Virus record (IMG/VR): IMGVR_UViG_3300042549_005813
Length of the DNA stretch: 64,000 nt
Origin: a virus
Direction: 5' to 3' (one strand)
Part shown: one piece after another, positions 1 through 64,000 of the stretch
Numbering within the stretch: the first letter of the stretch is position 1
Layout of the letters: each line of letters begins with the position of its first letter
Made by a program: the position numbers and the translations under genes
The notes under the pieces: model-generated
What the model was told of the DNA's origin: nothing
Database searches by the model: none
Seen by the model: only the letters and a program-made list of their open reading frames with translations

Positions 1-306
1 TTTGAGGGAGATATTAAAAGAACAAAATACCTGAAAAGGTTATTTCGTAGATATAAGGTCACAAAATCCCTCAAAGAACGATTAATTATAAACCATATCA
101 TTTTATTGAATAATGTTTTTGGTCCAGAAGCAACGGCAAGAATATTGTTCTATAAGACTGATGAACGTGATTATGATATTCTAAAGACTTTTTTAGATTA
201 TCTAGATATCATGCCTGATTTTGTTTATGGTATTAATGGAAAAACTATATCATCATCCGATTTACCACTAGATATGAATGTCGCAGAGATATTAAGAAAC
301 ATATGA
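1..306 (+). CDS. conserved T4-like phage hypothetical protein (5' truncated by window)
   Basis: Frame is open from base 1 (FEGDIKRTKYLKRLFRRY...ERLIINHIILLNNVFG); resembles a T4-like phage hypothetical family. Confidence 0.6.
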   Translation, partial: FEGDIKRTKYLKRLFRRYKVTKSLKERLIINHIILLNNVFGPEATARILFYKTDERDYDILKTFLDYLDIMPDFVYGINGKTISSSDLPLDMNVAEILRNI

Positions 307-1043
307 AAAAATTTCAAGAATTTATTAACGAAGTAAAAGAACCAACTCCAGAAGAAGTTGTTAAGGAAGGTCATGGTCCTTGGGGCAAAATGACACAAGA
401 TAAATTGGATAAGATTGCAAAAGCCAAAAAACGTGAAGAAAAAGAAAAAGGTGTTCTGAGAAAACCTGGATCAACGTTACGAAAAGATACAACTAATTAT
501 GTTGCTAAAGTAAATAAACTTTCTGAGGAAGAACTAGAAGAAAACCATATTGCTATCGCCATGGGTAAAGAAATGGATGATGAAGGTAGTATGATTATGA
601 ATCAACTGGATCACATGGAACGTTCCATCAACATGATGCGTGGTGTCGTTAAGGATCCAAATATGCAGATACCTGCTTGGGTTCAATCTAAAGTAACATT
701 AGCTGCAGACTATATTGAAACAGCTGCTGGTTATATGTCCAGTAAAAATGAAGAAGTTGACTTAGAAGAAACTGCTGCATGGCAACGCAAAGAAGGCAAA
801 AGAGAATCTGGTGGTTTGAATCAAAAAGGTGTTGATTCTTATCGTAGAGAGAATCCAGGTTCCAAACTAAAAACAGCTGTGACAACAGAACCATCAAAAT
901 TAAAAGCAGGTTCAACTGCAGCGAATCGCCGCAAATCATTCTGTGCTAGAATGTCTGGTATGAAGAAAAGATTAACTTCAGCGGCAACTGCTAAAGATCC
1001 AGATTCTCGCATCAACAAATCCTTACGTAAATGGAATTGCTAA
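303..1043 (+). CDS. putative head-internal protein with C-terminal DUF6321-like module
   Basis: N-terminus MKKFQEFINE resembles the T4 capsid targeting sequence; C-terminal AAWQRKEGK...RRKSFCARM...SLRKWNC module. Confidence 0.6.
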   Translation: MKKFQEFINEVKEPTPEEVVKEGHGPWGKMTQDKLDKIAKAKKREEKEKGVLRKPGSTLRKDTTNYVAKVNKLSEEELEENHIAIAMGKEMDDEGSMIMNQLDHMERSINMMRGVVKDPNMQIPAWVQSKVTLAADYIETAAGYMSSKNEEVDLEETAAWQRKEGKRESGGLNQKGVDSYRRENPGSKLKTAVTTEPSKLKAGSTAANRRKSFCARMSGMKKRLTSAATAKDPDSRINKSLRKWNC

Positions 1044-1516
1044 TGAAAACATTTCAAGAATATATTACAGAAAAAGATAGATGCTGGACTGGATACAAAC
1101 CTGTTCGAGGTAAAAAAGCATTCTCTCCAGGAAGTTGTGAGAAGGTGTCTGAAAATATTAACCATACTTATAGTGAAAATGAAAAACAACACCATACACA
1201 TGTTGCAAATCAAGATTTAGATTTTGGTAATGGGCATGTTGTTAAAAAAGGTTCCACATTAAGAAAAGTTGATGGTTCTAGTAAAATGTATGTGCATTTG
1301 AAAAATGGTAAACCAGTAACCAAAACACATCCCATATTAAGTTTACCTAAAACTCATGTCACTGCAATAAATGAAGAAGGTATGGCAGCTGCGCCAACCA
1401 ATACTGTTGGTGGTGGAAACATTGCTGGGTCGGGCGGCGCAGGTGGAGAACCAGGTGTTTCTAAGAAAAGAAATCCAGTAATGTCATTCGTCAAACGCAA
1501 ACAACCAAATATGTAA
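1043..1516 (+). CDS. putative head-internal protein
   Basis: Starts MKTFQEYITE (CTS-like) at ATG 1043, overlapping the upstream stop; CWTGYK...C motif. Confidence 0.55.
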   Translation: MKTFQEYITEKDRCWTGYKPVRGKKAFSPGSCEKVSENINHTYSENEKQHHTHVANQDLDFGNGHVVKKGSTLRKVDGSSKMYVHLKNGKPVTKTHPILSLPKTHVTAINEEGMAAAPTNTVGGGNIAGSGGAGGEPGVSKKRNPVMSFVKRKQPNM

Positions 1517-1517
1517 C

Positions 1518-1973
1518 ATGTGGATATTGCAATGGTTACCTAATTGGATATTCTACGCCGTCTTAATAGCCGGCGTTTTTGGTGTGGCCGCATCATATTT
1601 TATTAGATTCTTATCATTCATACCATTCCTTTACGTTTATAAAACACCAATACAATTAGGTTCTATTGCTGCGATTGTGATTGGTACATTCATGGCTGGC
1701 GCAATCCACGATAATGAACAGTGGGAAGCAAGAGTGCGAGAGATGGAAGAAAAAGTTGCTGCAGCTGAAGCACAATCAAAGGAAGAAAATATTAAGATTG
1801 TTGAGAAAGTGGTAAACAAGGTGCAAATTGTTAAGACCCGTGGTCAAGACATTGTTAAATATGTGGATAGAGAAATTGTAAAGTATGACACAAAATTTGC
1901 TCCAGGTGGTGTATGTGAGATACCAAAAGAATTCGTAGAAGCTCACAATAGAGCAGCAGAGGCACCAAAATGA
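1518..1973 (+). CDS. Rz-like inner-membrane spanin
   Basis: N-terminal TM segments followed by a coiled coil and a C-terminal Cys; adjacent to a lipoprotein and the endolysin. Confidence 0.65.
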   Translation: MWILQWLPNWIFYAVLIAGVFGVAASYFIRFLSFIPFLYVYKTPIQLGSIAAIVIGTFMAGAIHDNEQWEARVREMEEKVAAAEAQSKEENIKIVEKVVNKVQIVKTRGQDIVKYVDREIVKYDTKFAPGGVCEIPKEFVEAHNRAAEAPK

Positions 1974-2260
1974 ATGAGAGAACAACAGAATATTTAATAT
2001 GGGCTATCTTTATTGTTGTAATCGTGTTTATGATGGGCTGTTCGACAACTGTTCCAGTTACCGCTAAATTTCCAGAGGTACCTGAGAAATTGAAACAGAA
2101 ATGTCCTCAATTAGAAAAATTAGTAGATGATCCAAAGTTAACAGACATAAGCAAAACAGTTACAATAAACTATACAACATACTATGAGTGTGCGGTGAAA
2201 AATGATGCATGGATTGAATGGTATGAAATACAGAAACGAATATTTGAAGGTGTGAAATGA
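1970..2260 (+). CDS. Rz1-like outer-membrane spanin lipoprotein
   Basis: Lipobox MMGC followed by Pro-rich FPEVPEKLKQKCPQL; overlaps the i-spanin stop. Confidence 0.7.
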   Translation: MNERTTEYLIWAIFIVVIVFMMGCSTTVPVTAKFPEVPEKLKQKCPQLEKLVDDPKLTDISKTVTINYTTYYECAVKNDAWIEWYEIQKRIFEGVK

Positions 2261-2778
2261 CAGAAGAACAAGAACAAACTAAAGAACGCACTGGTTGGAT
2301 TATTACATTTTTGGCTGCATTTTTGGCTATCACATCATTACTTGATGGTGGCAATTCATCACAGATTTTAGATAACACGATTGAAGCAAACAATGTTTGG
2401 TCTTTCTATCAAGCAAAAAGCATTAAACAGTCATTAGCTGAAATAACATACGATAATGCTGTTCGTAATGGCGACAAAAGAAAAGCCGAAATTATGAAGG
2501 TTAAAATAGAACGTTACGAATCAGAACCTTCATCAGGTGAAGGTAAAAAAGAATTGATGGCCAAGGCTCGTGCAATTGAAGCTGAGAGAGCAGTAGCGAA
2601 ACTAAGAAGTCCTTGGTACACATACTCTAATGCTTTCTATCAAATTGCAATTGTTATATTAGCTGCATCTATGTTGACGTTGAATAAAAAAATGTATTGT
2701 ATTGGTATCGGTCTTGGTGCTTTTGCAATATTATTAATGTCACAAGGTGCTTTTTTATGGTTACCGATAATATTATAA
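2257..2778 (+). CDS. DUF4337-like membrane protein
   Basis: TM - WSFYQAKSIK - coiled coil - 2 TM architecture. Confidence 0.6.
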   Translation: MTEEQEQTKERTGWIITFLAAFLAITSLLDGGNSSQILDNTIEANNVWSFYQAKSIKQSLAEITYDNAVRNGDKRKAEIMKVKIERYESEPSSGEGKKELMAKARAIEAERAVAKLRSPWYTYSNAFYQIAIVILAASMLTLNKKMYCIGIGLGAFAILLMSQGAFLWLPIIL

Positions 2779-2787
2779 GGATTGAAA

Positions 2788-3411
2788 ATGGAATTAACAA
2801 AAGAACAATTAAAACAATTACTTCCAAAAAACCCATATATTGATAACTGGCATCACGCCTTATCAATTCTATTACCAGATTATGAAATCAATACACCTCA
2901 GAGAATGGCTGCTTTCATAGCACAATGCTCACATGAGTCTGGTGGTTTCATGGTTCTTAAAGAAAATCTAAATTATAAAGCAGCATCACTACGTAAACTG
3001 TTTGGTAAGTATTTTCCAAATGATGAGATTGCACAGCATTATGCTGCCAAGCCAAACAAACAAGAAGCAATCGCAAACAAAATCTACGCTAGCCGTATGG
3101 GTAACGGAGATGAGGCGTCTGGTGATGGATACAAGTTCTGTGGCCGTGGTTTAATTCAATTGACCGGCCGTGACAACTATACTTTCTTTGCAGGCAGTCT
3201 CGATATTACAGTAGAAGAAGCATCAGAATATCTACAGACATTTGAAGGCGCAGCACAATCTGCTTGCTGGTTCTGGGAAACAAATAAGTTAAATCAGTGG
3301 GCTGACAAAGGTGATATCGTCACATTGACAAAACGTATCAATGGTGGAACGATTGGCCTTGAAGACCGCATCAAACATTATGAACATGCACTTCACGTTT
3401 TTGGAGTATAG
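2788..3411 (+). CDS. glycoside hydrolase family 19 endolysin
   Basis: AAFIAQCSHESGG, ENLNY, GDGYKFCGRGLIQLTGRDNY and TKRINGG motifs. Confidence 0.92.
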   Translation: MELTKEQLKQLLPKNPYIDNWHHALSILLPDYEINTPQRMAAFIAQCSHESGGFMVLKENLNYKAASLRKLFGKYFPNDEIAQHYAAKPNKQEAIANKIYASRMGNGDEASGDGYKFCGRGLIQLTGRDNYTFFAGSLDITVEEASEYLQTFEGAAQSACWFWETNKLNQWADKGDIVTLTKRINGGTIGLEDRIKHYEHALHVFGV

Positions 3412-3412
3412 T

Positions 3413-3847
3413 ATGAAAAAAATATTATTCATACTTGCATTGTTACCTTGTTTGGCATTTGCACAAAAAGCACCACAAGGTGTTACGTATGACGCACAAA
3501 TATTAAGAGTAACGGATGGCGATACAGTTGTTATCGCCGCACCCTTTCTGCCTGCACCCCTTAAGCCCGAACTTGCGGTACGAGTCTATGGAGTCGATAC
3601 TCCGGAAAAAGGATTTAGAGGTCAATGCGATAGTGAAAAACAACGTGGTGAAGCCGCTTCCGTTTTCACTAAAGGTCTCATTAACGCCAGCCAACAACGA
3701 CAAGTCATTCTTTACAGTTGGGATAAATTCGGTGGTCGTGTATTGGGTGATATCATTCTAAACGGTCAAAGTCTCCGGACGCAATTGATTGCCAACGGAT
3801 TTGCTCGTGAATATTACGGTGAAGCTAAAACTTCTTGGTGTAATTAA
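3413..3847 (+). CDS. secreted thermonuclease (SNase family)
   Basis: Signal peptide MKKILFILALLPCLAFA; RVTDGDT, VRVYGVDTPE and DKFGGRVLG motifs. Confidence 0.85.
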   Translation: MKKILFILALLPCLAFAQKAPQGVTYDAQILRVTDGDTVVIAAPFLPAPLKPELAVRVYGVDTPEKGFRGQCDSEKQRGEAASVFTKGLINASQQRQVILYSWDKFGGRVLGDIILNGQSLRTQLIANGFAREYYGEAKTSWCN

Positions 3848-3856
3848 GGAAAAAAC

Positions 3857-4150
3857 ATGAACGACAAAAAACTATTATATGTAGCAATCGCAATGATTAT
3901 TTTACCTTTATCATTGGCATTTTTTGGCGGTGATAGATTCCGTTATCCATGTCAAGACCCTGATAATTGGGACAAAGAATTTTGTAAAATGCCAAGATGT
4001 GATGTGACAAGAACTTGTCCAGAACATATTTTTAAAGGACAGAGGGATCCAAGATTGGGTCCACCAACAACAAGAGTTGAACCTATGGGCCAAACTCCTG
4101 CACCAGCACAATGTACAACACCAACACAAGGAGCGAATTGTGGAAAATAA
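3857..4150 (+). CDS. membrane-anchored Cys-rich hypothetical protein
   Basis: N-terminal TM; RYPCQDP...C...C...CP periplasmic segment. Confidence 0.55.
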   Translation: MNDKKLLYVAIAMIILPLSLAFFGGDRFRYPCQDPDNWDKEFCKMPRCDVTRTCPEHIFKGQRDPRLGPPTTRVEPMGQTPAPAQCTTPTQGANCGK

Positions 4151-4598
4151 TAATAATTTCATGTATACAGAAGAGCAGTTAATGGCTCGTCTAAAATTCT
4201 TTATCGGTATTTGTTTGGCATTAACATTGACAGGTATTGTATTTGTCGTGTTATACTCCATTATCTTTGTAACTCAACCATTAAATGCAATTAGTCCTAT
4301 TGACCAAAAATTCTTTGAGTTGATTATTCCTATTGCAACATTCTTAACTGGTACTCTATCGGGCATTATGTTAGCCGGTAATGATAAAGACCTTAGAGCA
4401 AAGGCACTAGATGCAGCAAATAAACCACCAACCGTTTCAGGACCACCACCAAATGCACCGTCAACTAATGCACCAAGCAACAATGCAACATTTGGCACAC
4501 CAACGCCAAGTGCAGCAACATTTGCACCAGCAGCACAAGTTGTCACAGGATTTGGAGGCAAACCAGCGCCTGCACCAGCCCCACAACCAGAAATCTAA
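4140..4598 (+). CDS. 2-TM membrane protein with Pro-rich tail (holin-associated candidate)
   Basis: Two hydrophobic helices; probable GTG start after GGAG; lysis-cassette context. Confidence 0.5.
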   Translation: MENNNNFMYTEEQLMARLKFFIGICLALTLTGIVFVVLYSIIFVTQPLNAISPIDQKFFELIIPIATFLTGTLSGIMLAGNDKDLRAKALDAANKPPTVSGPPPNAPSTNAPSNNATFGTPTPSAATFAPAAQVVTGFGGKPAPAPAPQPEI

Positions 4599-4602
4599 AT
4601 AG

Positions 4603-4824
4603 ATGGACTCATTAAAAAGTATGTTATCAGATGGTGTCAATGGCACCATCTCTAGCAAAAGAGTTGTCACACTGTTAGCATTTGTAATGTGTGCATCAGG
4701 TTTTATTACTATGCTATATGGTCATCCTATAGATTCTAAAATTTACGATTCAATGATGTACATTGTAATTGCAGGTTTAGGTTTCACAGCATCAGAAAAG
4801 TTTACTAAAAAGGACGAAAAATGA
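4603..4824 (+). CDS. small 2-TM holin-like protein
   Basis: SSKR followed by two TM helices and a charged C-terminus. Confidence 0.5.
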   Translation: MDSLKSMLSDGVNGTISSKRVVTLLAFVMCASGFITMLYGHPIDSKIYDSMMYIVIAGLGFTASEKFTKKDEK

Positions 4825-5027
4825 AAAATTATATATTTGTAGCAGGACTATGTTTAGCCATATCTTCAACAGCTTTTGCTGCAGCAGAAACAAAAAAAGT
4901 TTGTGTTGATGTAAAAGATAAACAAGGTCAAGTTGTTAAAGACAAAGCTGGCAAACCAAAACAAAATTGTAAAGAAATGAAAGTTCACAAGAAACTTGAA
5001 GGCACAGAAGTTCCTGTGAAAAAATAA
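4821..5027 (+). CDS. small secreted basic protein
   Basis: Signal peptide ending AFA; two Cys; Lys-rich. Confidence 0.5.
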   Translation: MKNYIFVAGLCLAISSTAFAAAETKKVCVDVKDKQGQVVKDKAGKPKQNCKEMKVHKKLEGTEVPVKK

Positions 5028-5410
5028 TGGCGTATTCCGAAAAGGTCATTGACCATTACGAAAATCCACGAAATGTGGGTAAGTTTGATATAGATGAAAA
5101 TGTTGGAACAGGCATGGTCGGTGCGCCTGCGTGTGGTGATGTTATGAAGTTACAGATTAGGGTTGAAGATGATATTATTAGAGATGCTTGTTTCAAGACA
5201 TATGGATGCGGTTCAGCAATCGCAAGTTCATCCTTGGTTACAGAGTGGATCAAAGGTAAAACTTTGGATGAAGCTTCTACTATTAAGAATTCTGATATCG
5301 CAGAAGAATTAGCATTACCACCTGTTAAAATACATTGTAGCATACTTGCAGAAGACGCTGTGAAAGCGGCCATTAACAATTATAAAGGTAAACATGTTAA
5401 CAGTAACTGA
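5027..5410 (+). CDS. iscU: Fe-S cluster scaffold IscU
   Basis: [59 protein letters not shown]. Confidence 0.97.
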
Positions 5411-5708
5411 AAATGCTATTGAACAAATAAAAGAAATTTTATTGGAAGAAGAAAGTTCGAAATACGTCAGAGCCTTTATCGAAGGCGGTGGATGCTCTGG
5501 TTTTAATTATGGTTTCATGATAGAGGATGCTAAGAATGAGGATGATTTTGAAGTGACTGAAAAATTACTTGTTGATTCTGCCAGTATGCAATATTTCTCT
5601 GGTGCAACAATAGATTATAAAAAAGATAGACTAACAGGATCACAATTTGTGATTACCAACCCAAATGCCAAATCCACATGTGGATGCGGCAGCAGCTTTA
5701 GTGTATAA
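5394..5708 (+). CDS. erpA: A-type Fe-S carrier ErpA/IscA (HesB family)
   Basis: [11 protein letters not shown] and [16 protein letters not shown] motifs. Confidence 0.9.
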
Positions 5709-5719
5709 GAAAGAACTAA

Positions 5720-6025
5720 ATGGCCACTACAGTAGAAAGAATAGGCATCGTTGAAACTAAGGTAGAAAACCTTAATGAAAAAATGGATGACCTAAAAGTT
5801 GATGTTAAAGAGATGCATGATTGCCTTGATAAAACACGGGACGCTTTGAGTGAAAAACTGGAAGAAATGTATAATGCATCCTGTACTCAACATACCGAAC
5901 TAGCAAGGAAGATTGGTGACCTGGAAAAAGTCAGACAAAAGGTAGTATGGATGGCTGCCGGTGCCGTGGCCTTTGCTGGAATACTTTCCGGCCACTTAGA
6001 AAAAATACTTGCATTTTTACATTAA
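5720..6025 (+). CDS. coiled-coil protein with C-terminal TM (XhlA/holin-like)
   Basis: Heptad coiled coil followed by one hydrophobic helix. Confidence 0.45.
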   Translation: MATTVERIGIVETKVENLNEKMDDLKVDVKEMHDCLDKTRDALSEKLEEMYNASCTQHTELARKIGDLEKVRQKVVWMAAGAVAFAGILSGHLEKILAFLH

Positions 6026-6037
6026 TTGGTGTATAAT
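6009..6037 (+). promoter_or_regulatory. sigma70-type promoter for primase operon
   Basis: TTGCAT-17-TATAAT. Confidence 0.6.
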
Positions 6038-6069
6038 CTAGTTTCTTGTAAACTTCACACCATTTTGTT

Positions 6070-7083
6070 ATGTCCGTTTTTATTGATAGAACCTTTCTGC
6101 TAAGGGTATCCCCGAAGCTTCAAAAATTCACACAGAAAAAGGATAACCTGTATAACTTCAGGTGTCCTCTCTGTGGCGACTCAAGCAAGAACAAAACCAA
6201 AGCTCGTGGTTATGTTTACGAAAAAAAGAACAATTACTTTTATATGTGCCACAATTGTGGTGCATCCACTTCCTTTTATAATTTCCTGGAGAAGGTTGAT
6301 CCAAACCTAGTTAAAGAATATGCACTTGAACGGTACAAGAATGGTGAACAGGGACGTGACAATTACGTTAAACCAACTTTCGATGAATTCAAACCTGAAA
6401 CCCCGAAGTTTCGTGTTAAATTCGATATTCCATCGGTCGAATCGTTACCAGAAGAACATTTTGCGAAAGTGTATGTCAAATCCCGCAAAATACCAGAGTC
6501 GTTCCATGCACACCTATATTTTGCACAAGACTTTAAAGGCTTTGTTGAGAGCCTGCAAATAGAGAAAGATGGACTCAAAGAAGATGACCCTAGATTGGTA
6601 ATACCATTCTATGATGAAGATAAAAATCTTGTGGCATTTCAGGGTCGTGCATTAGGTGAATCTAAACTAAGATATATCACAGTAAAGACAGACAAAGATA
6701 ACCACAAGTTATTCGGGACTGACCGGATCAACACGGAAGACATGATATATGTTGTGGAAGGTCCTATTGACTCTATGTTTCTGGAGAATGCCGTTGCAAC
6801 TGCGGATTCAAATCTGATGGCTGCTTCCAAGCACTTTGACAAGTCTAAGATTGTCTTGGTGTATGATAATGAACCAAGAAACAAAGAACTACATAATCAG
6901 ATGGACAAGGCTATCGAGGAACACTACAATGTGGTAATCTGGCCTGAAATGATTGAAGAAAAAGATGTGAATGATATGGTTTTGAATGGCTTCTCACCAG
7001 ACGAAATTCAAGATATCATAAGTAAACATACCTTTGTAAATCTGAGAGCAAAGATGGAATTTATTAACTGGAAAAAGACTTGA
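6070..7083 (+). CDS. 61: DNA primase (T4 gp61-like)
   Basis: Zinc finger NFRCPLCGDS...CHNCG; TOPRIM motifs VVEGPIDSMF, DNEPRN, KDVNDM. Confidence 0.95.
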   Translation: MSVFIDRTFLLRVSPKLQKFTQKKDNLYNFRCPLCGDSSKNKTKARGYVYEKKNNYFYMCHNCGASTSFYNFLEKVDPNLVKEYALERYKNGEQGRDNYVKPTFDEFKPETPKFRVKFDIPSVESLPEEHFAKVYVKSRKIPESFHAHLYFAQDFKGFVESLQIEKDGLKEDDPRLVIPFYDEDKNLVAFQGRALGESKLRYITVKTDKDNHKLFGTDRINTEDMIYVVEGPIDSMFLENAVATADSNLMAASKHFDKSKIVLVYDNEPRNKELHNQMDKAIEEHYNVVIWPEMIEEKDVNDMVLNGFSPDEIQDIISKHTFVNLRAKMEFINWKKT

Positions 7084-7096
7084 ATGGAGATTTGTT

Positions 7097-7762
7097 ATGC
7101 AGGTGAAATTGATATCATACACACAGGGAGCAGATGGTAAGAATTTGTTAGAACAGGTTGCTTTTGCAGCCAGAGTTTCAAATCCTGCCAATCAAAATAA
7201 TACCGAAACATCTGAAAAGTTGGTTCGGTATCTTATCAAAAACCAACATTGGTCACCACTAGAAATGGTGAGTATTTGTTTGGAGATAGACACCACACGG
7301 GATATAGCACGCCAGATTTTAAGGCATCGTTCCTTTTCCTTTCAGGAATTTAGTCAACGATATGCGGAGGCGACTCAATTGGGTTTTGAACTAAAAGAAG
7401 CAAGGATGCAAGACTTGAAGAATCGTCAAAATTCAGTTGTAGTTGATGCAGATGATGAAGATGCAAGATTACTTGCTATAGAATGGGAACGTGCTCAGAA
7501 ACGTGTATTGTATGCGGTTGAAAAGGAGTATAAGTGGGCTATTGAGAACGGTATTGCAAAAGAACAAGCGAGAGCAGTATTACCAGAAGGTATGACTGGT
7601 TCACGTTTATACATGAACGGAACGCTTCGTTCTTGGGTTCACTATATACAACTCCGTAGCGCAAACGGGACACAGAAAGAACATCAAGATGTTGCATTGG
7701 CTTGTGCTGATGTTATTGAGCCAATTTTCCCTATGATTAAGGAGTACACTAATGGACAGTAA
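7097..7762 (+). CDS. thyX: FAD-dependent thymidylate synthase
   Basis: HWSPLE, RQILRHRSFSFQEFSQRY and EQARAVLP motifs. Confidence 0.95.
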   Translation: MQVKLISYTQGADGKNLLEQVAFAARVSNPANQNNTETSEKLVRYLIKNQHWSPLEMVSICLEIDTTRDIARQILRHRSFSFQEFSQRYAEATQLGFELKEARMQDLKNRQNSVVVDADDEDARLLAIEWERAQKRVLYAVEKEYKWAIENGIAKEQARAVLPEGMTGSRLYMNGTLRSWVHYIQLRSANGTQKEHQDVALACADVIEPIFPMIKEYTNGQ

Positions 7763-8111
7763 GAATGATGTAAGAATTTTTATGGATGCATGTGACCAAA
7801 AGTCAACAGACTTTGGACCACAATCAGAACTTTACATGGATTTGATAATCGAAGAATTTAGAGAACTTGTTACTGCTTATGGTAGTAGAAACATTGTGGA
7901 AATTGCCGATGCAACTGCTGATTTAAAATGGGTACTTGAAGGACTTGAACACACACTCAAAATTCCACAACAAGAAGTTTGGGACGAAGTTGCTCGTAGC
8001 AATTTAGCTAAAATTTCTGAAAACGGAAAAGTAATAAAAAGAGAAGATGGCAAGGTATTAAAACCTGAAGGATGGACGCCACCTAACATTCAAGCAATTA
8101 TAAGAAAGTAA
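7752..8111 (+). CDS. MazG-like/PRA-PH nucleotide pyrophosphohydrolase
   Basis: LIIEEFREL, EIADATADL, EVARSNLAK, REDGKVLKP. Confidence 0.8.
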   Translation: MDSKNDVRIFMDACDQKSTDFGPQSELYMDLIIEEFRELVTAYGSRNIVEIADATADLKWVLEGLEHTLKIPQQEVWDEVARSNLAKISENGKVIKREDGKVLKPEGWTPPNIQAIIRK

Positions 8112-8115
8112 AAAT

Positions 8116-9906
8116 ATGGAATATATGGGTATCAAAATAGACTTGGAAAAAGATAAACTATTTGATGAATTAGGAATTAAAAGATTACAAGAGTCTTACA
8201 TGCGTGATGATGAAACATCACCACAACAGAGGTTTGCATATGTATCATCGTCATTCGGAAGTAATCCTGAACACGCTCAGCGCCTTTACAATTACTCCGC
8301 TAATCATTGGCTCAGTTATAGTACTCCAATTCTTAGCTATGGGCGTTCTAAGCGTGGTATGCCTATATCGTGCTTTCTTAACTATATTGAAGATACTGCG
8401 GAGGGTCTAGTTGATAATCTTAGCGAAACTAATTGGCTTTCTATGCTTGGCGGTGGTGTTGGTATTGGCTTCGGTATACGTAGTGCAGACGACAAGAGTA
8501 CTGGTGTTATGCCGCACCTCAAAATTTACGATGCTTCATCTCTTGCTTACCGTCAGGGTCGTACTCGCCGTGGAAGTTATGCTGCTTATCTTGATATCAG
8601 TCATCCCGACATTATATCATTTTTAGAAATGCGTAAACCTACTGGTGATCCTAATGTACGATGCATGAATCTACACCATGGTGTTAACATCACTGATGAT
8701 TTTATGAAACTGATTGAAAACTGTATGTTGGATTCAGAAGCAGATGATTCATGGCCTTTGGTTGATCCAAAATCAGGAATAGTGCGTGAAACAGTTTCCG
8801 CCAAAGCTTTGTGGCAACAAATCTTAGAATTACGTATGCACACCGGTGAACCTTATATTCATTACATTGATACTAGTAATAAAATGTTACCTCAATTCCT
8901 AAAAGATAGAGGATTAAAAGTACATCAATCAAACCTATGTTCTGAAATTATTTTACCAACAAATGAGGAAAGAACTGCTGTATGTTGTTTATCATCTTTA
9001 AATTTGGAGCACTATGATGATTGGAAGAATGATACCTTGTTCCTTAAGGATGTTGCTGAAATGCTCGATAACGTTCTGGAGTTTTTTATTGTTAATGCAC
9101 CTGATACCATTTCCAGGGCTATACACTCTGCTAGTCGTGAGCGTTCTATTGGCATTGGTGCCTTAGGTTTTCATGCTTACTTGCAGAAGAACAATATTGC
9201 ATTTGAAGGTGTAATGTCAAAAGTTACAAATAATCAAATATTTAAACACATAAGGAGTAAATTAGATGAGGCTAATCAAATTCTTGGAAAAGAACGAGGG
9301 GAAGCTCCTGATGCTGTCGGCACTGGCCAGCGCTTCAGTCACCTTATGGCTATTGCTCCAAATGCTTCTTCGTCTATCATTATGGGAAACACTAGCCCTA
9401 GCGTTGAGCCTTACCGTGCTAATGCTTACCGTCAAGACACTTTATCAGGCGCATTTCTAAACAAGAATAAACATCTAGATAAAATTATCCAAAAACACGC
9501 TGAGATTCATCCAAACGGATGGTCAGATGAAGTCTGGAGTAGTATCATGGCGAATGATGGTTCTGTACAACATTTAGAATGGTTGGATGAAAATGAGAGA
9601 GCTGTATTTAAAACATCCATGGAAATTGACCAACGTTGGGTTATCGAATTGGCTGCTGACCGCCAACAATACATTGACCAAGCACAATCATTAAACTTGT
9701 TCTTCCGTCCAGATGCACATATCAAATACATTCACGCCATACACTTTATGGCATGGAAAAAAGGATTGAAAACGCTTTACTACTGCCGTTCAGAAAAGAT
9801 TGGCAAGGCAGATAAGGTATCTAAACGTATTGAACGTCAAGTTATTAAAGAATTGGACATGGTTCAAGTAGCACAAGGAAATGATTGCATTGCTTGTGAG
9901 GGATAA
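8116..9906 (+). CDS. nrdA: ribonucleotide reductase class Ia alpha subunit
   Basis: PISCF, SNLCSEI, IAPNASSS, QAQSLNLF, KTLYYCRS and C-terminal CIACEG. Confidence 0.96.
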   Translation: MEYMGIKIDLEKDKLFDELGIKRLQESYMRDDETSPQQRFAYVSSSFGSNPEHAQRLYNYSANHWLSYSTPILSYGRSKRGMPISCFLNYIEDTAEGLVDNLSETNWLSMLGGGVGIGFGIRSADDKSTGVMPHLKIYDASSLAYRQGRTRRGSYAAYLDISHPDIISFLEMRKPTGDPNVRCMNLHHGVNITDDFMKLIENCMLDSEADDSWPLVDPKSGIVRETVSAKALWQQILELRMHTGEPYIHYIDTSNKMLPQFLKDRGLKVHQSNLCSEIILPTNEERTAVCCLSSLNLEHYDDWKNDTLFLKDVAEMLDNVLEFFIVNAPDTISRAIHSASRERSIGIGALGFHAYLQKNNIAFEGVMSKVTNNQIFKHIRSKLDEANQILGKERGEAPDAVGTGQRFSHLMAIAPNASSSIIMGNTSPSVEPYRANAYRQDTLSGAFLNKNKHLDKIIQKHAEIHPNGWSDEVWSSIMANDGSVQHLEWLDENERAVFKTSMEIDQRWVIELAADRQQYIDQAQSLNLFFRPDAHIKYIHAIHFMAWKKGLKTLYYCRSEKIGKADKVSKRIERQVIKELDMVQVAQGNDCIACEG

Positions 9907-10545
9907 ATGAAACCCACTATCGCTATATTCTTACATCAACCAAAATGTTCGGTACAATCTGGTAATGGAATAATTAAAGCACTAGAGACACATTACAACT
10001 TTAAAATATTTACAAAGCATGAACTAGAAAGTGATTTCTTTGATAATGTCGATATTGTTGCTTTTCCTGGTGGTTTGGGTGATAGTGATAGTTTTGATTT
10101 TTTATTTAAAGATAATCGTAGTCGCATTTCTGATTTTATTCATAATGGCGGCCGCTACCTGGGAATTTGCATGGGTGCTTATTGGGCTGGTAATAGTTAT
10201 TTCAATTTTCTTGATAATGTAGAAGTTGAACAATATATAACACGACCAAATACCGACACACGTAGGCCTCATGCAAAGAACTTAAAAATTGAATGGTTGG
10301 GTAAACAGGAGAAGATGTTCTTTTATGATGGTTGTGCCTTTGGACCAGGACAGTATGAAATTATTGCAAAGTATATGAATGATGATCCGATGGCCATTAT
10401 TCAGAACAGGATAGGTTTAATTGGTTGTCATCCTGAAAGTCAACCACATTGGTATAAATCATATAGTTGGATGAGAGGCCTCTATCACAATGGAGAACAT
10501 CATAAACTATTATTAGAATTCACAAATAAATTAATGGAGAGATAA
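9907..10545 (+). CDS. BPL-N / class I glutamine amidotransferase-like protein
   Basis: FPGG, GGRYLGICMGAY and GCHPE motifs. Confidence 0.75.
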   Translation: MKPTIAIFLHQPKCSVQSGNGIIKALETHYNFKIFTKHELESDFFDNVDIVAFPGGLGDSDSFDFLFKDNRSRISDFIHNGGRYLGICMGAYWAGNSYFNFLDNVEVEQYITRPNTDTRRPHAKNLKIEWLGKQEKMFFYDGCAFGPGQYEIIAKYMNDDPMAIIQNRIGLIGCHPESQPHWYKSYSWMRGLYHNGEHHKLLLEFTNKLMER

Positions 10546-10546
10546 G

Positions 10547-10789
10547 ATGAAGATATTAAGATTTACAGCATCATGGTGTGGGCCATGTAAATCATTAGCA
10601 ATGAATTTAGAACAAGCAAATTTACAAATGCCAATTGAAGTTATTGATATTGATGTTCAGTCTGATGTTGCAGTTGAATATGGAATTCGTGGTGTACCGA
10701 CATTAGTGATGTTGGATGAAAACATTGAGGTTAAACGATTGGTTGGTTCTAAAACCATCACAGAACTAAAAGAGTGGGCAACAGCATGA
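10547..10789 (+). CDS. trxA: thioredoxin
   Basis: WCGPC active site; GVPT. Confidence 0.92.
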   Translation: MKILRFTASWCGPCKSLAMNLEQANLQMPIEVIDIDVQSDVAVEYGIRGVPTLVMLDENIEVKRLVGSKTITELKEWATA

Positions 10790-11772
10790 TTAAGAAGATA
10801 GAATCCAGACTTACGGATGAAAGAAACAGTTTTAAACCTTTTAACTATCCATGGGCATATGATGCATGGTTGAAACATGAACAATCACATTGGCTTCACA
10901 CAGAAGTTCCAATGATGGAAGACGTTAAAGATTGGAAAAAGAAACTAAGCAAAGAAGAAAAACAATTTCTTACACATATCTTTAGATTCTTTACACAAGG
11001 CGACATTGACGTTGCTGGTGGTTATGTAAAGAACTATTTACCATATTTCCCTCAACCAGAAGTTCGCATGATGTTGTTAGGTTTTGCTGCAAGAGAAGCA
11101 TTACACGTTGCTGCATATAGTCACCTAATCGAAACACTCGGTTTACCTGAAGCCACTTATAACCAGTTCTTAGATTATCAAGAAATGAAAGATAAACACG
11201 ATTATGTGTTAGACCTTTCTTCTAAGAATGGTGATGCCGCCTCAACTGCAACCCACATCGCCGTGTTCAGTGCTTTCACTGAAGGGATGCAGTTGTTCTC
11301 CTCTTTCATCATGTTATTGAACTTTCCACGCACAGGTAAGATGAAAGGTATGGGACAGATTGTTACTTGGTCAATTGTTGATGAAACACAACATGCTGAG
11401 TCAATGATTAAATTATTCCGTACCTACATAGAAGAAAACAAAGAGATATGGAATGATGAACTTAAAGGCCGTATTTACAGCATTGCAGAAAAGATGGTTG
11501 AATTGGAAGATAAGTTTATTGACCTCGCCTTTTCTATGGGCGCTATGGACGGTCTATCTAGTGAAGATGTCAAAAAGTACATTCGTTATATTGCTGATAG
11601 GCGCCTTATATCTCTTGGTCTTAAAGGCATTTTTAAAGTGAAGAAGAATCCATTACCTTGGGTTGAAGAAATGATTAACGCACCAACACACACAAACTTC
11701 TTTGAGAACCGTGCAACTGATTATGCTAAAGGTGCATTGTCCGGAGATTGGGGCGATGTGTGGGCAAACTAA
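10786..11772 (+). CDS. nrdB: ribonucleotide reductase class Ia beta subunit
   Basis: FFTQGD, REALHVAAY, TEGMQLFSSF, DETQH, NFFENR. Confidence 0.96.
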   Translation: MIKKIESRLTDERNSFKPFNYPWAYDAWLKHEQSHWLHTEVPMMEDVKDWKKKLSKEEKQFLTHIFRFFTQGDIDVAGGYVKNYLPYFPQPEVRMMLLGFAAREALHVAAYSHLIETLGLPEATYNQFLDYQEMKDKHDYVLDLSSKNGDAASTATHIAVFSAFTEGMQLFSSFIMLLNFPRTGKMKGMGQIVTWSIVDETQHAESMIKLFRTYIEENKEIWNDELKGRIYSIAEKMVELEDKFIDLAFSMGAMDGLSSEDVKKYIRYIADRRLISLGLKGIFKVKKNPLPWVEEMINAPTHTNFFENRATDYAKGALSGDWGDVWAN

Positions 11773-11781
11773 AGGAAACAT

Positions 11782-11970
11782 ATGACAACAAGAACAATAA
11801 CAGCGGAGTGTAGTAACTGCGAATCCAGTTACGATGTAATTTTTATGGAAGAACTAGTATCAGAAGAATTACCTGAGTTTTGCCCGTTTTGTGGCGAAAC
11901 GATTGATTCATTATCCGAAGACGAATATATAGAGGATGATGAACTCAATGATAATGAAAAATGGGACTGA
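11782..11970 (+). CDS. small acidic zinc-ribbon protein
   Basis: CSNC...CPFCG. Confidence 0.6.
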   Translation: MTTRTITAECSNCESSYDVIFMEELVSEELPEFCPFCGETIDSLSEDEYIEDDELNDNEKWD

Positions 11971-12374
11971 ACTGGACATATAAAGACAAAGAATTTACAG
12001 AAGAATTGATTGGTGACGATTATGGCTTTGTGTATCTTATAACCAACAATGTAACAAATAAAAAATACATTGGTAAGAAGTTTTTCTATTCCTCAAAGAC
12101 TAGGCAAGTGAAAGGTAAGAAGAAACGATTCAAAGTTTCCTCTGACTGGCAAACTTATTACGGTAGTAACGAGGAATTGAAAAAAGATGTTATAATACAC
12201 GGACTAGATTCGTTTAGCCGAGAAATTATACATCTATGTAAAAGCAAAGGTGAGTGTGGTTATCTTGAAGCAAAAGAACAGTTTGTAAATGGTGCTCTGG
12301 AGACAGATGATTATTACAATTCTTGGATTATGGTAAGAGTAAGAAAATCACACATTAAAGGATTACAATGTTAG
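11961..12374 (+). CDS. GIY-YIG endonuclease
   Basis: GFVYLITN...KYIGKK, YYGS, LEAKEQF, YYN. Confidence 0.85.
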   Translation: MGLNWTYKDKEFTEELIGDDYGFVYLITNNVTNKKYIGKKFFYSSKTRQVKGKKKRFKVSSDWQTYYGSNEELKKDVIIHGLDSFSREIIHLCKSKGECGYLEAKEQFVNGALETDDYYNSWIMVRVRKSHIKGLQC

Positions 12375-12712
12375 ATTATTTGAAGGAGGTTGGTGGGGAA
12401 TTTGATGCTTTATTTTTCTTGCCAATGGAAGAAGAAGATAGTATCAACATTATGACTAACAAATATAAAAATCCAGGACAACCAATAAAAGGAAACATAA
12501 TTGGCGATTGGTGGCACATTTTGTTGTTTAAATGCAACGAAGAAAATGGCCAAGTCGAGGACCTTGATATCTTTGATGCCATATTTGCCGATCCTAGGGA
12601 ATACATATCCGGACTGATTCCCCAAGGTTGGTATGGTTTAATTGCAAAGAAAACCACAACCTCCCACAATTTTTTAGATGATGCTATTGACAAATTCAAG
12701 TCAATGATGTAA
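12368..12712 (+). CDS. hypothetical protein
   Basis: Tightly packed ORF with RBS (AAGGA). Confidence 0.5.
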   Translation: MLDYLKEVGGEFDALFFLPMEEEDSINIMTNKYKNPGQPIKGNIIGDWWHILLFKCNEENGQVEDLDIFDAIFADPREYISGLIPQGWYGLIAKKTTTSHNFLDDAIDKFKSMM

Positions 12713-12741
12713 AATATGGATATCTAAACTGAAAGTACATT

Positions 12742-13605
12742 ATGATTCTTGTTGACCTTAACCAGGTATTGTTAGCCGGACTTATGGCACAAATTGCCAG
12801 TCAAAAAGGTGTTAAATTAGAAGAAGGCCTTATCAGACACATGGTCCTGAATATACTCAGGACTCACCTAAAGAACTTCCGAGAAGAATATGGTGAAGTT
12901 GTACTGTGTGCTGACAACCGTAAATACTGGCGCAAGGAATTCTTTCCTTTCTACAAAGCCGGCCGTAAAAAAACCAGAGAGAAGTCTGAACTCGACTGGC
13001 ATTTAATCTTTGATATGCTTTCCAAGTTTAAGCAAGAGCTCAGAGATAATTTCCCTTACAAAGTCATTGATGTTGAGGGTGCAGAGGCTGATGATATCAT
13101 CGGTACACTTGTACCACGACATATCATGCATGAAAACATCCTAATCATTTCAAGTGATGGTGATTTCTTGCAATTACAGATGTATAACGGCCGAAGTGAG
13201 TATACCGTTAAACAATATAATCCTGCACAGAAGAAATTTCTCATTTCTAAGAATCCACTTGATGAATTGAAAGAAAAAATCATTCATGGTGATAAAGGTG
13301 ATGGCATTCCAAATATTATTTCACCGAGTGACACATTTGTGCGTGAGATTCGTCAGAAGGTTATGACAGAATCCAAACTTACAAAATTCATGGGTCAAGA
13401 CTATAGTGAATATGATGATGAAAATGCACGTATCGGTTTTTCACGTAACCAGACGTTGATTGACCTAAGAAATATACCAGGTGATATACAGACTAAAATT
13501 ATAAATACTTATGAAGAAACCAAACCAGCACCTAAAGGTAAGATACTGGATTATTTAATTACAAACAAACTGAAAAGTTTAATAGATGTTATTGGGGAAT
13601 TTTAA
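12742..13605 (+). CDS. rnh: T4 RNase H (5'-3' exonuclease)
   Basis: MILVDLNQ, YWRKEFFPFYKAGRK, EADDIIG, SSDGDFLQL, GDKGDGIPN. Confidence 0.93.
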   Translation: MILVDLNQVLLAGLMAQIASQKGVKLEEGLIRHMVLNILRTHLKNFREEYGEVVLCADNRKYWRKEFFPFYKAGRKKTREKSELDWHLIFDMLSKFKQELRDNFPYKVIDVEGAEADDIIGTLVPRHIMHENILIISSDGDFLQLQMYNGRSEYTVKQYNPAQKKFLISKNPLDELKEKIIHGDKGDGIPNIISPSDTFVREIRQKVMTESKLTKFMGQDYSEYDDENARIGFSRNQTLIDLRNIPGDIQTKIINTYEETKPAPKGKILDYLITNKLKSLIDVIGEF

Positions 13606-14030
13606 TGAAATCGCTATATGAAGTTTTTGATGAATTTGAACTGGCTAAGAATAAAAAAGAAAGAATGGATGTAATTTCTAAAAATCTTTCACAGTCATTG
13701 GTTGATGTATTGAAATTGGCTTATCATCCAGACATTCAATGGAAAATTAAAGAACTGCCAGAAAATTATCGTATACCAACAGATATGTTACCTGGTATTA
13801 CACATGATAATATTAATGGACAAATACGTAGAATGTATATGTTCAGAGTTGGTGATCCAACCGCAGAAAAATTAAATGAACACCGTAGAAATGAATTACT
13901 AATTCAAATGTTAGAATCAATTGAACCACGGGAAGCAGAAGTTATATTGGGTATCTTCCAAAAAGATTTGGGAGTAAAAGGGTTAGACTATAAATTTGTA
14001 AAAGAGGCATTTCCAGACATGTTGCCATGA
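13605..14030 (+). CDS. conserved T4-like hypothetical protein (DUF6433-like)
   Basis: Typical neighbour of rnh; IQMLESIEPREAE...VKEAFP. Confidence 0.6.
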   Translation: MKSLYEVFDEFELAKNKKERMDVISKNLSQSLVDVLKLAYHPDIQWKIKELPENYRIPTDMLPGITHDNINGQIRRMYMFRVGDPTAEKLNEHRRNELLIQMLESIEPREAEVILGIFQKDLGVKGLDYKFVKEAFPDMLP

Positions 14031-14416
14031 CGAAAAAAGAAAACATCATTGTCTTATCAGGTGAATTCGATTACATAACTTATAATGATTTTAAATTATT
14101 AAAAACATGCAAATCTAAATGTGATTGGCTTGTTGTAGGAGTTCATTCTGACTCCTATATGGAGTTATGTCGAAATAGGACCAAAAGTACATTCGAACAA
14201 AGAAAAGAATTTGTAGAAAGTATTTCTTATGTTGATGAGGTGTTTGCTTTTAATGATTTTGATGGAACCTGCTGTAATTTACTAAAACTTATAAAACTAT
14301 GTTATCCCGCATCCAATATAATCTATGTTTCAGAAACAAACGTAGAGGATATGCCAGAAGCTCGTATTCGTGGCATCACATTCACAACATTTGAAATTAT
14401 TAATCAAGGAGTTTAA
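14027..14416 (+). CDS. cytidylyltransferase-like protein (degenerate HxGH)
   Basis: SGEFD...DWLVVGVHSD...RKEFVESISYVDEV fold motifs. Confidence 0.7.
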   Translation: MTKKENIIVLSGEFDYITYNDFKLLKTCKSKCDWLVVGVHSDSYMELCRNRTKSTFEQRKEFVESISYVDEVFAFNDFDGTCCNLLKLIKLCYPASNIIYVSETNVEDMPEARIRGITFTTFEIINQGV

Positions 14417-14421
14417 TTAAA

Positions 14422-14601
14422 GTGTCTAAATTTTCTGGAAAGTTTCGCAACCAGCGAGACTATGATGATGAGAAGTATTTCCAAGAGGAAAACAGAAACA
14501 AAAAACGTCAGAAGCAACAACGAAAACAAAAGTACTACGATGAGTATGAGTCTTTTGAATCCAATCAAAGATATAACAAATCCCAAAAAATTAATTACTG
14601 A
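14422..14601 (+). CDS. small basic hypothetical protein (59 aa, not in ORF track)
   Basis: GTG start after AGGAG; open to TGA at 14599-14601. Confidence 0.5.
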   Translation: MSKFSGKFRNQRDYDDEKYFQEENRNKKRQKQQRKQKYYDEYESFESNQRYNKSQKINY

Positions 14602-14654
14602 TGTTGTAAATTAACAACACCACTATTGACACTCTTTGATGGATGGTGTATAAT
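14602..14654 (+). promoter_or_regulatory. sigma70 promoter with upstream palindrome
   Basis: TGTTGT-N6-ACAACA (14602-14619) followed by TTGACA-17-TATAAT. Confidence 0.8.
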
Positions 14655-14678
14655 ACAACCATTGTTTAGGAGATTTTT

Positions 14679-15008
14679 ATGATGATATATGTTCGAATCG
14701 CAAAGTCCAAGAAAAAACTAGGACCAAAAGCTGTGCGTGAACAATATGATGCGTGGTTGAAATCACACCAAACATCGAAACCCATCAAATCCACAAGCAA
14801 TCAACTAACATATAAACTGTCGGCACCTGCCGGTCGTGAAACTGTGCATTATCCGTCATTAAATACAGGTAACGGTGTCGCTACTAAAGCAACACCGAAG
14901 GTTTACACTGGCACAAAAGTGATGGGAATAGCAACAATGCACAAATCAAACGCTGTTCCTGTGTTTAACAGTCAGGAAGCTGTAGAAATTTCAAAAATGA
15001 GGCGCTAA
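14679..15008 (+). CDS. conserved phage hypothetical protein
   Basis: C-terminal YTG...GIATMHKSNAVPVF motif seen in T4-like phages. Confidence 0.65.
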   Translation: MMIYVRIAKSKKKLGPKAVREQYDAWLKSHQTSKPIKSTSNQLTYKLSAPAGRETVHYPSLNTGNGVATKATPKVYTGTKVMGIATMHKSNAVPVFNSQEAVEISKMRR

Positions 15009-15009
15009 A

Positions 15010-15162
15010 ATGAGTAAGAAAATGAGTTTTGTTGTAAAATTACAACGTCCTGTGTGTCGTACACCAATCAAGCCTGTACAAGCACATAAGAATGTCGTAA
15101 AATACAGTCGTAAAGATGAGAAAAAGACAATTTTGTCGCAAATTGCTGTTGTAGGAGACTAA
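15010..15162 (+). CDS. small basic hypothetical protein (50 aa)
   Basis: ATG directly after the upstream stop; fills the gap in the operon. Confidence 0.45.
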   Translation: MSKKMSFVVKLQRPVCRTPIKPVQAHKNVVKYSRKDEKKTILSQIAVVGD

Positions 15163-15302
15163 AATGTCGCAAAACACTGAGCTAAAACAAGAACCGCAAG
15201 ATCCTATTGACTGGAAATTGCTAGATGAAGTTGTCCGTAAGTGGGCAGTACTATCAGGACATGAAGATGACCAAGATTGGTACAGGAAAATGAAGGAATA
15301 TT

Positions 15303-15479
15303 ATGAGTAAGAGATATATTATTGATTTGCAAGAAGCGAATGACGGCACCGGCGATGCAATCTTACAATTTCCTGATGAATTGCTTGCTGAAACAGGCTG
15401 GAAAGAAGGCACTGTGTTAAATATGAGAGTTGAAGAAACTCCAACAGGCAATGTTATTATTATGACTGAGAAAAAATAA
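15303..15479 (+). CDS. AbrB/MazE/SpoVT-family DNA-binding protein (58 aa, not in ORF track)
   Basis: MSKRYIIDLQEANDGTGDAILQFPDELLAETGWKEGTVLNMRVE fits the swapped-hairpin pattern. Confidence 0.65.
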   Translation: MSKRYIIDLQEANDGTGDAILQFPDELLAETGWKEGTVLNMRVEETPTGNVIIMTEKK

Positions 15480-17569
15480 TGGAATTACTTGAATCAAAAT
15501 CACTTTTAGCCAAATTGATGGCAACCGAGAACCTTGTTGTTGAACAACGTCCGGTACCAACAGCATCTTTTGACGTTAAGAATCGGATTTTGACACTTCC
15601 GGTACTGGATAAAAATATCTCTAGTGCTCTTTATGACCTTTTTACAGGACATGAAGTTGGCCATGCTCTCTATACGCCTATGGATGGTATGTTGAAAGCA
15701 AGAGATGAAAAGGTTATCAGAGATGTATCTAATGTGGTTGAAGATTCCCGTATTGAACGCAAAATCAAATACAAATATCCAGGCCTTAAAAATTCATTCG
15801 TCAAAGCTTATGGTGAGCTTATGAGTAGAGATTTCTTTGGTATCAAAGGAACAGATATCAACAAGATGAATTTTCTTGACCGCATTAACCTGCACTGCAA
15901 AGGCGGCGCAGCATTACGTATTGAATTCAATGATGAAGAACGTGGTTTGCTTAATGAAGTTGAAACCACCGAAACCTATGATGATGTTATTGATGTATCG
16001 AAGAAAATTATCAAATACATGAAACGCAGATTAGAAGAAGAAGAACAAAAGCGTGCTAAAGCTAAAGCTGAAAACAATGATGATGGTGAAGATGAAGACG
16101 AATCAGAATATGAAGAAGTTGATTTTGATGACCAAGGCAATTCAAAAGAACAAACTTTTGAAGATGGTGAAGATGTAGAAGAACAAGAGGTTGAATCTAA
16201 CAAACAATCTGATGGTGATGAATTTGATTCTGTAGAAGAAGATAAGAAAGTAAGCCTGGAAGACCAGATTCGTTCTTTTACTGATGCTGCCTATAAAGAA
16301 AACGAAAAGCAACTTTTTGACAATAGTTTGAGTAATATTATATACGCAAATATTCCATATTTTAATCCAAAAGATGTTGTTGACCACAAATATATTTGGA
16401 AAAGATACAAAGAAGAAAACTTCAGTTCTTCAACAGAAACATTCCTTAAAATTCGAAATGAAAGTAACAAAGTAGTTTCCTACCTTGTTAAAGAATTTGA
16501 AATGCGTAAGAATGCTGACCAGTTGAAACGCACAACAACTGCCAAAACTGGTGAGTTGAATATGAATAAGATTTACTCTTATGGTTTCAGTGAAGATATC
16601 TTTAAGAAAATCTCGGTTGTTCCTGGTGGTAAATCACACGGACTTGTTATGTTCCTCGATTGGTCTGGTTCTATGATTGACCACATCGGTAACACAATGA
16701 AACAATTAATCAATTTGGTATTGTTCTGCAAGAAAATGAACATACCCTATGAAGTGTTTGCTTTTGTTGAAGACACCGAAACGGAAAAACTAACCAAACA
16801 AACACCAAAAGAAAATGACATATATTTCAAACCTTATGGTTTGATGAACCTATTATCATCTAGGATGTCTAGTTCCGAGTTCACTTATGCAGGTTCATCA
16901 TTAGTTTGTATGGCTGGTCTAGGCAAAGTCCGTGGTTATTTCCCCCATTGGATGCATATGCAAGGCACACCCCTGAACCAAGCAATCGTTCATGCAATGA
17001 CTATCGTTCCTGAATTTCAAAAGAAAAACAAATTACAGATTGTCAATACAATTTTTCTAACAGACGGTGAAAGTAATAATGCTAACCGTTATTTACAAAA
17101 AGATTCTTATTACGGACTAACAGATGTACACATGAAGTGTGAAAGATTAGTTATTCGTGATCCTGTTACCAAACATGAAGAAAAGATTGATGGTAAAAAT
17201 GGTTACGAAGCACAGACAAATGCTTTCATTCGTTTGTTGAAAGCAAGAACTGGTTCTAATGTTATTGGTTTTTATGTTATCAATGGTAGAGATTTTAACC
17301 GTAAAGTGCATCAGTGGTTTCCGAAACAAATGAACCACGAAGAAATGAAGGACAATTTTAGAAAATCTAAGTTTGCCATTCTGGAGAATACTGGATATGA
17401 TGAGTACTATATCTTGCGGTCAAATGGCCTAGATACCGATGAGGATTCTACTTTCGAAGTTAAAGAAAACTCAACCTTCAGAGGTATTGCCTCTGCATTT
17501 ACAAAGTACAATAATGGCAAACATAACAGTCGTGTTGTACTGAATCGTTTTATCGGACTTATTACATAG
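15479..17569 (+). CDS. CobT-like metallopeptidase/VWA protein (MoxR partner)
   Basis: GHEVGHALYT (HExxH), NVVEDSRIE, acidic linker, VWA MIDAS DWSGSM...GTPL...LTDGE. Confidence 0.85.
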   Translation: MELLESKSLLAKLMATENLVVEQRPVPTASFDVKNRILTLPVLDKNISSALYDLFTGHEVGHALYTPMDGMLKARDEKVIRDVSNVVEDSRIERKIKYKYPGLKNSFVKAYGELMSRDFFGIKGTDINKMNFLDRINLHCKGGAALRIEFNDEERGLLNEVETTETYDDVIDVSKKIIKYMKRRLEEEEQKRAKAKAENNDDGEDEDESEYEEVDFDDQGNSKEQTFEDGEDVEEQEVESNKQSDGDEFDSVEEDKKVSLEDQIRSFTDAAYKENEKQLFDNSLSNIIYANIPYFNPKDVVDHKYIWKRYKEENFSSSTETFLKIRNESNKVVSYLVKEFEMRKNADQLKRTTTAKTGELNMNKIYSYGFSEDIFKKISVVPGGKSHGLVMFLDWSGSMIDHIGNTMKQLINLVLFCKKMNIPYEVFAFVEDTETEKLTKQTPKENDIYFKPYGLMNLLSSRMSSSEFTYAGSSLVCMAGLGKVRGYFPHWMHMQGTPLNQAIVHAMTIVPEFQKKNKLQIVNTIFLTDGESNNANRYLQKDSYYGLTDVHMKCERLVIRDPVTKHEEKIDGKNGYEAQTNAFIRLLKARTGSNVIGFYVINGRDFNRKVHQWFPKQMNHEEMKDNFRKSKFAILENTGYDEYYILRSNGLDTDEDSTFEVKENSTFRGIASAFTKYNNGKHNSRVVLNRFIGLIT

Positions 17570-17577
17570 GAGTTATT

Positions 17578-17811
17578 ATGGAAATTTATTCAGAATATTA
17601 TGGTGCAGGTAGAAAGGCTACCGTGACTAGACTTGCTAGAGGTGTTCTCGACAGACAGTTTGATGTTTGGGAAGTTGCCTTGTACATTGAGAACAAAGTG
17701 GTACAACGAACCACGATTCGTACCGAGAGTGAAGCAGAAGATTTTGCCGAATCTTGGTGTCAAGGTGCCGATGGCAACCAAGTTTTGTTGAATGAGGTTA
17801 TTAATGGATAA
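17578..17811 (+). CDS. hypothetical protein
   Basis: RBS AGGAG; tight gene packing. Confidence 0.55.
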   Translation: MEIYSEYYGAGRKATVTRLARGVLDRQFDVWEVALYIENKVVQRTTIRTESEAEDFAESWCQGADGNQVLLNEVING

Positions 17812-18082
17812 AAAGACCAAAGAGATTTTCTGTATCACACAGGAAGAATGTGCTGAAGTGACGCAGGCAATCTCAAAGATTTTCCGTTTCGGTTTTGACT
17901 CCGTGCATCCTGTTACAAACAAAAGTAACATGCAGAGTTTGGAAGAAGAAGTTGGAGACCTTTTGGCTATGATAGATATTATGGTAGAGAAGTGTATTGT
18001 TTCTGACAGTAATATTAACGCAGCCAGACAGGCCAAAAAAGAGAAACTGAAAATCTGGTCTAACATTTATAAAGAGGTATAA
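17804..18082 (+). CDS. MazG-like NTP pyrophosphohydrolase
   Basis: QEECAEVTQAISKIFRFG...LEEEVGDL. Confidence 0.75.
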   Translation: MDKKTKEIFCITQEECAEVTQAISKIFRFGFDSVHPVTNKSNMQSLEEEVGDLLAMIDIMVEKCIVSDSNINAARQAKKEKLKIWSNIYKEV

Positions 18083-18083
18083 A

Positions 18084-18560
18084 ATGGACGAATACGGTTA
18101 TAATAAATTCGAAGAATATTTAATTAAAATATTAAAAAATAGGACTGAGGTTCTAGAACCAGAAATTGGTGATAACATTTCTCCTATTTCTGAAATCAAA
18201 GTTGCATTTGATGGTTATGGTGATTTAGAAACTGAAGATGCCAATGGTGACTACGAATACGTAGAACACGGTAATACAAACCTAGAATCATATGCAATCT
18301 ATATTCATAAAGATTCTGCAAAACGTGGTTTTGTTTTTCCTGAACACGATACACATTCTTTCACATTTGGTAATATGGTGCAACACCGTCCAGATGAAGA
18401 AGTTTGTTTGTTTGCATGGCATGAGTTTCTTGAAGAAGAAGATGCTTGGCGTTGGTATGTCATTCCTTTGGAAGACAGGCTGGCAGAAGACAATTCATTG
18501 ACAGCAGAACAAGTTATGGAAATCTTAGAAGTAGTTGTTAACAGATATTTTATTGAATAA
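18084..18560 (+). CDS. acidic hypothetical protein
   Basis: RBS GAGG; ORF packing. Confidence 0.55.
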   Translation: MDEYGYNKFEEYLIKILKNRTEVLEPEIGDNISPISEIKVAFDGYGDLETEDANGDYEYVEHGNTNLESYAIYIHKDSAKRGFVFPEHDTHSFTFGNMVQHRPDEEVCLFAWHEFLEEEDAWRWYVIPLEDRLAEDNSLTAEQVMEILEVVVNRYFIE

Positions 18561-19771
18561 TGTTTTTCATACATAAAACAGTTAGTCTTTGTAATCATTG
18601 TTATAAACATATACCAGGAATTGTATATGAAAATGATAAAGAAATTTTAATGGCCAAAAAATGTCCGCAACATGGTATTATGCATAGTGTTGTAGAAACA
18701 GATGTTGAATTTTATTACGGTATTGAACATTTTCAAGAAATGTATGAGGACCTAAAAGAAAAATTACCAATATCAAATTCATCTGTCAATCAAATTTTAT
18801 TTGAAGCTAGTGATAGGTGTCAATTAGAATGTCCACATTGTTATCATTTACCTGATAATAAAATCACAGATAGAAAAATAGAAGATATCATAAAACAAAT
18901 TGATGGTTTTCCAAAAACTGGTATTCCTATGTTGGCTGGAGCTGAGGCTACATTGAGGCCGGATTTTTTTGATTTGTGTAAACAAATAGACTCTTTGGGT
19001 TTTGAACAATTTGAATTATTATCAAACGGATTGAAATTTAGTAGTGCTGATTGGACGAAAAAGATATTTCAATCTGGACTTAAAAGCGTATGCGTAGGAT
19101 TAAATCACAGTAGTTATCAAGGATTAAAAGTACATAATAAACAACTTCGTGGTTTAAACAACATATTAGAATATGGTGTTGGTTGTGGTTATGTCGGTTA
19201 TACTATAGAGAGTTACGAACATTTACCTGAAATATTAAATGAAATAAGATTATTGGCTAATCCAAAAATAGACCATTTCAGAATTCGTTGTGGTAGTTTT
19301 ATTGGAAGAAGTTCGGATAAGGAACGTTCTTATTTGAGTAAAATGATTAAGTACATCAAAAACATTCTTGGAGATGAAATCTCAATATCTAAATCAGATA
19401 ATAATCCTTATCATATCATGATGAATTGGAAGGGAATTGATTTACGTTTAATACAATGGCCGGATGTTACTAATATAGATATGGAAGAACTTGATGTTGG
19501 ACCTTGGTGTCAGTTCTATCGTGGACCAATTACAAATTTTGTACACCAAGTTATCACAAGAGATGCTTACAAAAATATGGGACTACCTCAATTGGATGTC
19601 GTACCTGAAAAATATACATACAAATATAAACCAATGCAATATTGGAAAGACGAATGGTTTAAGCCAATAAAAATTAAAGAAAGTGATTTGATTAATGATG
19701 TTCAAATGTGGGATTTGAAAAATATTGGTGTTGATTTAAAACCTTCAATAATACCAATAAAGAAAAACTAA
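18560..19771 (+). CDS. radical SAM protein with N-terminal CxxC...CPxHG Zn-binding module
   Basis: SLCNHC...KKCPQHG; CQLECPHC (CxxxCxxC); GAEATL; SNG. Confidence 0.8.
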   Translation: MFFIHKTVSLCNHCYKHIPGIVYENDKEILMAKKCPQHGIMHSVVETDVEFYYGIEHFQEMYEDLKEKLPISNSSVNQILFEASDRCQLECPHCYHLPDNKITDRKIEDIIKQIDGFPKTGIPMLAGAEATLRPDFFDLCKQIDSLGFEQFELLSNGLKFSSADWTKKIFQSGLKSVCVGLNHSSYQGLKVHNKQLRGLNNILEYGVGCGYVGYTIESYEHLPEILNEIRLLANPKIDHFRIRCGSFIGRSSDKERSYLSKMIKYIKNILGDEISISKSDNNPYHIMMNWKGIDLRLIQWPDVTNIDMEELDVGPWCQFYRGPITNFVHQVITRDAYKNMGLPQLDVVPEKYTYKYKPMQYWKDEWFKPIKIKESDLINDVQMWDLKNIGVDLKPSIIPIKKN

Positions 19772-19780
19772 AGATATATA

Positions 19781-19930
19781 ATGACCGATGAACAGGCCTT
19801 AGCCATTTATGAGAAACTGAAACAGAAACACGGTGATAACTTACCGGATCCTGACCACGAACCTATACAATTTGCCCATTGCATAAAGATGATGAAACAT
19901 TATGAACCAGAAATATTCAGAACAGTATGA
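19781..19930 (+). CDS. small hypothetical protein (49 aa)
   Basis: ATG at 19781; LPDPDHEPIQF motif; fills the gap. Confidence 0.45.
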   Translation: MTDEQALAIYEKLKQKHGDNLPDPDHEPIQFAHCIKMMKHYEPEIFRTV

Positions 19931-20387
19931 TGCATATTATGACGAACAGACCAACGAATGGTTGGAAGATACCTGTGATGAACCGGATTGTGAACTCTGT
20001 ATTGGCCGAACACCGACACCTCTAAGAGAAATCTTTGTCTTTGGTTCGAACCTGGCCGGCCGACACGGTGCTGGTGCCGCAAAGTTTGCTGCTGACAACC
20101 ACGGTGCCATCTATGGTGTTGGTGTCGGACTACAAGGCGACTCTTATGGTATTCCAACAAAAGACCAGAATATCGAAACCTTGCCATTAACTTACATTAG
20201 AGTATACGTCAATCAATTCATAGAGTTTGCTAAGTATATGCCTAATCTGGTATTTAATGTTACTGCTATTGGATGTGGCCTTGCTGGTTATACTCCTTCT
20301 CAGATAGCACCGATGTTTTCAAGCGCCTCCGGACTTTCCAACGTCCGCCTTCCGGAAGAATTCCTGAAGGTCCTAGAAAATGACTGA
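19902..20387 (+). CDS. A1S_2505-family phage protein
   Basis: IFVFGSNLAGRHGAGAA...SYGIPT...FNVTAIGCGLAGY; extra N-terminal Cys module. Confidence 0.75.
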   Translation: MNQKYSEQYDAYYDEQTNEWLEDTCDEPDCELCIGRTPTPLREIFVFGSNLAGRHGAGAAKFAADNHGAIYGVGVGLQGDSYGIPTKDQNIETLPLTYIRVYVNQFIEFAKYMPNLVFNVTAIGCGLAGYTPSQIAPMFSSASGLSNVRLPEEFLKVLEND

Positions 20388-20486
20388 CTTACTGGTAATT
20401 CTGATTTTATTCTTCCTTTTCTGGGGAGAACCAGACGTATGGGATAAACTTCACGAACGAGCCATGCAACACATAGAGGAACCACA

Positions 20487-20780
20487 ATGCGTAAAACAAT
20501 CATCACCTTAGCACTCCTGTTCAGCACTACAACATTCGCACAAGAAGTCATTACTCTGTCGAAATCAATAAGATGTTCAAATGCCGAATCCGTAATGCGA
20601 TACTTTACAGAAGAATACAAAGAGATGCCAGTTTGGGTCGGCAAAACAACTAATGGTACGCATGTGACACTATTGGTTAACAAAGAGAAACGAAGCTGGA
20701 CACTCATCGAATACGATAGTAAACTGGCTTGCATATTGGGTGCAGGTGATTCTACTAGCAATCCGGAGATATCACTATGA
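20487..20780 (+). CDS. secreted hypothetical protein
   Basis: Signal peptide; two Cys. Confidence 0.55.
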   Translation: MRKTIITLALLFSTTTFAQEVITLSKSIRCSNAESVMRYFTEEYKEMPVWVGKTTNGTHVTLLVNKEKRSWTLIEYDSKLACILGAGDSTSNPEISL

Positions 20781-20977
20781 GTAAACTACACCTACACCAA
20801 GAAGACCTGATAGCTATCAAAACATTCTGTGATAAGTATCCGGATTCTGACTACGTAACCGTGACCGTTGATTCGTCATCTGGTATCGGTTCAATCGTCA
20901 AAGTGTCGTTGCCAACTGTCATCAACGGCGATATGGTAATAATAGAGAAAACAATCGTAGATGAAAGTAGTTGGTGA
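20777..20977 (+). CDS. hypothetical protein
   Basis: DSSSGIGS motif; RBS GGAG. Confidence 0.55.
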   Translation: MSKLHLHQEDLIAIKTFCDKYPDSDYVTVTVDSSSGIGSIVKVSLPTVINGDMVIIEKTIVDESSW

Positions 20978-20980
20978 AAA

Positions 20981-21316
20981 ATGAACGAACGAATTCGAGA
21001 AATAGCACTTCAAGCAGGTGGCAGTCATTACCCCGAAGTAAACTCAATGCAGCTACAAAAGTTCGCCGAGTTGATTATAGCAGAATGTGCTCAAGCCTGT
21101 ATGAACGAAGGGGCATCATACGAAGAAAAAGCAGCCGGAGCGTATCAAAGCAATTTATATGTCACTGCTATCAAACAACATTTCGGACTTGAAGAACAAT
21201 CCACAGAGCCTAATGTATTACATACTTGCCCCTATGCAGAAGAAATTCACGGAGATTATGAGACATTGTGTGATTGTGATGCGGAGCGGCAATATCAATG
21301 TGCAATGGATGTTTAA
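20981..21316 (+). CDS. MNERI-family hypothetical protein with C-terminal Cys module
   Basis: Paralog of the ORFs at 30421, 30619 and 40714 (MNERI...KFAELI..EC). Confidence 0.6.
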   Translation: MNERIREIALQAGGSHYPEVNSMQLQKFAELIIAECAQACMNEGASYEEKAAGAYQSNLYVTAIKQHFGLEEQSTEPNVLHTCPYAEEIHGDYETLCDCDAERQYQCAMDV

Positions 21317-21331
21317 TTAAGGAGTGAAATA

Positions 21332-21553
21332 ATGAGTGAATCGACTGGCATAACTGGCTTTATTGAAATCTTTGAGGGTCGATTGACTAAGATGAAACTA
21401 CACCTTAAAGAAGAATTGAACAAAGCTAAACACGAGCGTGACCGTAAAGCCATAAAGCGTATTACTGCCGATGCACGTAAACTAAACAAGACACTGAAAG
21501 AGATGCGTAATGTGTCAACTAAAAATTGTCCTCACTGTGGAGAGAAACTATGA
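21332..21553 (+). CDS. hypothetical coiled-coil protein, C-terminal CPHC
   Basis: RBS AAGGAG. Confidence 0.55.
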   Translation: MSESTGITGFIEIFEGRLTKMKLHLKEELNKAKHERDRKAIKRITADARKLNKTLKEMRNVSTKNCPHCGEKL

Positions 21554-21726
21554 AAGCAAGTGGTATTAATGCCGCAATGGCACACAAAATTGAACTACAG
21601 AAACTTGTACACCAAGAAACAATCAAACAACAACAGATTAAAGTAATCAAAGACCGTCAGGAAGAATTGCAGATAATGAAAACACAGTACTTCAGTAAAG
21701 GTAATAACGTTGATGAGATGGTGTAG
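21550..21726 (+). CDS. hypothetical protein
   Basis: ATGA overlap with the upstream stop. Confidence 0.5.
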   Translation: MKASGINAAMAHKIELQKLVHQETIKQQQIKVIKDRQEELQIMKTQYFSKGNNVDEMV

Positions 21727-21739
21727 GAGTTAAAGAGTA

Positions 21740-22018
21740 ATGACACAGAGATATTTTGTTGTTGCAGGTAACTATGACCAATATTGCCAATGGATAAAAG
21801 AGAGAGGCCTTTCACGTAAAGAGTGGGTCCATGTATACGATTGCAATACTATCAGAGGTATCAGAAACCCTACAGGCAGACTCGTTGGTACTTGGTATGA
21901 AAGAGAGGATGCTATGGATATTCTGGTGGCTCTGAGAGTGGCATCAGATAAGGTCAATGAGAACCTTGAGAATGCCTTAGTAATGTGGATACAATTGAAA
22001 ACTGAAAATGAAACATAG
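21740..22018 (+). CDS. hypothetical protein
   Basis: RBS AGGAG. Confidence 0.55.
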   Translation: MTQRYFVVAGNYDQYCQWIKERGLSRKEWVHVYDCNTIRGIRNPTGRLVGTWYEREDAMDILVALRVASDKVNENLENALVMWIQLKTENET

Positions 22019-22193
22019 TGACGTACAGAGAATTATAGAGAACCTTGAGAATGCTTTGAGAGTGCATCCAGATAAAGGCTATGAGATTGGTTCATTAGAA
22101 GAATCACAGAAATTTGCAGAGGAGCGAAAGCTGGACCTGGAAAAATTCCCGGTATCAAGAGGATCCTCCGAGAAAAAATTTCGAAACCCTTAA
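22008..22193 (+). CDS. hypothetical protein
   Basis: Last ORF before the strand switch. Confidence 0.4.
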   Translation: MKHSDVQRIIENLENALRVHPDKGYEIGSLEESQKFAEERKLDLEKFPVSRGSSEKKFRNP

Positions 22194-22319
22194 CGGGGCC
22201 CCAGAAAATAAAAAATGAGAAAAAAGAGTTTGACCAGGTGGCACTTTTTTAGCTAATCACTTACCTACCGCACCCCCATCCCTCACCGCTACTGCTCGGA
22301 CAGCAGCTCCAGCAGAGCC

Positions 22320-22354
22320 AAAAAAAGAGGCAGCACCATTACAGCACTGCCTCT
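22320..22354 (-). terminator. Rho-independent terminator of minus-strand early unit
   Basis: Reverse strand reads AGAGGCAG...CTGCCTCT followed by a U7 run. Confidence 0.7.
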
Positions 22355-22399
22355 AAACCCCACCATCCAGCCTAGCCTCAAGTGGGGAGAGCGAAAACC

Positions 22400-23047
22400 T
22401 TAAGCAGCCACTGCCAACCGAATAACTTTTGCCATTTTGCGGCCGTGGGCAATATATGCAACCACTGGGACCTCTTTAGAATAGCAAGCACGGCAACCAG
22501 AGCACTTGCCATTTGTAGTTGGTGCCGTGCAAACCTTAACACCAGCAGGCACCGGCATACCTTCTGGCAATATAGTGCTACCATGTACACCAGCAGTATA
22601 TGTGCCATTTATAGCATCACTGCTAGGGCGCACCATCACATTAGGCAGAGCAGCCATTTTGGTGAGCACCTGCTGATACTTAGCGAATTTGTGCATCCGT
22701 GTGGGCAACCAGTGCTTCACGTGGGGGGTCTTAACCATCACAGCATACATTTTGAGCGCTAACTGTATGGAGTACATATCGCCAGAATCAAACCAGCGGA
22801 AGTAGCTTTGCTTTTTGAGAGCAGCAACCATTGTATCCACCCAAGCATCATCCTGCCATGCTTGCTTATTATCGAAGCGCACTTTTTTGGTGCCAGGGAA
22901 ATTATATGTGCCTTGCGTGGCGTAGCAACCAGCACAAGCGGGAACGAGCTCACCATCCGCACCAATAGAACCTTGGCAGGTTTCGAGAGCCTGAAGGGAC
23001 CAGCTGAGGATATTGTCGAGCTTTGAGGTTTTGGATAATTTGTTCAT
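22400..23047 (-). CDS. GP88-family protein (radical-SAM-like Fe-S protein)
   Basis: KLSKTSK...SWSL, TC...ACAGCYA, FRWFDSGD, HWLPTR, C...KCSGCRACY...H. Confidence 0.8.
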   Translation of the reverse strand: MNKLSKTSKLDNILSWSLQALETCQGSIGADGELVPACAGCYATQGTYNFPGTKKVRFDNKQAWQDDAWVDTMVAALKKQSYFRWFDSGDMYSIQLALKMYAVMVKTPHVKHWLPTRMHKFAKYQQVLTKMAALPNVMVRPSSDAINGTYTAGVHGSTILPEGMPVPAGVKVCTAPTTNGKCSGCRACYSKEVPVVAYIAHGRKMAKVIRLAVAA

Positions 23048-23077
23048 TTCGCTTTGCTTTCTTGATTTGATGGAAGG

Positions 23078-23105
23078 AGTATAACACGGCCACCGAAAAT
23101 GGCAA
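23078..23105 (-). promoter_or_regulatory. early promoter
   Basis: Minus strand TTGCCA-16-TATACT upstream of GP88. Confidence 0.7.
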
Positions 23106-23407
23106 CCTAATACTTTTTAACTCAAGCCACCAGCTGGAGTATTAACTCGGCACCTCTAGTGCAAGCACCAGCACAAGCGCTTGCCACCGACAGCACGGCG
23201 GTGTTATAATATGCGCCGACCAAAGAACCAGTCACAAAAATGAATACATTCATACTAACTCCTAAATTGTTAACTTTTGTTTTCAAATACTGTGCCAGTA
23301 ATTTTCCAACTGGCGGCCTCTGGGATCCGATCCCTTTGCCTTACACTCGAGCGCCGGTGTTGGCACCGGCTTTTGGTGTTGCTGCGTTCCTCGCAGCACC
23401 CGAATGG

Positions 23408-23743
23408 TTACGCTGTTGCTTTGCGAGCCATGATGGCAGCAGCAATAGCATTGTCCTCAGCACCGAACACCACGCCTTTGCTTGGGCGCTTGTTGGCTTT
23501 CACTGCCTTAGCGCCTACAGCACCAACTTGCTTAGCAAGCAGCTTCTCAAGGCGAGCTTGTGCCTTAGCGATAGCGGCTTCACGCTTTTCAGCAGCAGCC
23601 TTCAGTTTAGCGTCAGCAGCAAGACCACGCAAAGCCTTTTTGGTTTCAACCTCGAGCTTAATTGACGCCTTGAGCGCCTTCAGGGTCTCACGCTTTTGAG
23701 TGAGAGTTAAACCTTCAACCGAACCACATGCGAATGTAAACAT
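23408..23743 (-). CDS. Lys/Ala-rich basic hypothetical protein
   Basis: Own promoter and RBS (AAAGGA); histone-like composition. Confidence 0.65.
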   Translation of the reverse strand: MFTFACGSVEGLTLTQKRETLKALKASIKLEVETKKALRGLAADAKLKAAAEKREAAIAKAQARLEKLLAKQVGAVGAKAVKANKRPSKGVVFGAEDNAIAAAIMARKATA

Positions 23744-23776
23744 TTTTTTCCTTTGTTTGTTTGTTTGTAAGAGTCA

Positions 23777-23804
23777 ATTATACCAGATTTGGTGAAAATG
23801 GCAA
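23777..23804 (-). promoter_or_regulatory. early promoter
   Basis: Minus strand TTGCCA-16-TATAAT. Confidence 0.7.
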
Positions 23805-23837
23805 CTGTAAACTTTTTTCTTCCAGTTGCCTGTAGTG

Positions 23838-24095
23838 TTATTCTGTGGTCAATTCATCCAACAGGCGGCCGGCCGCTTCACGCTGGTCCTGTATTTCGCA
23901 AAGGATGAATTTAGCACGGTTCATATATTGGCGGGAATCATTGGTTGCACCCATCGCCAGCAATTCCTGAGCGTCCGACAATATGCTCATGCACACCATT
24001 TCCAGACCAACGTGCTTGGCAGTAAAGCTTTTCATATACTGCTCACGGATCGCTGCTGTTGACATACCGTAGCACTGCTTTTCGAATTCGGTCAT
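23838..24095 (-). CDS. hypothetical protein (85 aa; start at MTEFEKQCYG)
   Basis: The promoter at 24126-24154 places the start at ATG 24095 rather than the longer track ORF. Confidence 0.6.
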   Translation of the reverse strand: MTEFEKQCYGMSTAAIREQYMKSFTAKHVGLEMVCMSILSDAQELLAMGATNDSRQYMNRAKFILCEIQDQREAAGRLLDELTTE

Positions 24096-24125
24096 ATTTT
24101 CTCGCTTTCTTGATTTGATGGACAA

Positions 24126-24231
24126 AGTATAACCGATCCTGCAGGAAATGGCAAGCGTTATCTGGAATACTTGACCGGATTGCTTGAGTACTATTGCGCT
24201 ATATTGCCAACCTGTCTGGTTCCTGTATAAT
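24126..24231. promoter_or_regulatory. divergent early promoter pair
   Basis: Minus TTGCCA-17-TATACT (24154-24126) and plus TTGCCA-16-TATAAT (24204-24231). Confidence 0.7.
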
Positions 24232-24325
24232 AGCACCTATTCGAAAGCAGACTGGGGTGGACGCTGGGGCTGGGCGTTGAAAACGGAAGTACTCTAGCTC
24301 GGCAATGGAGTACTTTTTCAGTATA

Positions 24326-24354
24326 TTGCCAAACTCTCGGTTTTATTGTATAAT
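24326..24354 (+). promoter_or_regulatory. early promoter
   Basis: TTGCCA-17-TATAAT with upstream AGTACT boxes. Confidence 0.75.
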
Positions 24355-24381
24355 ACCCACATATTAACACAGGAGCATTAC

Positions 24382-24573
24382 ATGGGCAAAATGTCAGAAA
24401 TTAGTATTCAATTACAAGAGTTGGAAGAAATGCTGTATACTTTTGGTTTAGGCCATGAAGCATTCATACAGGAGTGTAAACTTTTGTGTGAGTTGGGCTT
24501 TGCTGATGAAGTACAATGTATTATCTATGATTTTGAAACAAAAGTATTCAATGGCGAACTAGAGCGCTTCTGA
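24382..24573 (+). CDS. hypothetical protein
   Basis: ATG after AGGAG. Confidence 0.55.
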   Translation: MGKMSEISIQLQELEEMLYTFGLGHEAFIQECKLLCELGFADEVQCIIYDFETKVFNGELERF

Positions 24574-24806
24574 GAACCTTTGTAGTACCGAGAAACGCTT
24601 TGTAATGCTTTGAGGTGCCATCGCAGACAGAGACTAAGACTTGTTTCTTACAGGTAACTTGCGAAGCCAGGTGCGCTGGTAACACTAAAGCACACAAAAT
24701 TGCACTTTATGACACTTTTGCAGTATTTTATGCGGATTACTAATACTTTCTCAGTACACCTGGATGCAGGTTACAACGGAAGTACTCATTAACTAGTCAG
24801 GTAAAG

Positions 24807-24869
24807 TTATCCACAGCATATCCACAGCATCTGCGACTTATGCACATTTTATACACAGACTTATCCACA
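24807..24869 (+). repeat. cluster of five co-oriented DnaA boxes
   Basis: TTATCCACA 24807, ATATCCACA 24818, TTATGCACA 24838, TTATACACA 24849, TTATCCACA 24861. Confidence 0.8.
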
Positions 24870-24915
24870 GCAACTTTAGTACTCCATGGCCATAATGTAA
24901 GACTTTTCTCTTATA

Positions 24916-24943
24916 TTGCCATTTCATAAAAAACCTGTATAAT
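24916..24943 (+). promoter_or_regulatory. early promoter
   Basis: TTGCCA-16-TATAAT. Confidence 0.7.
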
Positions 24944-24980
24944 GTAACACATGACAACAAACAATGATGAAAGAGCGAAA

Positions 24981-25346
24981 ATGAATACTATTGACTTAGG
25001 TATCTTTGGTGATACAATCTACAATGCAACGGAAAGTATTATTGCTGAAACTGAAAATGTAGAAGAAGGTTTTACTGGTGATATGTTAGATGTAATACAT
25101 TTTTCTGACATACGTGATTCTGCTGAGGAATTACAACTTTTGATTGAACGTTACGAGTCAATCGAAAGTATTAAGAACGAAAGTATTAATCTGTACCAGA
25201 ATGTTAAGTATATCTTAGAACATTGTGAAAATGAAATCTTTAGTACTACTGATACTGAGATAATGAATTCTTTTGATAACATTAGAACTTATGTTGACGT
25301 TATACGTGAATCAGTTAATACTTTATTATCACAGCAGTCGGCTTGA
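24981..25346 (+). CDS. acidic hypothetical protein
   Basis: ORF downstream of the promoter; start could be 24951 or 24981. Confidence 0.55.
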   Translation: MNTIDLGIFGDTIYNATESIIAETENVEEGFTGDMLDVIHFSDIRDSAEELQLLIERYESIESIKNESINLYQNVKYILEHCENEIFSTTDTEIMNSFDNIRTYVDVIRESVNTLLSQQSA

Positions 25347-25363
25347 GAACTATAGTACTCAGG

Positions 25364-25392
25364 TTGCCAGTTGTCGGATTCTATGATAGAAT
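25364..25392 (+). promoter_or_regulatory. early promoter
   Basis: TTGCCA-17-TAGAAT. Confidence 0.6.
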
Positions 25393-25419
25393 GGTATTTT
25401 TAAACGGTTGAGAGAGAAA

Positions 25420-25581
25420 ATGACAAAAAACGAAACTTTAGCACTCATTATTGAGCATATTGTAATGCAAGGGTATTCAGACCCCGATAAATTTGTGACC
25501 TATGCTACTACAATTCTGCCAATGATGAGTACGGAAGAGTTACTAGCCGAGTTGGCGTGTCTTGAAGAAGCAGGAATGTGA
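25420..25581 (+). CDS. small hypothetical protein (53 aa)
   Basis: ATG after a GAGAGA RBS, downstream of a promoter. Confidence 0.45.
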   Translation: MTKNETLALIIEHIVMQGYSDPDKFVTYATTILPMMSTEELLAELACLEEAGM

Positions 25582-25590
25582 GTAAAAAGT

Positions 25591-25845
25591 ATGACATTTG
25601 AAGATAAAGTTAGAACTTTTCATGTACTGTATGAGTTGTATCGCAGTCCAAGTAATACTTCCTTATTCAAAGGCGTGCCTGTTGAAATGCGGGAACGTGT
25701 ACTGAAGTATTACAAAGCTGTTGGTCAAAAAGTAAAACTAAGGTATCGTGGTCCTCGGGTTCATAGAACCTTTCGTTCACAAAATACTCGCCAAAGCAGT
25801 TGTTTGCAGTCGGATGCTACTACTTTTGCAGTATACCCACGATAG
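25591..25845 (+). CDS. hypothetical protein
   Basis: LRYRGPR...ATTFAVY motif. Confidence 0.55.
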   Translation: MTFEDKVRTFHVLYELYRSPSNTSLFKGVPVEMRERVLKYYKAVGQKVKLRYRGPRVHRTFRSQNTRQSSCLQSDATTFAVYPR

Positions 25846-25897
25846 TCAGGTAATACTGTAGTACTCCAGCAAACAAATGGAGTACTATGGTATTAGG

Positions 25898-25926
25898 TTG
25901 CCAAGTCAGGTAAAATCTGGTATAAT
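25898..25926 (+). promoter_or_regulatory. early promoter
   Basis: TTGCCA-17-TATAAT. Confidence 0.75.
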
Positions 25927-25955
25927 TGTGTTTTAAATCAGTGAGGTAAAATAAA

Positions 25956-26219
25956 ATGCGAAACGAAGCGATTATCGAAATGATAGATGAAATGTTGGAT
26001 TGTGACGGTGACGTTATTATCGGTAATTTGACGTTTTCACGTTCCGAGATTGTGAAGCGTCTTGATCCAATTGCATATCGTATGATGGTGAATGAAATCA
26101 TTGATTCACAAATTGAAGATTTGCAATATGACCTCGACCGCATGGATCCAGAATTGGATGCAGATGATATTGCTGAAATTCATGTGCAAATTGTTGAGTT
26201 AGAAGAATCCTATCTTTAA
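25956..26219 (+). CDS. acidic early protein (LDPIAYR motif)
   Basis: RBS GAGG; very acidic. Confidence 0.6.
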   Translation: MRNEAIIEMIDEMLDCDGDVIIGNLTFSRSEIVKRLDPIAYRMMVNEIIDSQIEDLQYDLDRMDPELDADDIAEIHVQIVELEESYL

Positions 26220-26362
26220 TCAGGTAAAATTATGAATGAATATTTTGTTGAACATGAGTCCGGCTGTGACTTAATCGAAGCACCTAATCTGGAAACAGCA
26301 TATGAGGTAGCGAATGAGTTAGGTTTTGTTGTTTATTCAATTAATGAAGCGTGAGGTAAAAA

Positions 26363-26566
26363 ATGGATGAATTGGTTGATAAAGTTATTACACAAATTCA
26401 ATTAGATATTGAATCTGGTGATGTGACAGCATTGGAAGAATTGCTGAAGCGAGTGCCTGCAAAGGTATTAGAATCATATCTGCCTGAAGTGGATATGGAA
26501 TGTGATGAATATGACGGCCAACCTGACGAAGCGCAGGAATGGCACGATTTTGATCCAGATTGTTAA
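26363..26566 (+). CDS. acidic hypothetical protein
   Basis: C-terminal DGQPDEAQEWHDFDPDC motif. Confidence 0.6.
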   Translation: MDELVDKVITQIQLDIESGDVTALEELLKRVPAKVLESYLPEVDMECDEYDGQPDEAQEWHDFDPDC

Positions 26567-26578
26567 TAGGAGATTGTA

Positions 26579-26800
26579 ATGAAGGTAAAATTGCCGTTTG
26601 ATTGTATGGTGCTCGATAAGGAATCTGTCGAGGTAAAGAATCCGTTTTCTGGTGAAGGTGTAATGCTGACGCCTGAAGCGGTTGCAGTATATGACACCAT
26701 AATGGGTTGTGAGATGACAGGCGACTACAAAATGGTTCGCAAAGGACTGGATTGGTTTCGCAAACATTATCCAGCAGAATATATGGTTCTTTTAGATTAA
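26579..26800 (+). CDS. hypothetical protein
   Basis: NPFSGE...GLDWFRKHYPAEYMVLLD, a recurrent phage motif. Confidence 0.6.
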   Translation: MKVKLPFDCMVLDKESVEVKNPFSGEGVMLTPEAVAVYDTIMGCEMTGDYKMVRKGLDWFRKHYPAEYMVLLD

Positions 26801-26810
26801 GGTAAAAGTA

Positions 26811-27017
26811 ATGACTAACTCAGAATTGGTTGCAAAACTAGAACAGGCGCAGGCATTGCTTGCGGATGTATATCATTGGGCGGAAACACCAATGTCCAAT
26901 GGGCTGCAGGTGTCGCCATTAAAGACAAACGCCGAAGTTGCATCACAAATGAGTGTTGCTGATTCATGTATTATTGACGCTTTAGAAGCATTAGAATGGG
27001 ATAGGGATATCGAATGA
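26811..27017 (+). CDS. hypothetical protein
   Basis: RBS AAGG. Confidence 0.5.
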   Translation: MTNSELVAKLEQAQALLADVYHWAETPMSNGLQVSPLKTNAEVASQMSVADSCIIDALEALEWDRDIE

Positions 27018-27230
27018 AAGATTTACATTGGATTTATATGTTGGATGTGTTGTCAGGCGCTAAATTTAGTAATTTTGGTTTGCAGTGTTTGGCAGAATTG
27101 AATATTGGCGAGATTAAATCACGGAAAGAATATCCGTTATTGACCCAGCGCCTGTATACACCAACAAAAATGGAAAAATTCGCAATGCAATAATACTTGA
27201 CCTAGGAGATGGAGTACTTTAGTATTAAGG

Positions 27231-27258
27231 TTGCCATTACCTAGGATTCATGTATAAT
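27231..27258 (+). promoter_or_regulatory. early promoter
   Basis: TTGCCA-16-TATAAT. Confidence 0.7.
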
Positions 27259-27280
27259 GACACATTCAATAGGAGATATT

Positions 27281-27808
27281 ATGGAATTTCAAACTGGTAA
27301 ACCCCCACAAACTGCCATGTATTTGGTCGACCGTGGGATGCAAGGTAAGTATTATCGCTGGTATGATGCAGAAACCGATTCTTGGTCAATGTGTGGGTCT
27401 GATATGACTGAAGCATTGTCATTTGTTGGTCGTCCATCGCCTGTTGGTTTCTTCCCATGGGTAGGTCCTATGACCGGCCCACGATTCAACCCTAGTACAG
27501 GTGTTGCTGATCCTGAAGTTAAGACACCAAAAGTCGCCAAAGCAAAACCTGCATCACGTAAGATGGCACGCCAACGTACAGTGACACCAACCAAACTGGT
27601 TATTTCAAAAGTTGGCAATACCACTGTTGGTTCTATTGTAAAAGGCACCAAAACAACGTATCCTGATGGTACTGTATTCTTCCGTGCGGATCGTCAAAAG
27701 TGGGTTGCTATGATGAATGGCAAACAAGAAGCAGCACGACCAACACCTGAAGCGTGTTTGTCATTTTTGAAGAAAAAGTATAATGTGGAAGGCATTGTGT
27801 TAAAATGA
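27281..27808 (+). CDS. hypothetical protein
   Basis: ATG after AGGAG. Confidence 0.6.
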   Translation: MEFQTGKPPQTAMYLVDRGMQGKYYRWYDAETDSWSMCGSDMTEALSFVGRPSPVGFFPWVGPMTGPRFNPSTGVADPEVKTPKVAKAKPASRKMARQRTVTPTKLVISKVGNTTVGSIVKGTKTTYPDGTVFFRADRQKWVAMMNGKQEAARPTPEACLSFLKKKYNVEGIVLK

Positions 27809-28266
27809 TTAAGACTAAAAAAATTGCAGGTTGGGAAGATTATTCGGTCAGCACCGATGGTCGTGTGTTTTCAAAAAAACGTGGTGAATTGGTTGAATTG
27901 ACTCAAACCAAAGGCACAACTGGTTATTATAATGTTGGATTTTCTAATGGAAAGGAAAAGAAAACATTTCAAGTCCACCGATTGATTGCAATATCATTTA
28001 TAACCAATCGTAAAAATTTAGAAATTGTTAATCATTTAGATGGCAACAAATTGAATAATGATGTATCAAATTTAGAATGGACAACCCGTGGTGGCAATGG
28101 TGACCACGCCGGCAAGGTTTTAGGACCAAAGCAACGTGCTGAACGTAAAGCCAAAAAAGATAATGAAATGAAATCAAAACTTTCTATTATAGATTTTTCA
28201 CACTCTGCTTGCACTGCCAATCCTGAGTTGTTTCATTCAATTTATAAAACTGTTATGGGAGTTTAA
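27805..28266 (+). CDS. NUMOD4/HNH homing endonuclease
   Basis: YSVSTDGRVFS, VHRLIA..F, VNHLDGNKLNNDVSNLEW. Confidence 0.88.
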   Translation: MIKTKKIAGWEDYSVSTDGRVFSKKRGELVELTQTKGTTGYYNVGFSNGKEKKTFQVHRLIAISFITNRKNLEIVNHLDGNKLNNDVSNLEWTTRGGNGDHAGKVLGPKQRAERKAKKDNEMKSKLSIIDFSHSACTANPELFHSIYKTVMGV

Positions 28267-28267
28267 A

Positions 28268-28660
28268 ATGGGTTTAGATATGTACGCATTCCGTGTAAAA
28301 GCGGAAGATGTGATTGATGATTTTAATGTGCGTGGTCAGGACGCTGGTCGTGAAGATGATTTAGAAGAATTGGCATATTGGCGTAAGCACCACGACCTCC
28401 ATGGTTGGATGGAACGCCTATATCGTTCAAAAGGCGGCGATAAAGAATCGTTTAATTGTGTGCCTGTACGATTGACAATGGAAGACCTGCAATCATTGGC
28501 AATGGATGTGACAAAAGGCCGATTGCCTGAAACAGTTGGTTTCTTCTTTGGTAATAATCCACCTGATCCTGATTCTGTTGCACAGGATATGGAATTCATT
28601 GGCAAGGCAATGGCAGCTATTGCTGTAGGCGATGCCGTTTACTATGATTCATGGTGGTAA
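28268..28660 (+). CDS. conserved phage hypothetical protein
   Basis: MGLDMY...YWRKH..LHGW...FNC...YYDSWW. Confidence 0.7.
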   Translation: MGLDMYAFRVKAEDVIDDFNVRGQDAGREDDLEELAYWRKHHDLHGWMERLYRSKGGDKESFNCVPVRLTMEDLQSLAMDVTKGRLPETVGFFFGNNPPDPDSVAQDMEFIGKAMAAIAVGDAVYYDSWW

Positions 28661-28661
28661 T

Positions 28662-28841
28662 GTGAATATAATAATTGGCATTATAATTGGCATCATGATT
28701 ACCATTTCATGGATTGTATTGTCACCCACTGGGTATTTTGCTAATGGCAAAATTATGGACACAGAATTAATGGAATGTGAAAAAGATTTGCCAAGAAATC
28801 AACGTTGTTATATAATTGCGGTGCCCCCCAGTAAGGATTAA
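28662..28841 (+). CDS. small membrane protein
   Basis: TM helix followed by CEKDLPRNQRC. Confidence 0.5.
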   Translation: MNIIIGIIIGIMITISWIVLSPTGYFANGKIMDTELMECEKDLPRNQRCYIIAVPPSKD

Positions 28842-28850
28842 GGATTAATT

Positions 28851-29072
28851 ATGAAAAAAGTAACTGTTGAATTGGATTGGGATACCGTTGATGGTATCAT
28901 ACAAACGGAATTGCAAAGTACATATGAATCACTAAAACAGGATTTGGTGAATCGTGCTGAAGGTCGTGGTTTTGCAATATTTGATATTGATGAAGCCAAG
29001 GACATTGGTGAAATCACAGACCATTTATATTGTTTGGAACGTGTTATGAAATATTGGGGTGTGACAGTATGA
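28851..29072 (+). CDS. hypothetical protein
   Basis: RBS AAGGA. Confidence 0.55.
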   Translation: MKKVTVELDWDTVDGIIQTELQSTYESLKQDLVNRAEGRGFAIFDIDEAKDIGEITDHLYCLERVMKYWGVTV

Positions 29073-29275
29073 ATTATGAATTAGAAATTTCATATGCACA
29101 AGATTTTGCATTAGATTCAGCTCTCCGTTTTCTTGACCGCCGTCCATGGGTCATGACCAAGACTATAGAACGCCTTGCAAGTAATGACAAACTGGATCCA
29201 GACCTCTTGGAATTGGCGGTGGCAGTCTTATTCCCAGCTGCCGTAGTACACTTAGCGACAGGAAAGTCCGTATAA
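29069..29275 (+). CDS. hypothetical protein
   Basis: ATGA overlap. Confidence 0.45.
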   Translation: MNYELEISYAQDFALDSALRFLDRRPWVMTKTIERLASNDKLDPDLLELAVAVLFPAAVVHLATGKSV

Positions 29276-29473
29276 TATATGGATCCAGAAACGTTTACCT
29301 ATCGTTGGAATGATGCCGTTGTCACATATGATGAGTACAAAAAACTGGTTGCAGACCACCAGGAGTGGGTGGACGCAACGGAAAAGCGGGCAGCAATGGT
29401 TGCTGAAGCAGAGAAACCGAAGCGTTCCAAGAAGAATACTTGACCAGACTGCTTGAGTACTAAAGTATTAGGC

Positions 29474-29501
29474 TTGCCTTTTCTACCAGAACCTGTAGAA
29501 T
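29474..29501 (+). promoter_or_regulatory. early promoter
   Basis: TTGCCT-16-TAGAAT with an upstream TACTTGACC...GAGTACT box. Confidence 0.6.
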
Positions 29502-29529
29502 ACGTAGTATTGATTGATTAGGAGTAACG

Positions 29530-30408
29530 ATGATTGATGTGAAATTTGTTGGTGGTAAGTATGTTGCTGTTATCAACGGCAAGACTGTAAAGCGTTCAAA
29601 CAAGGCGCATATGGATTATGTCATCCGTAAGGCACAATCAGAATCCAATTCTGTTGCACCTGTGCTTGAGTCCCGTTTTAGTATTAACCAACGCTTCGGT
29701 TTTGTGTCTGATATGGTTACTATGCTTGCTAACGGCGCACAAGCATCCGTTGTTGTGACTGGTCCTGGTGGTCTTGGTAAGTCTTTTACCGTGTCACAAA
29801 CGTTGACAGCACTTGGTTTCAAAGATGTATCCGTGCTTGATGATATCGCTGTTGGTACCGTCCTTAAGACTGCCAAGACATTCCGTGTCATCAAAGGTTA
29901 TTCAACACCTAAAGGCCTGTACCGCACACTTTATGAAAATAAAGATGGTGTTATTGTGTTTGATGATTGTGATTCCGTACTCAAGGATCCTACATCATTG
30001 AACCTGCTCAAAGGTGCGCTTGATTCATATTCACGCCGTATCATTTCATGGAGAGCGGATATCAAAGATGAAGATTTGCCTACATCCTTCGAATTCAAAG
30101 GTCGTGTTGTGTTTATCTCCAACTTGTCCGCATCCAATATTGACCAGGCTATCCTGACCCGTTCATTGGCTGTTGACTTGTCAATGACCACAAAGCAAAA
30201 GGTCGAACGTATGCGCCACCTGTTGTCTACAGGTGAGTTTATGCCTGAGTTTGATAAGGTCGTTAAGACTGATGCTATGAATTTGATTGAGAAACACCAA
30301 GATTCAGTTAAAGAGTTATCGCTCCGTACACTGATTCAGGTAACAAAGATTCGCCAAGGCGCAGGTAAAAACTGGTCTGATTTGGCTGAGTATGCAATTT
30401 GTGGTTAA
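29530..30408 (+). CDS. P-loop AAA-type ATPase
   Basis: Walker A GPGGLGKS; Walker B IVFDDCD; LLKGALDS; FISN. Confidence 0.85.
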   Translation: MIDVKFVGGKYVAVINGKTVKRSNKAHMDYVIRKAQSESNSVAPVLESRFSINQRFGFVSDMVTMLANGAQASVVVTGPGGLGKSFTVSQTLTALGFKDVSVLDDIAVGTVLKTAKTFRVIKGYSTPKGLYRTLYENKDGVIVFDDCDSVLKDPTSLNLLKGALDSYSRRIISWRADIKDEDLPTSFEFKGRVVFISNLSASNIDQAILTRSLAVDLSMTTKQKVERMRHLLSTGEFMPEFDKVVKTDAMNLIEKHQDSVKELSLRTLIQVTKIRQGAGKNWSDLAEYAICG

Positions 30409-30420
30409 TCAGGTAAAATT

Positions 30421-30615
30421 ATGAATGAAAGAATCAAACAACTTTCCATCGAGGCAGGTTTCCCCGAGTGGTCTAACCATGCGATTGAATTTGAATTGGA
30501 ACAATTCGCCGAGTTGATTGTATGGGAATGTATGAAAATCTGTGAAGATGTTATGAAAAAAGATAACTCTGCGCTTGCCTGTTGGAGTGGAATCAAAGGA
30601 ACATTTCGGAGTTGA
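30421..30615 (+). CDS. MNERI-family hypothetical protein
   Basis: Member of the paralog family. Confidence 0.6.
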   Translation: MNERIKQLSIEAGFPEWSNHAIEFELEQFAELIVWECMKICEDVMKKDNSALACWSGIKGTFRS

Positions 30616-30618
30616 AGA

Positions 30619-30831
30619 ATGAACGAAAGAATTAAAGAACTTTGGTCACAGGCCGGCGGTCACTATAATAGCGGCAATCAGCATACTTGGCCCGAGTATA
30701 CCATTGATGATCCTGAAAAGTTCGCCGAGTTGATTGTTATGGAATGCCTAACCATATGTGAGGAACTAGGTGACAAAGGAATGGATGGCCATTATTGTGC
30801 GGATAAGATTAATAAAACATTTCGGAGTTGA
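30619..30831 (+). CDS. MNERI-family hypothetical protein
   Basis: Member of the paralog family. Confidence 0.6.
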   Translation: MNERIKELWSQAGGHYNSGNQHTWPEYTIDDPEKFAELIVMECLTICEELGDKGMDGHYCADKINKTFRS

Positions 30832-30834
30832 AGA

Positions 30835-31116
30835 ATGAAAGTTGTTATAAATGCGTGTCATGGTGGTTTTGGTTTATCTGAGGCTGCATTAGATGAATAT
30901 AAAAACCGTGCTGGTATTACTGATGAAAGATTTTGGTATTATGATATTCCCCGTGATTGTCCAGACCTTGTGGCAATGATTGAAGAATATGGTACCGATG
31001 CTGGTGGTGATTTCTCAGATTTAAAAATCGTAGAAGTTCCTGATGATGTAGACTGGTACATTGAGGAATATGATGGTAGAGAATGGGTGGCTGAACGTCA
31101 CAGGACTTGGAGTTAA
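30835..31116 (+). CDS. conserved phage hypothetical protein
   Basis: KVVINACHGGFGLS...IEEYDGREWV. Confidence 0.7.
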   Translation: MKVVINACHGGFGLSEAALDEYKNRAGITDERFWYYDIPRDCPDLVAMIEEYGTDAGGDFSDLKIVEVPDDVDWYIEEYDGREWVAERHRTWS

Positions 31117-31118
31117 TT

Positions 31119-31352
31119 ATGTGGCGCAAAAGAGAAGTTCAAAATAAAATACAACACGCTTTGCAAAAGGCTGATTGTGATAATATGCTGATGGCATTGC
31201 TTGGTCGCCAAGAATTGGTAGATAGATGGTGGGATAGTCCAAATATGCATTTTAATTTTAAACATCCAATTGATGTATTCAATTTGAATGATGATGGTCG
31301 CCAAGCAGTTGTCAGTTATGTTACGGAACATTGTTATGGTGGATATCATTGA
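31119..31352 (+). CDS. hypothetical protein
   Basis: RBS GGAG; WWDSPN motif. Confidence 0.5.
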   Translation: MWRKREVQNKIQHALQKADCDNMLMALLGRQELVDRWWDSPNMHFNFKHPIDVFNLNDDGRQAVVSYVTEHCYGGYH

Positions 31353-31370
31353 TTAGTACTAAAGTACTAC

Positions 31371-31423
31371 TGTTGTAGGTTAACAACAACATGGTTGCCA
31401 GTTGGTATTATTTCTGATATAAT
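31371..31423 (+). promoter_or_regulatory. rIIA promoter with upstream palindrome
   Basis: TGTTGT-N6-ACAACA (31371-31388) followed by TTGCCA-17-TATAAT. Confidence 0.8.
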
Positions 31424-31455
31424 ACTTGTATTGATTGATTGAAAAAGGTTTTGTA

Positions 31456-33618
31456 ATGATTCTCAATAGCGCACCTCAAGCAGAGGCCATTCTTTCCAAT
31501 GTTGGTGAAATCGGTGAGTTCCGTATCCGTAATTCAGCAAAAGCATTTAACATTCTTTCCAGCGGTTTGTACGCCAATAAGATTAAGGCGATAATTCGTG
31601 AGCTGTCATGTAATGCCATTGATAGTCACACCGCAGCAGGCACCACACAACCTTTCGAGGTGCACCTGCCAACCACACTAGAACCGTGGTTTTCTATTCG
31701 TGATTTTGGCACTGGTTTGTCACATGACCAAGTAACCAAAATTTACACCACATATTTTGAATCAACCAAAACCGAATCTAATGAGTTTATCGGTGCTCTT
31801 GGTCTTGGTTCAAAATCTCCGTTCTCTTATACTGATAACTTCACTGTCACTGCCATTCAAAATGGCCGCAAAGGCATTTACTCTGCCTTTATCAATGACG
31901 TTGGTGTGCCATCTATTGCTCTGATGGGTGAAGAAGCGGTATCAGAATCTAATGGTGTTGAGGTAAAATTCTCCGTCAATGACAGGTATGACTTTAGTAA
32001 ATTTACTGATGAAGCAGTTAAAGTGTATCGTTGGTTCCCTGTATTGCCTACAATCACAGGTAACACAATCAATATTGAACGTGTTGAATATGAAACACAG
32101 AATATTATTCCCGGTGTTCATTCAGTTAAATCTGATAGGTACAATCGTACCTCATCCATTGCTGTGATGGGTAACATTGCATATCCTATTGAAGTACCAC
32201 AAGCCGAACAATCACTTGAAGGTGTACACCAATTGTTGAAATGTGGCCTTGTGCTTGAATTTGGCATTGGTGAGTTGGACTTTCAAGCATCACGTGAAGG
32301 TTTGTCCTACATTCCATTGACCATTGATTCTATTCGTAAAAAATTGGTTGCAGTTAATGCTGCATTGACCAAGGTTCTTACTGCTGAAGCTGATGTGATT
32401 GAAGGTGAATGGGAACGTTCCAAGTTTTTGTATAACAAGAAACACCAAGAATTATGGCAAGGTGCAGTGCTTGAATATGTGACCAACACTGGTTTTGCTT
32501 TGTTTGATGTACGTGGTGCTGGGTATCATTCGTTTGATATCAAGGCAGATTTGCTTGATTTGAAGGCTATGAACATTCATATCAAACAATTTGAGTCTGA
32601 ACGTGGTAATAACCGTTGCAAGAATCGTAGTCATTCTGTATCTTATGATAAAGACCAAAAGCGTATTGAATATTTCAATATCGAGGTTGACAACATCTCA
32701 ATGTTTGTTGAGAATGATTGTAAGACCGGTTCATTTGAACGTGCTAAACACCATTTCCGCAATAAAGAGAAAAACACTTATCGTGAAAATGTGTTTGTGT
32801 TGGACAAACTGGATAAAACCAAACCAATGAATTTGGTTGCTTTCTATACAATGTTGCACAATCCACCTGCTGCACAGCGTATGGCTGCATCAAGTTTGAC
32901 TGAGAAACCACGTAAGGCTGGTGGCGGTAATGGTTTTGGTAAGAATGTGACTATTGTTCACCTTGAACGCCGTGGTGGTGCATCCAATCGCTCAGCATCA
33001 CAAGATTTTGTTTGGCGTGCCGCTGATACATTGGATAAGTTTGATAAGACTGAAAAGTTTTATTATGTTCCATTGCTAGGCTTTGTTCCTCAATTTACCA
33101 AATTGCGTCACAATGTTGACCAGTTGAAACAGTTGTTGAATAGAACCGAGATTGATGAGTTGAAAGTTAATGTGTATGGTGTCCGTAAAGGTGATATTGA
33201 AACCATCAAAAAGATGCCAAACTGGATTAACCTTGAAGAACACATTTCTACCACTGTTAATAACTTAAATACCAAAATTGGTATGGCTACCGTGATGGAA
33301 CGGCTTGACAAGCACGACATTTTCAACTATAATTACCAGACGGTGATTGATGGTGTTGATGTAAAGAGTCCTGCAAAAGCATTCTTAGATGGTTTTGTTG
33401 GTCTACCAAAGTTGAAAGGCATCCATTGGTTACAACAATTGATGCGAGCAATGCAAGTTGAGAACAACGTAGATGTTGAAGATTTGCTTGTACAATACAA
33501 ACAAAAATTGGCTGATTTTTCTAAGCGATACCCTCTGCTTGATAAATTGAGTTCGTATGCAAATGAGGGTGATGTGTGTGAGTATATTAATTTGGTTGAC
33601 ACAGTGAAAGGTGTTTAA
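31456..33618 (+). CDS. rIIA: rIIA protector from prophage-induced early lysis
   Basis: GHKL ATPase motifs IRELSCNAIDSH, RDFGTGL, GLGSKSPFSY; SREGLSY; followed by rIIB. Confidence 0.9.
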   Translation: MILNSAPQAEAILSNVGEIGEFRIRNSAKAFNILSSGLYANKIKAIIRELSCNAIDSHTAAGTTQPFEVHLPTTLEPWFSIRDFGTGLSHDQVTKIYTTYFESTKTESNEFIGALGLGSKSPFSYTDNFTVTAIQNGRKGIYSAFINDVGVPSIALMGEEAVSESNGVEVKFSVNDRYDFSKFTDEAVKVYRWFPVLPTITGNTINIERVEYETQNIIPGVHSVKSDRYNRTSSIAVMGNIAYPIEVPQAEQSLEGVHQLLKCGLVLEFGIGELDFQASREGLSYIPLTIDSIRKKLVAVNAALTKVLTAEADVIEGEWERSKFLYNKKHQELWQGAVLEYVTNTGFALFDVRGAGYHSFDIKADLLDLKAMNIHIKQFESERGNNRCKNRSHSVSYDKDQKRIEYFNIEVDNISMFVENDCKTGSFERAKHHFRNKEKNTYRENVFVLDKLDKTKPMNLVAFYTMLHNPPAAQRMAASSLTEKPRKAGGGNGFGKNVTIVHLERRGGASNRSASQDFVWRAADTLDKFDKTEKFYYVPLLGFVPQFTKLRHNVDQLKQLLNRTEIDELKVNVYGVRKGDIETIKKMPNWINLEEHISTTVNNLNTKIGMATVMERLDKHDIFNYNYQTVIDGVDVKSPAKAFLDGFVGLPKLKGIHWLQQLMRAMQVENNVDVEDLLVQYKQKLADFSKRYPLLDKLSSYANEGDVCEYINLVDTVKGV

Positions 33619-33619
33619 G

Positions 33620-34378
33620 ATGTTTCCGTATTTGATTCAAGGTTCTAATGTTGTGGTTGTTATTGATAATACACCACACACAATTTCTAAAACCCATATC
33701 ACCTATCAAAAGGTAGTTGATGCCATCAAGGCAAGTGATTGGGAAACTGTACGTGATACAATCAATCCTAAAAAGGTTGTGTTGAATTACGGCGCAGGCA
33801 ATATTGAAGTACAAGGCGAGAAATTGTTTTGGAAAGGCACAGAGATGCATGGTGCTATTGTTAACCGTATGGTTGAGATGTTGCAATCAGGTTTTCCAAT
33901 TGAACCATTGGCCAACTTCATGCAGAACATGATGGAAAACCCTTCGTTCCGTGCTGTGAATGAGTTGTATGGTTTCTTGGAAAAGAATCGTTTGCCAATT
34001 ACAGGCGATGGTCATTTCTTGGCATACAAAAAAGTCCGTGACGATTATAAAGATTGTCATACAGGCACAATGGACAATTCTGTTGGTATGTTTGTGGAGA
34101 TGGAACGTAACCAAGTTAATGATGACAAGAATCAAACTTGCTCTGCTGGTTTGCATTTCTGCTCTGAGTCCTATTTGGCTCACTTTGGCGGCGAACGCAC
34201 TGTGATTGTTAAAATCAATCCCCGTGATGTTGTATCCATTCCAACAGATTATGACAATGCGAAAGGCCGTGCCTGCCGTTATGAAGTGATTGGTGAAGTT
34301 GGTGTGATGCCATCTGATGAAGAAGAATTCACTGCACCTGTGCAAGAAAACGCAAATAGCTGGCCCGCAAGGTGGTAA
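33620..34378 (+). CDS. rIIB: rIIB protein
   Basis: NPS, FLAYKKV, CSAGLHF, VKINPRDVVSIP.DY...GRACRYEV. Confidence 0.9.
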   Translation: MFPYLIQGSNVVVVIDNTPHTISKTHITYQKVVDAIKASDWETVRDTINPKKVVLNYGAGNIEVQGEKLFWKGTEMHGAIVNRMVEMLQSGFPIEPLANFMQNMMENPSFRAVNELYGFLEKNRLPITGDGHFLAYKKVRDDYKDCHTGTMDNSVGMFVEMERNQVNDDKNQTCSAGLHFCSESYLAHFGGERTVIVKINPRDVVSIPTDYDNAKGRACRYEVIGEVGVMPSDEEEFTAPVQENANSWPARW

Positions 34379-34408
34379 CCACCTGTGCAAGAAAACGCAA
34401 ATAACTGG
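34335..34408 (+). repeat. 29-bp direct repeat duplicating the rIIB 3' end
   Basis: CACCTGTGCAAGAAAACGCAAATA(G/A)CTGG at 34335 and 34380. Confidence 0.85.
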
Positions 34409-34419
34409 ATTGAACCTTA

Positions 34420-35541
34420 ATGAGTTACTACATGAAGTCAGGCAATACATTTCGTATTGCCACTAGAGAATCAATGGACCTACATGAGGTTCTACCTGCT
34501 GGCAACTATGTTGTCAAGCAGGATCCATTCGAAAATTTCTATATCGAACAGATTGAGAATTTTGATGTGCCTACAAAACTGTATGGTGATACGATTCGTA
34601 ACACTGAACGTATCATCAACAGTTTTTGGAATCGTGAGAAATCCACAGGTGTAATGCTCGTGGGTGAAAAAGGTTCAGGTAAAACCTTGCTGAGTAAAAA
34701 CATTTGTATTGAAATGGCCAAACAAAATGTGCCAACTATTGTTATCAATGCTGCATGGCATGGTGATAAATTCAATACACTGATTCAATCTATTCAGCAA
34801 CCATGTATTGTGATGTTTGATGAATTTGAGAAGGTGTATAACAGTGAAGAACAAGAAGCATTGCTGACATTATTGGATGGAATTTATTCAACCAAGAAAT
34901 TGTTTATGTTGACCAGTAATGATAAATGGCGTGTTGATTCGCATATGCGTAACCGACCAGGTCGTATCTTCTACATGGTTAACTTTAAAGGTTTGGATGA
35001 GGCATTCATTCGTGAGTACTGTGCCGATAACTTGAATGATAAATCACATACAGAACGAATTGTAAACATTGCTTCTGTATTTTCAGCATTTAACTTTGAT
35101 ATGTTGAAGGCAATGATTGAAGAAATGAATCGTTACAATGAATCGCCACAAGATGCAATGCGTATCCTTAACGTGAAGGCAGAGTTTGATTCTGGTGCTA
35201 CATATGCTATTGAAGTCTATCGTGGTGACCGTAAGGCTGACCGTGTGAGTCCAACAAAATGGACAGGTACACCATTGTCATCAAAAGATATCAGTGTCAG
35301 TTATTGGTTCAAATCTTTAAATAAAGTAGAACCACAAGAAACTAAGGGTTTGCAACTCTTGGCCACAGCGGTTGTTGATGATGAACAAGGTGAAGATTCA
35401 GGTTGGAACGAAAGAGATTTTGGCAACGATGACTTGGTGAAATTCAACAACAAAACTGGCCAGTTCATCTTTGAGAAAAACGGCACCACTATTATTTTAA
35501 TGAAAGAATCACCTAAGTATTTCAACTTCGATGCATTTTAA
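34420..35541 (+). CDS. AAA+ ATPase
   Basis: GEKGSGKT; MFDEFEK; RNRPGRIFY. Confidence 0.85.
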   Translation: MSYYMKSGNTFRIATRESMDLHEVLPAGNYVVKQDPFENFYIEQIENFDVPTKLYGDTIRNTERIINSFWNREKSTGVMLVGEKGSGKTLLSKNICIEMAKQNVPTIVINAAWHGDKFNTLIQSIQQPCIVMFDEFEKVYNSEEQEALLTLLDGIYSTKKLFMLTSNDKWRVDSHMRNRPGRIFYMVNFKGLDEAFIREYCADNLNDKSHTERIVNIASVFSAFNFDMLKAMIEEMNRYNESPQDAMRILNVKAEFDSGATYAIEVYRGDRKADRVSPTKWTGTPLSSKDISVSYWFKSLNKVEPQETKGLQLLATAVVDDEQGEDSGWNERDFGNDDLVKFNNKTGQFIFEKNGTTIILMKESPKYFNFDAF

Positions 35542-35550
35542 GGATTAAAT

Positions 35551-35805
35551 ATGAGTACAGAAGAAGATAAAATCAAACACTCAAAACGTTTGCAGAATGA
35601 TGAGATTGCCATCAAAAAACAAATGAAAATTGCCAAACGCCACGGCATGGATGTTAAAGAACCTCACAAGTTTGCCAAACACCATGCCATGGATTGTGGA
35701 AACCCTGAATGTGGATTATGTGGTAATCCTAGGCATATATCTAAAGATAGCCTCACAATCCAAGAGAAATCCTTTAAACAAACCGAAAAGTGGGAGACAG
35801 AATGA
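35551..35805 (+). CDS. hypothetical protein with CGNPECGLCGNPR motif
   Basis: Conserved Cys motif. Confidence 0.6.
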   Translation: MSTEEDKIKHSKRLQNDEIAIKKQMKIAKRHGMDVKEPHKFAKHHAMDCGNPECGLCGNPRHISKDSLTIQEKSFKQTEKWETE

Positions 35806-35820
35806 TTGTTTTAGTAGTAC

Positions 35821-35849
35821 TTGCCATTGAGTTGATTTTCATGTATAAT
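35821..35849 (+). promoter_or_regulatory. promoter
   Basis: TTGCCA-17-TATAAT. Confidence 0.75.
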
Positions 35850-35882
35850 ACCAATATGTGGATGTCATAACTGGAGAAAAAT

Positions 35883-37025
35883 ATGAGTTTAAACCGCAAT
35901 CAAACCGCTTTTGTTAAAGCAGCCGAAGAATTGTATGGCACAGGTTCTATTTTGACCCGTGACGGCATTCAACAAGTTATTGAAGAAAATGACCTTTCTT
36001 TTCCACACTGGTTTGTAACCAAGTCTGATTATAGAGTTGGTCGAGGAGAATATAAATTGCCTAACATCGGCACCAAGAAAACAATTGTTAAAGAACCTGA
36101 ACTTGAAATTGCATTGGCTGCACAAGTTTTAGAATTCAAACAACCTAAACTAGTTGATGACTCTGACGTATCAATTCCTACAAAGTATAAAGATTATGTG
36201 CCATTTGGATTTTTTAAAGATTTGCGTAATATCATTAAGTCTGATTTGTTTTATCCTGTGTTCATTACAGGCCTTTCAGGTAATGGTAAAACCCTCATGG
36301 TGGAACAATCTTGCTCGGAGCTCGGGCGGGAGTGCATTAGAGTTAACATTAGTATTGAAACTGATGAATCGGATTTGCTCGGTGGTCCTACTCTTGTTAA
36401 TGGGAACGTTGTTAATCGTGACGGTCCTGTTATTACAGCAATGAAGCGTGGCGCCATTCTGTTGATTGATGAAGTTGACCGTGGTTCTAATAAGTTGATG
36501 TGTTTGCAAGGTATCTTAGAAGGCAAACCATACTACAACAAGAAAAACGGTGAGATGGTATATCCAAAAGATGGGTTCAACGTCATTGCTACTGCAAACA
36601 CTAAAGGTCGTGGTAGTGAAGAAGGTCGTTACCTTTCACAGATTCTAGATGATGCATTCCTAGAACGTTTCCCTATTACAGTTGAACAGGAATATCCTGA
36701 TGTTAAGACTGAAAAGAAAATACTTTCACCATTGATTGCTGACCAGGATTTTGTTGAGAAGTTGACACAATGGGCTGATATTGTTCGACAATCATTTGAC
36801 CAAGGTGCTGTTGATGAAGTTATCTCCACACGCCGTTTGGTCCACATTGCTAAAGCATTTAAAATCTTTGGCGACCGAATGAAAGCTATTGAACTATGCG
36901 TGGCACGGTTCGACACAGACACCAAAATGGCGTTCCTCGACTTGTATTCCAAGGTTGATGCGAAAGTTGATGCTCCCGTAGGAAAAGCCCCTACGGTGGT
37001 AAATACGGATGAAATTCCATTCTGA
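35883..37025 (+). CDS. cobS: CobS/MoxR-family AAA+ ATPase
   Basis: GLSGNGKT, ETDESDLLGG, LLIDEVD, TANTKG, AFLERF, ISTRRL. Confidence 0.88.
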   Translation: MSLNRNQTAFVKAAEELYGTGSILTRDGIQQVIEENDLSFPHWFVTKSDYRVGRGEYKLPNIGTKKTIVKEPELEIALAAQVLEFKQPKLVDDSDVSIPTKYKDYVPFGFFKDLRNIIKSDLFYPVFITGLSGNGKTLMVEQSCSELGRECIRVNISIETDESDLLGGPTLVNGNVVNRDGPVITAMKRGAILLIDEVDRGSNKLMCLQGILEGKPYYNKKNGEMVYPKDGFNVIATANTKGRGSEEGRYLSQILDDAFLERFPITVEQEYPDVKTEKKILSPLIADQDFVEKLTQWADIVRQSFDQGAVDEVISTRRLVHIAKAFKIFGDRMKAIELCVARFDTDTKMAFLDLYSKVDAKVDAPVGKAPTVVNTDEIPF

Positions 37026-37077
37026 TGTAAAAAAACAACACTGGATGGTTGCCAACATGCCATCTTTGTGTTATAAT
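37023..37077 (+). promoter_or_regulatory. promoter with upstream palindrome
   Basis: TGATGT-N6-ACAACA followed by TTGCCA-17-TATAAT. Confidence 0.7.
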
Positions 37078-37121
37078 TCATATGTTGGTACTCTTATCAT
37101 GTAATTTTGAAAGGACTTAAA

Positions 37122-37445
37122 ATGTCAAACACCGTTCGCTCAGGCAAACAAAATCGCCACGAAAAAATCACCGTAACCCTTTTGTCAGGTAAACCTGTAT
37201 CTCCAGATGAGATTAAGTCCTGTTTCAAAGGCACGGATCAAGAAGCGGTTCTCTATCGCTTATCTACAAACATCTATAACATCCGCAAAGACGGCGGTAT
37301 CATCAAGGTGCATAAAACCGGCCGTGCTGTAACAGCATATCAGTTGGTTAATTATACCGAGTTTGATAAGAATGGTCGTTATGTTGGTGCACCTAAAACA
37401 ACACCTGTTGCACAACCAACAACTACAGAAACTGCTGAAGCCTAA
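37122..37445 (+). CDS. hypothetical protein, possible winged-HTH
   Basis: RBS AAGGA; RLSTNIYNIRKDG...AYQL. Confidence 0.55.
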   Translation: MSNTVRSGKQNRHEKITVTLLSGKPVSPDEIKSCFKGTDQEAVLYRLSTNIYNIRKDGGIIKVHKTGRAVTAYQLVNYTEFDKNGRYVGAPKTTPVAQPTTTETAEA

Positions 37446-37684
37446 TGCTTCGTCCCACTATAAACGGAGAAGTTATGAACTGGTCTAAATTTTTGATGCG
37501 AGCAGCAATAGTTGCATTCCTACTTTCTTTGAATTCATTATTTGTTATGTTGCTTTGGAATATGTTTCTTATTCCCGCAATTAATGGTGTGAATGAAATA
37601 GGTTTTATCACAGCAATGGGTTTAACTGCTCTTTTTGGCATTCTATTTAAAGACAATGGCATCAAGGCGAACTTCAATGAATAA
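37445..37684 (+). CDS. 2-TM membrane protein
   Basis: Hydrophobic helices. Confidence 0.55.
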   Translation: MLRPTINGEVMNWSKFLMRAAIVAFLLSLNSLFVMLLWNMFLIPAINGVNEIGFITAMGLTALFGILFKDNGIKANFNE

Positions 37685-37898
37685 GTGGGACCGAGATAAC
37701 CTGGATTTTATTATGAATACGACCAATGAAGGTTTTGATGAATGGCTGGATCAAGCCGATAACGATGATGTTGCCTATGCATTAGAATTAATTCGTATGG
37801 CAAAAGCTGAATTGATGATTCAGGAAATGGAATTCACTGATGATGTGTCCAATTTTACTGAAGCATCACAGTTAATTGAAAGGATTAAAAATGTTTAA
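37677..37898 (+). CDS. hypothetical protein
   Basis: DRDNLDFI...YALEL motif. Confidence 0.55.
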   Translation: MNKWDRDNLDFIMNTTNEGFDEWLDQADNDDVAYALELIRMAKAELMIQEMEFTDDVSNFTEASQLIERIKNV

Positions 37899-38139
37899 CA
37901 AAACTTTGAGATATGGTATGTTTACTATTCTTTTTTTAGTGATAGCTGCGTGTTCAACTCCCAAATTGGATGGTTTCGAAAAAGCAAAGGTCATTGAACG
38001 TGCTGAAGTAATTCGGTCGTCTAAAGATTGTATAGACGCAAAAATGCGTCCAGTGATTCAAACACTGCCGCAGAAAACGGATCATGGCACAATCATGTAT
38101 CCAGTTTCTGTTCAATGTGAAGTGGCTTATCGTCAATAA
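37891..38139 (+). CDS. putative lipoprotein
   Basis: Lipobox IAAC. Confidence 0.6.
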   Translation: MFNKTLRYGMFTILFLVIAACSTPKLDGFEKAKVIERAEVIRSSKDCIDAKMRPVIQTLPQKTDHGTIMYPVSVQCEVAYRQ

Positions 38140-38149
38140 GGTGATTTAA

Positions 38150-38677
38150 ATGTATTCCGAAATCGTCAATGATTCTGGTATTTCCCAACACACAATGGAA
38201 ATCATTGTATTTGGTGCTATTGGTGTATTTGTTCTTGGTCTTGTTTTCTTTCTTTGGTGGAAACAAATCATCATTGGTGTTATGGCTTTAGCTGCGGTTG
38301 TTGTCTTGGCCAATCACAGACCAAAAACACCAGTGGTGCCTAAAGTTGAGCAAGAGCAAATCATCATTGAAAAGGTAATTATTCCTGAAAATCCTGTCCA
38401 TATTGAATTAGATGAAAAGAAGATTCAAGAAGGTGTGGATCCACAACCGACCAACAAAGAAGAATTGATGACAAAACCAGAAGATGATAGAAAATATTTC
38501 ATCGAGGATTGCCTACAATTTACAGACTATAATAAATCTCAGTGTGAGGCAATTTGGGATAAGAAAGACACCTCTGAAACCAAGTTGTTAGATGTTGAGA
38601 ATGTAAAATATAAACAACGGCGTGCTGAAGCATTAAAGAAACCTAATGCTGTTGTTGCACACTACACATTAAGATAA
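38150..38677 (+). CDS. membrane protein
   Basis: Two N-terminal TM helices. Confidence 0.55.
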   Translation: MYSEIVNDSGISQHTMEIIVFGAIGVFVLGLVFFLWWKQIIIGVMALAAVVVLANHRPKTPVVPKVEQEQIIIEKVIIPENPVHIELDEKKIQEGVDPQPTNKEELMTKPEDDRKYFIEDCLQFTDYNKSQCEAIWDKKDTSETKLLDVENVKYKQRRAEALKKPNAVVAHYTLR

Positions 38678-38686
38678 GGAGTTAGT

Positions 38687-39034
38687 ATGATGATTAGTTT
38701 GTACCGTGGTATTGTTGATATTCTTACCAATCAAACAGAAATTTTGAATAAACAGTTTATCAAACACATTCGCACCTTTAATGATGGTGACCCTACAGAA
38801 AACTTTGGCACAGCAGGATTCTGGAATCTGATGCTTGAAGTGACCTATATTTTTTATGTAAAATGTTTTGTTGCAGTTGGCATTGGCATTACACTTGCAT
38901 TGGCTGTTGTTTTCTTTCCATTGTATGCTTTACGTAAAGCAACCAGTGGTGCATTTATTGGTGCTATGCCAAGATATGAACAACCAATGACATACGAAGA
39001 ACCAAAGATTGAACCTATTCAGGAGAAAAAATAA
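38687..39034 (+). CDS. membrane protein
   Basis: RBS AGGAG; TM helix. Confidence 0.55.
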   Translation: MMISLYRGIVDILTNQTEILNKQFIKHIRTFNDGDPTENFGTAGFWNLMLEVTYIFYVKCFVAVGIGITLALAVVFFPLYALRKATSGAFIGAMPRYEQPMTYEEPKIEPIQEKK

Positions 39035-39423
39035 TGGCTACATGGAGTATTAAACCGGAATGGAAAAAATCCATTATTGAACGTAATCATCTATCATTAG
39101 GTGATAATAAAATTGTGATTGAAACTGGTTGGCGATGGGGTGAATTTCACATTCAAACGCCGCCGTCTGATGGTGATACACCGCCAGTATTGGAAGAAGG
39201 TGTAGATTTATATAGTTGTGGTTATGATTGTGAGATGATTGAATTGGATGATGGTTGTTGGGAAGAACACGATTTCGATGACTGTGATGATGAAACCCGT
39301 GAATGGTTAGAAAACTTCTTTGAAGAAGGTAATTCATGGTTAGACCTTGAAGATAATGGTTGGTCTAATGATGATTGTGAGATGATTATCAACTGTGAAA
39401 TGGCCATTGAAAGAGTGGACTAA
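39034..39423 (+). CDS. acidic hypothetical protein
   Basis: ETGWRWGEF motif. Confidence 0.6.
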   Translation: MATWSIKPEWKKSIIERNHLSLGDNKIVIETGWRWGEFHIQTPPSDGDTPPVLEEGVDLYSCGYDCEMIELDDGCWEEHDFDDCDDETREWLENFFEEGNSWLDLEDNGWSNDDCEMIINCEMAIERVD

Positions 39424-39743
39424 TGGCTATTATTGATCCATGGAATTTGCCTATTGATATTAAAGAAATGGAATATGCCATCAAAGGCAATATGATTAAA
39501 GCGCAACTTATTGTTAGTGACTTGGAACAGTTGCGGATGAATGTTGCAACATTTCAGGATGATATCAAACAAAGGTTGTTAATAGTCCTGCTGGATGAAT
39601 TGATGAAAACTAAAAGTGTTGAATTTACAAAGATGCCTCACCACAGCCATGGCCTTACATATTTCCGAGCAAGGATGTTTGCCGTGCCTGATGACCAGGT
39701 AAGGATCCTACGTGTGTCGCAATTAAACAACAGTGTGGCTTGA
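39423..39743 (+). CDS. hypothetical protein
   Basis: Tight gene packing. Confidence 0.55.
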   Translation: MAIIDPWNLPIDIKEMEYAIKGNMIKAQLIVSDLEQLRMNVATFQDDIKQRLLIVLLDELMKTKSVEFTKMPHHSHGLTYFRARMFAVPDDQVRILRVSQLNNSVA

Positions 39744-39768
39744 CATATATAACTACCCATGTTATAAT
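39715..39768 (+). promoter_or_regulatory. promoter with degenerate upstream palindrome
   Basis: TGTCGC-N6-ACAACA followed by TTGACA-17-TATAAT. Confidence 0.75.
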
Positions 39769-39790
39769 ATCACCATAAGGAAATAATACT

Positions 39791-40717
39791 ATGAAGATTG
39801 CAGTTTGTTCAGATATTCACCTAGAATTTGGTACTATCAGCCTCGACAATACCGAAGGTGCTGATGTACTCATTCTTGGCGGTGATATTTGTGTTGCTAA
39901 AGATTTAAATACAAGGGACGAATATGCGCTTGCTGACCGCTTTGGCCGCTCTGAGGCGTGGCATACATTCTTTCAAGAATGCTCTGCTAGATTCCCTCAT
40001 GTTATCTACATCGCTGGAAATCACGAACATTATCACGGTGATTTTAGGGATACTATTACAAGGCTTCGTGATAAGCTTGGTTATCTACGCAATTTACATA
40101 TCTTAGATAAACAAATTCTAACTGTTGATGATGTAACATTCATTGGCGGTACTTTGTGGACTGATATGAACAAGGAAGATCCAATTACATTGTTGCACAT
40201 GAAAGGCATGATGAATGACTTCCGTTGTGTAGATAATAGTGACCGTGTGGTCAACTACAAAGCACCAATCTACAAAAAAGATGGGAATGGTGAATACATC
40301 ACACAAAAAATTGGTGAAGTAAATTCATTGATTGAAGATGGTTTTGAATTCAAGCAACGTGTTTCTCGGTTCTCACCAGAAGATTCGGTTGAAGACCATC
40401 GTAAAATGTTGGGTTACATTCAGTCTGTGATTGAAGGTAAGTTTGATGAAAAGTTTGTTGTTGTGGGTCACCATGCACCAAGCAAATCATCAACCCATCC
40501 TCGTTATGCTGATGAACAGATTATGAATGGTGGTTATAGTAGCGCATTGGACGAATACATCATGGATCATCCACAAATCAAATTGTGGACTCATGGTCAT
40601 ACACATGAAGATTTCGACTACATGGTTGGTTCTACTCGTATTGTTTGTAACCCCCGTGGTTATGATGCATATGAAGACCGTGCTGATAGATTTCAATTGA
40701 AATTTGTGGAGGTTTGA
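39791..40717 (+). CDS. calcineurin-like metallophosphoesterase
   Basis: SDIHLE, GGDI, AGNHEHY, HHAP, HGHTH, NPRGY. Confidence 0.9.
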   Translation: MKIAVCSDIHLEFGTISLDNTEGADVLILGGDICVAKDLNTRDEYALADRFGRSEAWHTFFQECSARFPHVIYIAGNHEHYHGDFRDTITRLRDKLGYLRNLHILDKQILTVDDVTFIGGTLWTDMNKEDPITLLHMKGMMNDFRCVDNSDRVVNYKAPIYKKDGNGEYITQKIGEVNSLIEDGFEFKQRVSRFSPEDSVEDHRKMLGYIQSVIEGKFDEKFVVVGHHAPSKSSTHPRYADEQIMNGGYSSALDEYIMDHPQIKLWTHGHTHEDFDYMVGSTRIVCNPRGYDAYEDRADRFQLKFVEV

Positions 40718-40974
40718 TGAACGAACAACTTAGAGAACTTGTCCGAGAATCTTACCTAGATGTATATGGTCTAGGCAAAGAACGGTATAAGTGGGAATAT
40801 ACAATTGAGAAATTCACCGAGATGATTGTGTTAAGGTGTACCGATATCATAAAAGAAAATAAACAATTTGCCAAGGATCATAGGTGGTCTTCCCGTGAAT
40901 TGGCTGATGTATGTGTGTTTGAAATTGAAAAAACTTTTGGAGTTGAAAATGGAAAAGAAACTGTATCTAGTTGA
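40714..40974 (+). CDS. MNERI-family-related hypothetical protein
   Basis: MNEQLREL...KFTEMIV..C...FGVE. Confidence 0.55.
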   Translation: MMNEQLRELVRESYLDVYGLGKERYKWEYTIEKFTEMIVLRCTDIIKENKQFAKDHRWSSRELADVCVFEIEKTFGVENGKETVSS

Positions 40975-41233
40975 AACTGTATCAATGTTTCGTATGCGTT
41001 ATGTGGTTGAGGCTCATGAAGAATCTCATGCACATGATGAATTCATTATGGAAATTGGCAAAGATTCTTTCAAAGAATTTTCACAACATCATATTGATGA
41101 GGTGATTGTTTCTAGTCGTGAATTATCTGCAAAAGATTATTTAAAATTGTTTGACGCAGATAACGATTACTGTAAGAATTGGGACATTGCCGACAAAATG
41201 AAATCAATCAACTCCATTGATTACAAAGAATGA
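40949..41233 (+). CDS. hypothetical protein
   Basis: LVETVSMFRMRYVVE motif. Confidence 0.6.
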   Translation: MEKKLYLVETVSMFRMRYVVEAHEESHAHDEFIMEIGKDSFKEFSQHHIDEVIVSSRELSAKDYLKLFDADNDYCKNWDIADKMKSINSIDYKE

Positions 41234-42051
41234 AGAAGATTCTAATCACCGGTAGTTCTGGTTACATTGGCCAACACCTTTGTCAGGTGTTGAGTAATGA
41301 ATATGTTGTTGGTTTGGATCGTGTGTTCAAACCACAACTTGCAGAAAAATTTATACAAGAAGATATTGACAACATGAATTGTTTGAATGACCATTATGAT
41401 GTTGTGGTTCATTTGGCTGGATTAGTGAATGTCGGTGATTCTGTAAAATGGCCGATGCGTTACTACCAAACAAATGTTGGTGGTACAATGAATCTTTTGG
41501 AACGTGTGAGTTTTGACCATTTCATCTTTGCATCAACTGGCGCAGCCTCTGGTGCAGAAAGTCCATATGCAATATCAAAAAAGATTACTGAAACAATTGT
41601 TCGTAATTATTGCACATTAACTAACAAAGACCAAACAATTTTCAGGTTCTACAACGTTATTGGTTCTGCATACAGAATTGATCCAACGAACCATGATGGT
41701 TTGATGTACAATTTAATGAAAGCGAGAGAAACAGGTGAGTTCAATTTATATGGTAATGATTATGATACACTTGATGGTACCGCAGTTCGTGATTATATAC
41801 ACGTACTTGAAATATGCGAGGCCATTAAACTTGCTATTAGACGACCTTCAAATATCCTCTTGGAAAACCTAGGCAGCGGGCAAGGTTACACAGTACAACA
41901 AACTATAGATACATTCAAAAAGGTGAATGGTTGTGATTTTAAAGTAAATGTGATGCCACGTAGAGCAGGTGACTTAGCACATTCTGTTTTGCATGATGTG
42001 TCGCCGTATATGAAAAAAGTTTTTACACTGGAACAAATGTTAAAATTATGA
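41230..42051 (+). CDS. NAD-dependent epimerase/dehydratase (GalE-like)
   Basis: ITGSSGYIG, VHLAG, YAISK, RFYNV, DGTAVRDYIHV, RRAGD. Confidence 0.88.
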   Translation: MKKILITGSSGYIGQHLCQVLSNEYVVGLDRVFKPQLAEKFIQEDIDNMNCLNDHYDVVVHLAGLVNVGDSVKWPMRYYQTNVGGTMNLLERVSFDHFIFASTGAASGAESPYAISKKITETIVRNYCTLTNKDQTIFRFYNVIGSAYRIDPTNHDGLMYNLMKARETGEFNLYGNDYDTLDGTAVRDYIHVLEICEAIKLAIRRPSNILLENLGSGQGYTVQQTIDTFKKVNGCDFKVNVMPRRAGDLAHSVLHDVSPYMKKVFTLEQMLKL

Positions 42052-42710
42052 AAATCTATTTCTCAAATTATCGTAACCACTGGATTTCTCCATATACAAT
42101 TTTGGAGAAGATTTTCTTTTGGCGTGAGATTGACTATGATGAACCAATCATCGAAAAGTGGTCCAATCGTCTAATGCCATTGTCAACCGCATACATGAAA
42201 TTCATGGACTTTATTCATCCACAAATTCGTTATGTAAAAATCGACAGATGGGATACATGGAATATGGATGGCACATTGTCACCAATTATTCTTCCAATGT
42301 TGAAACAGTTGCACACCACGAAACATGGTTCGCCTAATGTTGATGATAATGATGTGCCAGAAGAATTGAAGTCTACCTCAGCACCACCAAAAGAAAATGT
42401 ATATGATGTGGATGCCAATCATTTCAAACGTTTCGATTGGGTCATGGATGAAATGATTTGGGCTTTTGAACAACTACAACCAGATAATGATTGGGAACAA
42501 CTGTACACTTCTGGTGTTGCTGATTGGAATTTTGTGCCTGTTGATGTAGAAGGCAATGAAGTGCCTAAAAGTGAACAGAGATATACTGAAATGCGCCATG
42601 GACCAAATCATACATATGAGATAGATTGGGAAGCTCGCAACAAACACCAAGAACGCATCACTAATGGTTTGCGTTTGTTCGGCAAATATTATCAAGCACT
42701 ATGGGACTAA
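42048..42710 (+). CDS. conserved phage hypothetical protein
   Basis: IDRWDTWNMDGTL..IILPML...GLRLFGKYYQALWD. Confidence 0.65.
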   Translation: MKIYFSNYRNHWISPYTILEKIFFWREIDYDEPIIEKWSNRLMPLSTAYMKFMDFIHPQIRYVKIDRWDTWNMDGTLSPIILPMLKQLHTTKHGSPNVDDNDVPEELKSTSAPPKENVYDVDANHFKRFDWVMDEMIWAFEQLQPDNDWEQLYTSGVADWNFVPVDVEGNEVPKSEQRYTEMRHGPNHTYEIDWEARNKHQERITNGLRLFGKYYQALWD

Positions 42711-42711
42711 T

Positions 42712-42891
42712 ATGGTTAATGTACTACAAAAACTTGAAGAAGAAATGTCTGAGATAAAACTCCGTATAAAAGAGTTGGAACTCATTGAAAAAGAAAATGT
42801 GGCATTGCGTGAATTGGTGCATCACCTTGCAGCACGACCTGCACCATATCAACCAGACCCTTATGCACCACCATATAAGGTGACTTGTTAA
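42712..42891 (+). CDS. small coiled-coil protein
   Basis: Gene packing. Confidence 0.45.
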   Translation: MVNVLQKLEEEMSEIKLRIKELELIEKENVALRELVHHLAARPAPYQPDPYAPPYKVTC

Positions 42892-43130
42892 TGTTATCAT
42901 TCATTCATTATGTGTCGGCCTTACGTAGGTTGAAAGAATCCGAAAAGACTGTCTATATGTTAGGTGGTGAACAAGAAGCACCACCAATGATCCTGGCGCA
43001 ACGGGATATGATTAAACATGAAGTTGAATATTATCAAGAAGAATCCATCAAACTAGCAATCTTTATAGGTGCAGTTGCCTTAATTGGCACCGCAGTGTAT
43101 AATCTACTTTTACAATTAGGAAAAATATGA
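42885..43130 (+). CDS. hypothetical protein with C-terminal TM
   Basis: Gene packing; hydrophobic tail. Confidence 0.5.
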   Translation: MLMLSFIHYVSALRRLKESEKTVYMLGGEQEAPPMILAQRDMIKHEVEYYQEESIKLAIFIGAVALIGTAVYNLLLQLGKI

Positions 43131-43381
43131 AAACTTGGTTACTTTGGTTAAAAGAAAATTATGTGAAACTCGTTGGTTACATACTAATGGTTGTTGCCAT
43201 TTTATTGTTTATGTTGGCAATTGTCACCAGACCTACACCAACAGTAGATGTATTAAAAGACTTTAAAGATGGTATTCAAAACCACCTTGTATGGTCGATT
43301 AAGGGTGAATGTTTCTTTGTACGTCCACACACAGAGCAAACAGTATATTTAATTCGTGTGGCTGATTGTGATAAGAAATAA
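43127..43381 (+). CDS. membrane-anchored hypothetical protein
   Basis: N-terminal TM; two Cys. Confidence 0.5.
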   Translation: MKTWLLWLKENYVKLVGYILMVVAILLFMLAIVTRPTPTVDVLKDFKDGIQNHLVWSIKGECFFVRPHTEQTVYLIRVADCDKK

Positions 43382-43390
43382 GGAGTCACT

Positions 43391-43699
43391 ATGAGTTTAT
43401 TTGTTGAAGTCAATTCCCTTGAAAAGGGTTGTCCTGTTATTATTAATTTGGACCACATTATTGAAATTGCACCATTGGCTAATGGTGGATGTGCATTGTT
43501 TACACTCGATGGTGCAGGTATGAATTCTAAAAATGCCATGAAAGTTTCCGACAGTTATGATTTGTTCAGACAATTCGCTATGCAGACTGTAACAGTAGAA
43601 GATATTGAACGCCGTTTTCCTAAAGTTTCTACATCATCTGAAACTACAAAGAAAACTAAAAAATCAGAAGAAATTGAAATTCCTAAATTTGGTGGTTAA
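43391..43699 (+). CDS. hypothetical protein
   Basis: RBS AGGAG. Confidence 0.55.
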   Translation: MSLFVEVNSLEKGCPVIINLDHIIEIAPLANGGCALFTLDGAGMNSKNAMKVSDSYDLFRQFAMQTVTVEDIERRFPKVSTSSETTKKTKKSEEIEIPKFGG

Positions 43700-43702
43700 A
43701 CA

Positions 43703-43933
43703 ATGAAGTTTGAAATGGCAGGTCAACACTACAACTACTTGGGGGGTTTTAATGACAAACAACCAGGAACAAAAATTACTATAGAATTTGAAGCAGAACA
43801 ACTGCAAGACATTCTAGAAGAATTTACCATGTTTCTACGTGGATGTGGTTTTACAATTAACGGCACATTAGATGTAATACCAGATGAGGAATATTATGCA
43901 GCAACTATTCGCACCGACAATTCAATGGATTAA
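43703..43933 (+). CDS. hypothetical protein
   Basis: EF.A..L..ILE.F..FLRGCGF motif. Confidence 0.6.
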   Translation: MKFEMAGQHYNYLGGFNDKQPGTKITIEFEAEQLQDILEEFTMFLRGCGFTINGTLDVIPDEEYYAATIRTDNSMD

Positions 43934-44183
43934 AAATGATTGGCGCAGTAATCACATTCGTTTTGTTATTGAGTTGCTCGCTTGGGCTATTTCTATTGGT
44001 TGCAGCATCACTATGGCAGTCACGGTACCAAACCCTCCACTCTTGGTTCTTTATCCTGTGTGGATTACTGGTTGTGCTCTCTATGCTTGGGCTGCTTATA
44101 CTCGGAAATCATTTGGGATGCTGGCTAACTACATCTTGTTGACAGCTATCGACACATTTGGTTTGATTAGGATGTTAACATGA
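43896..44183 (+). CDS. 3-TM membrane protein
   Basis: Hydrophobic helices; RBS GAGGA. Confidence 0.6.
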   Translation: MQQLFAPTIQWIKNDWRSNHIRFVIELLAWAISIGCSITMAVTVPNPPLLVLYPVWITGCALYAWAAYTRKSFGMLANYILLTAIDTFGLIRMLT

Positions 44184-44464
44184 GTACAACTTTAACAACC
44201 AATACATTTTACGGCATTTTGCCGAGTGTTAGTGCCGGAGGCACAGGTATGGCAATGCAGACAACACAAGCAACATCATTCGTAATGGTTGAACCTATCG
44301 GTTATGAATTTCAGGTAGTTGAATATATGGAAGGCGATAGAATTGCAAAGGTTGCTTTACAGGTTAAACGAAACATACATGACCAATATGGCAACATAAA
44401 GACACATGGTATGTGGATGGATGTTCCTAGGATTAAAATTCCTTATGTGGCGCCTGTGGTGTAA
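44180..44464 (+). CDS. hypothetical protein
   Basis: ATGA overlap. Confidence 0.5.
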   Translation: MSTTLTTNTFYGILPSVSAGGTGMAMQTTQATSFVMVEPIGYEFQVVEYMEGDRIAKVALQVKRNIHDQYGNIKTHGMWMDVPRIKIPYVAPVV

Positions 44465-44598
44465 AGCTTTAGGTGAAAAGAGTGGTAACAATAACAGCGA
44501 GGCCAATAAAATTGCTTGCATCCGGACTGTTATTGTGTTATCATACATCATAGCCAACCTTTTTATTATTGCCGGAGTAATCCATCACTGGTGACAAC

Positions 44599-45153
44599 AT
44601 GAACATTTTTTACCTTCACAATGACCCAAAAGTGTGTGCAGAAATGCATAACGACAAACATTGTATCAAAATGATCCTCGAATATGCTCAATTACTTTCT
44701 ACTGCTCATCGTGTTCTTGATGGCGTGGAACTTGAAGGTATTTCTGCTTCAGGAAGAAAAAGGAAATTCTGGACACTAGGTGATAGTCGTGATTATACAT
44801 TGTATAAGGCTACTCATATCAATCATCCTTCAGCAATATGGGTGAGAAAGTCTTATGAAAACTATGAGTGGTTGTATACTATGTTCATTGAATTGATGAA
44901 AGAATATACATATCGTTATGGTAAAAACCATGCCTGCGAAAAATTGATTGAATCACTATACACACCACCAACACATATTCCCAAAGGCGTTGGCTTCACA
45001 GAACCAACACCTGCAATGCCTGATGATGTAAAAGTGGCAGGCGATTCAATCAAGTCATACCGCAATTACTATATAAATAATAAGACGCACCTCGCTTCAT
45101 GGCGAGGAAAATTTAACTCACGACCAGTGCCAAGCTGGTTTCAAACCGCATGA
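44599..45153 (+). CDS. pyrimidine-dimer DNA glycosylase/DenV-related protein
   Basis: MNIFYL...HNDKH.IKMILEYAQLLSTAH...YKATHINHPS..W...AMPD...YRNYY. Confidence 0.75.
   Translation: MNIFYLHNDPKVCAEMHNDKHCIKMILEYAQLLSTAHRVLDGVELEGISASGRKRKFWTLGDSRDYTLYKATHINHPSAIWVRKSYENYEWLYTMFIELMKEYTYRYGKNHACEKLIESLYTPPTHIPKGVGFTEPTPAMPDDVKVAGDSIKSYRNYYINNKTHLASWRGKFNSRPVPSWFQTA
45072..45079 (+). promoter_or_regulatory. T4-type late promoter
   Basis: TATAAATA about 70 bp upstream of the ORF at 45150. Confidence 0.5.
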
Positions 45154-45425
45154 TTTATACATTTTTGAATAAAAATACAAGTGAAATTGAAGAACATACG
45201 ATGCGCCTTGCAGAGTATGATGAGTTTAAGTTAAATAACCCCCATCTAGAACGTTACTTCACAGTCGATGGCATTCCAGGCCTAGGCGATGGTATGCGTA
45301 TGGACACACCAGGAACTGGTAAGGCCGACTCCACATTTGAAAAGTATGTCATCAATCGTATGAAGGAAACTATTCCTGGAAATACAATGAGTGGTCATAA
45401 AACTAAAATGCCAAGGGAATGGTAA
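45150..45425 (+). CDS. conserved T4-like hypothetical protein
   Basis: YTF.N..T.E...NPHL motif; usual neighbour of phoH. Confidence 0.55.
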   Translation: MIYTFLNKNTSEIEEHTMRLAEYDEFKLNNPHLERYFTVDGIPGLGDGMRMDTPGTGKADSTFEKYVINRMKETIPGNTMSGHKTKMPREW

Positions 45426-45563
45426 TGGCGCAGATACCAGCCCTATTTCTACCAAAAAAGAAAATTGAGGAGATACCTGAGGTAAAGAATTCCAGCAAGA
45501 ATCGGAAGAAAAAGAAACCCGATACTACTAAAAAAGTTTCAGCAATATTTCAAAGGGGAATTG

Positions 45564-46328
45564 ATGGTTACCAAAAAAACAACAGCCAGATACGCAGCGG
45601 AACAGTTACAAGATGATGAGAATAAGACAAGGCATCAACCAGCAGTAAACAATTCATTGAGAATTAAACCAGACCATCTAAAGACGTTTGATCCACTAAC
45701 AGAAAATCAAAGATTATTCTTTGAGATGTATAAAGGCGGTGCCTACTTTATGGGACTATTTGGTAGTCCTGGGGTAGGCAAAACTTTTTTGGCACTATAT
45801 AAATCATTAGAAGAAGTATTAGACAAGTCCAATTCATTCAAACAAGTAGTAGTTGTAAGGTCACTTGTGCAATTACGTGACGTTGGTTATTTACCAGGCA
45901 ATCTTGAAGAAAAACAAGAAATCTATGAATTACCTTACAAAGAGATTGCGGCCACATTATTTGGTCGTTCCGATGCATGGGATAGATTAAAGGAACAAAA
46001 TCATGTACGATTTATTTCTACTACTGCCATTCGTGGTATTTCTATTGATGATGCTATTATTATAGTTGATGAAAATCAGAATTTGAATTGGTCAGAAGTA
46101 AATACAATTATCACCCGTGTTGGACATAGGTCCAAAATCATATTTTCAGGTGATTTTAAACAAACTGATTTGATTAAGAGTAACAAAGACCAAACAGCAT
46201 TCCATAGTTTCTTGGAAGTGGCACGTAAGATGCCGTCCTTTCAAGAAATATACTTTACACCAGACGATATTGTTCGTTCCAGTTTAGTTAAACAATGGAT
46301 TGTGGCCTGTGAAGACCTAGGTTACTAA
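45564..46328 (+). CDS. phoH: PhoH-family ATPase
   Basis: PLTENQ, GSPGVGKT, VGYLPG, IRG, VDENQN, TRVG..SKIIFSGDFKQTD, DIVRS. Confidence 0.93.
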   Translation: MVTKKTTARYAAEQLQDDENKTRHQPAVNNSLRIKPDHLKTFDPLTENQRLFFEMYKGGAYFMGLFGSPGVGKTFLALYKSLEEVLDKSNSFKQVVVVRSLVQLRDVGYLPGNLEEKQEIYELPYKEIAATLFGRSDAWDRLKEQNHVRFISTTAIRGISIDDAIIIVDENQNLNWSEVNTIITRVGHRSKIIFSGDFKQTDLIKSNKDQTAFHSFLEVARKMPSFQEIYFTPDDIVRSSLVKQWIVACEDLGY

Positions 46329-46367
46329 GATAAATACTATTCCAAACTAAGATAAATACTATTCCAA
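46324..46367 (+). repeat. perfect 22-bp tandem duplication containing late-promoter-like ATAAATA
   Basis: ACTAAGATAAATACTATTCCAA twice. Confidence 0.85.
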
Positions 46368-46384
46368 TAATAAGAGGAAATAAA

Positions 46385-47836
46385 ATGATTTTTGAAATTG
46401 AAGCCACACGATTTGAAGATGGTGATAAAAGAGTTTTTCACTATGACAATATGGCTAATGTGTTGAAAGATTCTGATGGTAATGTGTTTGAATATCCGGC
46501 AGACCAAATGCCACAACATTCTTTGAAACCTTACAAACCATTTGACAAGAATCGTCCACTAAAAAAATCAAAATTAATCAGCCATTTGAAGATTCAGATG
46601 GGGTTGAGTTGTAACTATTCTTGTGATTATTGTTCACAGAAGTTTGTTGAACGCCAACCAGAAACCTCTAAAAAAGATATTGATGTTTTTATGGAGAAAT
46701 TAGATAATCTTCATTTTGATGAAGATGTTGGTTTAAGAGTTGAATTTTGGGGTGGTGAACCACTTGTTTATTGGAAAACAATGAAGCCATTGGCTGAGGC
46801 CATTGCAGAAAAATTTGACAGTTGGAAAACTAAACCTATTTTTAGTATCATTACAAATGGTTCTATTTTAACTGATGAAATTATTGATTGGTTAATGATG
46901 ATGGATTTTGCTGTGTCAATTTCACATGATGGACCGGGTCAATTTGTACGTGGTCCTGATCCTTTTGATGATCCAGAACAAAAAGAACGTATACTTGGAT
47001 TCTATCGCATGATGACAAAACTAGGTAAAAGTTTCAGTTTCAATGCAATGTTGAATGCTAAGAACCAAAGTAGAAAAGAAATCTATGATTGGTTTGTAAA
47101 TCTCACAGGAGATGAAAATGTTATTATTGGTGAAGGTTCAATGGTTGATGCCTATGATGAAGAAGGTATTTCGTATTCACTAATCACAAAACAAGAACAT
47201 TTTGATTTTAGACAGAAGGCTTTTGGTGAGTTATATGCTTCTGATGGTAAAATTGGTTTCTTGCCTCAGCTGGGTAAAATTGATGATTTAATGGCCTCAA
47301 TTTTGAGTCATAGAGAATCTAAATATTTAGGTCAAAAATGTGGTATGGACGATGAACATACAATTTCAGTTGACCTACGTGGTAATGTGATGACCTGTCA
47401 GAACGTAAGTTCTTTGGAAATCTCAAAGAATGGTGAATCGCACCATGGTGGTACATTGGATAATTATTCAAATGTTGAATTAAAATCTGTCACACATTGG
47501 TCAAATCGTAAAGAGTGTCCAGAATGTCCAGTGTTACATATATGTAAAGGTGCATGTATGTTCTTGGATGAAAAATATTGGGATATCTCATGTGCAAATG
47601 CATATTCAGATAATGTGGCCTTGTTCGCAGCTGCTTTCACTGTGATGACAAATGGTTATATACCAACTTTGATTAAGAGTGATACTTTACCATTAGATAG
47701 ACAAGACATTTTTGGTACGATTTTTGAACATAATGAAGAAAATAAGAAAAAAATCATACCAATCAAGGTAGTTAAAGAGATTATTGGAACTGTTGATGAT
47801 GTTGCGGTATATGGCAAATCTCGTTTGGAAACCTAA
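46385..47836 (+). CDS. radical SAM/SPASM peptide/protein maturase
   Basis: CNYSCDYC, WGGEPL, ITNG, SHDG; SPASM KCG...G.VMTC...CPECPVLHICKGAC...C. Confidence 0.9.
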   Translation: MIFEIEATRFEDGDKRVFHYDNMANVLKDSDGNVFEYPADQMPQHSLKPYKPFDKNRPLKKSKLISHLKIQMGLSCNYSCDYCSQKFVERQPETSKKDIDVFMEKLDNLHFDEDVGLRVEFWGGEPLVYWKTMKPLAEAIAEKFDSWKTKPIFSIITNGSILTDEIIDWLMMMDFAVSISHDGPGQFVRGPDPFDDPEQKERILGFYRMMTKLGKSFSFNAMLNAKNQSRKEIYDWFVNLTGDENVIIGEGSMVDAYDEEGISYSLITKQEHFDFRQKAFGELYASDGKIGFLPQLGKIDDLMASILSHRESKYLGQKCGMDDEHTISVDLRGNVMTCQNVSSLEISKNGESHHGGTLDNYSNVELKSVTHWSNRKECPECPVLHICKGACMFLDEKYWDISCANAYSDNVALFAAAFTVMTNGYIPTLIKSDTLPLDRQDIFGTIFEHNEENKKKIIPIKVVKEIIGTVDDVAVYGKSRLET

Positions 47837-47870
47837 ATAATAATAACAACATTTTAAAGATAGAGAAAAA

Positions 47871-48827
47871 ATGGCAACACCAGATATAAACAGTTCAATT
47901 GCAATTTCTCAAATTAATACTGAGGTTGGTAGAGCTGCAACCACAGCAAGTACGAGCTTAAACTTTTTAAATGGATTTTTGAAACCTGCTGGCACATTGG
48001 TGTTGAATCCCGGTGGTACAGTATCAACACCTAGTCCACAAAGGCAGTCAAATCCACAGAATATGAACGTATATCGTGGTGGTTTAACTCATTACCAAAA
48101 AAATAATGGTGGCAATTGTAATAATGTAAACAATAAAGAACAGAATTGTAGTGTTTCTGGTTCTTCAAGTATTCAATGTAATGCAACAAATAACTGCACT
48201 GCAATTAACTGTGCTAATTGTGATACACAAAAATGGTTACAAAGCGGAAATTGCCAATTGGCAACCACACCAGTATACAACTGCACGAACAACCAAAATT
48301 GTTTCACCTATAATTGTAATTGTTCTAAAATTATTTGTACCAAGTTGTTTGATTTGGGATTGATGAAGAAAAACATTTTTGTGGCTGACCAAGCATTTGG
48401 TGAACAATTAAAGAAAACACATCCGGATATATACAATGGTTATCGTGCATGGGCTGAGATTGTTGTTGATTGGATGGACGGTAAAGGACCTAAGATGATG
48501 CCTTGGATGTCCGATGAAGATTTTAGTGTTGCTGCAAAAAAGTGGTCTATCACATGGGCACATGATATTGCAACACCTTGGGCTGAAGAAATGGCCTATA
48601 TGATGGGTGAAAAAGAAACTGGTAGTTTGACTGGTAAAATGATGTTTGCATTTGGTACACCAATCTGTAAAGTTATTGGTGTGTGGCAACGCTGGTTTGG
48701 ACCAAGTAAGAAAGAACCCGGTTTTATTAAAGGTGCGGGCCTTGTTGTAATTTTTGTTATGTTCAAATTGGTTGCTGAACTTGGACGTTTTATTGAAAAA
48801 TTTATTCCAAAGAAGAAGGTTGCATAA
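47871..48827 (+). CDS. Asn-Cys repeat protein, putative modified substrate/precursor
   Basis: aa 78-156 hold 12 Cys, 10 of them as Asn-Cys; followed by a KIICT-initiated domain, a C-terminal hydrophobic helix and a basic tail. Confidence 0.7.
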   Translation: MATPDINSSIAISQINTEVGRAATTASTSLNFLNGFLKPAGTLVLNPGGTVSTPSPQRQSNPQNMNVYRGGLTHYQKNNGGNCNNVNNKEQNCSVSGSSSIQCNATNNCTAINCANCDTQKWLQSGNCQLATTPVYNCTNNQNCFTYNCNCSKIICTKLFDLGLMKKNIFVADQAFGEQLKKTHPDIYNGYRAWAEIVVDWMDGKGPKMMPWMSDEDFSVAAKKWSITWAHDIATPWAEEMAYMMGEKETGSLTGKMMFAFGTPICKVIGVWQRWFGPSKKEPGFIKGAGLVVIFVMFKLVAELGRFIEKFIPKKKVA

Positions 48828-49120
48828 TGCCAACATATTCCATTAAAAGACCGGTTAAAATTTTAACGGATGATAGTGCAAAATATGTTGATGAACATAT
48901 GACTTTTTTCTTTAATACATTCAGTTCAAATGCGTTTAATGCTTTAAACAAAGAAAAAAAGGAACGTGTTTATAAAGCACTAACTTACCATGAAAACATA
49001 TTAATTAAGTTGTTTGGAAATTCGTTGTTAAAGAGTGATGTTTTTCTCCCAGAATTATTAAGAAATTCAGTAGATGTAATACAAGTTCATGAATATAAAG
49101 AATGGTTGGATAAACAATGA
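48827..49120 (+). CDS. hypothetical protein (paralog of next ORF)
   Basis: NALNKEKKERVY...ILIKLF...EYKEWLDKQ. Confidence 0.55.
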   Translation: MPTYSIKRPVKILTDDSAKYVDEHMTFFFNTFSSNAFNALNKEKKERVYKALTYHENILIKLFGNSLLKSDVFLPELLRNSVDVIQVHEYKEWLDKQ

Positions 49121-49497
49121 AAAAATATTCTTACACATATTTTCCGACCATAAAAACTTATGAAGGTGATAATATATTATTGGATACTAAAGTTATTTCA
49201 GATTTTTTAAAAAAAACTTTTATGGAAAGAATTTTAAATTTAACTGAAGAAGAAAAAAATGAATATTTTACTGTAGCTTATGAGTATGAAGATGTATTGA
49301 CGGAACTTTTTGATTCTCAAGTAGAAAAAGTGGTACAAGCTAATTGGACAATGGATCCATTATACAGAAATCCAATAGAAGAATATGAAAATTATGTATC
49401 ATTACCAAAAGATGAGGATTTAACAGATGAGGAACATGAGTTGAAATTACAAGTATTAAAAGAATTTAAAGAATGGTTTGAAAAACAAAACTATTGA
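49117..49497 (+). CDS. hypothetical protein (paralog of previous ORF)
   Basis: LNLTEEEKNEYF...VLTELF...EFKEWFEKQ. Confidence 0.55.
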   Translation: MKKYSYTYFPTIKTYEGDNILLDTKVISDFLKKTFMERILNLTEEEKNEYFTVAYEYEDVLTELFDSQVEKVVQANWTMDPLYRNPIEEYENYVSLPKDEDLTDEEHELKLQVLKEFKEWFEKQNY

Positions 49498-49506
49498 TTT
49501 TTTATT

Positions 49507-50214
49507 ATGACACAAAATATTATGACAAGAGAAGACAGAGAAAAATACCATTGGTATCAAAATGCACAGAACATGTTTTGGCAAAGTCCAATTTGGGAAG
49601 TACAAACACGTTTTGATGAAGAATTTAATGAAACTCTGTTAGATGAAATTTATGGTATCGGCAAAGATATCGTATTGGGTAAAGACAAAGACCCAAACAA
49701 CAGTATATGGGACTACAGTAGACCCAACTTAGATATACTTAAACAAGAAATTATAGACATTGTAACCAAGAAAATTGTGCAAAATATTCCACAACTCAGA
49801 ATGTTAAATATTCGTGGTTGTGAACACTTCATGGGTTGGGTCAATGTGCGTGAACCAGGAGAACGCTTAGAGGTGCATGGACACACCGAATCTGCTATCG
49901 CAGCAACGTATTACATAAAGGCTAAAGAAGGTTGTGGTGACCTTGTGGCGTTTGATTCTGCACAAGCAATTGATTGGTTAAATAATACTCTAAGTAACAC
50001 ACCAAAATTGCGAGAACGTAGGTTTAAACCAGTTGAAGGTAGATTGATATTTTTTCCATCATATGTTTTGCATGGCGTTGATGAAAATAAATCTGATGAT
50101 TTACGCATTTCATTGTCAACCGACCTAAGAAAAGTTGTAGACAAAAATGCACAGAATACGGTAATTTTAAAATCGTGGGCTGGCCGCATGGCAAAAATTA
50201 GAGAATGGAAATAA
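49507..50214 (+). CDS. 2OG-Fe(II) oxygenase (TIGR02466-like)
   Basis: WVN...HGH...YY...PVEGRLIFFPSYVLHGV..N.S...RISLS. Confidence 0.85.
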   Translation: MTQNIMTREDREKYHWYQNAQNMFWQSPIWEVQTRFDEEFNETLLDEIYGIGKDIVLGKDKDPNNSIWDYSRPNLDILKQEIIDIVTKKIVQNIPQLRMLNIRGCEHFMGWVNVREPGERLEVHGHTESAIAATYYIKAKEGCGDLVAFDSAQAIDWLNNTLSNTPKLRERRFKPVEGRLIFFPSYVLHGVDENKSDDLRISLSTDLRKVVDKNAQNTVILKSWAGRMAKIREWK

Positions 50215-50744
50215 TGTTTACAAAACTGGAAACAAATTTTGAAAAACCATTATATGCAGTTACCGACCCACTAAAAAATTTCAAACATGAAGGTAAAGGT
50301 ATCGACTATAAAAAGATATGGTCACCTGAGGCTGACAAAATATATGGTGTGATACCAAAAAGGTACTGGCAGGATTTTCACTTGACAGTAATGACGATTG
50401 ACTGTATAATCCCACCACATACGGATACGGAAATTATTACTTCAATCAACTTTTACCTACAAACAGAAAGTTGTACAACTACATTCTATAGACCAAAAGT
50501 TGGTAATCCACGAACATTGCAGGTGGATAATCAAACCGATGGGTATATATATTTTGAAGAAGATTTGATTGAAGTTGGTAGTTTTGTTGCTAAAGATTAT
50601 GAGATTTGGTTACTTGATGTAAGTCAAATACATGGCGTTAAAGGTGAATTCAATTTACGTAAAGCCATTACCTTAGGAACTTTTGTTCATAAGTATGAGG
50701 ATGTACTAGAGATGCTAAAGGAAACCAATAATGTCGTTTGTTAA
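50205..50744 (+). CDS. 2OG-Fe(II)/cupin-type oxygenase
   Basis: IPPHTD...SINFY...LLDVSQIHGV...R (HxD...H). Confidence 0.7.
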   Translation: MEIMFTKLETNFEKPLYAVTDPLKNFKHEGKGIDYKKIWSPEADKIYGVIPKRYWQDFHLTVMTIDCIIPPHTDTEIITSINFYLQTESCTTTFYRPKVGNPRTLQVDNQTDGYIYFEEDLIEVGSFVAKDYEIWLLDVSQIHGVKGEFNLRKAITLGTFVHKYEDVLEMLKETNNVVC

Positions 50745-51399
50745 ATTGAAACACACATATGAATATATGCCACACACAATCATACCACAAGGTCGAGCAG
50801 ATTCATTTGCCGGCAAATATGGATTAGGTGTAAGACATAATACAATTTGGACACCAGAACCAGAAAAAGAAGTATTGTATAAGGTTGTACCGGAAAGATA
50901 TTGGAAAGATTTTCAAGTAACCAGAATGTCAATTAATAGTTTATTGTTACCACACGTTGATAATGACTTCATAACAACAATCAATTTTTATTATGACCCA
51001 CAAAATTATAGAACGGTCTTTTTCAGAGCAAAACTAGGAGCAAATTCTTGGAAAACAGAAGAAGATAGACACTATGATGTGTCTGTAAATATGAAAGATG
51101 AAAAAGTTAATGTTGAAGAATTAAAAACTAGAGTTAAAGAGTTTGTGTCTGAAAAACAAAATATGCCAACATGTGAAGAAATAACATATGTTGATGCTGT
51201 ATATACTTTTGATGATGTATATGAAATTGGATCTTTTATTGCTCAACCTAGTGAAGCATATTTGTTAGATGTGAGAATACCACATAATGTTGAACCATTA
51301 GGCGGCGAAGCAAAACTTAGAAAGGCATTTGCACTTAGAACTAAATTGTATGATTATGGCCAAGTGTATGAAATGTTACAAGAAACTGGAAACTTATAA
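50731..51399 (+). CDS. 2OG-Fe(II)/cupin-type oxygenase (paralog of previous)
   Basis: LLPHVD...TINFY...LLDVRIPHNV...R. Confidence 0.7.
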   Translation: MSFVKLKHTYEYMPHTIIPQGRADSFAGKYGLGVRHNTIWTPEPEKEVLYKVVPERYWKDFQVTRMSINSLLLPHVDNDFITTINFYYDPQNYRTVFFRAKLGANSWKTEEDRHYDVSVNMKDEKVNVEELKTRVKEFVSEKQNMPTCEEITYVDAVYTFDDVYEIGSFIAQPSEAYLLDVRIPHNVEPLGGEAKLRKAFALRTKLYDYGQVYEMLQETGNL

Positions 51400-51409
51400 A
51401 GGATAATAA

Positions 51410-52204
51410 ATGTTTTTCGAAAAATTAGACTATACAGTAGATATTGAAAAATTAAAACAAGAAGTGAGAGAAAGTGTTTTCACTTTAGGTGACCAAGTTA
51501 TACAAGGTGAAGAATATGAAACTCCAAAATACAATGGTTTTGGTGGTTGGAGTTTAATGTGTAAAGAAGCTACATGGACTGGCGGTTGGGAAGCTGTTCA
51601 ACTGGAAAAAGGACAAACACTAGAATCCTTTTTACCAACAAATGAACTGGTACTAAAAGCTTACAAATACTTTAATATTTCTCATGGATTAGAACATGAT
51701 AAACCAACTGAAGCTTATGTTGGTGAAATTAAAAAAGTAATGGACGACATTCGTGAAATGGGTTTTTATCCAACCAGAGTTAGGGTTACTTGTTTAAAAG
51801 CACACTCAAAAAGTTTGGTGCATAGAGATGCTGAAGAAACAGAATATATGGCACGTATTCATATTCCATTATTTACGAATAAAAAGTGTGTGCATATTTG
51901 TCAAGGTAAAAACTTACATATGCCAGCAGATGGTGGTGTTTGGATGCTTTGGGTGAATCAATGGCACCAAATTAGAAATGATTCGGATGAGGATAGATAT
52001 CATATCATCATGGATGCTTATGATACAAAAAAAGTAACAAAATTCTTTAATTATGCCGGTGATTTTGAACAATTACAGGATTACGTCAGAGGATTCCGAG
52101 AAAAAATTGATGAGGTTGAATTAACCGATGAAGATATTGATTTTTTTGAGGCAATTAGAGAACGATATGTTACCAAAAAAGTTAGAGATAATGAATTTAT
52201 TTAA
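51410..52204 (+). CDS. aspartyl/asparaginyl beta-hydroxylase family protein
   Basis: HRD...RIHIPL.TN...HMPADG...NQWHQIRN.SDEDRYHIIMD. Confidence 0.8.
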   Translation: MFFEKLDYTVDIEKLKQEVRESVFTLGDQVIQGEEYETPKYNGFGGWSLMCKEATWTGGWEAVQLEKGQTLESFLPTNELVLKAYKYFNISHGLEHDKPTEAYVGEIKKVMDDIREMGFYPTRVRVTCLKAHSKSLVHRDAEETEYMARIHIPLFTNKKCVHICQGKNLHMPADGGVWMLWVNQWHQIRNDSDEDRYHIIMDAYDTKKVTKFFNYAGDFEQLQDYVRGFREKIDEVELTDEDIDFFEAIRERYVTKKVRDNEFI

Positions 52205-52207
52205 ATT

Positions 52208-53722
52208 ATGACAGATACACATGGAATTATTTTCACCGGCATGGAGAGGACTAGAACAATTAGTCGACCAGCTGGTGCAGCAAGATTAAGAACAGTTTTA
52301 GACCAACATGGTTACAACGTTGAAGTTGTTGACTATTTTGGTAATTTCACAGATGAAGAACTTGAAACAATCTGCGCTAGATTTATTGGACCAAAAACTT
52401 TGTTTGTTGGTATTAGTATTACATTCATCTATGCATTTGATAAATTAAATAAAATATTCAAACACGTTAAAGAAAAATATCCACACGTAAAAACGCTGAT
52501 TGGTGGCAATGAAACACCAATTGATGGTGTAGATTTGACTCAAGTTGATAGGGTGTTTTGGGGTTATGCTGAAGAAGCGGTATTACACTATCTAAAATTT
52601 TTAACCAAGAAACGTTTAGATGATTTAAAATGGGTGCCATACAGAGATACACTTTCTATCAATGCAGAAATGGCATATAAGAATGATGATACGGATTTAT
52701 CTATTAAGTGGTTAGAGAGTGATTTAATCAAAAATAATTTTTTGCCTATTGAAATTAGTAGAGGATGTATTTTTAGGTGTAGATTCTGTGCATTCCCTTT
52801 GTTAGGTAAAAAGAAGAATGATTACATTCGTCATGTGGATAATTTGGCAGATGAATTTCGTAGAAATTATGAATTGTTTGGTGTTAACAACTATTGGTTC
52901 AATGATGATACATTTAACGACAACGTGGTCAAATTGGATTATGTTGCTGAGGCAATCGCCAAGAGTGGTGTTAAGATAACTTACACAGCATTTTTACGTG
53001 CAGATTTGATTGAGAGATTTCCTGAAACTATTTCTATGTTGGCTGATACTGGTTTGGTTGCTGCAACATTTGGTTTGGAAACTTTTCATCCAGAAGCGAA
53101 GAAAGCAATTGGAAAAGGCCTAGATAATGAGAGACAGTTTGAAGCAATTCGACAATTAAAAAAATATAAACCAATCTACACATATACGGGTATGATATGT
53201 GGTTTGCCTGGTGAACCTATATCGAGTGTTTACAAAAGTCAAAAGATATTGTTGGAACAAAATTTTGAAGTGTTTGATAATTGGGATTGGTGGCCTTTGT
53301 TAATTAGAAAAGGTTCTGTAAGTCGCCTAAGTGAATTTGAAAAGGAATGTGGAAAGTGGGGTTACACTGAAATGTCACCCGATGAATATACAATTTCAAA
53401 AGAGGATGATGATATGAGATATGGTGGAGATAGTGGTATAATGGCTTGGAAAAGTAAATACTCTAATTACTTTACGGCAAGAATCATTACAGCATTGTTG
53501 AATAATGAAACAGAGGAGCATCGTATTGCTGCTGGTAAATCCATTTATGGAAATGCCAACAAAGGTGTTAGTATTAACCATGATGTATTTGAATTGGTTG
53601 GTATGGGTATTGATATAAAAGATATTATTGACGGAACATTTGATAAAACTTTTTTGAATAAAAAAATTGAAGAAGCGGATCAAACTATCCTTGAATACAA
53701 AAAATTAAAGTTAGGATTATAA
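52208..53722 (+). CDS. cobalamin-binding-type radical SAM protein (class B methyltransferase-like)
   Basis: N-terminal RPAGAARL...GYNVEVVD...IGG domain; EISRGCIFRCRFC; DDTFND; FLRADL; GLETF; GLPGE. Confidence 0.85.
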   Translation: MTDTHGIIFTGMERTRTISRPAGAARLRTVLDQHGYNVEVVDYFGNFTDEELETICARFIGPKTLFVGISITFIYAFDKLNKIFKHVKEKYPHVKTLIGGNETPIDGVDLTQVDRVFWGYAEEAVLHYLKFLTKKRLDDLKWVPYRDTLSINAEMAYKNDDTDLSIKWLESDLIKNNFLPIEISRGCIFRCRFCAFPLLGKKKNDYIRHVDNLADEFRRNYELFGVNNYWFNDDTFNDNVVKLDYVAEAIAKSGVKITYTAFLRADLIERFPETISMLADTGLVAATFGLETFHPEAKKAIGKGLDNERQFEAIRQLKKYKPIYTYTGMICGLPGEPISSVYKSQKILLEQNFEVFDNWDWWPLLIRKGSVSRLSEFEKECGKWGYTEMSPDEYTISKEDDDMRYGGDSGIMAWKSKYSNYFTARIITALLNNETEEHRIAAGKSIYGNANKGVSINHDVFELVGMGIDIKDIIDGTFDKTFLNKKIEEADQTILEYKKLKLGL

Positions 53723-54381
53723 TGTTCATTTATTGCCCACCAAAAGAGATTCCAAAAATTGAATCTCAAACTTTTCCTGACGGGAAAAGATATTATGTCA
53801 CGCCTGATGGTAAAAAGTTACCATCGGTGACCACAGTGGTGGGTGCTCAGAAAAAAGAGGCCATCATGGCATGGCGCCGTAGAGTTGGTGAAGAAGTTGC
53901 AAACAAAATCTCCAAACATGCTACATCCCGTGGTACCAATATGCATACCATGTGTGAATATTATTTGAACAATGAAACAAAACCACCAGGCACTGTTATG
54001 CCTGATGCCAAAGAGATGTTCATATCAATCAAACCACATCTAAACAAAATCAATAACATACACTACCAAGAGGTCGGACTGTGGTCTGCACAACTAGGAT
54101 TAGCAGGTCGTGTAGATTGCATTGGTGAGTATGAAGGTAAGTTATCAGTCATTGATTTTAAAACATCAAAGAAGATTAAAAAGCGTGAAGATATTTTAGA
54201 TTATTTTTGGCAATGTACTGCATATGCATTGATGTATGAAGAATTAGTTGGTACACCTATTGATGATTTGATAATCATTATGGCCGTGGATAACGAACAA
54301 CCAATGATTTTCAAAGAAAAAACACAAGACCATATTGAAGGCCTGGTTAAAGCAATTGATTATTACCATAAAAACAGTTGA
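53722..54381 (+). CDS. PD-(D/E)XK exonuclease (Cas4-like phage exonuclease)
   Basis: PSVTTV, WR.RVG, RGT.MH, AGRVDC, IDFKTS, Q..AYA. Confidence 0.88.
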   Translation: MFIYCPPKEIPKIESQTFPDGKRYYVTPDGKKLPSVTTVVGAQKKEAIMAWRRRVGEEVANKISKHATSRGTNMHTMCEYYLNNETKPPGTVMPDAKEMFISIKPHLNKINNIHYQEVGLWSAQLGLAGRVDCIGEYEGKLSVIDFKTSKKIKKREDILDYFWQCTAYALMYEELVGTPIDDLIIIMAVDNEQPMIFKEKTQDHIEGLVKAIDYYHKNS

Positions 54382-54406
54382 CATGATATTGCGGTTGTGT
54401 TACAAT
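54378..54406 (+). promoter_or_regulatory. sigma70 promoter of tmRNA
   Basis: TTGACA-17-TACAAT. Confidence 0.75.
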
Positions 54407-54412
54407 AATAAA

Positions 54413-54713
54413 TAATGTTATGGTTGTATGAAGCAACTAGAAATGTGTTCTGGACGGGGGTGCGAATCCCCCCAGGTCCACCATAAGCATATTAGTGGTC
54501 TTGAAACCCACAATTCATAGTTAAGTCTATGTGCTAGTATGCTTCTGATGGGCCTGCATAGTTTCGACAGGGCAAATAGTACAGAAGTGGACAGCTCATC
54601 AGAGAAGATGTTAAAACTAAATCAAAGTAAACGCAAACGACTCACAGTTCGCATTGGCAGCCTAAACGCTGACTAGGGTTTCGGTTGGTTTCCTCGTAAC
54701 AGAATAACCAACC
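54413..54713 (+). ncRNA. ssrA: circularly permuted two-piece tmRNA, tag (A)ANDSQFALAA
   Basis: T-arm GGGGG-TGCGAAT-CCCCC plus CAGGTCC-A-CCA (ends 54483) lies upstream of the 5' acceptor strand GGGCCTG (54550); G3:U pair; tag ORF 54633-54665; terminal hairpin 54683-54713. Confidence 0.9.
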
Positions 54714-54726
54714 ACTTAATGGAGGT

Positions 54727-55308
54727 ATGATGCAGTCAATTTGGTGTAGGAATGAAATTAAAATCGCTGATGAATTGATGGAATTGGCACCAAAATTACG
54801 TGATGAATTTTTAGAATATCATAAAGACTTTCACACCACATTTAAAGGCGGTGTATCATATGCTGCATCAAACCCACATGCTGTTTTGGATGAAAAAGAA
54901 AAGAATGATTGGAAGGTTGAAGGACTACGTTATGCATTACCTGAACAAAAGGTTGAACATAATTTCTTTTTACAACCAAGAATACGCAACATATTTCCAA
55001 CCGCATCAACGCTAACACAACAGTATATTGCTCACATTGGTTGTAGTGGTTACAGTGTACTAGAATCAGGTGGTGTTATTAAAAGTCATGTAGACATTGA
55101 GAATCGTTCACGCAACACAGTAAGAATTCATATACCATTAATCATACCAGAAGGTGATGTTGCACTGGAAGTTAATGGTATAAAGCAGGATTGGTCCGAC
55201 TTATTTGCATTTGATAATGCTGAATTGCATAGTGCATATAATAAGACTGATAAAAGGAGACTAATTTATATCATAGATATATCTAAGTCGATTTTGTTTA
55301 ACAACTAG
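54727..55308 (+). CDS. aspartyl/asparaginyl beta-hydroxylase family protein
   Basis: YSVL..GG.IKSHVD...RIHIPL...FDNAELHSAYN.TD.RRLI.IID. Confidence 0.82.
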   Translation: MMQSIWCRNEIKIADELMELAPKLRDEFLEYHKDFHTTFKGGVSYAASNPHAVLDEKEKNDWKVEGLRYALPEQKVEHNFFLQPRIRNIFPTASTLTQQYIAHIGCSGYSVLESGGVIKSHVDIENRSRNTVRIHIPLIIPEGDVALEVNGIKQDWSDLFAFDNAELHSAYNKTDKRRLIYIIDISKSILFNN

Positions 55309-55317
55309 GAGTTAATT

Positions 55318-55860
55318 TTGAAGAAAATCAGTTTAGTTTTGGCCTCTTTGGTCATGAGTGCCGCAGCGATGGCACAAGGTTATGGTTCATTGGAGTATTC
55401 TGATGAAACAAATCGTGCAACAAATGTCTCTAATATTAAAGAAGCAATTGTTATTGGTAATAAAGTTGGTTCTACCGACTATAGCCTTAAAATGGAAAAC
55501 AGCCAAACTGCACTTGGTAGTGGTTCAATTTCACAAGGACTAGAAGTTCGTGTGAAACAATCTATCGGTGCTTTCTACGTTGGTGGACGTTTGGGTGAAA
55601 GAGTAACCAGTTCAACACATTTTAGTCATTATGCAGTTGATGCTGGTGTTAAGTTCCCATTGGTTGCTGGTTTGTCTGGTGATGTTGGTGCTCGTTATCG
55701 TAATGCATTTGATACTACAAACGCATATCAAACGACCCGTGTTCACACAGCAGTCGGTTACGATTTGACCAAACAAGACAAAGTTGCAGTTCGTTGGAGC
55801 CGTTCATATGGTGACGAAGAAAAAGATGCATGGCGTCTACAGTACACACGTAGTTTTTAA
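55318..55860 (+). CDS. outer-membrane beta-barrel (porin-like) protein
   Basis: Signal peptide ending AMA; amphipathic beta strands; C-terminal WRLQYTRSF (BAM signal Phe). Confidence 0.75.
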   Translation: MKKISLVLASLVMSAAAMAQGYGSLEYSDETNRATNVSNIKEAIVIGNKVGSTDYSLKMENSQTALGSGSISQGLEVRVKQSIGAFYVGGRLGERVTSSTHFSHYAVDAGVKFPLVAGLSGDVGARYRNAFDTTNAYQTTRVHTAVGYDLTKQDKVAVRWSRSYGDEEKDAWRLQYTRSF

Positions 55861-55864
55861 TACG

Positions 55865-55872
55865 TATAAATA
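55865..55872 (+). promoter_or_regulatory. T4-type late promoter
   Basis: Exact intergenic TATAAATA followed by a hairpin at 55878-55897. Confidence 0.65.
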
Positions 55873-55941
55873 AGTATATGGGTTCGGTGGGACCCATTTA
55901 AATAATCCACCAACACACTTACACAACACAAGGAGAAAACT

Positions 55942-56220
55942 ATGTCAAACATGACACCCTTTGAAATCCGTCTTGAACTATTAAAAATGGCAAGAGACAT
56001 GTTATATGATTCATACAACGCAGAACGAGACCGTCTACAACAAGACTGGCACATCAAATGCGAAACGGCAAGGTCTAAAGGTGAAATACCACCTGAACAT
56101 CCAGGATTGCCGACCATCCCCTCAGAAACAGACATTATTAGCAAAGCTACATCTTTAAATAGTTTTGTATCTAATACACCGGTAACACCTGAAATCAAGG
56201 TTACCAGAAAAACATCCTGA
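55942..56220 (+). CDS. conserved phage hypothetical protein
   Basis: TPFEIRLELLKMARDML...P....II..A..LN.FVS. Confidence 0.65.
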   Translation: MSNMTPFEIRLELLKMARDMLYDSYNAERDRLQQDWHIKCETARSKGEIPPEHPGLPTIPSETDIISKATSLNSFVSNTPVTPEIKVTRKTS

Positions 56221-56264
56221 GGGTTAAGGGGGTTTTTCCCCCTTTAAACAAACGAGGAGTAGCA

Positions 56265-56777
56265 ATGAAGTTTTTATCAACTTTATTATTTTCTTTATCA
56301 TTATTGATTTTACCTTTAACATCCCAAGAACAAACAATTCCAATAGAAAGAGTGGTTTCACAGGATTTAAATAAACAATTACTTTGCATGGCCAAAAACA
56401 TCTACTATGAAGCCGCAAACGAATCTTTTGAAGGTAAATTAGCAGTAGCACAAGTTACAATGAATCGTGTGAATAGTCCATTTTATCCCAAAACAGTTTG
56501 TGAAGTGGTATATCAAAAAACGGGCCGCACATACCAATTCAGTTGGGTTGGTGAGAATGTTGGACCGGTTAGGAGCAAATATGCATGGGAAGAATGCCTA
56601 ATTGTCGCAAGGAAAGCCTTGACACAAACAAAATTACATGATAAAATATATGAAACCAATTCAATGTTCTATCATGCCACCTACGTTAATCCAGAATGGA
56701 AATTAAGGTACGTTGCAAAAATTGGAAATCATCTGTTCTATACGAAAGCTCAAAGTGCCAACAAAAACCGAAATTAA
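56265..56777 (+). CDS. cell wall hydrolase (SleB/Hydrolase_2)
   Basis: CMAKNIYYEA..E...GKLAVAQVTMNRV...QFSW...YHATYV.P.W...IGNHLFY. Confidence 0.9.
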   Translation: MKFLSTLLFSLSLLILPLTSQEQTIPIERVVSQDLNKQLLCMAKNIYYEAANESFEGKLAVAQVTMNRVNSPFYPKTVCEVVYQKTGRTYQFSWVGENVGPVRSKYAWEECLIVARKALTQTKLHDKIYETNSMFYHATYVNPEWKLRYVAKIGNHLFYTKAQSANKNRN

Positions 56778-56976
56778 TGAATTTAGTGAAATGATTAGTA
56801 AAAGCGTCAGTGAATTGGGTGGTACCCATATGGATGCAATCATACATCATTGTGAACAAACAGGTATGGAAGTCGATGTGGCTTCTTCTTTAGTCTCTAG
56901 TGCATTGAAAGCAAAGATTAGAGAAGAAGCACAAGACCTAAACCTATTGAAGAAAAGTTCTAAATTGCCCCTATGA
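56755..56976 (+). CDS. 33: late transcription coactivator gp33
   Basis: FS..I......HMDAI...CE....E......S..LK.KI..EA..LNLL; position upstream of genes 59 and 32. Confidence 0.8.
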   Translation: MPTKTEINEFSEMISKSVSELGGTHMDAIIHHCEQTGMEVDVASSLVSSALKAKIREEAQDLNLLKKSSKLPL

Positions 56977-57581
56977 CCGAAACGACAGGATTTGAAGCGT
57001 ATGCCCTATATCAAAGCATTAAACTTCATTTTACTTCTGATTCTTACGATTTTTTTCGTTACAACGGAAAGACCAACGTATCAAAGGACAACTTTGCAAA
57101 CAATAAAGCCAAGTATTCTTTTTACAAGTTATCACGGAAGTACAACATAGATGAATTACGTACTTTTTATATTGCTAATTTCCTAGAAACCAATGTGAAT
57201 TGGGTAGGAGATATATGTGGTATTGAAGGTGAAGAAAACTACAAGAAATGGCAAAAAAGAAACCAGAGCTTGACATACCGATTCGAACAAGATATAATAG
57301 GTCTATTCACAGCAACACAATCACCTAATGAAATGTTGGTAGTTGTAGATGGACAATATCCATTGCTGTTGAGAGAGATGACTTATGGCAACATTAACAT
57401 TGAGACGGTGTGTATACTTAATGACATTATGAATTTCTTACCAATGTGGAACAAAAAAATAACAGATGATGTTATTTGGCCTACATTAAAAAGAAAAATT
57501 GAAAAGTACACACCGTTTCTTGTTTATGATAAAGATAAGTTTAAGACAATTTTAAAAGAAAGTTTGAGAGAACATGCCTAA
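56973..57581 (+). CDS. 59: helicase loader gp59
   Basis: AYALYQSIKLHFT...YDFFRYNGK; T4 synteny 33-59-32. Confidence 0.85.
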   Translation: MTETTGFEAYALYQSIKLHFTSDSYDFFRYNGKTNVSKDNFANNKAKYSFYKLSRKYNIDELRTFYIANFLETNVNWVGDICGIEGEENYKKWQKRNQSLTYRFEQDIIGLFTATQSPNEMLVVVDGQYPLLLREMTYGNINIETVCILNDIMNFLPMWNKKITDDVIWPTLKRKIEKYTPFLVYDKDKFKTILKESLREHA

Positions 57582-58068
57582 AATTAATTGCATCTACTTG
57601 GATATGGATGGCGTTATTGCCGACTTTGAAAAGAGATACGTTGAGTTATTTAAAGTTCAACCTAGTTCAACCAGAGAATATAAAGAATTCAATAAATTTT
57701 TTGATAAGTTTATTGCTGATGGTCACTTTGAAACACTTGAACTAATGCCAGATGCAATGGATTTGGTACGTGCATTACGTAATGCATTACCACCTACTCA
57801 AATTCTGTCCTCCACAGCAAGTGAGAAAAGACACAAAGCAATCTCTGAACAAAAGATTAAATGGTTGGAAACGCAGGGTATTGACTTCCAACGTAACTTG
57901 GTTCCAGGTAAAGAACTAAAGAAAATATACGCAAGAACAGATACGTTAATCATTGATGATACAGAGAGTGTTATTAATGATTGGCGTGCTGCAGGTGGTG
58001 TGGCAATCTTACATAAAAATGTTGCCGATACCTTGGTACAGTTGAAGTTTATACTTGACGATGCCTAA
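57574..58068 (+). CDS. HAD-family 5'(3')-deoxyribonucleotidase
   Basis: YLDMDGVIADF; LIIDD...W..AGG. Confidence 0.8.
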   Translation: MPKINCIYLDMDGVIADFEKRYVELFKVQPSSTREYKEFNKFFDKFIADGHFETLELMPDAMDLVRALRNALPPTQILSSTASEKRHKAISEQKIKWLETQGIDFQRNLVPGKELKKIYARTDTLIIDDTESVINDWRAAGGVAILHKNVADTLVQLKFILDDA

Positions 58069-58131
58069 ATAATATGATATAATGAACTATGTGGACAATC
58101 CGTTTATACTCCGTTAATATTCCGTTTATAC
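58055..58131 (+). promoter_or_regulatory. gene 32 promoter and 11-nt triple-repeat leader
   Basis: TTGACG-17-TATAAT; TCCGTTTATAC/TCCGTTAATAT/TCCGTTTATAC directly before the RBS. Confidence 0.65.
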
Positions 58132-58145
58132 TAGAAAGGTAAATC

Positions 58146-59027
58146 ATGGTAGATTTTTCAAATCTTAAAAAAAGTTCAGGCAATCTGGACACATTGAAAG
58201 CAAAAGTGGCAGAGCTCAACGCCTCCACTGAAGGTAAATCCGATAAAGAAAACTTTTGGCGACCAGAAGTAGACAAAGCTGGCAACGGCATGGCTACGAT
58301 TCGTTTTCTACCCGCAGCAGCAGTTGATGGTGAAGATGGTCTTCCTTGGGCTAAGATTTTCGAACATGGATTTCAAGGTCCTGGTGGTTGGTTAATCGAC
58401 AAGTGTTTAACAACCAAGAACCAACAATGTCCTGTATGTGAACACAACAACAAATTGTGGAACTCAGGCATTGAAGCGAACAAAGACATTGTTCGTAAAC
58501 AAAAACGCAAACTAAGTTACATTGCTAACGTTTATATCATCTCTGATCCTAAGCATCCAGAGAACGAAGGACAAGTTAAATTGTTCAAGTTCGGTGCCAA
58601 GATTTTTGAGAAGGTTACAGGTGCAATGAATCCTGCATTTGAAGATGAAACACCAATCAATCCGTTTGATTTGTGGAAGGGTGCTAACTTTAAGTTACGT
58701 ATCACTAAAGTTGCGGGTTATCAAAACTATGATAAGTCCGAATTCACATCACCATCTGCATTGTTGGATGACGATGAGAAGTTGGAGAAAATTTGGAAGT
58801 CACAATTCTCATTGACTGAGTTGACGGCTGACAAAGAATTCAAGTCTTATGATATGTTGAAAACACGTTTGGATAAAGTACTTGGTTTGAATGATGAAGG
58901 TGATGCTCCACGAGCACGTACCACAGTTGAACAAGCTAAGGCTGCACCAAAGAAGCCAGTTGAAGTTGATATCGCAGCTACTGATGATGACGATATGGAA
59001 TACTTTGCCAAGTTGGCTGAAGATTAA
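58146..59027 (+). CDS. 32: single-stranded DNA-binding protein gp32
   Basis: FW...DKAGNG.A.IRFLP, HGF, CLTT...CPVC, NPFD.W.GANFKL, NYDKSEF; acidic tail. Confidence 0.96.
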   Translation: MVDFSNLKKSSGNLDTLKAKVAELNASTEGKSDKENFWRPEVDKAGNGMATIRFLPAAAVDGEDGLPWAKIFEHGFQGPGGWLIDKCLTTKNQQCPVCEHNNKLWNSGIEANKDIVRKQKRKLSYIANVYIISDPKHPENEGQVKLFKFGAKIFEKVTGAMNPAFEDETPINPFDLWKGANFKLRITKVAGYQNYDKSEFTSPSALLDDDEKLEKIWKSQFSLTELTADKEFKSYDMLKTRLDKVLGLNDEGDAPRARTTVEQAKAAPKKPVEVDIAATDDDDMEYFAKLAED

Positions 59028-59047
59028 ACGATTCTCTGACCGTTTAG

Positions 59048-59070
59048 ACCCCGCTTCGGCGGGGTTTTTT
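59048..59070 (+). terminator. Rho-independent terminator with UUCG loop at convergence point
   Basis: ACCCCGC-TTCG-GCGGGGT followed by a T run. Confidence 0.9.
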
Positions 59071-59072
59071 GT

Positions 59073-60512
59073 TTATACAACCCTTGTGGAAGCAATAATC
59101 AATTGCATGAACGTTGGTTCATCATTACGCACAGATATTTGACTAGGTCTTAATCCAGTTCTTTCCTGCTTCTGTGAGAGATTGTTTACTGTCTTGTTAA
59201 TGATAGGTTTCATATCATTTGATGCGGCAGGTTTAGGTAAATTCAAATCAGAATTGGTATTTGATAGTGGTGAAACAGGTGCAGACTTTGGTATCGCAGG
59301 TACAGGTACTGGTTTAGTTTGTACAGGCGAGGGTATTAATCTACCTTCAGCATCAAATTCCATATTTGCTGGTGCTTGTGGTACGACAGCAGGTTTTACT
59401 GGCATTGTAACAGGTGAAGATTGATACTTATTTGGTGGCAAAGGTATCAAATTACCTTCAGGATCAAACATCATATCTTCTGGTGCTTCTGGTTCCACTC
59501 TTGTTGCAGTTCCTTGTTCTTTCTTTTTTAGATACTCGGTTTCGTTTTTTATTCTCGCAGCTCTCGCTTCAAGTACTGCACTTGGTGAAAGTATATCACC
59601 GGCTTGTTCTATAGCTCTTGCAATACTGGATTCAAACTTTTCAGCTGCATCCATTTTATTCCAGTTTTCTTCATCTTGTTTCTCATCAATTACAATATCA
59701 GTTCCGTCTGCATTTTTTCCAACACCAAGATACTCACGAGCAAGATAATCAGCGCCAAGAATAGCTGTTCCAACCACGGCGGCCGCCGCAACAATTGGTA
59801 ACATACGTAAACCAAATTTACCAGCCGACAAAAGGCCTTTAGAAATTGGCATGCCTATTCTTTTTGCCATATCAAACATGAATTTTCGCATTTCACCCAT
59901 CATCTCAGCCAAACCCTTGATATTATCCCATATGTTGCCAAACATTGAAGTTTTTTCCATTGGTTCAGCAGTCATCTTACCACCAGAATTAATATGTTTC
60001 ATTAACTTCTGTAGTGTATCAATCAATTCTTTATGGCGTTTACCTTTTTCCAAGGCAATTTCTTCCTCAGAATTTTTTGCTAATTGTTTTAACTTAATAT
60101 CTTCTTCACGATTATTTTGTAGGAAAGAAAATATTTTTGCTAATTGTTGATTGATGCCTTCTGAATCACCGTCACCACCAACTTTCTTTAATCTATCTGC
60201 GGTGTTTCTGGTGCCAACAACACTTTTAGTACGGCCAGTAAAATAGTCAATATCTTTTTGATTACGACCAGTCATTTTACCAAACAAAGCGGGACCAAAT
60301 CTGGATCCCATAGTCATAAATCTTACGATATTCAAAGGATCAAATTTCTCTTTGATGCCTTTAATTCTAGCCTGAGCTTTCATTGAAATGGTTTTACCAA
60401 CAGCACCAAGTACACTTCTATCACTTTGTGCTAGTTGGTCAAGCAATATGTCGGAAAATTTTGCTTTTCTGACACTTCTAGCCTGTTGATAATTTAGTTT
60501 ATTATCTGCCAT
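59073..60512 (-). CDS. baseplate hub/tape-measure-like (gp29-like) protein
   Basis: Long helical protein with a central hydrophobic segment, downstream of gp51; position-based. Confidence 0.45.
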   Translation of the reverse strand: MADNKLNYQQARSVRKAKFSDILLDQLAQSDRSVLGAVGKTISMKAQARIKGIKEKFDPLNIVRFMTMGSRFGPALFGKMTGRNQKDIDYFTGRTKSVVGTRNTADRLKKVGGDGDSEGINQQLAKIFSFLQNNREEDIKLKQLAKNSEEEIALEKGKRHKELIDTLQKLMKHINSGGKMTAEPMEKTSMFGNIWDNIKGLAEMMGEMRKFMFDMAKRIGMPISKGLLSAGKFGLRMLPIVAAAAVVGTAILGADYLAREYLGVGKNADGTDIVIDEKQDEENWNKMDAAEKFESSIARAIEQAGDILSPSAVLEARAARIKNETEYLKKKEQGTATRVEPEAPEDMMFDPEGNLIPLPPNKYQSSPVTMPVKPAVVPQAPANMEFDAEGRLIPSPVQTKPVPVPAIPKSAPVSPLSNTNSDLNLPKPAASNDMKPIINKTVNNLSQKQERTGLRPSQISVRNDEPTFMQLIIASTRVV

Positions 60513-60515
60513 TTT

Positions 60516-62252
60516 TTACTTTCTTTGGTGTGCTGGTCTATCATCAACCTTTGGTGTATTTGATGATTCGGTTGTGTTGTTTACGTTAGTTGTATTTTGT
60601 TGTATGTTTATCGGTGCAGGAGTATCCTGTTTCTTCATATCTATATTTTGTCTAGAGGACTGATCCACATATGTGCCTGAATTTGCGTTTGAATTAACCT
60701 GTTTAGGTTTTTCTTCAGTTTTAGTAACTTCTTGAGTTTTAGAAAGACTTAATGCCAGTTGTTTTCTTTTTTCAATTCTACCAACCAAACCTGGTTTATT
60801 TTTAGGATTAGTTTGTAAATAAGTTTTAAAATCTTTTTCTATATTATTCAAATCAATTTCTGTCATCTTATCTATAAATTCTTCGGCTGTTGAAACCGAT
60901 TTCACTTTTTGAAGAGCAGATTTTAAGCCTTGGCCTCCATATTGATTTCTTCTATCTGTCATATAGAGTATAACTCTAGGATCAGAAACTATTGCTATTG
61001 GAAATCCAGATAGGTCTTTCAGAGCAGGTTTAGCAACATGTCGGTCATACCAAGCCAATTGAGCATCCAAGAGTTCTTTAGGTCTTGTGTTGGCAATATT
61101 TGTCCATTCATTATCAAATTGTTTAGATGCTATAGTTGATTTAAAACCGAATTGACGATTTTCTTTAACGAAACTACCTATGGAAGATTCGTTAACATTT
61201 TTTCCTCCTGAATTTAAACCAAAAACTCCATAAGATTTAATTCCAGCTTTAGGGTCATTATCTACTATTTGACCTACTTTTTTAATAGCTTGTGAAGCAT
61301 CAGAACCTGTTTCAAGCTTGATAGAAGCCGCTGCGGCCGCAGACATACCAGCAACACTTGCGGTACCAGTAGCAACCTTTACAGCAGTTTCGGTTGCTGA
61401 AGGTTTTGCAGCTGCAGGAGGTTTCTGAGTTGCAGTAGAAGGTTTAACCGGTTCTGCATCTTTCTTTAATTTTTCAGATTTAGCTTTCTCCGCAGCCTCA
61501 CGTTTTAATTTTTCTTGTTCCTCTTTCTTTAATTTTTCTGCTGTTTCTTTCTTAGCCTTTTCTTCAGCAGCTTTCTTAGCCTTTTCTTCAGCAGCTTTCT
61601 TAACCTTTTCCTCAGCTTCTTTTTTGGCTTTGGTTTCAGCAGCTTTTTTGGCTGCCTCTTGAGCATCTTTTTTAGCCTTTTCTTCAGCAGCTTTTTTAAC
61701 TCCGTCATCAACTTCTCTTTTGGCTTTTTCAACTGGTTTTTCAGCTGGTTTAGCTGGCTCTGCTGGTTTCTTTGCAGGTTCAGCTGGTTTAGATGGCTCT
61801 GCTGGTTTCTTAGGTGTTTCACCAGTTTTCTTAGGCGGTTCACCAGTTTTCTTAGGCGGTTCTTTGGCCTTTTCTTCTGCCTTCTTCTCACGGCGTATAA
61901 CTGCTTTAGGTTTCGGTCTTCTACGTATAGTCAAGGCCTTGACTATTTCAGAGTGTCTTTTTTGTTCCTCAGAATCTTCTTCCTCTCTAAAGTTAACCTG
62001 TTGTTCACGTTCTAATTTTATATCAACACTGTTTTGCACCATCAATTTATAAATTTCACCGAGATATTCGGCGTTAGACATTGAATCGGTGTCAGTTATC
62101 TTTTCTGTTGAACCAAATTTTTTGTGCAGAATATCACCAATTTTATTGACAGACCTTTTTAAAAATCCAGCCGATTGTTTAGTTTTTTCAGACGCAACAG
62201 GACTTGACGATTTATCGCCTGTACCTTCTTTTTTATTTCCGAATAACTTCAT
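60516..62252 (-). CDS. baseplate hub/tail-associated protein with K/A/E/P repeats and putative C-terminal muramidase-like domain
   Basis: KKPAEP and KKAAEEKA repeats; SIKLETG...D...SYGVFGLNS lysozyme-like motif. Confidence 0.5.
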   Translation of the reverse strand: MKLFGNKKEGTGDKSSSPVASEKTKQSAGFLKRSVNKIGDILHKKFGSTEKITDTDSMSNAEYLGEIYKLMVQNSVDIKLEREQQVNFREEEDSEEQKRHSEIVKALTIRRRPKPKAVIRREKKAEEKAKEPPKKTGEPPKKTGETPKKPAEPSKPAEPAKKPAEPAKPAEKPVEKAKREVDDGVKKAAEEKAKKDAQEAAKKAAETKAKKEAEEKVKKAAEEKAKKAAEEKAKKETAEKLKKEEQEKLKREAAEKAKSEKLKKDAEPVKPSTATQKPPAAAKPSATETAVKVATGTASVAGMSAAAAASIKLETGSDASQAIKKVGQIVDNDPKAGIKSYGVFGLNSGGKNVNESSIGSFVKENRQFGFKSTIASKQFDNEWTNIANTRPKELLDAQLAWYDRHVAKPALKDLSGFPIAIVSDPRVILYMTDRRNQYGGQGLKSALQKVKSVSTAEEFIDKMTEIDLNNIEKDFKTYLQTNPKNKPGLVGRIEKRKQLALSLSKTQEVTKTEEKPKQVNSNANSGTYVDQSSRQNIDMKKQDTPAPINIQQNTTNVNNTTESSNTPKVDDRPAHQRK

Positions 62253-62440
62253 TTATTTCTTTGTCGTTCTTTTAGTTTTTGGTTTTCTTCTTCCAAATAT
62301 TGAATCAACATGGCGACATAGATATCTCGTTCCCAAGGTATCATATTTTCAAGTTCGGTAAGACTATACTTATGGTGTTGCATCAAAGAAAAGTTAGTCT
62401 TGTAGTAATTTTTTAAATCATCATAACAAAGTATTAGCCG
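62249..62440 (-). CDS. 51: baseplate hub assembly catalyst gp51-like
   Basis: NYYKTNFSLMQHHKYSLTELENMIPWERDIY; start uncertain (see frameshift finding). Confidence 0.75.
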   Translation of the reverse strand, partial: RLILCYDDLKNYYKTNFSLMQHHKYSLTELENMIPWERDIYVAMLIQYLEEENQKLKERQRNK

Positions 62441-63159
62441 AAAAAACTTTCGAGCCCTTCCACATCCAAGTGGTGTTCGAAACCACATTTGGAACAAGTC
62501 ATATCAATTTTCTTAGATAGTTTAGGAATACTATTAAAAAACTTTTCCAGTTTTTCAAACTGTTCTTGGTTGAGTTGTTCAATAAAATCAACCAATTCTT
62601 CTACCGAAGATTCTTTCGCATAATGAAATTGTTCACCATCATAAACATATTCAATTGACTGTGCCAACATATTGAAGGTAACTTCTGTGATGTTATCCAT
62701 ATCAATAGAATCTTTGACCAGTTTGAATGGTGGATATTTCATCTTGATGGTGATTGTGTCCGTCAATTTAATTTCTGGATCCACATATTCTTCTTGTACT
62801 GGTTGTATCTCAGTCAAATCAATCTTGGCTTCCATGATGTTGCCACAGACTTTATCATCGACTTCATTGTTACAACGGTATTTTGATTCGGAGATTTCAC
62901 TGACTGATTTTGCTCTCAACTGTAGAAAATAATATTCAATATCTACAATCGGCAATTCATCAATGTCCACATCTTTAGACAAAGTACATACAGTCAAAAT
63001 TTCTCTGACATTATGTTGAATTGTTTTTGCATCAGAAGATTCCAGGGCCATCATCAAGGCCTTTTGTTCTTTGACTAGATACGGTCTATATTTAATTTTC
63101 TTTTTAGAAAGTGGTAATTCCAGTTCATATGTTGGCACTTCAAGTTTTGGTAAAGCCAT
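62434..63159 (-). CDS. 26: baseplate hub subunit gp26-like
   Basis: MALPK...IKYRPYLVKEQK.L, DIEY.FLQLRAKSV.E, MKYP, FF..IPKL, C..CG, EGLESFF. Confidence 0.85.
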   Translation of the reverse strand: MALPKLEVPTYELELPLSKKKIKYRPYLVKEQKALMMALESSDAKTIQHNVREILTVCTLSKDVDIDELPIVDIEYYFLQLRAKSVSEISESKYRCNNEVDDKVCGNIMEAKIDLTEIQPVQEEYVDPEIKLTDTITIKMKYPPFKLVKDSIDMDNITEVTFNMLAQSIEYVYDGEQFHYAKESSVEELVDFIEQLNQEQFEKLEKFFNSIPKLSKKIDMTCSKCGFEHHLDVEGLESFFG

Positions 63160-63173
63160 AATAACTCCTTAGT

Positions 63174-63845
63174 TCATTCATTAAAATTTATTGGTGATGA
63201 TATTGAATCTGCTATGCCACTAAATCCACTTGAAACAGCATTTCCAATAGAACCACCTAATCCACCCATTCCACTTGCAATAGAATCCAAACCTGCATCC
63301 AAAAGGTCCATACCCAAAGCTTGTAGAGACAAATTTTTCCAGTATGTGTATGCAAATGTTACTGTCAGTTTATGATACCCATCTCCGTTCCAATCTAAAT
63401 CCAATTGATTCATAGAAATTGGATATGCATCCATCAAACTGACGGCATATGTTTTTTCATTTGAAACGTTGTATTGATTGATTGTCAAAGTTGTTGCATA
63501 ATTTTCTTTGTAACGCATATTGTAATTGTATGTTGGATTGATGTAATTCAACCAACCATCAAAAAGCAATCTCTGTTGCATATCATCATCAACAATGAAT
63601 GTCAAATCAATATCATTGTATGTTGTGAGATATGGATGTTTTTCTATTGGACCATAAGTCTTTTGATCCGTTGTTGCAAATGTTCTTCCTGGCAATGTGG
63701 CCACTTCACATCTGTAATTTAGTCTACGTGCAGACTTTATATATGGTACCAAAGTTAATGGTAGAGGTATTTCAACATCGAACCTACTGGTTCTAGCCAA
63801 ATCACCAGAAAAACTTGATTTAAAATCGTTGAGTGTGCGTGCCAT
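63174..63845 (-). CDS. 54: baseplate/tail tube initiator gp54-like
   Basis: LARTSRF, CE.A.LPG, tube-fold AYPI....L.W......L.VTFAY..W. Confidence 0.7.
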   Translation of the reverse strand: MARTLNDFKSSFSGDLARTSRFDVEIPLPLTLVPYIKSARRLNYRCEVATLPGRTFATTDQKTYGPIEKHPYLTTYNDIDLTFIVDDDMQQRLLFDGWLNYINPTYNYNMRYKENYATTLTINQYNVSNEKTYAVSLMDAYPISMNQLDLDWNGDGYHKLTVTFAYTYWKNLSLQALGMDLLDAGLDSIASGMGGLGGSIGNAVSSGFSGIADSISSPINFNE

Positions 63846-64000
63846 TTAAGAATTCCTTATTTCTTGGACCGAATCTTTCCAGACTTCTTGTGGTTTTGCC
63901 TTTTTGAACTGTTGAATTGGTAAATATGTTGCAATATCCCATTCATTAGGTTCTACAGCCAGAATTCTGGATTTTATATGACTGTATAGGTAGTGTTTGA
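63846..64000 (-). CDS. 2: DNA end protector gp2 (C-terminal part; truncated by window)
   Basis: KHYLYSHIKSRILAVEPNEWDIATYLPIQQFKKA...VWKDS. Confidence 0.75.
   Translation of the reverse strand, partial: KHYLYSHIKSRILAVEPNEWDIATYLPIQQFKKAKPQEVWKDSVQEIRNS

Follow-up and report, generated by a model that had tools for sequence, protein, structure and literature searches.

A radical SAM/SPASM enzyme paired with Asn-Cys runs suggests chemically modified fibre tips in phages

Why should a phage carry a dense array of enzyme genes beside a gene for a protein built around Asn-Cys pairs? We addressed this question in a 64-kb window – the whole stretch of viral DNA that was analysed (64,000 nucleotides) – from an uncultured, T4-like freshwater phage. 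Between phoH and a PD-(D/E)XK nuclease gene, nine co-oriented genes (46385-53722, + strand) are densely packed, with short gaps or overlapping stop and start codons (Table 1). The cluster sits in the replication and auxiliary-gene region, away from structural genes, and a terminator search found no intrinsic terminator that divides it. The initial annotation had described nine contiguous, co-oriented genes encoding several classes of modifying enzyme. All nine were found on the + strand, and HMM and structure searches recovered each of the proposed radical SAM, B12-binding, AspH and 2OG/Fe(II) families. A blastn search of GenBank phages with the cluster as query gave zero matches. Synteny across related phages, to which that annotation had also looked, was observed in about 24 related viral contigs that keep the whole cluster intact.

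Our preferred reading, to which we assign a probability of roughly 0.6, is that the 318-aa product is a fibre-type virion protein whose Asn-Cys core would be modified by the radical SAM/SPASM enzyme, most likely through thioether formation, with further tailoring by the oxygenases and the B12 enzyme.

Table 1. Position of the cluster genes, flanking genes and associated features in the 64-kb window.
Feature	Position	Strand	Basis or remark
phoH	45561-46328		upstream flank of cluster
22-bp tandem repeat, 2.3 copies	46323..46375	+	upstream of radical SAM gene
Radical SAM/SPASM enzyme, 483 aa; proposed maturase of Asn-Cys tip	46385..47836	+	Pfam, phrog_1802, SPASM Cys pattern
Three-part fibre-type protein, 318 aa	47871..48827	+	
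Asn-Cys core (residues 78-152); proposed modification site	48102..48326	+	
Small acidic protein, 97 aa	48827..49120	+	no family; limited to close relatives
Small acidic protein, 126 aa	49117..49497	+	weak paralogue of 97-aa protein
2OG-Fe(II) oxygenase, Oxy_5 type, 235 aa	49507..50214	+	PF13759, 63.7 bits vs cut-off 27
2OG/Fe(II) oxygenase-fold protein, 179 aa	50205..50744	+	invariant HxD...H...R; fold model
Oxygenase-fold paralogue, 222 aa	50731..51399	+	32-36% identity to 179-aa protein
Asp/Asn beta-hydroxylase-family protein, 264 aa	51410..52204	+	Asp_Arg_Hydrox PF05118, 36.4 bits vs 22.6
B12-binding (class B type) radical SAM, 504 aa	52208..53722	+	PF02310, 34.6 bits vs 32.1; PF04055, 69.7 bits
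PD-(D/E)XK nuclease	53722-54381		downstream flank of cluster
Second Asp/Asn hydroxylase-family protein, 193 aa	54727..55308	+	PF05118, 54.3 bits vs 22.6

The proposed maturase matches Pfam Radical_SAM (PF04055; E 8.5e-10, 39.5 bits against a cut-off of 29.5) and phrog_1802 (E 2e-62). Its CxxxCxxC motif (C76/C80/C83) is invariant among 43 homologues, as is a full SPASM-type seven-Cys pattern (C319-x13-G333-x4-C338, C378xxC381x5C387x3C391 and C403; criterion Cx9-15Gx4C ... Cx2Cx5Cx3C ... C). A Pfam scan returned no SPASM model at E<=0.1. Among solved structures, its closest relatives are anSME and RS-SPASM enzymes of the RiPP type.

Searches of Pfam, PHROG and NCBIfam gave no match for the adjacent 318-aa protein. 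It is made up of a variable N-terminal part (residues 1-77), the Asn-Cys core and a C-terminal ‘KIIC’ domain (residues 153-318). The core contains 11 Cys, 10 of them with Asn immediately before – an excess with a binomial P of 1.5e-5 that was reached by 0 of 200,000 shuffles – and is unstructured in the structure model (pLDDT about 33). Repeat analysis of the DNA ruled out the core as a DNA-level tandem repeat. Where relatives have enzymes that are 84-100% identical, identity falls to 68% in the core and 40% in the N-terminal part, variability that would be as expected for a protein in contact with the host.

To ask how closely enzyme and run are coupled, we examined 162 loci from phage contigs and Burkholderiales prophages that encode enzyme homologues (36-98% identical). 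A co-oriented ORF with a run of (X-Cys)3 or longer lies within 4.5 kb in 129 of these loci, and the alternating X-Cys runs near the enzyme homologues are mostly Asn-Cys. Runs of at least this length occur in 130 of 2569 near ORFs versus 24 of 2498 far or opposite-strand ORFs, and in 1 of 220 in the window. Of the 33 exceptions, the greater part are truncated contigs or near relatives of the window in which the Asn-Cys homologue has only shorter runs. Starting instead from the run, we scanned DNA for (Asn-Cys)4 and kept the phage proteins that terminate in a run of that length or more and are followed by 4.5 kb or more of sequence; the enzyme lies nearby for 29 of these 30. This near-obligate co-occurrence in both directions bears out the earlier proposal of a dedicated SPASM enzyme/Asn-Cys pair, and we infer that the enzyme acts on the run. 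A modelled complex of the enzyme with substrate residues 1-160 (scores 0.00, 0.32 and 0.00) neither supports nor opposes binding.

Homologous loci also place the run within a particle. In prophages the Asn-Cys run is the final stretch of true tail fibres, either collagen-like or T4 gp36-like. It lies immediately before the Hint Cys in gp028 of Achromobacter phage JWF and immediately before Peptidase_S74 at two other loci (L102 and L108), and Ralstonia phage RSP15 carries the same Asn-Cys module beside a side tail fibre. Because the run either ends true fibres or is followed by self-cleaving Hint or Peptidase_S74, it probably forms the mature fibre tip. The same architectures favour the original view that the target is a virion protein of fibre or adhesin type and not a free peptide. 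Since the enzyme and Asn-Cys pairing recurs on true fibres of many phages, the host-contacting fibre end is probably chemically modified. Substrates range from 79 to 620 aa elsewhere, compared with 318 aa in the window.

We then considered which neighbouring genes belong to the system. The 235-aa oxygenase has a counterpart in a prophage family (A5; hhalign probability 96.5%, E 9e-10), and an Oxy_5-type gene lies between the fibre and radical SAM genes in 50 of 64 prophage loci. The proposal that an oxygenase is part of the system thus holds for the Oxy_5 type, which is, judged from these neighbourhoods, its second conserved partner. Two further proteins (179 and 222 aa) have no Pfam match and form a family with invariant H72, D74, H143 and R152. 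The 179-aa protein is modelled as a double-stranded beta-helix (pLDDT 93), and its top Foldseek matches are the 2OG protein hydroxylases MINA53, NO66 and YcfD (E about 5e-4; modest matches, with E 4.5e-4 and TM 0.48). The profile of this family varied too much to be of use in scanning contigs. In RSP15, gp046 was considered as an oxygenase on the strength of an HxD...H seen by eye and was rejected, as comparisons with both oxygenase profiles and with the AspH protein gave no match; a comparison with JWF gp029 matched nothing.

The remaining genes are less widespread. The 264-aa protein matches a beta-hydroxylase in the PDB (7v4f, E 9e-6), and the 193-aa AspH protein, encoded beyond the nuclease in the window, directly follows the B12 enzyme in five contigs (L015 and L018-L021; gene order B12-AspH-nuclease). 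The 504-aa B12 enzyme is under the cut-off of every named NCBIfam family (PhpK, 101 vs 600). The two small proteins had been annotated as paralogs; both genes are present, while their paralogy is weak (BLASTP E 0.001, 23% identity). A 27%-identical homologue of the 126-aa protein follows the Asn-Cys gene at a distant locus (L053). The B12 enzyme and small-protein genes are absent from most homologous loci. Confined as they are to close relatives, we treat them as accessories and not as core parts. Scans with the B12 enzyme or the AspH protein singly returned close relatives alone, many on contigs already counted. At two differently arranged loci (L083 and L088), B12-like radical SAM and Oxy_5-like genes flank the enzyme/Asn-Cys pair.

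From synteny alone, we infer that the neighbouring enzymes hydroxylate and methylate the Asn-Cys protein. Some or all of the accessories – the two beta-helix oxygenases, the AspH-type hydroxylases and the B12 radical SAM – might instead be independent auxiliary genes that happen to lie beside the pair and target host lipids, ribosomal proteins, nucleotides or small molecules. Resemblances point this way: the 193-aa AspH protein is weakly similar to the lipid hydroxylases LpxO and OlsC, the fold of the 179-aa oxygenase is nearest to ribosomal protein hydroxylases, and the top matches of the B12 enzyme are P-methyltransferase and lipid families. In addition, tblastn of the prophage loci found none of these genes. 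Against this, the genes keep their place beside the pair even in contigs where identity of the enzyme has dropped to 62%, and they recur in rearranged loci: L083 carries a B12-like gene upstream of its Asn-Cys gene, and L053 has the full set. More distant Oxy_5- and Oxy_3-type oxygenases also occupy the prophage modules. On balance we consider independent accessories rather unlikely and favour tailoring of the Asn-Cys protein.

What bond would the SPASM enzyme form? Its top curated NCBIfam match is PapB (NF047865; 79 bits vs a cut-off of 340), followed by other maturases including CcpM (70 vs 500), QhpD (TIGR03906; 64 vs 453, E 9e-18) and SCIFF (51 vs 425). Among the best 25 of 45 NCBIfam matches, it is far under every curated maturase cut-off, DynA and CefB included. 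By profile, its top solved relative is cyclopropylglycine synthase (8vpo). Given scores this far under the cut-offs and a cyclopropyl synthase as best profile relative, the bond type is unreadable from sequence, and a Cys thioether is our leading guess by analogy with characterized enzymes. The enzyme could act on the run and yield a different product, such as formylglycine, an epimerised residue, a C-C link or a loaded metal or iron-sulfur centre; the Cys/Asn ladder itself could also bind metal in a trimeric needle. His-x-His motifs bind metal in the tip of the T4 long tail fibre, and anSME oxidises Cys to formylglycine. Consistent with such products, anSME is the sole solved relative that aligns with the phage enzyme over its full length, SPASM part included, the cyclopropyl synthase is the top profile match, and the Cys at every second residue – read directly from the sequences – fits one face of a beta strand. 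The run, however, is without a sulfatase-type C/SxPxR motif, and most curated matches among the best 25 of 45 are Cys cross-linkers (PapB, CcpM, QhpD, SCIFF and CefB). We therefore regard a non-thioether product as improbable and retain the thioether as the favoured outcome.

The 318-aa protein closes with its KIIC domain, an all-alpha module whose last element is a hydrophobic helix with basic residues after it. A membrane-type C-terminal helix of this kind is unusual for a virion fibre. A fold search in BFVD gave matches limited to uncharacterised phage proteins, and a feature search of the ESM Atlas returned hypothetical phage proteins alone. The best PDB match, the NEL domain of SspH1 (helical; Z 6.1), scores lower than helical bundles attain by chance. 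KIIC closes many fibre-like proteins with Gly-rich, LamG, PA14 or DUF4815 domains, is located amid fibre genes at one locus (L028) and adjoins a ‘fiber protein’ of Synechococcus phage SynMITS9220M01. We consider it a probable module for assembly or anchoring, outside the functional tip. That the 318-aa protein is a membrane-anchored or released product (an effector of RiPP-like kind, a factor in superinfection or host manipulation, or a secreted-peptide precursor) seems quite improbable: the terminal helix and basic residues, the position of the cluster among early and auxiliary genes, and the RiPP-like look of related 79-139 aa precursors and of peptides of 70-82 aa encoded next to distant radical SAM enzymes would fit it, but its N-terminal module, its core and its KIIC domain are also found on proteins within fibre gene runs, the Peptidase_S74, Hint and collagen contexts are marks of trimeric fibres, and Pfam and NCBIfam searches found no transporter or leader protease gene in the cluster. 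We accordingly place the window protein in the virion as a prediction from these shared architectures.

Late-promoter-like motifs before the radical SAM and substrate genes had been taken as a further sign of a virion component. This part of the annotation fared poorly. Each copy of the 22-bp repeat holds GATAAATA, a 7/8 match to the T4 late-promoter box; there are two occurrences upstream of the enzyme gene and one CTAAATA upstream of the substrate gene. With T4-type late promoters defined by a TATAAATA box 10-80 nt upstream of a start codon, nothing beyond the 7/8 match was found at these genes; exact TATAAATA occurs three times in the whole 64-kb window, and ATAAATAC is no commoner there than in shuffles.

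Together, these observations are consistent with the following mechanism. The 318-aa product would be a small fibre- or adhesin-type virion protein whose Asn-Cys core would undergo modification in the cytoplasm of the host, carried out by the radical SAM/SPASM enzyme encoded next to it. The likeliest reaction would form carbon-sulfur (thioether) cross-links from Cys thiols – redox-insensitive stand-ins for disulfides that could lock a Cys-rich tip that would otherwise be unstructured. Oxygenases of the Oxy_5, double-stranded beta-helix and AspH types would then hydroxylate the same core, which in the window lineage the B12-binding radical SAM possibly methylates. KIIC would occupy the position taken by self-cleaving Hint or Peptidase_S74 in other versions. 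A broader proposal, which we make tentatively and at a little under even odds, is that many phages infecting Proteobacteria of freshwater and soil make the receptor-contacting fibre tip as an Asn-Cys ladder that a dedicated radical SAM enzyme cross-links in the cytoplasm and that swappable oxygenases, methylases and other tailoring enzymes decorate. If so, natural-product-type peptide chemistry would be a routine and evolvable feature of how virions are assembled, and would help to determine host range and particle stability.

RiPP-type post-translational chemistry is studied as a source of secreted peptides, and to our knowledge it is not known on large proteins save for a few cellular cases (QhpC and CrpA). 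Our literature searches on phage RiPPs, radical SAM enzymes with tail fibres, JWF and RSP15 turned up neither an account of the system nor a report of RiPP-type chemistry on a virus particle. If fibre tips are cross-linked and hydroxylated, models of receptor binding and host-range evolution would have to include such modifications. The chemistry could account for folding of a Cys-rich tip in the reducing cytoplasm, and would offer engineers a compact tag-plus-enzyme pair for protein stapling.

Several characterized systems share features with the phage pair. KIIC resembles the Peptidase_S74 intramolecular chaperone and Hint in sitting directly after the Asn-Cys run but, unlike them, is all-alpha with a hydrophobic terminal helix, and it matches neither of them in sequence or, at a significant level, in fold. 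The CXXX-repeat radical SAM systems (NCBIfam TIGR04114/TIGR04115) have the theme of a Cys repeat with a radical SAM enzyme in common with it; their Cys falls at every fourth residue, as opposed to the Asn-Cys pairs here, and their enzyme family is different, TIGR04115 not being among the best 25 of the 45 NCBIfam matches of the phage enzyme.

Closer parallels come from RiPP maturases. NxxcB forms Cys-Asn beta-thioethers, and in NxxcA a Cys is joined to the Asn beta-carbon (PMC9389541). Like NxxcB/NxxcA, PapB and CteB, the phage system combines a radical SAM core and full SPASM Cys pattern with an adjacent Cys-rich substrate gene. The ranthipeptide maturases PapB and CteB, together with NxxcB, are the best NCBIfam and PDB sequence matches of the phage enzyme, yet they match far under family cut-offs. 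Its N-terminal extension of about 65 residues, which matched no family and in which general family profiles detected no RRE, also sets it apart from these enzymes. As in NxxcA, Asn partners Cys in the phage substrate, but the two are adjacent and lack the NxxC spacing. In place of a leader-core peptide, the phage substrate is a 318-aa protein or, elsewhere, a full tail fibre, and in place of a bacteriocin-type cluster, the setting is the gene set of a virus particle.

CrpC and QhpD are enzymes that introduce thioethers into proteins (PMC13692751). The phage pair is organised like CrpC/CrpA of Methanococcus voltae and QhpD/QhpC, with a SPASM enzyme beside a Cys-rich protein, although neither CrpC nor QhpD has homology above cut-off to the phage enzyme and the phage modification is a proposal from gene content. 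CrpA and QhpC are archaeal cellular proteins or an enzyme subunit, whereas the phage substrate would be a fibre tip served by several oxygenases and a B12 enzyme.

Radical SAM/SPASM loci recovered by a profile search with the window's enzyme comprised 80 viral and 80 genomic loci, the latter mostly prophages of Limnohabitans, Polynucleobacter, Paraburkholderia and other Burkholderiales. At 129 of 162 enzyme loci, a co-oriented ORF within 4.5 kb contains a run of three or more successive X-Cys pairs, X being Asn or Asp in nearly all cases. This pattern is present in 130 of 2569 nearby ORFs versus 24 of 2498 far or opposite-strand ORFs; within the window it occurs in one ORF, which is spurious and antisense. 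Of the 33 loci without such a run, most either are truncated contigs or come from close relatives of the window, and these relatives keep a homologous Asn-Cys protein with runs of only (Asn-Cys)2. For the reverse test, IMG/VR was scanned for DNA encoding (Asn-Cys)4, considering proteins of at least 80 aa that end in the run. The enzyme accompanies 29 of the 30 run-ended proteins with at least 4.5 kb downstream and 25 of 36 with shorter flanks, and is almost never present at internal or non-coding matches. The dedicated pairing proposed in the initial annotation is thus seen from both sides, and the prediction that the enzyme targets the run rests chiefly on this two-way coupling.

Peptides of 67–82 aa ending ...YDDYSTACNCNCNCNC... 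are encoded beside radical SAM enzymes only 28–29% identical to this enzyme family (loci L201, L209, L253 and L295). These systems look like a side branch of this theme that has more RiPP character.

In the prophage loci, the run forms the extreme end of true tail fibres, with N-termini resembling T4 gp36, repeats of the collagen triple-helix type (Pfam E 2e-34) and repeats typical of fibres (example C-terminal end: NCNCNCACDCCC). Fibre gp028 of Achromobacter phage JWF continues from ...NCNCDCNCNCSC directly into the first Cys of a Hint domain. Peptidase_S74 is an autocleaving chaperone of trimeric tail spikes and fibres, and in loci L102 and L108 this domain begins three residues past the run. 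Across all these versions, the run would be the C-terminal end of the mature protein.

Prophage modules are ordered fibre, Ig-like protein, oxygenase, sometimes a second Oxy_3-type oxygenase, radical SAM enzyme and lysis genes. Ralstonia phage RSP15 has the order fibre (ending NCQCGN), gp047, gp046, enzyme, and gp047 belongs to a family (hhalign 99.8%) that 49 of 64 prophage modules share. Of the prophage oxygenases, the first belongs to a family related by homology to the 235-aa Oxy_5 protein of the window (hhalign 96.5%, E 9e-10); since this family is present in 50 of the 64 modules, an Oxy_5 oxygenase is a second partner conserved in prophages, a point new with this window.

The window's Asn-Cys protein has three parts. 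Residues 1–77 form an N-terminal module (MTLPxSGxIxxSxINxExG) found in 517 clusters by a profile search of 1.84 billion proteins. Because the module is N-terminal in nearly all of the 150 matches listed (proteins of about 40–500 aa), only about half of which are Asn-Cys rich, it is a general-purpose adaptor end whose heads can be exchanged. Its core of about 23 residues (ISxSxINxExG...) is repeated in tandem, in 5–25 copies, in a small number of very large proteins (P0069, 4382 aa; P0129; P0184).

Of the 11 Cys in the Asn-Cys core (residues 78–152), 10 follow directly on an Asn (P 1.5e-5; reached by 0 of 200,000 shuffles), and these Cys are mostly invariant or nearly so across 40 homologues. 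The core is unstructured in the AlphaFold model (pLDDT about 33). A DNA-level repeat was ruled out, as the DNA there is not repetitive.

Residues 153–318, which start with an invariant K-I-I-C (KIIC domain), are modelled confidently as a helical bundle with a hydrophobic helix at the end; no solved fold significantly matching this domain was found. The domain also ends 68 longer proteins (563–1829 aa) with Gly-rich, LamG, PA14 or DUF4815 parts. In one of these, P0068, it comes after a Hint domain. More broadly, many fibre-like phage proteins share it, with widely differing N-terminal parts: one KIIC-ended protein adjoins the 'fiber protein' of Synechococcus phage SynMITS9220M01, and another, in locus L028, is encoded among consecutive fibre genes. 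The position of the KIIC domain makes it the counterpart of the removable Hint and Peptidase_S74 modules – a third kind of module after the run, new in the window – and it may be cleaved.

Across 17 relatives with enzymes 84–100% identical, identity is 40% in the N-terminal part, 68% in the core and 84.5% in the C-domain, a divergence pattern typical of host-contact proteins. We infer that the Asn-Cys protein is located in the virion, though a membrane-bound or released product is also conceivable, given the hydrophobic helix at its C-terminus.

Family searches bore out the proposed radical SAM enzyme, Oxy_5-type 2OG oxygenase, AspH-family protein and B12-binding radical SAM enzyme, along with another AspH-family protein encoded at 54727. 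Both a CxxxCxxC motif and a complete SPASM Cys pattern are present in the radical SAM enzyme, the latter invariant across 43 homologues. Three 2OG-type oxygenases had been counted, correctly: besides the Oxy_5 protein, the 179- and 222-aa proteins, without any family, are paralogues of each other with invariant H72, D74, H143 and R152, and a confident model (pLDDT 93) has 2OG protein hydroxylases as its best solved matches. The two small paralogs also described are only weakly alike (E 0.001).

In the T4-like group, the double-stranded beta-helix paralogues and AspH protein stay with the enzyme/Asn-Cys pair to enzyme identities as low as 62%. The B12 enzyme, whose place inside the cassette is new in the window, is found in the closest relatives and locus L053; in locus L083, a B12-type enzyme of 30% identity is encoded upstream of a short Asn-Cys protein. 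Homologues of the small proteins come mostly from the closest relatives, and a weak counterpart lies 3' of the Asn-Cys gene in L053.

The window comes from an IMG/VR contig of 87 kb, with an estimated completeness of 49%, that belongs to a T4-like phage. Primase, ribonucleotide reductase, peptidase, rIIA, CobS-like ATPase and phoH genes lie 5' of the cluster, and a PD-(D/E)XK nuclease gene, a two-piece tmRNA and baseplate-side genes lie 3'. The nine + strand genes between phoH and the nuclease overlap or are separated by a few bases, no terminator-like site splitting them was found, and the cluster is outside any structural gene block. The entire cluster is kept in about 24 related contigs. 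The argument for the suggested late promoters is weak, being based on 7-of-8 matches that sit within a 22-bp tandem repeat. This repeat, at 46323–46375 (2.3 copies, 90% match), precedes the radical SAM gene on its phoH side and is possibly a regulatory site.

The type of the tmRNA points to a betaproteobacterial host, in agreement with the occurrence of this radical SAM family in Burkholderiales prophages. The tmRNA region includes a near-consensus sigma-70 promoter (54378–54406), and the tmRNA 3' end overlaps the AspH gene start at 54727. The second radical SAM gene sits in a replication and nucleotide-metabolism region. A G+C island with reversed GC skew spans 22001–24000 (0.48 versus about 0.36). 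The phage encodes both the CobS-like ATPase and a B12-binding radical SAM enzyme, and the former is possibly linked to cobalamin supply. The 180-aa protein, which has no Pfam match, resembles a small outer-membrane beta-barrel.

Further features of the window
Feature	Position	Strand	Description
KIIC domain	48327-48824		All-alpha C-terminal module without Pfam family; homologues P0001-P0068
Two-piece tmRNA, betaproteobacterial type	54364-54738	+	Rfam RF01850, 123 bits; tag ANDSQFALAA
Second radical SAM enzyme, unrelated to the cluster's	18560-19771	+	N-terminal HMPTM-type zinc ribbon, Pfam PF23545 E 1.7e-12
CobS-like AAA ATPase	35883-37025	+	phrog_249 'porphyrin biosynthesis', E 3e-107
180-aa protein	55318-55860	+	Signal peptide, C-terminal ...YTRSF; kept beside AspH gene in relatives

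No description of a system combining this enzyme with an Asn-Cys fibre was found in the literature searched. Family matches of the enzyme are to Cys cross-linking SPASM maturases, every score far below cut-off, and its nearest solved structures by profile are cyclopropylglycine synthase (8vpo), CteB and anSME. In the proposed mechanism, the radical SAM enzyme would cross-link the tip by thioethers – an irreversible, cytoplasm-compatible disulfide substitute – and tailoring by oxygenase-catalysed hydroxylation and a step dependent on B12 would follow, the oxygenases and B12 enzyme presumably sharing the Asn-Cys substrate. We rank thioether cross-linking first, as the probable bond type, because of its precedents: NxxcB forms Cys-Asn beta-thioethers (PMC9389541), and QhpD and CrpC form thioethers on proteins (PMC13692751).

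Follow-up and report, generated by a model that had tools for sequence, protein, structure and literature searches.

An Asn-Cys-rich protein of a T4-like phage and the recurrent pairing of Asn-Cys runs with a radical SAM/SPASM enzyme in tail-fibre genes

The window analysed here is the whole stretch of 64,000 nucleotides taken from the viral record IMGVR_UViG_3300042549_005813. The phage is T4-like, with rIIA at 31435-33618 and genes read as baseplate-like (gp26/gp51) near 59-63 kb, about 10 kb from the Asn-Cys gene that is our subject. That gene lies 34 nt downstream of a gene for a radical SAM/SPASM enzyme, in a locus flanked by phoH and oxygenase genes in which no recognisable fibre module was seen. 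No terminator-like sites were found on the + strand between 46800 and 53700. The genes and modules of the locus are as follows.

46385..47836, + strand: radical SAM/SPASM enzyme, 483 aa, proposed modifier of the core, assigned from Pfam, PHROG and Cys motifs
47871..48827, + strand: Asn-Cys-bearing ORF, 318 aa
47871..48101, + strand: N-terminal motif module (N-motif), residues 1-77, conserved in alignments; possible attachment module
48102..48326, + strand: Asn-Cys core, residues 78-152, with 11 Cys, 10 of them after Asn; proposed substrate region
48327..48827, + strand: 'KIICT' C-terminal helical domain, residues 153-318; K153, I154, I155 and C156 invariant
48827..49120, + strand: small partner protein 1, 97 aa, overlapping the KIICT stop with its own start
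49117..49497, + strand: small partner protein 2, 126 aa, paralog of partner 1 (partner HMM E 7e-15; BLASTP to partner 1 1e-3)
49507-50214, + strand: 2OG-Fe(II) oxygenase (Pfam/NCBIfam)
50205-50744 and 50731-51399, + strand: two paralogs without family assignment
51410-52204, + strand: Asp/Asn beta-hydroxylase-like (AspH-like) protein, PF05118 (Pfam/NCBIfam)
52208-53722, + strand: B12-binding radical SAM protein (Pfam/NCBIfam)

The first-pass annotation had drawn attention to positions 48102-48338, residues 78-156 of the 318-aa protein, as a core with ten Asn-Cys dipeptides among 12 Cys, and the segment reads exactly as quoted. Its 79 residues include 20 Asn and 12 Cys (residues 83, 93, 103, 109, 114, 117, 128, 138, 144, 149, 151 and 156), which are preceded by Asn in ten cases, by Gln in one (C103) and by Ile in one (C156). 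The N-terminal sequence quoted in the same annotation matches the translation of ORF 47871..48827, the one Asn-Cys-rich ORF in the 87-kb record. Since 100,000 shuffles of the segment gave a mean of 3.0 NC dipeptides (sd 1.4) and reached ten or more at a rate of only 1e-5, composition alone does not account for how often Asn and Cys are paired. The extent of the core needed one correction: residues 78-152 can be kept as core, but C156 is part of the invariant K-I-I-C of the next domain.

The 318-aa protein had no match in scans of Pfam, PHROGs and NCBIfam; in particular, Pfam recognised in it neither a T4 gp38-type adhesin (PF05268) nor a Gly_rich_2 domain (PF21722). Against cultured phages, tblastn with the protein matched the KIICT domain alone, in SynMITS9220M01, and megablast with 10 kb gave no match; a word-based search with residues 1-80 returned close relatives only. 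Two structural ideas were discarded, an antifreeze-like beta-helix, which had composition as its sole support, and a membrane-anchored protein, given that the last helix is only moderately hydrophobic and packs into the predicted bundle.

Judged by its alignments, the protein is made up of three separable modules, the N-motif (consensus 'MTLPxSGxIxVSxINxExG...LxFLNGxIKP...'), the Asn-Cys core and the KIICT domain. AlphaFold2 modelling of the full-length chain gave a pLDDT of about 80 for the N-motif, 38-55 for the core and above 90 for KIICT, which was predicted as an all-alpha bundle. When the N-motif and core were modelled on their own with a more diverse alignment, pLDDT was 44.5 overall, 52-75 for residues 1-40 and 29-41 for the core, so that neither the full-length chain nor the two-module construct yielded a usable core model. 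Structure searches added little: Foldseek found nothing in the PDB at E 0.001 or better, the BFVD search found homologs only, and the ESM Atlas returned viral hypothetical clusters plus a GP38 cluster at TM 0.28. For KIICT, the best VIA-align hits were NEL E3-ligase domains at Z 5.8, which is below a meaningful level for helical bundles.

The KIICT domain is found well outside Asn-Cys proteins. It also ends glycine-rich PF21722 tail-type proteins and the 616-aa gp028 of the Synechococcus phage SynMITS9220M01, which is encoded beside fibre genes; in both settings a radical SAM gene is missing from the neighbourhood. In nearly all loci, whether of the Asn-Cys type or of the Gly type, a small ORF overlapping the KIICT stop comes next, and an HMM built from the partners at Asn-Cys-type loci matches those at Gly-type loci at 3e-14 to 8e-6. 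The two small ORFs of the window, 48827-49120 and 49117-49497, both belong to this family. By these criteria KIICT and the small downstream ORF or ORFs appear as a separate two-gene module.

Among 5.8 billion proteins searched there were 519 relatives of the 318-aa protein, none of which is named and none of which has a Pfam domain in its N-terminal half. The enrichment of NC that the first-pass annotation proposed to look for in homologs is clearly present. Across 96 full-length homologs (44-92% identity), 79% of core Cys have Asn in front of them, and Asn is invariant ahead of C109, C117 and C138; of the twelve Cys columns, eleven are retained in 95 or more of the 96 sequences and the others in 80-83. 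A set of 42 more diverse sequences with N-motif and core, bacterial ones included, has Asn before 482 of 598 Cys (81%), and N, A, Q and D together make up 99% of the residues that precede Cys. The number of Cys per sequence in this set ranges from 11 to 18 and is even in 20 sequences and odd in 22. Since even and odd counts are equally common, the family does not fit one fixed disulfide map; the suspicion that ordinary disulfides are unlikely thus held up as far as a fixed scheme is concerned, and we dropped a fixed disulfide knot from consideration because the parity of the Cys count varies among homologs.

A profile of the N-motif and core, run against 1.84 billion representatives, collected 124 clusters at 50% identity. 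In most of them the protein stands alone, is 125-170 aa long and has the Asn-Cys run at its end; a smaller share measures about 290-330 aa, and the members checked bear the KIICT domain. In two sequences (P0197 and P0230), a glycine-rich Gly_rich_2 domain (PF21722) of about 200 aa, matching tail PHROGs, splits the N-motif from the core.

These sequences also bear on the proposal that the N-terminus is a leader or anchor. The conserved module itself proved real, recurring in some 124 clusters and in Gly_rich_2 tail-type proteins. The word 'leader', on the other hand, suits it poorly: the N-motif lies about 200 residues from the core in P0197 and P0230, related enzymes pair with fibre proteins that have no N-motif, and no protease or exporter is encoded near the locus. 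A role in attachment, as an anchor, is plausible, given that fibre genes directly precede the small homologs and that the motif recurs in tail-type proteins. In prophage tail-fibre modules, the stand-alone homologs come directly after Peptidase_S74 tail fibres. From these neighbourhoods we read the 318-aa protein as a probable accessory protein, adhesin-like and associated with the tail fibre, of an uncultured aquatic phage of the T4-like kind, and one that may be located in the virion. The position of its gene among phoH and oxygenase genes, outside any recognisable fibre module, counts against this reading.

The neighbouring enzyme is recognised by Pfam Radical_SAM (PF04055) at 39.5 bits against a cut-off of 29.5 and by phrog_1802 at 2e-62. 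In 35 sequences, both the radical SAM motif C76-x3-C80-x2-C83 and a seven-Cys SPASM pattern (C319-x13-G333-x4-C338, C378-x2-C381-x5-C387-x3-C391 and C403) are invariant. Its SPASM membership is read from the motif CX9-15GX4C, CX2CX5CX3C, C together with full-length alignments to anSME, CcpM and DynA; none of the Pfam SPASM models reached E 0.01. The closest NCBIfam models are maturases that make Cys thioethers or act on Cys-rich peptides (PapB, CcpM, QhpD, SCIFF and CefB), all scoring far below their cut-offs. PapB (NF047865) is the best match at 79 against 340 and covers the radical SAM core only, as does QhpD (TIGR03906; 64 against 453, 9e-18); CcpM scores 70 against 500, SCIFF (TIGR03974) 51 against 425 and CefB 50 against 600, and the enzyme thus reaches none of the ranthipeptide or sactipeptide equivalog cut-offs (PapB, CteB, CcpM, CefB). 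TIGR03942 (anSME) scores 45.9 against 349 with an alignment that spans nearly the whole enzyme. PDB sequence matches were led by 8vpo, with CteB (5wgg) second, and included anSME (4k36), which aligns across the whole enzyme. The N-terminal extension measures about 65-75 residues ahead of the radical SAM core and about 45 residues ahead of the stretch aligned to 8vpo and CteB, shorter than that of CteB.

We then asked how regularly the enzyme and the Asn-Cys run occur together. At viral loci whose homolog is full-length (35-92% identity), the enzyme, itself 64-98% identical, is found directly upstream wherever there is sufficient upstream DNA, with 0.7-1.8 kb inserted between the two in seven loci. 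Loci with only KIICT, on Gly-rich proteins, are without the enzyme, the exception being L043 (42% identity, 4 kb away). A search for the enzyme in 185,579 species genomes gave 171 relatives; the 80 loci retained come mostly from Burkholderiales, with some from Alphaproteobacteria, Verrucomicrobia and Bacteroidota MAGs. Upstream DNA of 4.5 kb or more was available at 51 of these bacterial or prophage loci. In 50 of the 51, a same-strand ORF with an Asn-Cys/CxC run lies within 4.5 kb of the enzyme (35-70% identical), and in 45 of these 50 the run falls no more than 8 residues from the C-terminus. The genomes concerned mostly have a G+C content of about 52-66%, at which AAY-TGY codons are rare. 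Asn-Cys-run ORFs were on the strand of the enzyme in 65 of 70 cases, whereas 273 kb of control loci gave 6 short chance matches, all on the minus strand.

The proteins that carry the run belong to several unrelated families, among them many clear tail fibres, matched by tail-fibre PHROGs, proteins in which the run is followed by a Hint domain, and small proteins of N-motif and core, and the Asn-Cys run is the only feature common to all of them. No other candidate substrate shared across the enzyme loci was seen. Enzymes at least 50% identical to that of the window (L080, L081, L083, L084 and L130) pair with true homologs of the core, which may be upstream or downstream and with or without KIICT, while enzymes of 48% identity or less pair with fibre tails; the one exception is L082 (62%), whose contig begins at the enzyme. 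In Paraburkholderia and Polynucleobacter, a core homolog of 131-134 aa (counted from the MTLP start) and lacking KIICT sits between a Peptidase_S74 tail fibre and the enzyme, that is, upstream of the enzyme rather than downstream. Two cultured phages, Achromobacter phage JWF and Ralstonia phage RSP15, have a 44% identical enzyme inside the tail-fibre module: gp028 of JWF reads '...QNCNCDCNCNCS' and passes directly into a Hint domain, and the side tail fibre of RSP15 terminates '...NTNCQCGN'. A true Hint sequence follows the run in JWF gp028, L090 and L099, and a Hint domain likewise comes after the run in a Burkholderia paludis prophage.

As far as comparison of sequences can tell, it is the Asn-Cys run that the enzyme tracks, not gene order, the N-motif or KIICT. 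Many of the loci are mutually related (T4-like aquatic phages on one side, Burkholderiales prophages on the other) and the counts overstate the number of independent events; since related loci inflate the counts in this way, our argument rests on the diversity of carriers and arrangements. The earlier suggestion that the repeated NC unit is an iterated enzyme recognition site gains from this pattern, in which the enzyme adjoins full-length homologs and its distant relatives adjoin (Asn-Cys)n proteins. The Asn-Cys core would then be the target of the adjacent radical SAM enzyme, with its modification the probable outcome.

We propose that the 318-aa protein is a fibre-associated protein of three modules whose Asn-Cys core is cross-linked by the SPASM enzyme, and we give this reading, the chemistry of which is by analogy, a probability of roughly 0.6. 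The basis of the analogy is the group of thioether-forming SPASM enzymes NxxcB, PapB, CteB and QhpD. A Cys thiol of the core would bind an auxiliary Fe-S cluster of the enzyme, the 5'-deoxyadenosyl radical would take a hydrogen from a residue close by, the likeliest being the Asn (or Ala, Gln or Asp) beside the Cys, and a C-S bond, that is a thioether, would then be made. Repetition of this step along the core could give a multiply cross-linked knot that is independent of redox state and resistant to proteases. The N-motif would probably dock the protein onto the fibre, with KIICT and its small downstream partners acting as a separate assembly or processing module. KIICT may be removed in the process, which would leave the Asn-Cys run at the end of the mature protein, its position in most relatives.

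The closest parallel to this scheme is the streptococcal RaS-RiPP system NxxcB/NxxcA, in which the target of a radical SAM/SPASM-type enzyme is likewise a repeated motif that combines Asn and Cys. NxxcB joins the Cys sulfur to the Asn beta-carbon, with Ala, Gln and Asp tolerated as acceptors too (PMC9389541). NxxcB-like chemistry is suggested here because the residues found before Cys in this family are the acceptors that NxxcB tolerates. However, the motif is an adjacent N-C rather than the N-x-x-C of NxxcB, NxxcB was not among the NCBIfam matches, and unlike NxxcA, a short secreted peptide, the substrate here would be a phage protein of 125-320 aa or the end of a tail fibre. PapB/freyrasin and CteB/SCIFF share with our pair the SPASM architecture and iterated Cys-containing substrate motifs; unlike them, the enzyme here has no apparent N-terminal domain of full RRE length and its candidate substrate is a structural-type phage protein. 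A precedent for a target that is a working protein is provided by QhpD, which introduces several Cys thioethers into QhpC, the gamma subunit of quinohemoprotein amine dehydrogenase, which stays a functional subunit. The window resembles QhpD/QhpC in having a SPASM enzyme, matched by TIGR03906, and a protein target rather than a natural product. It differs in that QhpD uses Asp or Glu as acceptors, in that the two enzymes align in the radical SAM core only, and in its unrelated biological setting.

KIICT in turn can be compared with the Peptidase_S74 (an intramolecular chaperone) and Hint modules at fibre ends. In those, a removable domain directly follows the functional fibre end; KIICT directly follows the run, here with an invariant Cys, and in the relatives the Hint domain after the run starts with Cys. 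KIICT may be a removable assembly module, a suggestion by analogy that we make because what comes after the run in relatives is either a stop codon or the self-cleaving Hint domain. It differs from the known modules in being all-alpha by prediction and in having neither a Pfam match nor a convincing solved fold, and its cleavage is proposed from the comparison; a Hint or intein-type fold was not found for residues 153-318, in line with the all-alpha prediction and the lack of a Pfam Hint match.

We also considered whether the core might be a structural Cys-rich module, bound to metal (Zn or Fe) or closed by disulfides after lysis, with the enzyme acting elsewhere. In T4 gp37, HxH runs line the trimer axis, and HxH iron sites are found in T4 fibre tips; CxC runs could line a trimer axis in the same manner. 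The failure of AlphaFold2 on the isolated chain would also be expected of a fold that depends on metal or partner chains. Against this, the enzyme is tied to the run across unrelated carriers and gene orders (50/51 loci, JWF and RSP15) and no other shared substrate candidate was seen, the Asn is conserved as well, which metal binding alone leaves unexplained, and odd Cys counts are as frequent as even ones. We therefore regard a metal-bound or disulfide-linked core as unlikely.

About equally unlikely, in our estimate, is that the enzyme does modify the core but by other chemistry, such as formylglycine formation, C-H functionalisation of Cys or Asn, or C-C or C-N links, possibly together with the hydroxylase-like and 2OG enzymes downstream. 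Formylglycine formation is exemplified by anSME, which does not make cross-links. The alignments of anSME (4k36) and TIGR03942 span nearly all of our enzyme, whose N-terminal extension is moreover shorter than that of CteB. On the other hand, TIGR03942 scores only 46 against 349, and the anSME substrate motif C/S-x-P/A-x-R is absent, with Arg at +4 for none of the 13 Cys of the 318-aa protein. As for the companion genes (49507..53722), they are syntenic in T4-like loci, and a homolog of the Asp/Asn beta-hydroxylase is present in all T4-like loci with enough flank. However, apart from a few weak 2OG-oxygenase matches, the companion enzymes are absent from the prophage loci, which keep the pair of enzyme and run, and for this reason we did not count them in the system. 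The AspH-like protein had no match among cultured phages. The EGF-like beta-hydroxylation consensus C-x-[DN]-x4-[FY]-x-C-x-C does not occur in the 318-aa protein; C138-T-N-N-Q-N-C-F-T-Y-N-C-N-C comes closest but carries Tyr at a position that calls for Cys. Other Asn residues may still be hydroxylated.

Finally, that the locus yields a released RiPP, a bacteriocin or signalling peptide from which the N-terminus as leader and KIICT as follower are both cut away, is suggested by the RiPP maturases among the nearest models of the enzyme and by a leader-core-follower layout like that of RiPP precursors, but is very improbable given that the operon (oxygenases, small helical proteins and the B12 radical SAM as neighbours) encodes no peptidase, transporter or exporter, that the same runs end bona fide tail fibres and the small core proteins lie inside prophage tail-fibre modules, and that the usual arrangement of a short precursor with its leader by the core and a peptidase or exporter was not found, the precursor being 318 aa long, the stand-alone proteins 125-170 aa and the N-motif up to 200 residues from the core.

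Cross-linking of the core by the SPASM enzyme is thus the reading that we prefer. A wider version of it, which we hold tentatively and at somewhat less than even odds, is that several unrelated lineages of tailed phages staple Asn-Cys runs at their fibre tips with a dedicated SPASM enzyme, that in the window an adhesin-like core is freed from a self-removing KIICT domain, and that the companion enzymes might modify it too.

To our knowledge, cross-linking by radical SAM/SPASM enzymes has been described for small secreted peptides and for one bacterial enzyme subunit, and not for virus particles. In full-text searches of the literature, no paper turned up in which a radical SAM enzyme acts on fibre or Asn-Cys proteins of phages; in one cyanophage paper, a different radical SAM gene is referred to as an 'antibiotic synthesis' gene. 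The recurrent pairing of the enzyme with Asn-Cys runs in tail-fibre genes points to an undescribed modification of the host-binding parts of phages. What is new at this locus is an internal Asn-Cys core fused to KIICT in a small adhesin-like protein: the motif is placed inside a larger protein and joined to a second widespread module, that of KIICT and its small partner. If the proposal is true, it would represent a new type of virion maturation and a new class of enzymatic post-translational modification of virions, and it would account for a radical SAM gene that recurs, unannotated, in tail-fibre modules, among them those of Achromobacter and Ralstonia phages that can be grown. It would also provide a large natural set of enzymes and substrates with a very simple N-C recognition motif for peptide-stapling biotechnology, and it would affect the engineering of phage host range, since fibres transferred without their enzyme may not mature.

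The protein with the Asn-Cys core appears to be assembled from parts that also occur separately. Two metagenomic relatives, P0197 and P0230, carry the same N-terminal motif, followed by a Gly_rich_2 (PF21722) domain and a C-terminal Asn-Cys core. The N-terminal motif is therefore a separate module, and one protein can contain both a glycine-rich and an Asn-Cys module. At the other end of the protein, the C-terminal helical (KIICT) domain is nearly always followed directly by a small ORF (window 48327-49497; loci L033-L075), the start of which overlaps the stop of the KIICT-domain gene. In these loci and the window, the small ORF encodes 52-147 aa with the motif '..DK.R.FQM.TD.ADIL.K..'. This two-gene module, which does not depend on the radical SAM enzyme, is present on Asn-Cys-type and on glycine-rich tail-type proteins. 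Features of the window in this region are as follows.

Within 48327-49497, the small ORF in two paralogous copies arranged in tandem
49507-51399, three 2OG-type or unassigned paralogs
51410-52204, Asp/Asn beta-hydroxylase-like protein (PF05118)

The PF05118 protein and the three paralogs lie downstream of the Asn-rich substrate gene in all T4-like loci, and hydroxylation of Asn residues in the core is an obvious possibility. Prophage loci lack these four genes, apart from a few weak 2OG-oxygenase matches, and the cultured phages gave no match to the hydroxylase-like protein. In a Polynucleobacter prophage (L084, 9467-12334), a PP-loop ATPase-like ORF, in which 'SGGIDS' can be read, and a cupin-like ORF lie downstream of the enzyme; judged from sequence, these may be further tailoring genes. 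Fibre-like proteins of Rhodospirillales MAGs (L150, L151) bear a different Cys repeat, 'YNCMSYCSYCSYCSYCTYCNCNCDCG', ahead of the terminal Asn-Cys run, and [SY]-C repeats may also be accepted by the enzyme family.

In some tail fibres, including those of Achromobacter phage JWF (gp028; L078), Burkholderia paludis MSh1 (L099) and L090, a Hint domain stands directly behind the (Asn-Cys)n run, with a junction reading '...NCNCNCACT CFPAGT...'. Hint self-cleavage in these fibres would make the run the mature C-terminus, the same outcome as in the many other fibres where the run itself is the C-terminal end. Single genomes can hold three or four enzyme copies (L088, L090, L093 and L147 in one Burkholderiaceae MAG; also L107, L155 and L157), and every copy is accompanied by a separate fibre gene with an Asn-Cys tail. 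The pattern points to the presence of several prophages or tailocin-like elements in one genome.
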